A stretch of DNA of 20,000 bases. It comes from an uncultured virus (IMG/VR IMGVR_UViG_3300008120_010307) (taxonomy: Duplodnaviria; Heunggongvirae; Uroviricota; Caudoviricetes). The stretch lies in IMG/VR virus record IMGVR_UViG_3300008120_010307. The stretch is one strand, 5' to 3'. Positions 1 to 20,000 of the stretch are shown piece after piece; positions within the stretch are counted from its first letter, which is position 1, and each line of letters begins with the position of its first letter. Under the pieces are notes generated by a model, which worked only from the letters and a program-made list of their open reading frames with translations, was not told where the DNA came from and did not search any database. Position numbers and translations under genes: made by a program.

Positions 1-1
1 A

Positions 2-2023
2 GACACAGGTAATACGGGGGCTCAGGGTGCTGTGGGGCCACAAGGAGCAACTGGTCCGACAGGACTTTCAGGTGCTCAAGGTGCCCAAGGTGGGGTAGGA
101 CCGACAGGGGCTACAGGACCACAAGGAGCTCAAGGACCTGCGGGTAATACGGGTCATTCTGGTGCACAAGGTGCTACAGGACCAACAGGGCCTGGAGGTA
201 ACACAGGTGCTCAAGGGGCGGTTGGACCGAAAGGGGCTACAGGACCTCAGGGAGCTCAAGGACCCGCAGGTGGTACAGGTAACACAGGGGCTCAGGGTGC
301 CACAGGACCACAAGGTTCACAAGGGGCGGGTGGTGGAACAGGTCATCCAGGTGCCCAAGGTCCCCAAGGAGCGATAGGACCACAAGGTTCACAAGGAGCC
401 ACAGGACACACTGGTGCTCAAGGCCCACAAGGTGCCACAGGACCACAAGGCTCACAAGGGGCTACAGGACATCCTGGTGCCCAAGGTAGTCAGGGTGCGG
501 CCGGACCAAAAGGACCTAATGGATTCACAGGTCATCCTGGAGCGCAAGGACCGCAAGGTTCAGCGGGAGCAACGGGTGCTCAAGGTCAGACAGGTCATCC
601 GGGGGCACAAGGTGCAGGTGGACCTACTGGGTCTCAAGGACAAGGGGGTGGTACAGGACATCCTGGAGCTCAAGGTGCCATAGGACCCAAAGGACCTCAA
701 GGACCTACAGGTGCTACTGGCCATCCTGGTGCTCAAGGTGCTGGTGGAGGTACTGGTAACGAGGGGGCACCAGGTTTCACAGGACATCCAGGTGCACAAG
801 GTGCTACAGGACCAGGAGGTAGTCCGGGTGCTCAGGGTTCACAAGGTTCCCAAGGACCTCAAGGAGCTCAAGGAAATACCGGTCCGACCGGCGTACCGGG
901 AGCTACGGGGCATCCTGGTGCTCAAGGAGCGGTCGGTCCAACTGGCCCACAAGGTCCGTCAGGTAATACAGGACATCCTGGTGCACAGGGAGCAACGGGT
1001 CCTACAGGACCTCAAGGAAATACAGGTGCCACGGGTGCTATTGGACCCCAAGGTGCGGGAGGTGCCACAGGCTCACAAGGGGCTGTAGGACCTCAAGGAG
1101 CAACTGGAGCCACAGGAGCCCAAGGTCCACAAGGTCCAGGTGGTCCTACAGGACCTGGCGGGGCACAAGGTGCTCAAGGAGGAGGAGGTGCCACAGGACC
1201 TCAAGGACCACAAGGTCCAAAGGGACCTCAGGGTGCTACAGGTCCTACAGGGGGTCCTGGTCCAACTGGACCACAAGGTCCTCAGGGACCAACAGGAGCA
1301 CCTGGACCTACAGGTGCCACAGGACCACAAGGTCCTACAGGTGGTCAAGGTACACAAGGCTCATTAGGTGCAACAGGAGGGCAGGGTGCTCAAGGTTCCC
1401 AAGGAGCTGTTGGACCTGGAGGTGTAACATGTCAACTGAATAGTATTATTGCTCTTACAGGAAGTAGAAACCCATGTGTAGGTGTTTGTAATATCACTGT
1501 ACCCAACGTTTATCCATACACTCAAACTGCTTACACAGCCACACAAAACAAATATTTCGATGCTACGAATTGTTCAAATGGTACTTGTGATTGGAATACT
1601 TATAACTGGGAACAATGGAATAGTGCATGTTATTCATTAAACGCCACTTGTGGTAATGGTACCTATCAGCAGGCTTGTGCTTATTCTGACGTGAAACTTA
1701 AAACAGGTATTGAAACCTTGAAAGATTCTCTTATAAAAATATTGGAAATAGAAACTGTTGAGTATGATTGGAACGAAAAAAATTGGGGTACCAAAGAAGA
1801 GTATGAATATTTTGCTCAGATGGGAAGATTACATCAGATAGGTCTAATTGCACAAAACGTAAGAATTCATTTCCCTGAAGCTGTTGGAATCGGTCCTGAT
1901 GGATATTATTACATTGACTACAAGAAATTAAATTCTGTTGTAGTTGAAGGTATAAAAGAACAACAAGTATTTATTGAAGAGATAACTAAACAAGTAGACG
2001 AATTAGAAATTAAATTGAGATAA
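2..2023 (+). CDS. Collagen-like phage fibre protein 1 (5'-truncated by the window) with Cys-rich head and C-terminal S74-type intramolecular chaperone
   Basis: Frame is open from base 2 ([12 protein letters not shown]...), so the GTG at 32 is not the true start. Uninterrupted Gly-X-Y runs to about 1429 and an 8-Cys segment spans 1430-1684. It is followed by [10 protein letters not shown]...EYDWN...IGLIAQNV...FPEAV...IDYKKL...EGIKEQQ, the S74 chaperone pattern. Confidence 0.9.
8..1429 (+). repeat. Coding Gly-X-Y repeat with a 7-triplet (63 nt) super-period marked by GHP
   Basis: His-containing triplets fall at positions 14, 35, 42, 49, 56, 63, 70, 77, 84, 98 and 105, counted from nt 35. Confidence 0.9.
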
Positions 2024-5007
2024 TGCCATCTAATGTAATTATATATCCTACCGGTAGAACGTGGAACACTGACCCTCATTTTATTTTTGATGATGGAACT
2101 AATAAATTACAATTCAACGTTTTAACTGACGCAATAAGTCTGTCTGCTGGGTCAATTTCAAATAATTTTGTAATTGGTACAAAAGGTTCAGACAATGGTG
2201 TCACAACCTCAGGGGCTTCCGCACAGTCACTATATTTCAACGCCTCACAATTCATAGGTTCTGGAGGTGTTTGGGTCGGACCAACTGCCGGTATCGCTGG
2301 TGCTCAGGGAGCTCAAGGTGCTCAGGGAGCCCAAGGTGGTCAGGGAGCTCAAGGAGCTCAAGGTGCAAATACAGGAGCTCAAGGTGCTACAGGTGCCCAA
2401 GGAGCAACAGGCGCACAAGGTGCGGCAAACACAACACAAGGTGCTCAAGGTACAATTGGGTCTCAAGGAGCTCAGGGTGCCACAGGAGCTCAGGGTGGAA
2501 ATACGGGTGCTCAAGGAGCCACAGGAGCTCAAGGTAACCAAGGAGCTCAAGGTGCTCAAGGAGGAACAGTTGGAGCTCAGGGTGCTCAGGGTGGTCAGGG
2601 AGCTCAAGGTGCTCAAGGTGCTCAAGGTGCAAACACAGGTGCTCAGGGTGCGACAGGTCCCCAAGGAGCCCAAGGAGCGGTAGGTGCTACAGGAGGAGTT
2701 CAAGGTGCTCAAGGTGCCGTCGGTGCCACAGGTGATTTAGGTGCTCAGGGAGCTCAAGGAGCCAATACCGGAGCCCAAGGTGCTCAAGGTGCACAGGGAA
2801 CTCAAGGTGCACAAGGTGCTCAGGGAGGAAATACTGGTGCACAAGGTGCTCAGGGTACTCAGGGTACACAAGGTGCTACAGGTGCTCAAGGAGGAGTACA
2901 AGGTGCTCAAGGTGCTATAGGTACTACAGGACCACAAGGTGCTCAAGGGGCCCAAGGGGCAAACACAGGAGCTCAAGGTGCTCAAGGTGGTCAAGGTGCT
3001 CAAGGAGCTCAAGGTGCTCAAGGAGGAGTACAAGGTGCTCAAGGGGCTACAGGTCCTACGGGGGTACAAGGAGCACAAGGTGCACAAGGAGGAGTACAAG
3101 GAGCACAAGGTGCAACAGGACCTCAAGGAGCTCAAGGGGCTCAGGGATTACAAGGTGGACTTCAAGGTGCCCAAGGTGCAACAGGTGCTCAAGGTGCACA
3201 AGGTTCTACAGGTGCTCAAGGAGGTACCCAAGGAGCTCAAGGTGCCACAGGACCACAAGGTGCACAAGGAGCAATAGGAGCTCAAGGAGGAGTACAAGGT
3301 GCTCAGGGTGCAACAGGAGCAGCGGGAGCTCAAGGTGCTCAAGGAGCCCAAGGTGCAAATACAGGTGCTCAAGGCGCCACAGGACCTCAAGGTGCTCAGG
3401 GGGCGACAGGAGCCCAAGGGGGTGTACAAGGTGCTCAAGGCGCCACAGGTCCTCAAGGTGCTCAAGGTGCTCAGGGGGCTCAAGGTGCAAATACAGGAGC
3501 TCAGGGTGCTACAGGTCCTCAAGGTGCTCAAGGTGCTCAGGGAGCCCAGGGTGCCAGTCCAGGTGCTCAGGGCGCTCAAGGTCCAAAAGGACCTCAAGGT
3601 GCTCAAGGAGCCCAAGGTGGAAGTGCAGGTGCCACGGGTGCGCAAGGTGCAACAGGTCCTCAAGGAGCTCAAGGTGCCCAAAGTGGTATAACAGGACAGG
3701 CAGGAGCTCAGGGTGCTACAGGTCCCCAAGGGGCACAAGGTGCTCAAGGTGGAAGTGCCGGTGCTACAGGAGCAGTCGGTGCACAAGGAGCTACAGGAGC
3801 ACAAGGAGCCCAAGGTGCTAATCAAGGAGCACAAGGTGCTACGGGTGCTACAGGAGCTCAAGGTGCTCAAGGTGCTCAAGGTGCTAATCAAGGAGCCCAA
3901 GGTGCGACAGGTCCACAAGGTGCTCAGGGTTCACAGGGTGCACAAGGTGCTAATCAGGGAGCACAGGGGGCTCAAGGAGCTCAAGGTGCTCAAGGTTCTC
4001 AGGGAGCACAAGGAGCCAATCAGGGTGCACAAGGTGCTACAGGTCCACAAGGTGCACAAGGTGCAATTGGACCAAATAATACGACACAAGGTGCTCAAGG
4101 TGCTCAGGGAGGTCAAGGTACTCAGGGAAGTCAAGGAGCACAGGGTGCTAACCAAGGCGCTCAAGGGGCACCTGGAGTTCAAGGAGCTCAAGGAGCACAA
4201 GGTGCACAGGGTGCTAATCAAGGGGCTCAGGGAGCACCTGGAGTTCAAGGAGCTCAAGGTGCTCAAGGTTCTCAAAGTGCTACTTCGGGAGCACAAGGTT
4301 CTACAGGACCTCAAGGTGCTCAAGGTTCTACAGGACCCGGTCCTGGTCCGCAAGGAGCCCAAGGTCCACAAGGATTGACTGGAGGTGGAGGGAACACAGG
4401 TGCACAAGGGTCCCAAGGAGCTACAGGAGCCACGGGTCCTACAGGTGCTCCTGGTGGAACAGGAGCCACAGGTGCTCAAGGAGCCACAGGATTTGCTGGA
4501 AGCACTCAGGGTGCTCCAGGTGTACCAGGACCACAGGGGGCTCAAGGTCCGACAGGTGTTGGTGGTGCCACAGGCCCAACAGGCCCAACAGGTTTCAAGG
4601 GGAATACAGGCCCAACAGGCCCAACAGGTGCCACAGGTGCTCAGGGAGCACAAGGCGCTAAGTCAGATAAAAGATTAAAAGATAATATAGTTGAATTCAA
4701 AGAACCTCTCACCCGTCTGAAACAAATCCAAGGTGTTAAATTTACTTGGGACCATGAACATCCTAAAATTAAATTTCATAAGCACCTGAATGCTAAAGAA
4801 GCGTTCACAGGTGATACTTATGGATTCATAGCTCAAGATGTAGAAAAAGTATTTCCTGAGATTGTTGACACTGACCCAACTGATGGATACAAATCTATGG
4901 ATTATGGACTCTTGGTTAGTTTAGCCTTCGCATCAATTAAAGAGAATCAAAAAAGAATATTGTCAGTGAAAGATAGAATAAATAGATTAAAACAAGTAGT
5001 GAACTAA
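2023..5007 (+). CDS. Collagen-like phage fibre protein 2 with periodic interruptions and C-terminal S74-type chaperone
   Basis: TAATG overlap with the upstream gene. About 90 aa N-domain, Gly-X-Y region 2290-4662, then SDKRLKDNI...FTWD...[16 protein letters not shown]...MDYGLL. Confidence 0.92.
2290..4662 (+). repeat. Coding collagen repeat with a 22-aa (66 nt) unit: six triplets plus one 4-residue unit
   Basis: Units end in GANT, GGNT, GGTV, GGVQ, GASP, GGSA or GANQ every 22 residues through most of the region. Confidence 0.9.
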
Positions 5008-8000
5008 TGGCATCATACGTAGTATATTCAGGGACGAGTTATCTAAATGCGTGTAATTCTGTGGCATCACAGACTATTTATACACCGTGTCCATCACTAA
5101 GTGGAGGTTGTGTAGTCTATACAGATGCAGGTTATACTAATGTTATTACTTTCTCTCCATTATTACCTAATTTATATCTAAAGGATTCTGTTGATACAAC
5201 GGTTTGGAAGATAAATAGGACAGGAACTGTCACGGAGGTTAGAAAATGTACTGAATTTTCAGGTGATGAAAATATAATTGTTTATCCTGATGGAGCCAAT
5301 TTTCAACTTATAGATTCTGGAGGAACTGCCACTAACTGGTATATGGAGAATGGTGAGTTGAAATTTGGAACTTTAACTTCCACTTTAGCAAGAATAAGTA
5401 CTTCCTATCCAAACCTCAGAGTCAGTGGGGGGTCAATAACACTTACTAACAAACTTGCAAATGCCTCGGGAGATTTAATAAATTCAACAGGATGGGTCGG
5501 AGCTAAATTACCTCAAGGTCCAACGGGTGCTCAAGGTTCACAAGGTTCTACTGGTGCTCAAGGAGCTCAAGGGGGTCAAGGAGCACAGGGTACCCAAGGT
5601 TCAACAGGTGCCCAAGGTTCTCAGGGTGCTCAAGGGGGACAAGGTGCTCAAGGTGCTCAAGGGTCACAAGGACCTACAGGTGCACAAGGTTCACAAGGTG
5701 GTCAAGGTTCACAAGGCTCACAAGGTTTTACAGGTGCTCAGGGTTCACAAGGAGCTCAAGGAGGACAAGGTGCTCAGGGTTCACAAGGAACTTTGGGACC
5801 CACAGGAGCTCAAGGTTCTCAAGGTGGTCAAGGAGCCCAAGGAGCCCAAGGTTCAACAGGTGCTCAAGGTTCGCAAGGAGCACAGGGTGGACAGGGCGCT
5901 CAAGGTTCACAAGGGGCTAAAGGTCTCACAGGTGCTCAAGGGGCACAAGGTGGACAAGGTGCCCAAGGTGCTCAAGGTTCCCAAGGTACAACAGGAGCCC
6001 AAGGTTCCCAAGGGGGACAAGGTGCTCAAGGTGCTCAAGGCGCAGTTGGTCCTACAGGTGCTCAAGGAGCTCAGGGTGGACAAGGGGCTCAAGGAGCTCA
6101 AGGGGCTGTCGGTCTCACAGGAGCTCAAGGAGCTCAAGGTGGGCAAGGTGCTCAAGGAGCACAAGGGGCTCTCGGTCCTACAGGAGCTCAAGGTTCCCAA
6201 GGTGGACAGGGTGCTCAAGGAGCACAAGGTTCACAAGGTTTAACAGGTGCGCAAGGGTCCCAAGGTGGTCAAGGAGCTCAAGGAGCTCAGGGAGGACAAG
6301 GTGCTCAAGGTGCCCAAGGTCCTAAAGGTCCACAAGGTGCTCAAGGAGCCCAAGGTGCTCAAGGTTCAACAGGAGCCCAAGGTTCCCAAGGTGGAACAGG
6401 AGCCCAAGGTGCTCAAGGTTCAACAGGAGCCCAAGGTTCACAAGGTTCACAAGGTGGAACAGGAGCCCAAGGTGCTCAAGGTTCAACAGGAGCCCAAGGT
6501 TCACAAGGTTCCCAAGGAGGACAAGGTGCCCAAGGGGCTCAAGGTACAACAGGTGCCCAAGGAGCTCAAGGAGCTACAGGAGGTCAAGGTGCTCAGGGTT
6601 CTCAAGGACCCACAGGAGCCCAAGGTTCTCAAGGTGCCGGAGGAGGACAAGGTGCACAAGGAGCTCAAGGTATAGTTGGAGCCCAAGGTGCTCAAGGTGG
6701 AGGTGGAGGACAGGGTGCACAAGGAGCACAAGGAACGACAGGTCCCGTAGGTGCACAAGGTTCACAAGGTGGGCAAGGTGCTCAAGGTTCCCAAGGTGCA
6801 CAAGGTGCCACAGGAGCTCAAGGTTCTCAGGGCGTCGCCGGAGCTCAAGGTGCTCAAGGTGCTCAAGGAGCTGTTGGTAGTCAAGGTTCACAAGGAGGAC
6901 AGGGTGCACAAGGAGCTCAAGGTTCACAAGGAGCTCAAGGTGCAACTGGTCCTGGTGGCGGACAAGGTGCTCAGGGAGCACAAGGAGCCACAGGTTCACA
7001 AGGTGCTCAAGGTGGAGGTGGTGGACAAGGTGCCCAAGGTGCTCAAGGGCCCGTCGGTTCACAAGGTTTTCAAGGAACAACTGGAGGTCAAGGTGCACAA
7101 GGTGCGCAAGGACCTACTGGACCTACAGGTATCACAGGACCTAAAGGGGGTCAAGGTGCACAAGGTGCTCAGGGAGGACAAGGTGCACAGGGACCACAAG
7201 GTCATATCGGTGCAAACGGTGCAACTGGTGTTCCTGGTCCTATTGGTCCCAAAGGACCTACGGGTCCTACGGGAGGTCAAGGTGCTCAAGGAGCTCAAGG
7301 ACCTGGTGGTGCTCAAGGGGCTCAAGGTCCTACGGGAGGTCAAGGTGCTCAAGGAGCTCAAGGACCTGGTGGTGCTCAAGGGGCTCAAGGTCCTACGGGA
7401 GGTCAAGGTGCCCAAGGTCCCAAAGGTCCAATAGGTGGACAAGGTTCTCAAGGTCCCACAGGGGCTCAGGGTACCGCCGGAGGACAAGGTTCTCAAGGCG
7501 GTGGTGGTGCCCAAGGTGCTCAAGGTGCTCAAGGTCCGCAAGGAGGCCAAGGTGCTCAAGGCGGTGGTGGTGCCACAGGAGCTCAAGGACCTCAGGGGGG
7601 TCAAGGTGCCCAAGGACCACAAGGTGGTCAAGGTCCACAAGGTGCACAAGGTGCAACCGGTCCAAATGGTTTACAAGGTGCTCAAGGTGCACAAGGTACC
7701 ACTGGTTCTGACCTAAGATTAAAAAAGGACGTAAAAGAAATACAATCCCCACTAGAAAAAGTCCTGAAATTGAGAGGTGTTTCATTCTATTGGAATAAAT
7801 TAAATGATGAAACATCCCAATCAGGTAAACATGATATTGGATTCATTGCCCAAGAAATAGGTCATATATTACCTGAATTGGTTTTCAAGAAAAACACCGA
7901 GAACGCATATTTCATGGTAAAATATGCTGAAGTAATAGCTGTTTGTTTAGAAGCCATTAAAGAACAATCCTTGATTTTGGAATCTAAAGAAATAAAACTT

Positions 8001-8042
8001 GATGAGTTAGAGACAATAGCCAAGGAAAGAGGACTTATTTAG
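5007..8042 (+). CDS. Collagen-like phage fibre protein 3 with N-terminal Cys domain and C-terminal S74-type chaperone
   Basis: TAATG overlap. 170 aa N-region, 243 Gly-X-Y triplets (5517-7703), then SDLRLKKDV...FYWN...IGFIAQEI...LPELV...VKYAEV...EAIKEQ. Confidence 0.92.
5517..7703 (+). repeat. Coding Gly-X-Y repeat with a 7-triplet super-period marked by GGQ
   Basis: GGQ at triplets 7, 14, 21, 28 and onward. The 2187 nt equal exactly 243 triplets. Confidence 0.9.
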
Positions 8043-8890
8043 ATTTCGGTCTTTTGAATTAAATCTCTTATTTCGAAACCAGTTTGGTATAACATCGACA
8101 GAAATTTTTTCCAAATTTCTGGGTTATACTTTTTAATCAATTCAACATAATAAATGTAGTAAGGTTCTTCTCCTCCTCTCTCAGACATAAAATCTGCAAG
8201 TTGAGGATTATCGGTGGTTAAATTTTTGAAAACTCTGATAAGGTCATTTCCCAAATGTTCATCATTTATTCTAAATAAAATATCCTTCGAGAGTTTAGAT
8301 AGTGGGTCACCCTTGGCAAAATAATTGATTATATTTTTTAATGATTTTTCTAAAAATTGTAGGTTTTCAATTTTTCTGTTTCTTTTAACTCTTCTTTCAA
8401 ATTCGAGAACCAAACCCTCCAAAAATTCATTTGAAATTGCAAAAAATTCTATTGGATGACCCCAATAATCTTTATCTGATTTCTCATTGTAAGTCACCAT
8501 ATATTTGGGACTAAACAAATGAGATTGTGTTGGGTCACTGGCATGTATCATTTCATGATATAGTGTAAGATAAAGTGTTTTTTTTGACTCGTAGTGTTTT
8601 GGATTTACTTCGATTACAATATCTGCCGGGTCGACTGACTTTTGAGGTTTTGTACCCATCTGACCCATGTAGGGTAGTCTTGGGTTTACCACGACTCTAG
8701 CTAAACCCTCTACTCCATCGGCTAATTTAAAAGGAATGACATCAACTAGTTCTTTTCCTTTATAAGGTTTATTTCTATCAGACCATAATTTTTCTGTGAC
8801 GGATTTCATTCTATCTCTCACATCATCAGAAAATTTATATCTCTGTGCCTCCAATATTAGATTGGTGATTATATTTCTTATTTTAGTCAT
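8039..8890 (-). CDS. Hypothetical protein with HExxH zincin-like motif (putative metallopeptidase)
   Basis: [12 protein letters not shown] plus a downstream HPIEFFA glutamate. The start was moved to the ATG at 8890, which overlaps the upstream TGA as ATGA. Confidence 0.7.
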
Positions 8891-9669
8891 TTTTGTAAAT
8901 CTACCCCCCAATTTATTGGAATCTCTTTAAGACTTATTTTACTTACGAATTTATCAAAAGCGTTCTTGAAGGTCACCTGAGCTTTCTTGATGTCTTTAAT
9001 TCTTGCCATATCAGGTAAAATCCCTGTAGATAAATATGCTTGAATCTCATCATCAATTACATTTTCACCATAACCCATGTTTTTGATTTTTCTTGTCATG
9101 GAATCTAATGTAGATGGATTTAGGTTATTGATATTATAAGATTGTAAGTTTTTATAGTTAGGTGAACTATACCACAACCCATGTGCTAGTTCATGATAGA
9201 TTAAACTCAAGTCCTCTCCATCTGTTTGGTCGATACCGATTAAATAAAAATTGTTGTTACCTGTTTTTTCTTTTATGGTATCAATAATTGAAAACATAAT
9301 AAGGTCAAAATAATTTATGTCAGGAATCACTTTTATACACGATTCGATTGAATCACACGGTAAATTATAACCAGACCAATCTTCATGATATGTGAAAATG
9401 TCATTCTTGGTTTTTTCCTTATAGAATTTTACAAAGTCAACCCACTTGAAGCCTTGTCCTCTGAATGTCTCTGAGTCTGACTCATAAAATTCCTGATAAC
9501 GCATGAAAACCCGGGCACGTAGTTTGTCATCTTTGATTACAACGGCAAAAATCTTTGGGAATATCTCAAACAATCTAATCTTAGATAGAATGTTTTTAAT
9601 ATTCTTCGGGGGGTTTTTAGGTGGACTTTGAACCCTCTCATGAATGGTATTTATACTTTTATTATTCAT
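8887..9669 (-). CDS. Hypothetical protein with HExxH motif (putative metallopeptidase)
   Basis: LIYHELAHGLWY with downstream DDEIQAY. Its start overlaps the stop of the upstream gene. Confidence 0.7.
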   Translation of the reverse strand: MNNKSINTIHERVQSPPKNPPKNIKNILSKIRLFEIFPKIFAVVIKDDKLRARVFMRYQEFYESDSETFRGQGFKWVDFVKFYKEKTKNDIFTYHEDWSGYNLPCDSIESCIKVIPDINYFDLIMFSIIDTIKEKTGNNNFYLIGIDQTDGEDLSLIYHELAHGLWYSSPNYKNLQSYNINNLNPSTLDSMTRKIKNMGYGENVIDDEIQAYLSTGILPDMARIKDIKKAQVTFKNAFDKFVSKISLKEIPINWGVDLQK

Positions 9670-10652
9670 CAGAAAAAATCACTGAAATACATGTTTATAT
9701 TTTTATCGACCTCTCTACTATCGGGGTAGTCAGAAATCCTTGGGTACAAACAATCATTGTTTTCGTCTAATATTCTAATAAAATACGCTTCATCTTCAAT
9801 TGCGTTTGAATACTTGTTATGTAAGAAATCGTAAATTTGTCCTTCGAAATCCTTTATTTTCATTTTGTATTGATACTTCATAGTATCTTTTTTATAAGGA
9901 TGTGGGGATGATATCCACTCACCCTCATAGAAATAATCACCCAATTCATTCATTATATTTTTATAAATTTGACTCTCATATGCTGAATTGTAAGCGTCGG
10001 AGTGTATTCTATACAAATCACCTTCAATATCCAAATATTTTTTCATCAATTCATTGAATGTATCTCTATCATCCACAATTCTGGCTATGTTTGATTCGTT
10101 TACTTCAACGTAGTCTGGATGACCTTGTTCAGAGGCAATCAATTCTAGTTCCTCAGTCTCTGTTTCTACCCGTTCATTTTTTAAATCATCTATAATCTTC
10201 TTGTATAAAGTTTTCAAATTTTCTTGATTTAATTCCTCAACCACGTCTCTATGAACATCATCAGTTGTTTCTGAATAATATTCAAACCAATCATTATCCT
10301 CACCCAAGATATTCTCAATGGTGTCTCGTGAAAAATCTCTACTACTATCACAAAAAAGTGTTGCTAATTCTTTTCTGTCGTCCAAAATCAAATAAGCATC
10401 ACCTTTTTCATCAATTTGAACATCTCCTAAAATGCGATTCATGTATTTGTAAAACTCTTGTTTATCATTCTCCATGGTCCAAATGAAATATTGGTTTTGC
10501 CATTCTCTACTGTCATTGGCTAATGGGTCTAATAAATGAAAAAGTTTTTTCGATTTAAGCACCGCAAAAAAATCATCATAATCATTGTTGAAGTATTTCA
10601 ACGCCCATGTGTCACCATCATTAAAATCACTTATAATTTCTTGCCAATTCAT
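9669..10652 (-). CDS. Acidic hypothetical protein
   Basis: 327 aa D/E-rich ORF coupled to the next gene, with a TATTTATA motif just upstream. Confidence 0.8.
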   Translation of the reverse strand: MNWQEIISDFNDGDTWALKYFNNDYDDFFAVLKSKKLFHLLDPLANDSREWQNQYFIWTMENDKQEFYKYMNRILGDVQIDEKGDAYLILDDRKELATLFCDSSRDFSRDTIENILGEDNDWFEYYSETTDDVHRDVVEELNQENLKTLYKKIIDDLKNERVETETEELELIASEQGHPDYVEVNESNIARIVDDRDTFNELMKKYLDIEGDLYRIHSDAYNSAYESQIYKNIMNELGDYFYEGEWISSPHPYKKDTMKYQYKMKIKDFEGQIYDFLHNKYSNAIEDEAYFIRILDENNDCLYPRISDYPDSREVDKNINMYFSDFF

Positions 10653-10655
10653 ACA

Positions 10656-10663
10656 TATAAATA
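10656..10663 (-). promoter_or_regulatory. TATTTATA putative phage promoter motif
   Basis: Lies 3 nt upstream of the ATG at 10652. The same motif recurs before other transcription units. Confidence 0.55.
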
Positions 10664-10664
10664 C

Positions 10665-10693
10665 AAAAAAAGGGACAAATTTTGTCCCTTTTT
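10665..10693 (-). terminator. Intrinsic terminator, potentially bidirectional
   Basis: Inverted repeat AAAAAGGGACAAA-T-TTTGTCCCTTTTT with T-tails on both strands, directly downstream of the 10713-10883 gene. Confidence 0.8.
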
Positions 10694-10712
10694 ATAAAAT
10701 ACCTTTTTCAGA

Positions 10713-10883
10713 TTATTTTCTGACCCAACCATTAGATTTTTGAGCCGTATAATATTTTTCAATTGTTTTTTTCACGGCATCTTTAACCTGTTCTTGTGGA
10801 GTTTTTTGAGCTTCCTGAAGTTGTTGGTTATTCACTTGAGGTTGAGGAGTTTGATTACCTTTGTTTTTACAACCGCATCCCAT
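10713..10883 (-). CDS. 56-aa micro-protein starting MGCGCKNK (absent from the ORF track)
   Basis: Translates as MGCGCKNKGNQTPQPQVNNQQLQEAQKTPQEQVKDAVKKTIEKYYTAQKSNGWVRK*. It has its own upstream TATTTATA and downstream terminator. Confidence 0.8.
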   Translation of the reverse strand: MGCGCKNKGNQTPQPQVNNQQLQEAQKTPQEQVKDAVKKTIEKYYTAQKSNGWVRK

Positions 10884-10911
10884 AATTTTTGATTTGAAAT
10901 AAGTTTATTGT

Positions 10912-10919
10912 TATAAATA
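10912..10919 (-). promoter_or_regulatory. TATTTATA putative phage promoter motif
   Basis: 28 nt upstream of the ATG at 10883. Confidence 0.55.
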
Positions 10920-10949
10920 GTGTCGAATCGAAATATAAGAATGAAAAGA

Positions 10950-10957
10950 TATTTATT
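10950..10957 (+). promoter_or_regulatory. TATTTATT putative phage promoter motif
   Basis: 13 nt upstream of the ATG at 10971, divergent from the motif at 10912. Confidence 0.5.
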
Positions 10958-10970
10958 AAATAAAAATTAG

Positions 10971-12020
10971 ATGAAATTTTCCCAAATATTATCAGAAAAG
11001 GTTGATTACTCTGAGGAGTTGAAGGGTGATAGGAGAAGAGAGAACAAAGAGTGGGAACTTGATATCAATTGTCCACTTGAGGGTAGAAAGGCTTGGGCTT
11101 TGTTGTATTATTTAGAGTATGAGTCAGAGGTAGAGGTTCTCACACCCGAAGATTTGGAAAATAAAAAAAGAATTTCTGAAAAAATTGAGGAGTTGAACCA
11201 AACTTACAATACAACAGATGACGAAGATGAAAAAGCTGAATTATTGGATGAAATTTCTGATTTGGAAGACGAAATAGATGAATTCGATAATAAAATTGAT
11301 GTTTATGACATAATTCCAAACGGACAGTATTATGATATGACTCAATTTGAAATTCCCAAGGTAACGAGTAAAACATATGCAGTAGGTACAGAAACGGAGG
11401 TTCAAGAATCTGCGGAGGAATATGTAAGCCAGCTTATTGATGATATAGGTTACGAGGGATTTAGAAAAGGATTTATGGAAAATCACATCGATGAAGAAAA
11501 AGTTTTGAGTGAGTTTGAAAGTATTTTTGAAGACGATATCACGAATAATCCAGATGTGTATTTTGATGATGATGATAGAGAATTGTCTACTCAACAGAAG
11601 GAAAAAATAGAGATTTACAAAGAAAGAATATCTAAAGTTGAAGGACTCATTAGTTTGTTAGAAGAAAGACTTACAGGAGATGAAGATGTTGATGAATTGG
11701 TACAAGATAAAATCGATGAGTTACAAGAAGAAGTTGATGAAATGGAACAAGAAATAAGTGAAATTGAATCAAATCCTGAAGGGGATATCCCTCAACATTT
11801 GATTGATAGGGCTGTTGAGACAAAAATGACTGATATAAGTAGAAATCCCATCGAATATATGAATGATTATGGGATGGAAATCGATTATTATATTGACAGA
11901 GAAAGTTTTATAGATGGTGTAATCGACGAGGATGGATATGGGATGTTAGCCTCTTATGATGGTAACATGGACGAAAGAGAAGTTTTGGGACAATACTTTT
12001 GGGTATGTAGAATTGATTAA
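10971..12020 (+). CDS. Very acidic hypothetical protein with coiled-coil-like segments
   Basis: 349 aa ORF, extremely D/E-rich, with heptad-like stretches (ISEKIEELNQ; VQDKIDELQEEVDEMEQEISEIE). Confidence 0.8.
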   Translation: MKFSQILSEKVDYSEELKGDRRRENKEWELDINCPLEGRKAWALLYYLEYESEVEVLTPEDLENKKRISEKIEELNQTYNTTDDEDEKAELLDEISDLEDEIDEFDNKIDVYDIIPNGQYYDMTQFEIPKVTSKTYAVGTETEVQESAEEYVSQLIDDIGYEGFRKGFMENHIDEEKVLSEFESIFEDDITNNPDVYFDDDDRELSTQQKEKIEIYKERISKVEGLISLLEERLTGDEDVDELVQDKIDELQEEVDEMEQEISEIESNPEGDIPQHLIDRAVETKMTDISRNPIEYMNDYGMEIDYYIDRESFIDGVIDEDGYGMLASYDGNMDEREVLGQYFWVCRID

Positions 12021-12045
12021 ATTTTTTGGTTTAGTATTTTTAATT

Positions 12046-12831
12046 ATGCCGAGAAAGAAAAACATAAAATTCAAGTTAGACCCTGAATGGATGTTCAAAG
12101 AACCTTTGGATTTTGAATATAACAAATATACTGTCTTGGATTATATTCAAAAATGTGAGAAAAGATTTGACAAGCTTGAGATATATCCAGATTTTGTTGA
12201 GTTATCATTACACTTAGCAAATCTTCAATCCTTAGCCAAAGAAAATTTAATTCTTTTCACTACAAAAAAATTTGAATCTTGTGATGATGAAATTCTTCTA
12301 AAAGAATTATTACCAAAAAAACCAAGAGAACTTTCTCCTGAAGAAGAATCTGAACTTGATAAAACAATAAAATTCTCTGGTTCTAAACTTTTCGACACTT
12401 TTAATATTGGAAAATCTATTTGGAATTTAGCCTTCGACAACATTCATTTATCAATTAGAAAGAACAAGGAAAACATATCAACAGGTAGAGGATTTGTTTA
12501 TTTTTATTTCAAAGAAATTGAAAAACTTTTTATATGGGAGTATGAAATCAAAAAGTTAGATAAAGGTGAACAACAAACTAAGTTATATTTAAAATTACTT
12601 TACGAAGGACCCAAAACAGATATAGTAATAGGTAAACTTATTTTAGAAACCTCAACTTGGAAAGAAATATCTGGTTGTGAGTTATTACCTATATTCGAAG
12701 TAAAAACTTCCCAAAACTTCCCGATGGAACAAACTTTCATTCCAATGATGAAGAGAAAACTTATGACTTATGTTTATCAAATTGTCAACATGGAAATTCT
12801 AAAAAACTTTGACACTTCAATACAATTGTAA
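12046..12831 (+). CDS. Hypothetical protein
   Basis: Long ORF. The start was moved to the ATG at 12046 (MPRKKNIKF) to avoid a 65 nt overlap. Contains the motif DFEYNKYTVLDYIQ. Confidence 0.75.
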   Translation: MPRKKNIKFKLDPEWMFKEPLDFEYNKYTVLDYIQKCEKRFDKLEIYPDFVELSLHLANLQSLAKENLILFTTKKFESCDDEILLKELLPKKPRELSPEEESELDKTIKFSGSKLFDTFNIGKSIWNLAFDNIHLSIRKNKENISTGRGFVYFYFKEIEKLFIWEYEIKKLDKGEQQTKLYLKLLYEGPKTDIVIGKLILETSTWKEISGCELLPIFEVKTSQNFPMEQTFIPMMKRKLMTYVYQIVNMEILKNFDTSIQL

Positions 12832-12839
12832 TATATTTG
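12808..12839 (+). promoter_or_regulatory. Bacteroidota-type sigma-A promoter (-33 TTTG / -7 TAnnTTTG)
   Basis: TTTG at 12808-12811, a 20 nt spacer, and TATATTTG at 12832-12839, immediately upstream of the ATG at 12844. Confidence 0.7.
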
Positions 12840-12843
12840 TGTC

Positions 12844-13059
12844 ATGGGTTTCAATAAAAGATACGTGGATTCAAAAAATAGTATTTTCGCACTCGAATCT
12901 AATAATCTTAAAGGTTATTATGGTAAAAGCGATGCATTGATTTTCGAAGATTCTTTAAGTTCGAAAATTTACGACCTATACAAAGAAGGTAAGTCTGACA
13001 AAGAAATTTTATCAATTATAAACCAAAACATGGAGGAAAAAACCAATGAAGTGTATTAA
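12844..13059 (+). CDS. Hypothetical protein (71 aa)
   Basis: First ORF after the promoter and part of a tightly packed run. Confidence 0.7.
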   Translation: MGFNKRYVDSKNSIFALESNNLKGYYGKSDALIFEDSLSSKIYDLYKEGKSDKEILSIINQNMEEKTNEVY

Positions 13060-13291
13060 ATCAATCAAGGAAACCAAAGATGTTGCTCTCGGAACAATTA
13101 GGAGAGTCGAAGACAAAGTTGCAAACAACATGGTAGGTAACTATTGGGCTTACGTTTCTAAATCTGAGTGGAAAAAAGAAACAAGAAAATCCAAACCTAC
13201 CGAACAGGAAACTGAACAAGTTACTGAACAAGTAGAAAAGAAACCGTATAAAAAAGGACAACGTTCCGAAAAACATAAAAACAAAAAATAA
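13046..13291 (+). CDS. Basic hypothetical protein (81 aa)
   Basis: Lys-rich ORF with TAATG coupling to the next gene. Confidence 0.7.
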   Translation: MKCIKSIKETKDVALGTIRRVEDKVANNMVGNYWAYVSKSEWKKETRKSKPTEQETEQVTEQVEKKPYKKGQRSEKHKNKK

Positions 13292-13506
13292 TGGCAGAAG
13301 TAAAAAAACATTTAATCAAAATGCTTGAGCTTGAAGCTGAAGCACAGAAAGCCAAAGCTCTTCTAACTTTGGAACTATTATCTAACCACGCGGCAGGAAT
13401 AGGCGACCATTCAACAGGAGATTTCTACAAAAATGCAGAAGAAGCTCTACAAATGTTGGTTGACGCTGATGATAAACTTGAAGCGATAAAAAAATATTTT
13501 CTATGA
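13291..13506 (+). CDS. Hypothetical helical-hairpin phage protein with GIGDH motif
   Basis: Two amphipathic helices around AAGIGDHS. Coupled to neighbours by TAATG and ATGA overlaps. Confidence 0.75.
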   Translation: MAEVKKHLIKMLELEAEAQKAKALLTLELLSNHAAGIGDHSTGDFYKNAEEALQMLVDADDKLEAIKKYFL

Positions 13507-13709
13507 AAAGATTTACTATAACAGGTGTGAGAACTATCGATGAATATGTTACTTATACTGTCGAAGCGGAAACTGAAGATGAAGCAATTGAGATGGTTGA
13601 GAATGGTGAAGTTGATGATAACGATGACCATTGGCAACGTGAAACATCAGGAGGAGAAGATTATACCGTTACTAATGTTGAAGAATTAGAAGAAGATGAA
13701 GAAGAATAA
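13503..13709 (+). CDS. Small acidic hypothetical protein
   Basis: ATGA overlap. Contains VEAETEDEAIEMV, a pattern common in small phage proteins. Confidence 0.7.
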   Translation: MKRFTITGVRTIDEYVTYTVEAETEDEAIEMVENGEVDDNDDHWQRETSGGEDYTVTNVEELEEDEEE

Positions 13710-13827
13710 ATTTTTCAAAAAACTTGAGTGGTATTTTGATTACTACGTTGCCTATTTTCTCTACAATGGAAACAAACAAGACAGATACGTGCAGTACATG
13801 CAAAAAAAGTGGGGAGATAGAAAATAA
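13696..13827 (+). CDS. 43-aa aromatic-rich micro-protein (absent from the ORF track)
   Basis: Translates as MKKNKFFKKLEWYFDYYVAYFLYNGNKQDRYVQYMQKKWGDRK*. It fills the gap before the sulfotransferase domain. Confidence 0.6.
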   Translation: MKKNKFFKKLEWYFDYYVAYFLYNGNKQDRYVQYMQKKWGDRK

Positions 13828-13834
13828 TTATGGG

Positions 13835-14425
13835 CTGAATATTTCAGAGGAACACAAAACTTTTCTTTGGTTGTGGGCTAAAACCGGCACATCCCATTTG
13901 AAACAAAATATGAAATATTTTGGTTTCAATTTTTATATGTTCGATGGCGGTAAAAGAAGTTTTTTATCTAAAGGAATCACTCAGCAACACACTTGTCAAT
14001 TATTTGAAGGGCACCATGATTATAAGATGTTAGCTACGGCTAGAAATCCCTACTCAAGATATGTTTCTTTCTATATAATGGCAAAAAAGGATGAAGCAAC
14101 AATCGAAAATTTTGATGATTTTTTAGAAACACAAATATTTCATCATACAAATTTCGATTGTGTAACTTTTCACGATAGAATCCCTGATTATTTTGTTAGA
14201 GTTGAAAATTTATTCGAGGACTATTCCAAAATTCCTTTCGTTGTTAAAAGTGATTATTATAAATCAGGACTTTTGGAAGAATTTTGTAATAAAAAAATAA
14301 ATAAATCAAAGTTTGAAGTTGATTGGAAAGATTATTATAATCAATCAATGGCTGATTTAGTTTTTTATAACACTCAAAATTATTTTGAAATCTTAGGTTA
14401 CGATAAAAATTCTTGGAAAAAATAA
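13835..14425 (+). CDS. Sulfotransferase-family protein (Sulfotransfer_2-like); start uncertain (ATG 13766, CTG 13835, or out-of-frame ATG 13830)
   Basis: 5'-PSB-like LWAKTGTS, 3'-PB-like ARNPYSRYVSFY, DYFVRVENLFED, and C-terminal WKDYY...FEILGY. Confidence 0.8.
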   Translation: MNISEEHKTFLWLWAKTGTSHLKQNMKYFGFNFYMFDGGKRSFLSKGITQQHTCQLFEGHHDYKMLATARNPYSRYVSFYIMAKKDEATIENFDDFLETQIFHHTNFDCVTFHDRIPDYFVRVENLFEDYSKIPFVVKSDYYKSGLLEEFCNKKINKSKFEVDWKDYYNQSMADLVFYNTQNYFEILGYDKNSWKK

Positions 14426-14431
14426 AAATAT

Positions 14432-14656
14432 ATGAATACTGAAATGGTCAATGGACCGATTCACTACGGTGGTGCGGATAATCCTTATGAAGTGATTAAA
14501 GTTTGTGAAGCGTGGGGTTTGGATAAGGACGCATATTTGTTCAATGTTGTAAAATATATTGCTCGTGCCGGTATCAAAGACCCCTCTAAAGAACTCGAAG
14601 ACCTTAAAAAGGCTCAATTTTATTTGGATAGAAGAATTAAAAATTTGGAAAAATGA
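14432..14656 (+). CDS. DUF3310-family protein (SaV / T7 gp1.7 nucleotide kinase-like)
   Basis: MVNGPIHY...EVIKV...NVVKYIARAGIK...EDLKKAQFYL signature. Confidence 0.85.
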   Translation: MNTEMVNGPIHYGGADNPYEVIKVCEAWGLDKDAYLFNVVKYIARAGIKDPSKELEDLKKAQFYLDRRIKNLEK

Positions 14657-15093
14657 TTATTTGGCTAACAGGTCAACCTGGTTCGGGTAAAACAACTATC
14701 TGTGAACAGATTATGTCTATTCACACAGAGTTTTTCCATGTTGATGGGGATGACCTAAGAGATTTATTTGACAATAAAGATTACTCTAAAACAGGTAGAA
14801 GAAAGAATATTGAACTTGCTCAACAAATATCTCAATATCTTCACAACCAGGGAGTTGATGTTTTAGTATCTTTAGTTTCCCCATATAAAGACCAAAGGGA
14901 TAGGTTCAAGGAAAAGATGGGGGATGATTTGAGAGAAGTCTACGTTCATACATCAGAAAAAAGAGGTAGAGAACAATTCTTTGTTAAAGAATACAATGAA
15001 CCAACAGAAAACTATCTTGAGATTGATACAACCAATGAAAGTATAGTTGAGTCAGCAAAAAAAGTTTTAGATTATGCGAAAAATTCACGTTGA
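14653..15093 (+). CDS. cysC: Adenylyl-sulfate (APS) kinase
   Basis: IIWLTGQPGSGKTT P-loop, VDGDDLR, DYSKTGRRKNI, VSLVSPY, EVYV and YNEP...IDT. Confidence 0.85.
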   Translation: MIIWLTGQPGSGKTTICEQIMSIHTEFFHVDGDDLRDLFDNKDYSKTGRRKNIELAQQISQYLHNQGVDVLVSLVSPYKDQRDRFKEKMGDDLREVYVHTSEKRGREQFFVKEYNEPTENYLEIDTTNESIVESAKKVLDYAKNSR

Positions 15094-15475
15094 GGGTGAC
15101 CCGAAATTAAAAAATACTGGAGGTAAGCAATATTCTATGTTTGTGGGACGGTTCCAACCATTTCACGGGGGACATCGATGGATTGTGGATGAATGTCTGA
15201 ACGAAGGAAAAAATGTTTTAATTTGTATAAGAGATATTCAACCTGATGATAAAAATCCTTTTAGTGCTCAAGAAGTTGAATCCAATATCAAAAAAGAGTT
15301 GTGGAAATATTTGACCGACGAGAAAGTAAAAGTTATGATTATACCTGATATCGAATCTGTCAATTTTGGTAGAGGTGTTGGTTATGATATAATCGAACAC
15401 ATACCACCTCAAGAGGTTGGGGAGATATCTGCAACAAAAATTAGAGAAGAATTAAAAAAAGAAGGAAAATTATAA
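15074..15475 (+). CDS. HIGH-superfamily (cytidylyltransferase-like) nucleotidyltransferase
   Basis: GRFQPFHGGH, KNPFS and a C-terminal ISATKIR. Confidence 0.85.
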   Translation: MRKIHVEGDPKLKNTGGKQYSMFVGRFQPFHGGHRWIVDECLNEGKNVLICIRDIQPDDKNPFSAQEVESNIKKELWKYLTDEKVKVMIIPDIESVNFGRGVGYDIIEHIPPQEVGEISATKIREELKKEGKL

Positions 15476-16329
15476 TGCAAACTAATAAGATATATCAAGG
15501 TGATTGTATCGAGGTTATGAAAACATTTCCCGAAAATTCAATTGACCTCATAGTAACATCTCCACCCTATGGTGTAGGAATCGATTATGACACTTTTGAA
15601 GACGACATCCCTTTTGAAGATTATAAATTGTTTTCAACAAACTGGATGACAGAAGCTTTCAGAGTGTTGAAGGAAGATGGGAGAATTGCTTTGAACATTC
15701 CCTATGAAATAAATCGTCAGAGTCAGGGTGGAAGAATTTTCATGGCATCAGAACTTTGGCAGATAATGCAAAAAATTGGATTCAAGTTTTTTGGGATTGT
15801 TGACCTCAAAGAAAATTCTCCTCATAGGAGTAAAACCACCGCATGGGGTTCTTGGATGTCACCATCCGCACCGTACATTTACAACCCCAAGGAGTGTGTT
15901 ATTTTGGCGTACAAGAAAAACCACATAAAGAAAGTAAAAGGTCAACCAGAGTGGGTAGGAATCCCTGAGGAGGTCACCAACGAAGAGGGAAAGACCCGAA
16001 CTAAAATGATGTATACTGAAGAACAGAAAAGAGAGTTCATGGATTTAGTTTACGGGGAGTGGGATTATTTTGCCGACACGAAACAATTGACAAAGGCAAC
16101 ATTTTCATTAGATATTCCTTTAAAGGCAATAAAAATTTTAACTTATAAAAATGATTTGGTTCTTGACCCTTTTGCTGGTAGTGGAACAAGTTTGGTTGCT
16201 GCAGTTATTTCCGACCGTAATTGGATTGGTATCGAGCTTAGTGAAAACTACTGTGGAGTCGCTCAAAAACGAGTACAACATTTCATAGATAAAAAAAACC
16301 AACCTGAACTTGATTTTGAAAAGGGGTAA
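15475..16329 (+). CDS. DNA methyltransferase, N6_N4_Mtase beta class (SPPY suggests N4-cytosine)
   Basis: GDCIEVM, DLIVTSPPY catalytic motif, and VLDPFAGSGTS...IGIEL SAM-binding motif. Confidence 0.92.
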   Translation: MQTNKIYQGDCIEVMKTFPENSIDLIVTSPPYGVGIDYDTFEDDIPFEDYKLFSTNWMTEAFRVLKEDGRIALNIPYEINRQSQGGRIFMASELWQIMQKIGFKFFGIVDLKENSPHRSKTTAWGSWMSPSAPYIYNPKECVILAYKKNHIKKVKGQPEWVGIPEEVTNEEGKTRTKMMYTEEQKREFMDLVYGEWDYFADTKQLTKATFSLDIPLKAIKILTYKNDLVLDPFAGSGTSLVAAVISDRNWIGIELSENYCGVAQKRVQHFIDKKNQPELDFEKG

Positions 16330-16342
16330 TACCCCTTTTTTT
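16319..16342 (+). terminator. Intrinsic terminator
   Basis: AAAAGGGGT-AAT-ACCCCTTTTTTT overlapping the methyltransferase stop codon. Confidence 0.75.
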
Positions 16343-16352
16343 CTTTTCAGTA

Positions 16353-16360
16353 TATTTATA
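16353..16360 (+). promoter_or_regulatory. TATTTATA putative phage promoter motif
   Basis: Directly after the terminator and 14 nt before the ATG at 16375. Confidence 0.6.
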
Positions 16361-16374
16361 ATTAAATTATTTTG

Positions 16375-16746
16375 ATGACTGAAGAATTGATAAAGAAACT
16401 CGTTCAGATGCAACTTCAATGGAAGTTTTTACATTGGCAAACTTTTGGGGATGCTAAACACAGAGTTTATGGAGAAATTTACGATGGTTTAGGTGACCTG
16501 ATTGATGAGTTTACTGAAACCATGATGGGAAAGTATGGTAGACCTAAGTTTGATGATGAGTTTGCTTTGATGTTTCAAGATATATCAAGTCTCAGTATTC
16601 AGAACTTTGTCGATGGAATAGTTGAATTTTTGGTTTCTATGTCTGAAGAATTGGACCCAAAATACGATACTGACTTGTTGAATATCAGAGATGAGATGCT
16701 CGGATTGATAAATAAATCAAAATTCCTTTTAACACTTAAATACTAA
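16375..16746 (+). CDS. Ferritin/Dps-like four-helix protein (DUF5856-like)
   Basis: FLHWQT...AKHRVYGEIYDGLGDLIDEFTETMMGKYGR...LLNIRDEML. Confidence 0.8.
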   Translation: MTEELIKKLVQMQLQWKFLHWQTFGDAKHRVYGEIYDGLGDLIDEFTETMMGKYGRPKFDDEFALMFQDISSLSIQNFVDGIVEFLVSMSEELDPKYDTDLLNIRDEMLGLINKSKFLLTLKY

Positions 16747-17111
16747 TGAAGAAAATTGTCAGACTTACCGAAACAGATTTGGAAAGAATCGTAACAAGGG
16801 TTATAAATGAACAAAATGAAACAAGAAGTTTCATTAGAGCAATACAAAGATTTTTAATTGATAAAAAAATTACCGGAGACAATAAAAAACCTCTAACCGT
16901 TGACGGTAGAACTGATAATAATTTGACCTCTCAAACGGCACAGGCAATATCAAAATACCAATCTATGATAGGAGTTTATCCTGCGGATGGAGTTTGGGAA
17001 ATAAATACTTGGGAGAAAATGCCGAAGGAAGACCAAAAAAAGTTAAAAAAACTGATGGCTGAAGAAGGTGACATTTTCGATAAATTCTTACATTGGATGG
17101 GTTGGGATTGA
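16746..17111 (+). CDS. Peptidoglycan-binding-domain protein with N-terminal LTExDL leader
   Basis: IRAIQRFL...LTVDGR...TAQAISKYQSMIG...ADGVW...T resembles PG_binding_1. Confidence 0.7.
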   Translation: MKKIVRLTETDLERIVTRVINEQNETRSFIRAIQRFLIDKKITGDNKKPLTVDGRTDNNLTSQTAQAISKYQSMIGVYPADGVWEINTWEKMPKEDQKKLKKLMAEEGDIFDKFLHWMGWD

Positions 17112-18505
17112 TGAAAAAAATTTTAAAAGAAACAGGTATAAGAGACATTTCGGCTTTGAGGAAGAGATATCCCAAAGCCGAAATTTATTTTCACCAAGAC
17201 TTAGACGGTGTCACTACCGCTATAGCGATGAAAAAATATCTTGAGGACAATGGGATTGAAGTTGTTGGTGCACATATAATTCAATATGGTGACAAAGAGT
17301 TTGCTGTAAAAAAAAATGATGCCGAAGGTGACACGATGCCTGTGCTAGTCGATTTTGCTCACGGGAAGCCGATGTTTAAAATTCACACGGACCACCACGA
17401 TAAACAAGTCGGTGCTGAAAAAGAAACATCCAAATCATTTAGACAAGCTCGTTCTAACGTTGAAACAATATCTCAAATTGTTTCACCTAAAGATTTATTT
17501 CCATCTTCAGACATACGTTTGATAAGCACTGTTGATTCTGCAGATTTCGCTAGAAATGAAATTACTCCCGAGGATGTAATAAATTACATTTTTAGATTTG
17601 ATAAAGAGAAACCTCTACAAAAGAACAAAATGCTTTTGGGATTGGTTATAAATAAACTTATTTTAGCCTTCAAGAACAGACGTGGGTTTATGGAAAATCT
17701 TGTAATGGATTCTGAGCCATCTCTGCTTTCGATTCTCACGAACATAAGAAAGTGGATGAAAGAAACAGGGGCTGAACAACCCGAAAAATTACAATCCCAT
17801 TCTCAAGATTATTCACAAAGAATGAAATCTTATCATGGTTTGGAAGTAGATGGGAGTATTTTAACTCAGTACGGTGGTGGGGATATGAGGAAAGCAGGTT
17901 CCTATGATAGGTACACCCCATTCAAGAACAATCCTGATGCGGATTTTTTGATTATGATTTGGCCTATGGGATTGTTACAAGTTTCGTGTAATCCATTCAA
18001 AAAAGATAGAGAACTCAAAGGTGTGAATCTCGGAGAAATTGCCCAAGAGGTTTTATCAAAATGGAAAGATAAATTACAATCAAGGGTAATACCCCTATCA
18101 ACAATCAAATGGATTAGTGAAACTTCGGTGAATCCTGAAAGTGTAGGTTTCACATTTAAAGATTTTGATGCTCTTTATGGTGGTAAAATTCAATATATGC
18201 AAGGTGGTAAAGAAATTTTGTCACAAATAAAGGAAATGATGAACAAACCTTTTGTTAAACTTACGGATGAAGAAAAAAATATTTTAGACAAATTAGGAAT
18301 CAATGCTTGGGAACTACTTCAGTCCATGTCAGGTGGACATAAATGTATTACAAACATAAGTGGTTTAAATTATTTAGGTAGAAGTAAGAGACCGCCTGAA
18401 GGGAACTATAGATGGGACCCTGAAAAGGAAGATGCTCCATACATTAAATTTCTTAAAATGTTAGCATCAGAATTCAAAAAAACATTGAAATCCAAAATTC
18501 ACTAA
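17111..18505 (+). CDS. DHH-superfamily phosphoesterase-like protein
   Basis: YFHQDLDG, LVDFA, HTDHH, TVDSAD and a late SGGHK (DHHA1-like GGH). Start taken at the ATG at 17111 via a TGATG overlap. Confidence 0.8.
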   Translation: MKKILKETGIRDISALRKRYPKAEIYFHQDLDGVTTAIAMKKYLEDNGIEVVGAHIIQYGDKEFAVKKNDAEGDTMPVLVDFAHGKPMFKIHTDHHDKQVGAEKETSKSFRQARSNVETISQIVSPKDLFPSSDIRLISTVDSADFARNEITPEDVINYIFRFDKEKPLQKNKMLLGLVINKLILAFKNRRGFMENLVMDSEPSLLSILTNIRKWMKETGAEQPEKLQSHSQDYSQRMKSYHGLEVDGSILTQYGGGDMRKAGSYDRYTPFKNNPDADFLIMIWPMGLLQVSCNPFKKDRELKGVNLGEIAQEVLSKWKDKLQSRVIPLSTIKWISETSVNPESVGFTFKDFDALYGGKIQYMQGGKEILSQIKEMMNKPFVKLTDEEKNILDKLGINAWELLQSMSGGHKCITNISGLNYLGRSKRPPEGNYRWDPEKEDAPYIKFLKMLASEFKKTLKSKIH

Positions 18506-18540
18506 AATGGTTAGAATTTCTGACTAAAATCTTCAAAAGA

Positions 18541-18891
18541 TTATCTTATTACATAATCCACCCTATCACCTTCATTGATATCTAAATCCCAACAGGTCCC
18601 ACCCTGAACCTCGAACACAACATTTCCAGGACCACAATAAGACATACAATCATCCTCTTCACAAGGAGGACAATCGTGATGAATTTTTGTTATAATATTA
18701 TCTTTGATTATTATAATATCCAAATCAATAATACAATTTTTCATCCAAAAACATTGTTCCTTTCCACCCATAAGAAATAACAATCCTTGAAAATCATCAT
18801 CAAATACTTTTCCCATCATCCCTTTCATTTGAGATTTTTTATCCAACAAAACCTTTGATTTGAATTCGTTATTTTTTATCTTTACAATCAT
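18541..18891 (-). CDS. DUF192-family protein
   Basis: KGMMG...GLLF...FWMKNCIIDLDII...PPC...VFEVQGG...INEGDRV. Confidence 0.85.
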   Translation of the reverse strand: MIVKIKNNEFKSKVLLDKKSQMKGMMGKVFDDDFQGLLFLMGGKEQCFWMKNCIIDLDIIIIKDNIITKIHHDCPPCEEDDCMSYCGPGNVVFEVQGGTCWDLDINEGDRVDYVIR

Positions 18892-18903
18892 ATTTAATAA
18901 ATA
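18891..18903. promoter_or_regulatory. Palindromic TATTTA-A-TAAATA element between divergent genes
   Basis: Reads TATTTATT on the minus strand and TATTTAAT on the plus strand, spanning a 14 nt divergent gap. Confidence 0.45.
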
Positions 18904-18905
18904 CT

Positions 18906-19316
18906 ATGAAAAAAAGTTATGCGGGTGTAGTGGTAAAACACAAAAAGAAAATTTTATTTTGTAAAAGAAGTTCTAAAGTAGATTATCCAGGTGTTTGGTC
19001 AATTCCTGGAGGTACAATGGAGGAAGGCGAGTCTCCCATCCAAACAGCACGTAGAGAGTTTTTTGAAGAAATGGCTGTTGACATAGATAGTGAAACATTA
19101 AACAAAGTTGGTGTGATTCCAAGATATTCGAGAGACGGTAAGAAGTTGAAGGGTCAGATGCATGTCTTTGAGACAGAACCAATTGAAAAACTCATTCCTG
19201 ATTTATCAATTGCGATTGATGGTGAAGAACATACTGAATGTGGTTATTATACTCTCGAAGAAATGCCCCCTTCCAAAATTGGAGAGAACCTATACAATCT
19301 TTTAAAAAATATGTGA
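18906..19316 (+). CDS. NUDIX hydrolase
   Basis: WSIPGGTMEEGESPIQTARREFFEEMAV Nudix box. Confidence 0.92.
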   Translation: MKKSYAGVVVKHKKKILFCKRSSKVDYPGVWSIPGGTMEEGESPIQTARREFFEEMAVDIDSETLNKVGVIPRYSRDGKKLKGQMHVFETEPIEKLIPDLSIAIDGEEHTECGYYTLEEMPPSKIGENLYNLLKNM

Positions 19317-19317
19317 T

Positions 19318-19404
19318 ATGATTTGGTATATGATTGTTGGTTTAGTTTTCACAGGTATTGTAATTTGGTTTGAGTTACGTGAAGAAAAAGAAAAAAATCT
19401 TTGA
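19318..19404 (+). CDS. 28-aa single-pass membrane micro-peptide (absent from the ORF track)
   Basis: Translates as MIWYMIVGLVFTGIVIWFELREEKEKNL*, starting 1 nt after the NUDIX stop. Confidence 0.55.
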   Translation: MIWYMIVGLVFTGIVIWFELREEKEKNL

Positions 19405-19446
19405 AAAAATATTTTCACCAAAGGTTACTTTTTTCACTTTTCGGTA

Positions 19447-19454
19447 TATTTATA
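19447..19454 (+). promoter_or_regulatory. TATTTATA putative phage promoter motif
   Basis: Immediately upstream of the first hairpin of the structured element at 19456. Confidence 0.55.
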
Positions 19455-19455
19455 T

Positions 19456-19607
19456 GTTCTTACCCGAAAGGGTGAACATCCCCACAGATTCAAGTTTTCA
19501 ACCGAGAGGTTGGTAAAAAAACCTGAATCATACGAGACAGAAAAAGTCTCAAAAAAAGTCCCACAAGTTTGGTGTTTCAAAAAAATGTCTTATCTTTGTG
19601 GGACTTT
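19456..19607 (+). ncRNA. Candidate structured RNA A (two GNRA-capped hairpins plus two further stems)
   Basis: GTTC-TT-ACCC-GAAA-GGGT-GAAC; GATTCA..CAACC-GAGA-GGTTG..TGAATC; GAGAC/GTCTC; AAAGTCCCACAA/TTGTGGGACTTT. Confidence 0.6.
19568..19598 (+). promoter_or_regulatory. Bacteroidota-type sigma-A promoter
   Basis: TTTG at 19568-19571, a 19 nt spacer, and TATCTTTG at 19591-19598, upstream of the tRNA. Confidence 0.7.
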
Positions 19608-19636
19608 ATTATCAAAAGAAGTTCTTTAACATATTT

Positions 19637-19691
19637 CTACTCAAGGTTCAACCAGAGCATGACTTGGATGGTGACACGGGGACTTGAGTAG
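19637..19691 (+). ncRNA. Candidate structured RNA B
   Basis: Perfect 9-bp closing stem CTACTCAAG/CTTGAGTAG around a 37 nt GC-richer interior. Confidence 0.4.
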
Positions 19692-19702
19692 TTTTATTAT
19701 AG

Positions 19703-19778
19703 GGCGAGCGGGAGGTAAGGTATCTCATTGGTCTCATAAGCCAATTGAACTTGGTTCAATTCCAAGGCGTCGCAACAA
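19703..19778 (+). tRNA. tRNA-Met(CAT), initiator-like and atypical
   Basis: D arm GAGG/TCTC, anticodon arm TTGGT-CTCATAA-GCCAA, T arm CTTGG-TTCAATT-CCAAG. The acceptor GGCGAGC/GCGTCGCA has one bulge and the gene ends ACAA. Confidence 0.75.
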
Positions 19779-19964
19779 TACAGGTGAAGACTGTGGTGGA
19801 ACCCCACGGTATATGAATCCTAAAGACGCCGTCTTGATTCGCGGTATCAGAGCGGTGAGGGTATAGTTACTATAAGTCAGGAGTAATTAACCAACGACGA
19901 AAATGTAACCACCAATGTAGGAATATGTTGGTCATGATGTACAAAAGGGTACAAAAAGCCTGTA
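19779..19964 (+). ncRNA. Candidate structured RNA C (186 nt multi-stem junction)
   Basis: Closing stem TACAGGT/GCCTGTA encloses five plausible hairpins. Confidence 0.55.
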
Positions 19965-20000
19965 AATTTTTTATAAAAAACTCTTATAAAATTTGACAGT

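What the first reader, a model, noticed from the sequence alone, without database searches (positions are those of the whole stretch)
2..8042. Three tandem collagen fibre genes sharing a 7-unit register: candidate heterotrimeric phage collagen
Seen: three TAATG-coupled genes, each a long Gly-X-Y rod with its own S74-type chaperone. All three use a 7-Gly-unit period but mark it differently: GHP in chain 1, a 4-residue unit in chain 2 and GGQ in chain 3. Chains 2 and 3 have similar Gly-unit counts (roughly 250 versus 243) despite differing in length (791 versus 729 aa). Known: characterised S74 chaperones fold homotrimers, characterised prokaryotic collagens are homotrimers, and one strand of a 7/2 collagen helix repeats every 7 triplets. 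Inference: the three chains may co-assemble 1:1:1 or bundle in register, like animal heterotrimeric collagens. The marked positions could be complementary, for example Gly-Gly making room for the His or the inserted residue.
Basis: partly seen in the sequence, partly recalled or inferred. Interest (0 to 1): 0.8.

Follow-up and report, generated by a model that had tools for sequence, protein, structure and literature searches.

The report
Length-locked three-chain phage collagen fibre
Three neighbouring genes of an uncultured large phage encode collagen strands whose unit number and internal landmarks stay locked together in nearly every relative found, so they most likely wind into one mixed three-strand rope, a design documented so far only in animals.

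Summary
Window 2-8042 holds three TAATG-coupled genes, each a Gly-X-Y rod ending in a Peptidase_S74 self-cleaving chaperone. Each rod has a 7-unit period with its own mark: GHx in chain 1, a 4-residue unit in chain 2, GGQ in chain 3.

A sister contig (L227) gives full-length chain 1, with unit counts 254/253/253; the window's chain 3 lacks 8 triplets (245). Across 21 distinct relatives, always with three genes, the count ranges from 99 to 323. The three chains agree within 1 unit in 13 and within 2 in 16 (0 of 100000 permutations as tight).

The matched quantity is Gly units, not residues. The marks sit in cross-chain register, and shifts of phase and indels occur in all chains together.

Best reading (about 0.6): one A:B:C heterotrimeric triple helix of about 217 nm, assembled by three paralogous S74 domains. 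Rivals are an in-register bundle of homotrimers and three separate length-matched homotrimers. Nothing physical is shown, and 5 of 21 trios mismatch.

Searches of the paper library found no such phage collagen. This scan has noted the same trio on other DNA several times, with divided verdicts.

The parts
2..2023 (+). Chain 1 gene (c1), 5' end cut by the window; the full gene in sister contig L227 is 4203..7364, 1053 aa
8..1423 (+). Chain 1 Gly-X-Y rod in view: 157 uninterrupted triplets, GHx about every 7th
1424..1684 (+). Chain 1 Cys-rich domain (~87 aa) between rod and S74. No credible Pfam family (only a below-cut-off Med15_C hit). It is the only non-collagen part that would remain distal after cleavage
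1685..2020 (+). Chain 1 Peptidase_S74 / ICA domain with S-D-V-K-L-K motif; acidic C-terminal helix
2023..2289 (+). Chain 2 N-domain (type N2, ~89 aa, ends W-V-G); start codon inside TAATG
2290..4656 (+). Chain 2 rod: 249 raw units (253 from the W.G anchor); one 4-residue unit every 7th unit (66-nt DNA period)
4663..5004 (+). Chain 2 Peptidase_S74 domain, S-D-K-R-L-K directly after the rod; basic C-terminal helix
5007..5267 (+). Chain 3 N-terminal extension (~87 aa, four Cys). Seen here and in L227; the other 19 distinct trios start at the N3 domain
5268..5516 (+). Chain 3 N-domain (type N3, ends W-V-G)
5517..7706 (+). Chain 3 rod: 243 pure triplets (245 from the anchor), GGQ every 7th; lacks 24 aa present in L227
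7707..8039 (+). Chain 3 Peptidase_S74 domain, S-D-L-R-L-K; nearest solved chain 6f45_A (phage long tail fibre distal subunit)

Best explanation
The three translationally coupled genes each supply one strand (A, B, C) of a single heterotrimeric collagen fibre of a large T4-like phage.

Shown: each chain has a ~85-aa beta-rich N-domain ending in W-x-G (three paralogous types, one of each per genome). This is followed by a Gly-X-Y rod and a C-terminal S74/ICA self-cleaving chaperone with the Ser-Lys motif.

Also shown: the rods keep the same number of Gly units and the same placement of landmarks in most relatives.

Inferred:
- The three different S74 domains form a mixed trimer. Their terminal coiled-coil helices are acidic, basic and near-neutral.
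- That trimer sets the chain register, nucleates one A:B:C triple helix, and then cuts itself off.
- What remains is a fibre of about 217 nm, calculated from 253 units.
- Its proximal end is the mixed N1-N2-N3 domain. Its distal end carries only chain 1's Cys-rich knob.
- Every 7th unit is a three-chain node. Chain 1 has Asn or His at X, chain 3 has Gly at X, and chain 2 carries one extra residue in the next unit, which would bulge out without adding rise.
- The function is probably a long host-contacting fibre.
For: (1) Counts from the W.G anchor to the last rod Gly in 21 distinct trios. They are equal in L008 216/216/216, L018 99/99/99, L102 306/306/306, L105 169/169/169 and L177 161/161/161. 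They agree within 1 unit in 13 of 21 and within 2 in 16 of 21. L227, the window's sister, reads 254/253/253. The mean within-genome range is 4.95 (median 1) against 94.3 when permuted; 0 of 100000 permutations were as small.

(2) The matched quantity is Gly units, not residues. In the 16 matched trios chain 2 is 5-33 residues longer than chain 1, while the unit difference is -2 to +2.

(3) Cross-chain register.
- 66 of 75 c1 GHx units have c3 GGx at the same index (other lags 5-22).
- 68 of 75 have the c2 4-residue unit at index +1 (other lags 0-3).
- Same-genome pairings give 66, 68 and 248 coincidences, against cross-genome means of 19.9, 26.0 and 104.7 with maxima of 37, 48 and 160.
- In the window itself, 27 of 32 c2 insertions have c3 GG at index -1.
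- Over 282 nodes, c3 is GGQ in 69% (background 13%), and the c1 X residue is Asn or His in 59% (background Asn 13%).

(4) Coordinated change.
- The absolute phase takes three values, but c2 minus c3 equals +1 in 20 of 21 trios.
- L097 to L179 is +3 units in all three chains near index 127-134.
- L236 to L240 is +14 units in c1 and c2, using blocks of different sequence.

(5) Sporadic breaks coincide more often within genomes than across them: c1-c3 16 of 58 against a cross-genome mean of 3.8 (maximum 12).

(6) Every genome has one each of N1, N2, N3 and C1, C2, C3, even where their linkage is permuted, as in L017.

(7) All 42 gene junctions overlap or abut.

(8) The net charge of the last 30 aa of S74 differs by chain: c1 -4.0, c2 +2.2, c3 -0.8. 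In the MyRF ICA structure this helix forms the trimer's coiled-coil core (PMC8326128, passages).

(9) Complex prediction on N1+N2+N3 scored 0.74, with the best of 3 controls at 0.02. That mark was reached by 116 of 157 solved complexes and 2 of 215 mismatched pairs. The runs agree in at least 85% of contacts, and the partner's pLDDT is at least 73. Paralogues may pass even if each is in truth a homotrimer.
Against: - The ICA/S74 domain read about here (MyRF, PMC8326128 passages and abstracts listed) is a homotrimer, and the phage ones are too as far as I recall. [quoted passage not shown]
- 5 of 21 trios mismatch by 9-26 units: L006 157/172/170, L021 134/160/146, L024 314/316/323, L236 143/143/127 and L242 154/139/163. 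The window itself is 253 against 245. Sister contigs differ (window against L227; L236 against L245), so some mismatches may be assembly errors or strain variants. That is not shown.
- Only 11-28% of sporadic breaks coincide.
- Chain 1's 85-98-aa Cys-rich domain lies between the rod and S74 in 18 of the 20 c1 chains where the Ser motif was found. In a mixed trimer it would have to loop out.
- The rule that a 5-residue unit counts as 2 units was chosen after seeing the data. With the other rule, 9 of 21 trios agree within 1 and 14 of 21 within 2.
- Relatives are not independent samples.
- No physical or expression data exist.
Confidence: 0.6

Rival explanations
1. Three separate homotrimeric fibres, one per gene, are each folded by its own S74 chaperone. 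A common functional constraint, such as a required reach, keeps them at the same length.
For: The S74/ICA domains and prokaryotic collagens described in the papers read are homotrimers. Each chain carries a complete N-domain and chaperone of its own. Mismatches of 9-26 units in 5 of 21 trios, and 8 units in this window, seem to be tolerated. Three earlier notes of this scan on other DNA reached this verdict.
Against: - Equality to within 0-1 unit over a range of 99-306 units in 13 of 21 trios is far tighter than a reach constraint needs.
- It is Gly units that match, not residues or physical length.
- This model does not predict landmark positions, phase shifts or small indels coupled between chains.
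- After cleavage, chains 2 and 3 would be bare rods with no distal domain.
Confidence: 0.2
2. Each gene makes a homotrimer, and the three homotrimers pack side by side in register into a nine-chain bundle. The 7-unit nodes are the lateral contact points.
For: This explains the register coupling and equal unit numbers while keeping the known homotrimeric behaviour of S74.
Against: - Chain 2 has 5-33 more residues than chain 1. In a homotrimer, where all three strands carry the extra residue, the nodes should drift out of spatial register, unless the insertion adds no rise.
- I know of no precedent (recall).
- The N-domains of the three types are predicted to form one mixed trimer: score 0.74, best of 3 controls 0.02; the mark was reached by 116 of 157 solved complexes and 2 of 215 mismatched pairs.
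Confidence: 0.15
3. The matching is not functional. It arises from chance, from assembly artefacts in repeats, or from copying between the paralogous rods.
For: The rods are tandem repeats, which short-read assemblies can collapse. The window and L227 differ by 24 aa inside a repeat.
Against: - 0 of 100000 permutations reach the observed tightness.
- An artefact would break equality, not create it.
- Chain-specific marks persist, and the blocks gained in parallel differ in sequence between chains.
- Paralogous rods are only ~74-75% identical at the DNA level.
Confidence: 0.03

Closest known systems
Phage fibres and spikes with a C-terminal Peptidase_S74 intramolecular chaperone (PF13884): phage S16 long tail fibre distal subunit (PDB 6f45); K1F/NF endosialidase and T5 pb1 (these two recalled)
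   Same: A C-terminal ~110-aa domain with the S-D-x-R-x-K Ser-Lys motif. Pfam match above the cut-off in all three chains. Nearest solved sequence is 6f45_A, E 5.5e-7. PHROG tail-fibre families match this part.
   Different: Known examples are single-gene homotrimers that fold beta-helical or beta-structured fibres. Here three paralogous S74 types are kept as a set, each directly after a collagen rod. Their terminal helices have conserved and different charge.
'Bacteriophage collagen': collagen-like tail-fibre proteins of phages and prophages (Smith et al. 1998 as cited in PMC1079782; P-SSM2 orf28; E. coli O157 prophage collagens, PMC3368898, seen in a listing only)
   Same: Gly-X-Y repeats in phage fibre candidates. 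Proline is low and there is no sign of hydroxylation machinery in the window.
   Different: Those are described as single proteins. No length-locked three-gene set and no cross-chain register has been described in the papers found.
Animal heterotrimeric collagens with a cleaved C-propeptide (type I), and the complement C1q A/B/C stalk
   Same: Three different chains of equal helix length. A non-collagen C-terminal domain would select the chains and is then removed. An extra residue in one chain only sits opposite small residues in the others.
   Different: There is no homology of the terminal domains. Removal is autocatalytic (S74), not by a separate protease. The one-chain insertions are strictly periodic (every 7 units), with about 30 per fibre. 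Co-assembly here is inferred, not shown.
Prokaryotic collagen-like proteins (Scl1/2, BclA)
   Same: A Hyp-free Gly-X-Y triple-helix sequence with a globular trimerisation domain.
   Different: Those are homotrimers (PMC8968730, passages) and far shorter. None has a paralogous length-matched partner set.

Membership tests
Peptidase_S74 / ICA intramolecular chaperone domain | Match to PF13884 above the curated cut-off, at the C-terminus | tested here: met
   37.1, 49.0 and 52.7 bits against a cut-off of 22. Exactly 3 hits in each of 5 relatives' contigs.
Peptidase_S74 / ICA intramolecular chaperone domain | Ser-Lys catalytic dyad motif (S-D/E-x-R/K-x-K) at the start of the domain | tested here: met
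   Present in all three window chains and in 62 of 63 chains of 21 trios.
Peptidase_S74 / ICA intramolecular chaperone domain | Trimer-dependent autoproteolysis; homotrimeric assembly | not testable with these tools
   Known from MyRF and endoNF structures (PMC8326128, passages). Whether the trimers here are homo or hetero is the open question.
Collagen triple-helix repeat (PF01391) | Long runs of Gly at every third residue | tested here: met
   Chain 1: 157 uninterrupted triplets. Chain 3: 243 uninterrupted triplets. Chain 2: 217 triplets plus 32 longer units. Pfam E values of 1e-54 or better.
Collagen triple-helix repeat (PF01391) | Actual triple-helix formation | not testable with these tools
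   Needs CD melting, electron microscopy or a solved structure.
Heterotrimeric (A:B:C) collagen | Different gene products with equal helix length | tested here: met
   13 of 21 trios agree within 1 unit and 16 of 21 within 2. L227 reads 254/253/253. The window's own chain 3 is 8 units short.
Heterotrimeric (A:B:C) collagen | Interruptions and landmarks aligned between chains | tested here: inconclusive
   Periodic nodes are aligned (66 of 75, 68 of 75, 248 of 371). Sporadic breaks are aligned only in part (8 of 58, 16 of 58, 11 of 98), though above the cross-genome controls.
Heterotrimeric (A:B:C) collagen | Physical 1:1:1 co-assembly with a defined stagger | not testable with these tools
   The only evidence is a prediction for the N-domains: score 0.74, best of 3 controls 0.02; the mark was reached by 116 of 157 solved complexes and 2 of 215 mismatched pairs. 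It cannot separate hetero- from homotrimers.
T4-like (Gp23 capsid) phage | Gp23-type major capsid protein in the genome | tested here: inconclusive
   The window and its own assembly hold no hallmark gene that I could search. Relative G002 (317 kb, CheckV 100%), which carries the same trio, has Gp23 at E 3.3e-62. The 4 other partial contigs gave no hit. No NCLDV capsid was found, but that search's controls rang nowhere.

The most novel reading that the evidence does not exclude
This would be a natural A:B:C heterotrimeric collagen outside animals. Three paralogous, self-cleaving S74 domains act as a viral counterpart of the procollagen C-propeptide: they choose one chain of each kind, set the register and then remove themselves. 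A one-chain bulge every seven units makes a regularly noded fibre of 85-280 nm, possibly curved or supercoiled. Its length evolves by adding or dropping the same block in all three genes.
Probability: 0.55. Interest if true: 0.9.

Novelty: new variant of a known kind. Interest (0 to 1): 0.8.

Why it matters
Every prokaryotic and viral collagen characterised so far is described as a homotrimer (PMC8968730, passages). Heterotrimeric collagen is treated as an animal invention. A phage fibre made of three different strands would overturn that view.

It would also show that the S74/ICA chaperone can work as a heterotrimer. The same review notes that making recombinant heterotrimeric collagen with the right stoichiometry and stagger is hard. 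This system could offer a compact, self-removing registration domain that works in bacteria.

The family also gives a natural data set of at least 21 length variants for studying how three genes with tandem repeats are kept in step.

Tried and rejected
- Megablast of window 8000-20000 against the phage collection: no match.
- tblastn of chain 3 against the phage collection: only the S74 tail matched, covering 10% of the query in 556 records.
- The search for related loci with the chain 3 N-terminal 170 aa: 29 pattern hits, none confirmed.
- PHROG and Pfam scans of neighbouring genes gave no virion-structure context.
- Monomer fold of the N2 domain: mean pLDDT 61.3. Foldseek against the PDB gave 0 matches at E <= 0.001. 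The weak top rows were trimeric fibre proteins and are not usable. Where the fibre attaches to the virion therefore stays open.
- Linker idea: the distance from the last rod Gly to the catalytic Ser is 3 in 21 of 21 c2 chains and 2 in 14 of 21 c3 chains. I considered this as an encoded one-residue stagger. L105 reads 2/3/3 and several c3 chains read 1, 3 or 4, so I do not use it as evidence.
- Charge of the S74 terminal helix: 33 non-trio S74 tails average -0.39 (sd 1.74). c1 and c2 lie towards the extremes. I could not assign e/g heptad contacts, so this stays suggestive only.
- Copying between paralogous rods was considered and rejected, because the blocks gained in parallel differ in sequence.
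- The 7/2-helix explanation of the period could not be tested. The period is at least a DNA repeat of 63/66/126 nt.
Full report
WHAT IS IN THE WINDOW

Three + strand ORFs fill 2-8042: 2..2023 (5' open, 673 aa), 2023..5007 (994 aa) and 5007..8042 (1011 aa). Both junctions read TAATG.

Each product matches Pfam Collagen (E 2.5e-54 to 1.1e-68). Each also ends in Peptidase_S74 (37.1, 49.0 and 52.7 bits against a cut-off of 22). All three keep the S-D-x-R/K-x-K Ser-Lys motif.

The S74 part of chain 3 is closest to the solved phage S16 long tail fibre distal subunit (6f45_A, E 5.5e-7). It also resembles the MyRF ICA domain (7dc3).

The rest of the window is 28-37% G+C, against 45-60% in the collagen genes. 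The direct cause is the Gly, Ala and Gln codon content of the rods. The rest of the window carries kinase-, cytidylyltransferase-, DNA methylase-, NUDIX- and DUF192-type genes.

- Chain 1 shows 157 uninterrupted triplets in view.
- Chain 2 shows 249 units: 217 triplets, 29 four-residue units and 3 seven-residue units.
- Chain 3 shows 243 uninterrupted triplets.

The 7-unit period is visible in the DNA: 66 nt x 30.5 copies, 126 nt x 12.1 copies, and 63 nt x 3.5 copies. It is also visible in the marks. By index modulo 7, 11 of 11 GHx units, 29 of 32 four-residue units and 27 of 38 GGx units fall in one class each.

RELATIVES

The window's own assembly is not held. I collected loci L002-L305 in these ways:
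- through a neighbouring gene;
- through alignments of the C-terminal domains of chain 1 and chain 3 in viral contigs;
- through an alignment of the chain 2 C-terminal domain in viral and metagenome contigs.

Chains were typed by BLASTP of their last 112 aa and of their N-domains.

34 loci hold a complete trio. After removing 13 duplicate views of the same contigs, 21 distinct trios remain. I left out clusters in which a contig end cuts a chain, for example L178, L185, L226, L228-L235, L241 and L244-L263.

No locus with these orthologues showed a fourth collagen ORF. Each of five relatives' contigs has exactly three S74 matches. One of them is a 317-kb record rated 100% complete.

That 317-kb record has a T4-type Gp23 capsid gene (E 3.3e-62). 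The family is therefore a jumbo T4-like phage lineage. The window itself carries no hallmark gene.

The cluster is not universal. Of 15 loci sharing the neighbouring gene, 13 have no collagen ORF within reach.

FULL-LENGTH CHAIN 1

Metagenome locus L227 is 98.9% identical to window 1-7651 and extends 5.3 kb upstream. Its chain 1 is 1053 aa.

Counted from the conserved W-x-G at the end of the N-domain to the last rod Gly, L227 has 254/253/253 units. The window's chain 2 has 253 units. Its chain 3 has 245, because it lacks 24 aa that L227 has inside a repetitive stretch. This is either a strain variant or an assembly collapse.

LENGTH LOCKING

Across the 21 trios the count runs from 99 to 323.

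- Exactly equal: L008 216/216/216, L018 99/99/99, L102 306/306/306, L105 169/169/169 and L177 161/161/161.
- Within 1 unit in 13 of 21 trios, and within 2 in 16 of 21.
- Mismatched: L006 157/172/170, L021 134/160/146, L024 314/316/323, L236 143/143/127 and L242 154/139/163.

Pearson r is 0.9925-0.9952. The mean within-genome range is 4.95 units (median 1) against 94.3 after permutation. 0 of 100000 permutations were as small.

I adopted the counting rule (5-8 residues = 2 units) after seeing the data. If a 5-residue unit counts as one, 9 of 21 trios agree within 1 and 14 of 21 within 2. The first, unanchored parse already gave r > 0.99 on 13 trios.

What is matched is the number of Gly units, not residues. 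In the 16 matched trios chain 2 is 5-33 residues longer than chain 1, while the unit counts differ by at most 2.

REGISTER

Indexing every rod from the W-x-G anchor gives these coincidences:

| Pair | In register | Other lags |
|---|---|---|
| c1 GHx and c3 GGx, same index | 66 of 75 | 5-22 |
| c1 GHx and c2 four-residue unit, index +1 | 68 of 75 | 0-3 |
| c2 insertion and c3 GGx, index -1 | 248 of 371 | 14-75 |

Lags of +/-7, 14 and 21 score lower (42-55 of 75). Cross-genome pairings give far fewer coincidences: means of 19.9, 26.0 and 104.7, and maxima of 37, 48 and 160.

In the window itself, 27 of 32 chain 2 insertions face a chain 3 GG unit at index -1.

Over 282 nodes in the 16 matched trios, chain 3 is GGQ in 69% (background 13%). 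The chain 1 X residue is Asn in 41% or His in 18% (background Asn 13%). The units of chain 2 flanking the insertion are GAQ in 71% and 78%.

Phase alone could be inherited, if arrays change only by whole 7-unit blocks. The following points cannot be explained that way:
- The absolute phase takes three values: (2,3,2) in most trios, (1,2,1) in L227 and L177, and (-,4,3) in L020 and L237. Even so, chain 2 stays one unit after chain 3 in 20 of 21 trios.
- The first periodic node lies at 9/8, 17/16, 24/23 or 52/51 (c2/c3) in different genomes.
- In L006 all three chains switch from period 7 to period 14 at the same index.
- Between close relatives, L097 to L179 is +3 units in all three chains near index 127-134. 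L236 to L240 is +14 units in chains 1 and 2, with blocks of different sequence.

Sporadic breaks also coincide (within 1 unit) more often within a genome than across genomes:
- c1-c3: 16 of 58 against a cross-genome mean of 3.8 (maximum 12);
- c1-c2: 8 of 58 against 3.4;
- c2-c3: 11 of 98 against 5.4.
Most sporadic breaks, however, do not coincide.

OTHER ANATOMY

- Each genome has one N-domain of each of three paralogous types and one S74 domain of each of three types. In L017 the pairing of N- and C-types and the gene order are permuted, but the set is complete.
- All 42 junctions in the 21 trios overlap or abut, from -11 to 0 nt. This fits equimolar, coupled translation.
- Chains 2 and 3 run straight from the rod into the S74 cleavage site. 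Chain 1 has a Cys-rich domain of 85-98 aa in between, in 18 of the 20 c1 chains where the Ser motif was found.
- The last 30 residues of S74 are acidic in chain 1 (mean -4.0, range -6 to -1), basic or neutral in chain 2 (+2.2, range 0 to +5) and near neutral in chain 3 (-0.8). In the MyRF ICA structure this segment forms the central parallel three-helix coiled coil that drives trimerisation (PMC8326128, passages). 33 non-trio S74 tails average -0.39, sd 1.74.
- The rods are poor in proline (5-9%) and almost uncharged.
- At 0.286 nm per residue (a recalled value), 253 units is about 217 nm.

PREDICTION

N1, N2 and N3 (119 aa each, L227 sequences, alignments of 21 rows) were folded together. The score was 0.74, with the best of 3 controls at 0.02. 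That mark was reached by 116 of 157 solved complexes and 2 of 215 mismatched pairs. The runs agree in at least 85% of contacts, and the partner's pLDDT is at least 73.

This shows that a mixed N-trimer is plausible. Paralogues of a homotrimer might score equally, so the result does not separate the models.

INTERPRETATION

Equal Gly-unit numbers to within a unit, coupled landmarks, and coordinated small changes all call for physical alignment of the three chains along their whole length. One A:B:C triple helix is the simplest such arrangement.

It also explains three further points:
- units match, not residues: two uninterrupted strands dictate the rise and the extra residue of chain 2 bulges out;
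- a complete set of three N-types and three C-types is always kept;
- only one chain needs a distal domain.

A bundle of three homotrimers in register is the main alternative. Three independent fibres fit the known behaviour of S74 but not the register data.

Against the heterotrimer stand four points:
- the S74/ICA domain read about here and the prokaryotic collagens described in the papers read are homotrimers, and the phage S74 domains are too as far as I recall;
- five trios and this window's chain 3 mismatch;
- sporadic breaks coincide only in part;
- there is no physical evidence.

LITERATURE

- The searches 'collagen-like / intramolecular chaperone / phage' (6 papers) and 'collagen-like / tail fiber / heterotrimer' (5 papers) listed nothing on a multi-chain phage collagen. 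I saw titles and abstract starts only.
- Sullivan et al. 2005 mention single Gly-X-Y tail-fibre candidates (PMC1079782, passages).
- The C1q comparison and the 7/2 versus 10/3 remark come from recall.

EARLIER NOTES OF THIS SCAN

The same kind of trio has been reported on other DNA at least a dozen times, with divided verdicts. My tests agree with the notes that found joint gain and loss of 7-unit blocks. For this family they disagree with the note that the breaks do not line up.

Noticed in passing
window 7530-7560 (chain 3 rod) versus L227: The window's chain 3 lacks 24 aa (8 triplets) that the 98.9%-identical sister contig has inside a repetitive GGQ/GPG stretch. It is either a strain variant or an assembly collapse. 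It alone makes the window's count 245 instead of 253.
   Followed up: yes
window 5007-5267: Chain 3 here (and in L227) has an extra ~87-aa N-terminal extension with four Cys, ahead of the conserved N3 domain. The other 19 distinct trios start directly at the N3 domain.
   Followed up: partly
L227 2774-3403 (just upstream of chain 1): Thioredoxin (E 6.6e-18) and glutaredoxin (E 5.1e-10) genes lie directly upstream of the collagen cluster. A thioredoxin-domain ORF sits at the same place in L018. Whether they serve chain 1's Cys-rich domain or nucleotide metabolism is unknown.
   Followed up: no
window 8039-10652 (- strand): Three convergent ORFs of 290, 260 and 327 aa have no family apart from a weak Peptidase_M91 hit (E 7e-4, below the cut-off). 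Three minus-strand ORFs of similar size (284, 262, 334 aa) lie at the same place in L023, and a relative of the 327-aa one lies near the trio in L006 and L008. That 327-aa ORF has 15 relatives, 13 of them without a nearby collagen cluster.
   Followed up: partly
G002 (contig of L023) 6-2954 and 315477-317258: The 317-kb relative has further long collagen reading frames (1360 and 767 aa) at both contig ends, with no S74 match. G003 and G004 also end in collagen repeats. These may be a fourth, very large collagen gene at which assemblies break.
   Followed up: no
L017 4273-13082; L264: In these relatives the gene order is c2, c1, c3, and the N-domain types are permuted relative to the C-domain types, yet the unit counts still match (L017 222/222/223).
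   Followed up: partly
L017 c2, L023 c1, L024 c1, L242 c1: One chain only carries globular inserts of about 95 to about 250 aa after the first few triplets of the rod. With the insert left out, the unit counts still match the other two chains in L017, L023 and L024.
   Followed up: partly
L103-L156, L192-L221: Another phage group encodes single giant collagen+S74 proteins of about 2350-2950 aa instead of a trio.
   Followed up: no
L052 4843-12590; L044: More distant clusters also have three or four tandem collagen genes. In L052 the rods have 48, 48 and 51 units by the first parser, and large, different C-terminal domains follow them.
   Followed up: no
window 13439-20000: This stretch is 99% identical to an 8952-base viral record (G001). 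The stretch holds kinase, cytidylyltransferase, N6/N4 DNA methylase, DUF5856, DHH-like, DUF192 and NUDIX genes.
   Followed up: no

Follow-up and report, generated by a model that had tools for sequence, protein, structure and literature searches.

A candidate miniature PAPS synthase cassette and a divergent sulfotransferase encoded side by side in a phage genome

Introduction

Textbook accounts of sulfate activation recognize two types of enzyme, Sat and CysDN. In bifunctional PAPS synthases (animal PAPSS; bacterial and fungal Sat-CysC and CysN-CysC), the APS-forming enzyme and APS kinase occur as a coupled or fused pair in which either may come first. Dedicated bacterial sulfation clusters such as nodPQ-nodH and raxPQ-raxST contain CysDN-type or Sat-type sulfurylases, and CysQ acts on pAp, the by-product of PAPS use. 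Among giant viruses, Moumouvirus Ma457 and Ma461 belong to a glycosylation cluster with SAT/APS kinase and a sulfotransferase, for which glycan sulfation is a prediction that the authors describe as unvalidated (PMC10117803). Phage cysC is usually read as an assimilation gene (PMC10914622), and a 2023 paper terms the role of phage sulfotransferases unclear (PMC10580990). A search of openly accessible main texts returned no paper on an ATP sulfurylase of NMNAT-like type, and none on a phage system that combines PAPS synthesis with a sulfotransferase.

The locus described here lies in a 20,000-nt stretch of DNA from an uncultured virus of the Caudoviricetes (IMG/VR record IMGVR_UViG_3300008120_010307), referred to throughout as the window. 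The source of the module is a large freshwater phage. As in bifunctional PAPS synthases, an APS kinase (KIN) is coupled to a putative APS-forming enzyme, a nucleotidyltransferase (NT). The differences are that NT is confined to a core of ~115 residues from the archaeal NMNAT branch, with neither a PUA-like domain nor PF01747, and that the window KIN is lid-less. The pairing of putative virus-encoded PAPS synthesis with a sulfotransferase (ST) beside glycan genes resembles the Moumouvirus clusters (PMC10117803). In contrast, those viruses have eukaryotic hosts and a canonical bifunctional SAT/APSK of ~640 aa, whereas the phage pair is split, miniature, and non-Sat.

Results

Organization of the locus

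Five ORFs occupy positions 13,724–16,329 of the window, all on the + strand. The ST ORF (13724–14425; likely gene 13766..14425) is followed after a 6-nt gap by a DUF3310 gene (14432..14656; PF11753, E 1.3e-12), the stop of which overlaps the start of KIN as ATGA. KIN (14653..15093) encodes a compact, CysC-like APS kinase of 146 aa, and shares 20 nt, in a different frame, with NT (15074..15475), a HIGH-motif nucleotidyltransferase of 133 aa. A 1-nt overlap joins NT to an N6/N4 DNA methyltransferase gene (MT, 15475..16329; N6_N4_Mtase PF01555, E 4e-32). The single, tightly coupled run proposed in the sequence-only reading of this DNA is thus borne out for all five ORFs. The order ST-DUF3310-KIN-NT-MT was found again in many related viral contigs, and is therefore not a chance arrangement.

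Comparison of the DNA between positions 13000 and 17000 with phage records gave no similarity match, and a tRNA scan of the window found zero tRNAs. Further downstream, Pfam identifies a NUDIX gene 3.4 kb away. A DHH protein (17093–18505), conceivably a pAp phosphatase, had no match in a PDB sequence search, and its Atlas matches are viral hypothetical clusters only, with a weak DHHA1 lead.

DUF3310 and MT had earlier been thought part of the system, or a hint at a DNA target. In three more distant relatives that retain ST (L069, L077, and L078), DUF3310 directly adjoins MT and KIN-NT is absent; both genes are therefore set aside as mere neighbors of the module, they lend no support to a DNA target, and KIN-NT has the appearance of an inserted cassette. 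The PHROG label for the DUF3310 families is "nucleotide kinase."

A divergent sulfotransferase

The ST gene had been placed at position 13835, which is a CTG codon. An ATG at 13766 gives a protein of 219 aa and is probably the true start; the resulting "METNK..." N-terminal extension is common to the window ST and its close homologs. The segment 13835–14425 corresponds to the catalytic domain. Searched alone, ST matches nothing in Pfam, PHROG, or NCBIfam, with no sulfotransferase model appearing even at E ≤ 10, and a sequence search of the PDB returned nothing. Its identity, as the earlier reading had it, accordingly stands on family and fold rather than on any Pfam match of its own.

The ST family comprises 119 homologs. 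Among 32 aligned members, PF03567 (Sulfotransfer_2) is detected in 14 (best E 1.6e-6) and PF00685 in 10. The conserved elements of this alignment are KTGTSH, an invariant His52, and R70-N-P-Y..R..S78. KTGTSH corresponds to the PKxGTT-like 5'-phosphosulfate-binding loop with Lys of sulfotransferases; most of the 32 retain it, with Lys replaced by Arg in the most distant. Arg70, Asn71, and Pro72 are invariant and Ser78 nearly so, matching R-x7-S with an upstream conserved His, presumably the 3'-phosphate-binding motif. In the family profile, RNPY..lvS.y aligns onto the "ARNPKDCLVSYYHF" stretch of SULT1C3, and His52 would be the equivalent of the catalytic His. An AF2 model of ST (pLDDT 93.2) retrieved sulfotransferases at all of ranks 1–22 in a VIA structure search (Z 9.2–6.6, with alignments reaching 184 of 196 residues). 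The top Foldseek match is also a sulfotransferase (E 0.013, with none at E ≤ 0.001); for identity, only VIA and the profile of the ST family were informative. While no Pfam sulfotransferase model (PF00685, PF03567, or PF13469) is reached, both motifs and the fold are present, and ST is a genuine, very divergent minimal PAPS-type sulfotransferase.

KIN and NT

KIN scores 64.7 bits against APS_kinase PF01583 (cut-off 21.1), covering profile positions 4–112 of 152, and 69.9 bits against the NCBIfam apsK equivalog TIGR00455, under its cut-off of 138.7. When KIN is aligned with three canonical CysC proteins, its P-loop is invariant, as are DGD..R, YS..GR..NI, and SP...R; DGD..R, (F/Y)S..(D/G)R..NI, and SP...R are the APS-site motifs of APS kinase. 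Approximately 24 residues are deleted where canonical enzymes carry the mobile lid segment (RDxKGLYxKAR), a deletion common to other compact kinases (L152, L155, and L114). The earlier CysC assignment therefore holds at the level of PF01583 and the APS-site motifs, though not at that of the equivalog or the lid, and the lid-less enzyme presumably still acts on APS.

NT matches CTP_transf_like PF01467 at 30.3 bits (cut-off 21). The family invariants are Gly25, Arg26, His31, His34, Arg53, Pro62, Gly99, Arg100, Gly103, Ser119, Ala120, Thr121, and Arg124. The adenylyltransferase motifs HxGH, within GRFQPFHGGH, and ISATKIR are kept; in the forms GRFQPFHxGH and ISxTxIR they are shared with archaeal-type NMNAT and NadM (TIGR01527, PRK01153; PDB entries 1f9a and 2qjt). 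The nearest solved relatives by family profile are archaeal NMNATs (E 1.5e-14), and the same profile found no Sat chain in the PDB at E ≤ 1. Fold comparison of the AF2 model (pLDDT 91.5) gives the same ranking, with NMNAT (Z 10.3, 29% identity) and PPAT (Z 10.1) both above Sat, so that the earlier caveat that NT is NMNAT-like was well placed. The model nevertheless superposes on ATP sulfurylase catalytic domains (T. thermophilus Sat, 1v47, 117 aligned residues, Z 7.7; 1j70, Z 6.2; 1x6v, Z 5.9), that of PAPSS1 (Z 5.9) among them. The HxxH (HIGH-type) motif of Sat is present as the invariant His31 and His34, a likeness at superfamily level only; NT, which has 133 residues in all and no PF01747 match, falls outside the Sat type by sequence and has no PUA-like domain at its N-terminus.

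NT is also set apart from NMNAT and NadM. It lies under every curated cut-off (38.4 vs. 181.2 bits for TIGR01527; 41.5 vs. 127 for PRK01153), and its profile alignment to NMNAT is limited to profile positions 11–81 and 90–135. Residues 77–109 of NMNAT (1f9a), which we take to be the middle segment bearing the NMN and nicotinamide contacts, have no counterpart, a deficit of ~33 residues; the short unaligned stretch opposite contains an invariant GR.VGY loop. Arg53-Asp54 of NT (IRD motif) are Gly-Ser in the aligned NMNAT.

Association of NT with APS kinases

The partner of NT is an APS kinase, not NAD genes. At least 595 NT-encoding stretches were found, of which 80 viral loci were retained; in all of these but one (L149), that is, in 79, the ORF immediately upstream of NT encodes an APS kinase. 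Among 50 long NT relatives (≥190 aa, drawn from the best 150 cluster representatives), 35 contain PF01583, with the kinase first in 25 and NT first in 10, and no other partner recurs. Both proteins also match a single PHROG profile, phrog_10255 (230 positions), KIN at 2–89 and NT at 134–229. The apsK equivalog cut-off is exceeded by 11 of 13 partner kinases tested (e.g., 276.7 and 263.1 vs. 138.7 bits). A complex prediction for KIN and NT scored 0.00, which counts neither for nor against the pairing.

In cultured Xylella and Stenotrophomonas phages, the fused kinase-NT gene is surrounded by genes that are hypothetical or belong to DNA metabolism, and no sulfotransferase is annotated. In Xylella phage Salvo, its neighbors are a hypothetical protein on one side and an annotated DNA topoisomerase on the other, and a MazG-like gene lies ~1.6 kb upstream. 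NT "fusions" of ~320 aa (P0138 type) were rejected as functional fusions: judged by eye, read-through from an ORF resembling an HNH-type endonuclease would account for the segment that precedes NT, Pfam giving PF01467 only.

Sulfation context in viruses and bacteria

Sulfotransferases are enriched beside KIN-NT. Within the flank covered, one is found in 38 of the 80 NT-seeded loci, and in 17 of the 27 whose flanks extend 7 kb or more in each direction; in the other 42 of the 80 no recognized sulfotransferase was seen within that flank. At least three sulfotransferase families occur beside NT (A1 type, Sulfotransfer_3/1, and Sulfotransfer_2), and a separate lineage (L062) encodes a 2OG-oxygenase, a sulfotransferase, and a KIN-NT fusion in succession. 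Conversely, KIN-NT was not seen within the flank covered in 37 of 79 sulfotransferase-seeded loci. Cultured phage records with such sulfotransferases are rare (0 and 10 of 50,697). Four NT-bearing viral records (17–68% complete), searched with the A1 profile only, contain no A1-type sulfotransferase.

A 317-kb relative, rated 100% complete, has neither PF01747 nor PF01507 and so lacks Sat, CysD, and CysH; the PAPS reductase family was likewise not found in three partial relatives. The same genome contains five A1-type sulfotransferase copies, one of which adjoins a UDP-galactopyranose mutase (galactofuranose) gene, two GT2 genes, and a hexapeptide transferase gene. These observations agree with the earlier view that the system serves modification and not assimilation, and on gene context the acceptor would most likely be a glycan or sugar polymer.

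In bacteria, NT clusters resemble known sulfation and sulfated-polysaccharide clusters in placing a putative local PAPS supply beside sulfotransferases, together with CysQ, flippase, and polymerase genes; they differ in that NT occupies the place of the sulfurylase, in genomes without CysD or Sat. One cluster (L158) comprises CysC, NT, a DeoC-like gene, CysQ (261.6 bits, cut-off 228.8), a Wzx-like flippase, three sulfotransferases, and a Wzy-like gene. Others contain an ABC-2 transporter, KIN, NT, a glycosyltransferase, and Sulfotransfer_3 (L155), or Sulfotransfer_3 followed by a KIN-NT fusion (L165). Neither PF01747 nor PF01507 was found in any of five bacterial genomes with CysC and NT, which span three phyla and include one 4.5-Mb chromosome. 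Sulfotransferase genes lie beside the CysC-NT pair in three of the five, and a PAPS_reduct family member in none.

Of a sample of 301 Flavobacteriales genomes, 128 have an APS kinase; a completeness value is given for only a minority of the bacterial genomes. In all 10 with both APS kinase and NT, the kinase adjoins NT and CysD and Sat are absent, and nine of these 10 hold the nine highest kinase scores. Of the 118 with APS kinase and no NT, 116 have CysD (Fisher p = 2.9e-13, a value that overstates independence, the 10 NT-positive genomes probably being close kin). Across the genomes that carry CysC, NT and CysD/Sat have complementary distributions.

Discussion

The order of the genes, their assignment by family and by fold, the fusions, the co-occurrence, and the phyletic complementarity, all observed directly here, frame a proposal in which ST, KIN, and NT form a three-gene phage sulfation module, a reading we consider likely. 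NT would be a minimal, NMNAT-descended enzyme that adenylylates sulfate (ATP + sulfate -> APS + PPi), an activity that we infer from its fusions, its gene context, and its complementarity with CysD and Sat. The compact KIN, translationally coupled to NT, would convert APS to PAPS, and this step would draw the unfavorable adenylylation forward. ST would then move sulfate from PAPS onto an acceptor, for which the likeliest candidate is a glycan synthesized or modified in the course of infection. KIN-NT itself may be a mobile two-gene "PAPS synthase" cassette, widespread in phages and standing in for CysDN or Sat in some bacteria. Context, fusions, complementarity, and the complete relative without Sat, CysD, or CysH together make it likely that kinase and NT are a two-gene PAPS synthase feeding sulfation. 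The suggestion in the sequence-only reading that the 133-aa NT completes the route from sulfate through APS to PAPS thus gains strong comparative-genomic backing from kinase pairing and fusion, from CysQ and sulfotransferase neighbors, and from CysD/Sat complementarity.

By its closest sequence and fold matches (archaeal NMNAT and NadM), and by GRFQPFHGGH and ISATKIR, NT could be an ordinary NMN/NaMN adenylyltransferase in phage NAD salvage, with the kinase as part of a NadR-like pair or merely adjacent; the downstream NUDIX gene would suit such a role. This is very unlikely, given NT scores far under all NMNAT cut-offs, the missing counterpart of residues 77–109, partner kinases that are mostly true apsK equivalogs, neighbors that are CysQ and sulfotransferases with no NAD genes, and the complementarity to CysD and Sat. 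Fusion of the NT family to full-length canonical APS kinases also argues against a different product, in which KIN-NT would make another 3'-phospho-adenylylated or nucleotide-linked compound or act on nucleotides or DNA, unrelated to ST, its position between DUF3310 and MT reflecting nucleotide metabolism or counter-defence. The window KIN, lid-less and under the equivalog cut-off, is compatible with that reading, as are the PHROG label of DUF3310, the surroundings of the fused gene in Salvo, and the 42 loci with no recognized sulfotransferase nearby. Against it, compact kinases also adjoin sulfotransferases (L155 and L062), CysQ occurs in the bacterial clusters, and the DUF3310-MT neighborhoods without KIN-NT indicate a cassette-like insertion; we regard it as improbable.

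A third possibility retains PAPS as the product and assigns it to host assimilatory sulfate reduction for cysteine supply, ST being a separate accessory gene. Host CysH could use such PAPS, many NT loci have no nearby sulfotransferase, and assimilation is the published reading of phage cysC (PMC10914622). The enrichment of sulfotransferases beside KIN-NT and the five copies in the complete relative tell against it, as does the lack of a PAPS reductase family member in that relative, in the three partial ones, and in the five bacterial CysC-NT genomes, three of them with sulfotransferases beside the pair. Assimilation is therefore also an unlikely explanation.

NT is probably an unrecognized kind of ATP sulfurylase, which would let the phage produce activated sulfate for itself and transfer it to a target. 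In its broadest form, which we favor with somewhat more reserve, the NT family would be a third ATP sulfurylase class with a ~115-residue core from archaeal-type NMNAT. It would have taken over from CysDN or Sat in Patescibacteria, some Acidobacteria, and marine Flavobacteriales with streamlined genomes, with phages spreading it as a miniature PAPS synthase made of two genes or one fused gene, and many auxiliary "phage cysC" genes would drive virus-directed glycan sulfation and not assimilation. Were this true, a miniature third type would supply the step now lacking in bacteria where CysC, CysQ, and sulfotransferases occur without a known sulfurylase, and would offer a very small tool for PAPS production. 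Hundreds of viral "cysC" genes in sulfur-cycle surveys, for which assimilation is the usual reading (PMC10914622), would have to be reread, and phage sulfotransferases would gain a concrete role in glycan sulfation during infection.

Organization of the gene run

The window is phage DNA. Partial viral relatives of 60–77 kb are rated 21–26% complete, suggesting a genome of some 300 kb for the source phage. Three consecutive large collagen-like tail-fiber ORFs (2–8042, plus strand; >673, 994, and 1011 residues) have a GC content of 45–60%, against about 28–37% elsewhere, and are followed by three minus-strand genes and then a long plus-strand run. Five plus-strand ORFs are of interest here: a sulfotransferase (ST, 13724–14425), DUF3310 (14432–14656; Pfam E 1.3e-12), a compact CysC-like APS kinase (KIN, 14653–15093; APS_kinase, 64.7 bits vs. 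a cut-off of 21.1), a 133-residue HIGH nucleotidyltransferase (NT, 15074–15475; CTP_transf_like, 30.3 bits vs. 21), and a methyltransferase (MT, 15475–16329; N6_N4_Mtase, E 4e-32). The first two ORFs are 6 nt apart, the second and third share an ATGA, and the next two junctions overlap by 20 nt and 1 nt. Four of the five ORFs are assigned a Pfam model. The sequence-only reading was correct about this tightly packed run but not about its beginning: position 13835 is a CTG codon, and the first gene probably starts at ATG 13766, in agreement with the METNK... N-terminus of close homologs. A 43-residue ORF (13696–13827, plus strand) lies in another frame, overlaps the conserved N-terminal extension of the ST gene, and is probably not a gene.

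Further downstream, a 470-residue protein (17093–18505, plus strand) has a weak DHH match (E 1.1e-3, under the cut-off), with DHH and GGH motifs visible by eye. Synteny of its gene holds in most relatives, even where KIN-NT is lacking. A role in clearing the ST by-product, as a pAp phosphatase or nanoRNase, is conceivable, although none of the tests run back this. A NUDIX hydrolase is encoded at 18906–19316 (plus strand).

Sulfotransferase and APS kinase

Taken alone, the window ST gives no match up to E 10 in Pfam, PHROG, or NCBIfam, and none among PDB sequences. It has 119 homologs at E ≤ 1e-3 (among 139 candidates), and of 32 aligned family members 14 match Sulfotransfer_2 (best E 1.6e-6) and 10 match Sulfotransfer_1. 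The alignment retains a KTGTSH loop, an invariant His52, an invariant R70-N-P, and a nearly invariant S78; these are presumably the 5'-phosphosulfate loop, a candidate catalytic base, and (R70-N-P..S78) the 3'-phosphate motif of PAPS-dependent sulfotransferases. Sulfotransferases account for 10 of the 12 PDB matches to the family profile (E ≤ 10), all weak (best E 0.035), and the matches align across the RNP..S motif. The AlphaFold model is confident (pLDDT 93.2). Foldseek returned nothing at E ≤ 0.001 with this model, the top match nonetheless being a sulfotransferase, and in an exhaustive VIA search ranks 1–22 are all sulfotransferases (Z 9.2 to 6.6), headed by heparan sulfate 2-O-sulfotransferase (Z 9.2, 173 residues aligned). 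Judged by family matches, motifs, and modeled fold, the first gene encodes a sulfotransferase, as had been proposed, one that is minimal and intact but highly divergent.

The APS_kinase match of the window KIN spans just profile positions 4–112 of 152. KIN has the P-loop and the DGD..R, YS..GR..NI, and SP...R motifs of canonical CysC, lacks about 24 lid residues, and scores under the apsK equivalog cut-off (69.9 vs. 138.7 bits). Similarly compact kinases also adjoin NT in bacteria.

The nucleotidyltransferase is NMNAT-like

The sequence-only reading proposed NT as a minimal ATP sulfurylase, completing a path from sulfate through APS and PAPS to a sulfated product, with the caveat that its GRFQPFH motif is NMNAT-like. 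Its top NCBIfam matches are archaeal NMNAT and NadM models, far under their cut-offs (41.5 vs. 127 and 38.4 vs. 181.2). Searched against the PDB, a 44-member NT profile reaches structures of archaeal NMNAT (E 1.5e-14), whereas ATP sulfurylases give no match at E ≤ 1. The alignment covers profile positions 11–81 and 90–135 only, leaving NMNAT residues 77–109 unmatched. Invariant in the NT family are G25, R26, H31, H34, R53, P62, G99, R100, G103, S119, A120, T121, and R124. R53-D54 (IRD motif) lies opposite Gly-Ser of archaeal NMNAT, and G99-R100 (GR.VGY loop) falls within the short unaligned stretch of NT opposite the absent NMNAT middle segment. The predicted NT model (pLDDT 91.5) is best superposed on NMNAT (Z 10.3), PPAT (10.1), and NadM (9.4); ATP sulfurylase catalytic domains also superpose (1v47, Z 7.7 over 117 residues; 1j70, 6.2; PAPSS1, 5.9). 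With NMNAT closest in both profile and modeled fold, NT is NMNAT-like by descent and outside the Sat family, and the caveat was well placed.

Coupling of the nucleotidyltransferase to APS kinase

Both KIN and NT of the window match phrog_10255 (PHROG), at opposite ends. A search for NT among longer proteins gave 59 relatives, of which many are fusions of APS_kinase with NT. A HMMER search with NT against 1.84 billion cluster representatives gave 487 matches at E ≤ 1e-10. Among the best 150 of these, 50 proteins are at least 190 residues long, of which 35 contain PF01583 (kinase N-terminal in 25, NT N-terminal in 10); the only other partner domains are DUF2061 and DUF6717, one each. The apsK equivalog cut-off is exceeded by 11 of 13 partner kinases tested. 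NT is encoded in at least 595 viral contig stretches, and a kinase ORF lies directly upstream in 79 of the 80 viral loci kept from them. The genome collection yielded 24 loci, 23 with an NT-like ORF and 19 of those with an adjacent or fused kinase; the remaining four comprise one contig-edge copy, one fragment, and two weak archaeal matches.

Several variations on this arrangement were seen. A DUF2061 small membrane protein follows NT in 41 of 114 NT loci (e.g., L143:8514–8732, annotated from the cluster representative only), and one cluster representative (P0255) joins this domain to NT; speculatively, it might take part in the handling of sulfate. At L110:9660–9998 and in seven other loci, KIN and NT are separated by a gene for a 113-residue HAD-like phosphatase, which is a candidate for a pyrophosphatase or a pAp phosphatase. 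The KIN to NT gap is about 0.8 kb in loci L022 and L104. Four NT-related ORFs of about 280–320 residues (P0136, P0138, P0149, P0152) have an N-terminal part that by eye resembles HNH-type endonucleases, as if a homing endonuclease had been inserted between KIN and NT; Pfam finds the NT domain alone in the first three and no match in P0152. P0120 (237 residues), seen on one 2.4-kb contig only, combines a C-terminal FeS_assembly_P (DUF59) domain with an NT domain that shares 77% identity with the window NT. A marine Bacteroidota genome has a second CTP_transf_like ORF of 132 residues between kinase and NT (L164:495–890), and the KIN-NT fusion of two Patescibacteria genomes directly follows the gene of a NUDIX-domain protein of some 600 residues (L169:3368–5236, L170:5777–7549).

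Association with sulfation genes

KIN-NT is present in 42 of 79 ST-seeded loci, mostly in the window gene order. In syntenic loci, the near-identical contigs L001, L002, and L055 excepted, ST is 36–51% identical to that of the window, whereas KIN and NT are mostly 58–85% identical, so ST evolves faster. Conversely, a sulfotransferase occurs in the covered flank of 38 of 80 NT-seeded loci; where both flanks reach 7 kb or more, the figure is 17 of 27. These belong to at least three families: that of the window ST (A1 type), Sulfotransfer_3/1 (a 273-residue type in 17 NT loci), and Sulfotransfer_2 (directly beside KIN-NT in L142 and L148). In L062 and L063, from an unrelated lineage, a 2OG-Fe(II) oxygenase (L062:9341–9997) immediately precedes a sulfotransferase and a KIN-NT fusion. 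Of 50,697 cultured phage records, 0 contain one of the two sulfotransferase types tested and 10 the other, so the enrichment beside KIN-NT is large, though the two collections differ.

Bacterial loci have similar neighborhoods. A 590-kb Flavobacteriales contig (L158) encodes CysC (276.7 bits), NT, a DeoC-like gene, CysQ (261.6 vs. 228.8 bits), a Wzx-like flippase, three sulfotransferases, and a Wzy-like protein, and L162 has much the same cluster. In these marine clusters the DeoC-type aldolase lies between NT and CysQ (L158:10483–11190; L162:10539–13762), in L162 together with two aldehyde-dehydrogenase ORFs. A Patescibacteria locus (L155) has an ABC-2 exporter, a compact KIN, NT, a glycosyltransferase, and Sulfotransfer_3; in Saccharibacteria (L165) Sulfotransfer_3 precedes a KIN-NT fusion.

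Counting against a strict three-gene system, KIN-NT is absent from the covered flank in 37 of the 79 ST loci, as is a sulfotransferase in 42 of the 80 NT loci. Four incomplete NT-bearing viral records contain no A1-type sulfotransferase. In cultured Xylella, Xanthomonas, and Stenotrophomonas phages a fused homolog has hypothetical and DNA-metabolism genes as neighbors, and no sulfotransferase is annotated. DUF3310 and MT, considered as further parts of the system, were rejected: they adjoin each other without KIN-NT between them in L069, L077, and L078, so that KIN-NT looks like an inserted cassette.

Missing sulfurylase

Five bacterial genomes with CysC and NT contain no PF01747 (Sat) and no PF01507 (CysD/CysH) member, in a search that gave matches in control genomes. 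Among 301 sampled Flavobacteriales genomes, NT occurs in 10, APS kinase in 128, CysD in 202, and Sat in one. The kinase adjoins NT in all 10 NT-bearing genomes, and none of these has CysD or Sat; CysD is present in 116 of the 118 kinase-bearing genomes without NT, the two exceptions having truncated kinase matches only. Among kinase-bearing genomes the association gives Fisher p = 2.9e-13, a value that counts few independent events because the NT-bearing genomes, which include nine with the nine highest kinase scores, are probably close kin. The independence of the pattern comes from the other phyla among the five bacterial genomes.

Proposed modification role and candidate acceptor

A 317-kb viral relative (G007) rated 100% complete lacks Sat and any member of the PAPS_reduct family and carries five A1-type sulfotransferase copies, in line with the earlier proposal of modification rather than assimilation. 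One of the five has an in-frame TGA (G007:C1:136320–136952). Another observation concerns the acceptor: the neighbors of one copy are UDP-galactopyranose mutase, two GT2 genes, and a hexapeptide transferase, and the vicinity of KIN-NT in other phages repeatedly includes glycosyltransferases and a sugar epimerase. This favors a glycan as the candidate acceptor.

Phage cysC is read as an assimilation gene in one report (PMC10914622), and the role of phage sulfotransferases is stated as unclear in another (PMC10580990). For giant viruses with canonical SAT/APS kinase and a sulfotransferase, glycan sulfation is predicted in a third (PMC10117803). The literature searched describes no NMNAT-like sulfurylase and no phage PAPS-plus-sulfotransferase module. 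Kinase fusion and adjacency, sulfotransferase neighbors, and the missing CysD/Sat are independent comparative lines that agree, and they support the hypothesis that NT would complete phage PAPS synthesis and, with KIN and ST, a predicted sulfation system.

Follow-up and report, generated by a model that had tools for sequence, protein, structure and literature searches.

The window analysed here (20,000 nt from an uncultured member of the Caudoviricetes, IMG/VR record IMGVR_UViG_3300008120_010307) carries close to its 3′ end a structured RNA element with conserved limits at 19780..19963 on the plus strand (184 nt). Comparison with its homologs indicates that the element is a real ncRNA family of large freshwater phages, uncatalogued in Rfam. 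We think it probable that the element is a free-standing structured phage RNA that self-assembles by two symmetric loop-loop kisses. The main evidence comes from two hairpin loops, L3 and L4, which, as judged from the alignments, are held to self-complementarity while their sequence switches. An initial annotation of the window had proposed an undescribed phage ncRNA, and this reading stands: the family covaries, is almost entirely viral, and gave no Rfam match when the window and 30 homolog loci were searched. The two covarying palindromic loops, the main feature of the RNA, were missing from that annotation's feature list.

Identification of the family

Homologs were gathered by motif scans of viral contigs (two scans) and of metagenomes, where 76 of 77 loci from the metagenome scan were true by nhmmer. 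The scans gave 76 distinct full-length homologs, which together with the window form alignment A2 (77 rows; median pairwise identity 79%, minimum 62%; member length 174-189 nt). Further sequences were held out from this alignment. They came from two scans anchored on hairpin P2 and loop L6, with patterns that leave L3 and L4 untouched, and from a genome scan; 140 hits in 159 loci yielded 48 new distinct sequences, and the 46 usable ones bring the family to 77 aligned and 46 held-out members. Rows L067 and L237 (truncated) and L310 (N/deletion) were dropped, and the 117-row set used for invariance and mutual information leaves out six distant rows.

The family is almost confined to viral contigs. 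GTDB genome contigs gave a single match, in a MAG; the contig is 740 bp long and is probably a phage fragment binned in error. A plasmid search did not find the element, and a BLAST search against cultured phages matched the neighboring tRNA alone. One copy is present in each of seven records searched, the phage records being 217-336 kb long. Occupancy of the window's own locus is patchy: the element is carried by 3 of 22 loci found via a motif of the large phage RNA GOLLD, most relatives lack it at the same locus, and some bear it at another (G002, for example). A tRNA-anchored pattern for the closing stem returned 16 loci, among which the only members were the two near-identical ones.

In Rfam 15 the element has no match in the window at the gathering threshold, and none even at E<=10. 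Rfam models likewise left the element unmatched in 20 near and 10 further homolog loci; the latter gave two unrelated sub-threshold scores, of snoRNA/sRNA level, anywhere nearby. We found no description of the family in a literature search whose coverage most subscription papers fall outside. The 8,495 candidate structured RNA models of IMG/VR in Fremin 2023 (PMC10690425) are given there as <=151 nt each, so none spans the whole 184-nt RNA; the element's motif is unmatched in three tables of that study, and the catalogue may still list a fragment.

The window also encodes collagen-like and peptidase S74 proteins, a DNA methylase and a NUDIX protein, and a Gp23 capsid gene is present in all three near-complete carriers (270-324 kb). 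On the basis of these genes, the carriers are T4-like jumbo phages. Promoter boxes of the form TAnnTTTG, described below, suggest a Bacteroidetes host. Loci L001 and L002, which extend beyond the window end, encode a NUDIX protein identical to that of the window. Neither Ro60 nor a PF01743 nucleotidyltransferase was found in the three near-complete carriers. A 60-codon frame with a TTG start (19684-19866) was judged non-coding in view of the frequent single-base indels in A2.

Fold and covariation

On the plus strand, the window sequence of the element folds better than shuffled controls (z -2.77, 0/200 as good); z is +0.36 on the minus strand, and in each of 13 members sampled z was lower for the plus strand than for the minus strand. 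The strand preference agrees with the initial annotation, and the arms it listed all occur in the sequence where it placed them. A revised structure of 46 pairs has 97.2% of its 3537 cells paired in A2, against 33-45% in slid controls. Compensation is seen at 24 of the 46 pairs, and doubly changed cells number 294 versus 75.5 in shuffles (0/500).

The RNA is closed by P1, with its 5′ strand at 19780..19785 (+) and its 3′ strand at 19958-19963 (98.9% paired, 5/6 pairs compensated). As first drawn, at 19779-19785/19958-19964, the closing stem is supported by covariation, but conservation covers only 19780-85/19958-63. Hairpin P2 (19790..19810 (+), 98.9% paired) ends in the 7-nt loop L2 (19797-19803), which reads UGGAA followed by CC; the five-base part is UGGAA in 39 rows, UGUAA in 14, UGUGA in 10 and something else in 14. 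This pattern fits a T-loop, which we take L2 to be. Within the P2 stem, the pair 19792-19808 switches between U.G and G.U in step with position 19811.

Mutual information exposed two contacts to be added to the hairpins. One is a tertiary contact in which G19947 and G19948, in the loop of hairpin P6 (19938..19953 (+)), pair with C19803 and C19802 of L2. The 19802-19948 pair is CG in 66 rows, GC in 8, UG in 1 and other in 2; the second pair is invariant in A2 and C.U in 15 of 117 rows. The other is a central helix of 4 bp, formed by 19812..19815 (+) with 19933-19936, which is 98.7% paired (0/500 shuffles), two of its 3′ bases having been preset by the second viral-contig and the metagenome search patterns. 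Three of its pairs are invariant, and the fourth varies (AU42/GC16/GU8/UG7/other 4); in the nearest-neighbor model the helix costs 2 kcal/mol. With the central helix in place, the RNA consists of two four-way junctions, an outer one of P1, P2, the central helix and P6 and an inner one of the central helix, P3, P4 and P5.

Of the inner arms, P3 (19819..19861 (+)) has helices that are 100%, 90% and 91% paired, with compensation. The long arm had been drawn at 19817-19862; covariation upholds it as P3, with the register moved by one base (19819-21/19859-61). P4 (19866..19909 (+)) comprises 19866-70/19905-09, 19876-78/19896-98 and 19880-81/19891-92, which are 99%, 96.5% and 98.7% paired, and contains a conserved A-rich internal loop that presumably resembles the UAA/GAN motif. 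This arm replaces the stem TAGTTACT/AGTAATTA (19864-19889) of the initial annotation, which is 81% paired with its first pair broken in 74 of 77 rows. The covariation score of that stem lies under the shuffled mean (498/500 shuffles as high), and while its energy equals that of the revised fold, covariation favors the longer arm. P5 (19911..19932 (+), 98.7% paired) is a peripheral hairpin with a GGAA loop at 19920-23, presumably of the GNRA type in most members; its length is 12-24 nt in A2 and greater in the held-out members L248, L252 and L315, where an insertion reaches about 34 nt. The other arms first drawn at the positions of P2, P5 and P6 are all backed by covariation. Taken together, comparison establishes the predicted fold as two four-way junctions with an L2-L6 contact.

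The sequence of L2 bears on the idea that the element is a tRNA-binding or tRNA-processing RNA, T-box-like or RNase P-like, that serves the neighboring tRNAs. It sits in tRNA arrays and has a T-loop, and we presume that UGGAACC resembles the bulge of a T-box antiterminator. A T-box is recognized by an invariant UGGN bulge that pairs with tRNA NCCA. The UGG is kept in only 41 of 77 L2 loops, however, and the last bases of L2 pair with L6; T-box and RNase P matches from Rfam are absent, and the covarying pairs include no counterpart of the RNase P P4 pseudoknot. We regard such a role as very unlikely.

Self-complementary loops

The L3 hexamer UCGCGG (19839..19844 (+), core CGCG at 19840-43) and the L4 hexamer UAAUUA (19884..19889 (+)) are both self-complementary, and are predicted to be symmetric kissing loops 1 and 2. 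All 77 rows of A2 have a Watson-Crick palindrome as the L3 core, namely CGCG (60, a count inflated because the pattern of the first viral-contig scan fixed this loop), CUAG (7), CCGG (6), GCGC (3, two of these calls, L105 and L132, being ambiguous in register) or GGCC (1). The core changed 8 times on a tree from which the loop columns were left out. The L4 center is AU in 62 rows and GC in 15, with no mixed state, and its 8 changes on the tree each involve both bases jointly. As a control, 162 adjacent column pairs were considered, of which 68 vary in both columns; only the two loop centers are Watson-Crick in at least 90% of rows.

The held-out members behave in the same way. Their L3 is a palindrome in all 42 rows where it could be located, out of 46 (background 33%), and includes a new core, CAUG; the remaining four loops, read by eye, are UCGCGA once and UUCGAA three times. 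L4 is a palindrome in 40/41 near members. In the five most distant members, whose L4 was read from predicted folds, P4 is otherwise different, and its tip carries GUGCAC (3) or UGGCCA (2). Imperfect L4 hexamers occur in L167 (UAAUAA), L166 (UAGCGG) and L281 (UUGCUG), and in L331 and L235 the MFE fold puts part of the hexamer inside a stem. Arm lengths up to the palindromes are nearly fixed, and the length of P5 is free.

Adjacent bases cannot pair with each other in one strand, and thus symmetric kissing between copies is the most likely source of this pattern; we consider it very likely, from the covariation, that the L3-L3 and L4-L4 pairing is intermolecular. Kissing between L3 and L4 of one molecule was rejected, since the two loops change independently. 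G.U pairs at the hexamer edges (UCGCGG in 48, UGAUUA in 1) point to pairing at the RNA level.

They also count against another reading, in which the palindromes act in DNA or bind a protein (as methylase, restriction, recombination or hairpin-binding sites) instead of pairing RNA with RNA. Palindromes are typical of DNA-protein sites and the phage does encode a DNA methylase. However, a single sequence-specific protein would not allow the exchange seen among at least seven L3 cores and among four L4 hexamers, and both motifs fall exactly in RNA hairpin loops; we find this reading highly improbable.

Genomic context and expression

Upstream of the element lies an atypical tRNA with a CAU anticodon (19704..19774 (+); Rfam 33.1 bits, no call by ARAGORN), whose acceptor stem is bulged and whose D arm is odd. 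Similarly odd tRNAs are found in L021, L028, L034 and L040, the last with a canonical tRNA-Met after it. The element had been said to begin at the base after the tRNA; strictly, the Rfam tRNA ends at 19774 and ACAAT (19775-79) lies between it and the conserved P1. Farther upstream is a TAnnTTTG -7 box (19591..19598 (+)) of a Bacteroidetes sigmaA-type promoter (consensus and position as described in PMC9723704), likely the start of an operon of a hairpin RNA, the tRNA and the element. Downstream, TTTG at 19992..19995 (+) is likely the upstream box of the next promoter, driving GOLLD past the window end. We take this TTTG to be in the -33 role. In L001, a locus nearly identical to that of the window, GOLLD does follow the element (314.7 bits), starting about 147 nt past it.

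Across the 77 homolog loci, an ARAGORN tRNA ends no more than 12 nt before the element in 40 (21 Met, 14 Thr, 5 others), and 11 copies lie behind a T-loop-bearing 3′ end not called in the ARAGORN scan (tmRNA-like ends or odd tRNAs), so that a tRNA-like 3′ end precedes the element in 51. Where a tRNA precedes, its spacing to P1 is 1-8 nt. A further 15 copies have a TAnnTTTG box directly in front instead of a tRNA, and the other 11 follow other sequence; 29 have a tRNA within 30 nt downstream. The gap between the box and P1 is exactly 4 nt in 12 of the 15 promoter copies. With the box at -12 to -5 (PMC9723704), the first base of P1 is the predicted +1. These arrangements indicate that the element is a gene of its own, moving among stable-RNA operons. 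Release by tRNA processing, as the initial annotation had it, is plausible for most copies as one route; it would not be the element's purpose, and with 15 of 77 copies directly behind their own promoter it is not a defining trait.

The same counts bear on possible catalysis by the RNA, whether as a theta/HDV-like ribozyme that trims the 3′ trailer of the tRNA (a lead also given by the initial annotation) or as a new ribozyme class with its active site in the invariant junction. The tRNA-like end in front of 51 copies would suit such a role, as would the roughly 50 positions that are >=98% invariant in the 117-row set, many of them in the junctions. Theta ribozymes are described next to phage tRNAs, on the 3′ side, with Bacteroidota among the presumed hosts of the phages, and are recognized by a nested double-pseudoknot fold with a minimal size of about 56 nt (PMC10879173). 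The element differs in both respects: at 184 nt against 56 nt, it has no nested double pseudoknot, the covariation pointing to a double four-way junction. Moreover, HDV-family matches from Rfam are absent from the window and homolog loci, the tRNA-P1 gap is inconstant, and the 15 copies at a promoter start, independent of any tRNA, have nothing upstream to cut. We judge catalysis quite unlikely, and the HDV-like lead was not borne out.

Another reading is a selfish or passively hitch-hiking cassette of tRNA arrays that brings the phage no benefit. The patchy presence at the window's locus and the positions behind many different tRNAs and tmRNA-like ends agree with this. Single copies per record, strict purifying selection with repeated compensatory changes, and the fact that no adjoining enzyme gene was noticed in the loci examined make it quite unlikely, slightly more so than catalysis. 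A self-assembling RNA with a gene of its own remains the preferred reading.

In contigs from four freshwater RNA runs (three studies), GOLLD is deeply covered and the element uncovered; the query was long and favored GOLLD holders, only contigs were searched, library preparation may easily lose a short structured RNA, and relatives account for much of the GOLLD signal. GOLLD at L001 4205-5010 is represented by contigs from all four runs, one of which (544 nt) has zero differences.

Comparison with known RNAs

The closest functional parallels are natural RNA-only oligomers, few of which are known (PMC12990946). Like the element, GOLLD (RF02032) is a phage ncRNA beside tRNA-Met, and it joins its half-shells by two self-interacting kissing loops, B8 and B9 (PMC12286853). 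However, GOLLD exceeds 800 nt, its model matches the neighbor (L001 4602-5008) and not the element, and GOLLD is missing from the whole of record G004, which carries the element, and from the flanks of 68 of 77 loci. According to Kretsch et al. (PMC12286853), adjacent-base covariation marks symmetric kisses verified by cryo-EM, in L9.3 of OLE and L21a of GOLLD. The element displays the same sign as the OLE/GOLLD/ROOL/manA class, adjacent loop bases covarying between palindromes. OLE, as far as described there, has a symmetric kissing loop with a core that changes from one palindrome to another, as is predicted for the element; OLE differs in being about 580 nt, chromosomal, and bound to protein and membrane, whereas the element has two switching loops and no OLE match in Rfam.

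In size, the element is nearer to manA (RF01745) and EGFOA (RF02955), described as short self-assembling RNAs of <200 nt. The former occurs in cyanophages and forms 8-, 10- and 60-mers via kissing loops (bioRxiv 10.64898/2026.07.01.735769). The interfaces reported for the two are between unlike loops (L5-L7', L8-L9', L3-L8') or by strand swap, in contrast to the same-loop palindromes here, and neither model scores on the element at E<=10. The element would work like OLE, GOLLD, ROOL and manA, and on the sequence comparisons belongs to none of these families. The literature searched contained no other case of a 184-nt RNA with two same-loop palindromes that switch independently.

The T-loop of P2, with extruded bases pairing with a second loop across a junction, is to our understanding like the kissing module of FMN and cobalamin riboswitches. 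Unlike those riboswitches, the element has no ligand-binding consensus and no Rfam match, and is not the leader of a gene family. The phi29 pRNA is about 170 nt, similar in size, and a pRNA-like ring on the packaging motor would have loop-loop assembly in common with the element. The pRNA, though, uses two different complementary loops that are not self-complementary; the carriers of the element are Gp23-type jumbo phages and its gene lies in tRNA arrays, so that this is, to us, the least likely of the alternatives.

Proposed assembly and its significance

In the proposed scheme, host RNA polymerase would transcribe the element from the Bacteroidetes-type promoter, alone or within tRNA, tmRNA or GOLLD operons from which ordinary tRNA processing would free it. 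P1 would close the RNA and protect its ends, and the folded core would direct arms P3 and P4 outward, letting L3 pair with L3 of a second copy and L4 with L4. A dimer would result should the two kisses share a two-fold axis; kisses with different partners would give an even-numbered ring, cage or filament. The choice between a dimer and a higher even-numbered assembly is evenly balanced. Alone, the UAAUUA self-duplex has -0.4 kcal/mol, and L4, with its weak A-U kiss, would depend on cooperation from L3.

As for the role of the assembly in infection, we speculate, with rather less than even confidence, that it may be a multivalent RNA scaffold or decoy that shows invariant single-stranded surfaces to host translation or RNA-surveillance/defense proteins. 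Slightly more doubtful is a two-ended building block whose loops might engage different partners, to form an even ring, cage or filament in infected cells, with the palindromes as a self/non-self code. If so, the interchangeable palindromes would prevent mixed assemblies between RNAs from different phages in one infected cell.

For the question of what GOLLD/ROOL-type phage RNAs do, the element offers a compact model of self-assembling RNAs from tRNA operons. The RNA is small enough for easy transcription and mutation, and the family is a natural series of orthogonal palindrome variants. Its interfaces are predicted from sequence alone, which allows a direct test of adjacent-base covariation as a predictor of quaternary structure, and it offers natural parts for RNA nanotechnology.

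Other features of the loci

The operon region holds further conserved features. A second conserved hairpin RNA at window 19637-19693 has no Rfam match; its core motif recurs in 19 of the 77 homolog loci, 11 of which have it downstream of the element at a distance of no more than 60 nt, and also in the element-free loci L003, L028 and L034. The -7 box lies inside a long inverted repeat (19548-19606) kept in several relatives, and stem-loops upstream of the promoter (19462-19552), possibly a third small RNA, are recognizably kept in L003, L034 and L039. After the promoter, 19620-19631 is presumably a BoxA-like antitermination motif; a similar motif precedes GOLLD in L001.

Other sequences occupy the space around the tRNA in some relatives. 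In L039 (about 1230-1370, from tRNA-Met to the GOLLD promoter), a different insert of about 100 nt takes the element's position; it has a short stretch in common with P6 and is unmatched by the family model R1. An unannotated element of about 140-150 nt, common to L169, L159, L163, L155, L180, L185 and L107, lies between tRNA-Met and the RNA. In the element-free loci L003 (3687-3890) and L028, the place of the non-coding spacer before tRNA-Met is taken by a short ORF. Finally, L234 contains a group I intron match (871-1087, minus strand) that scores 72 bits and lies upstream of a family member, at a distance of about 120 nt.
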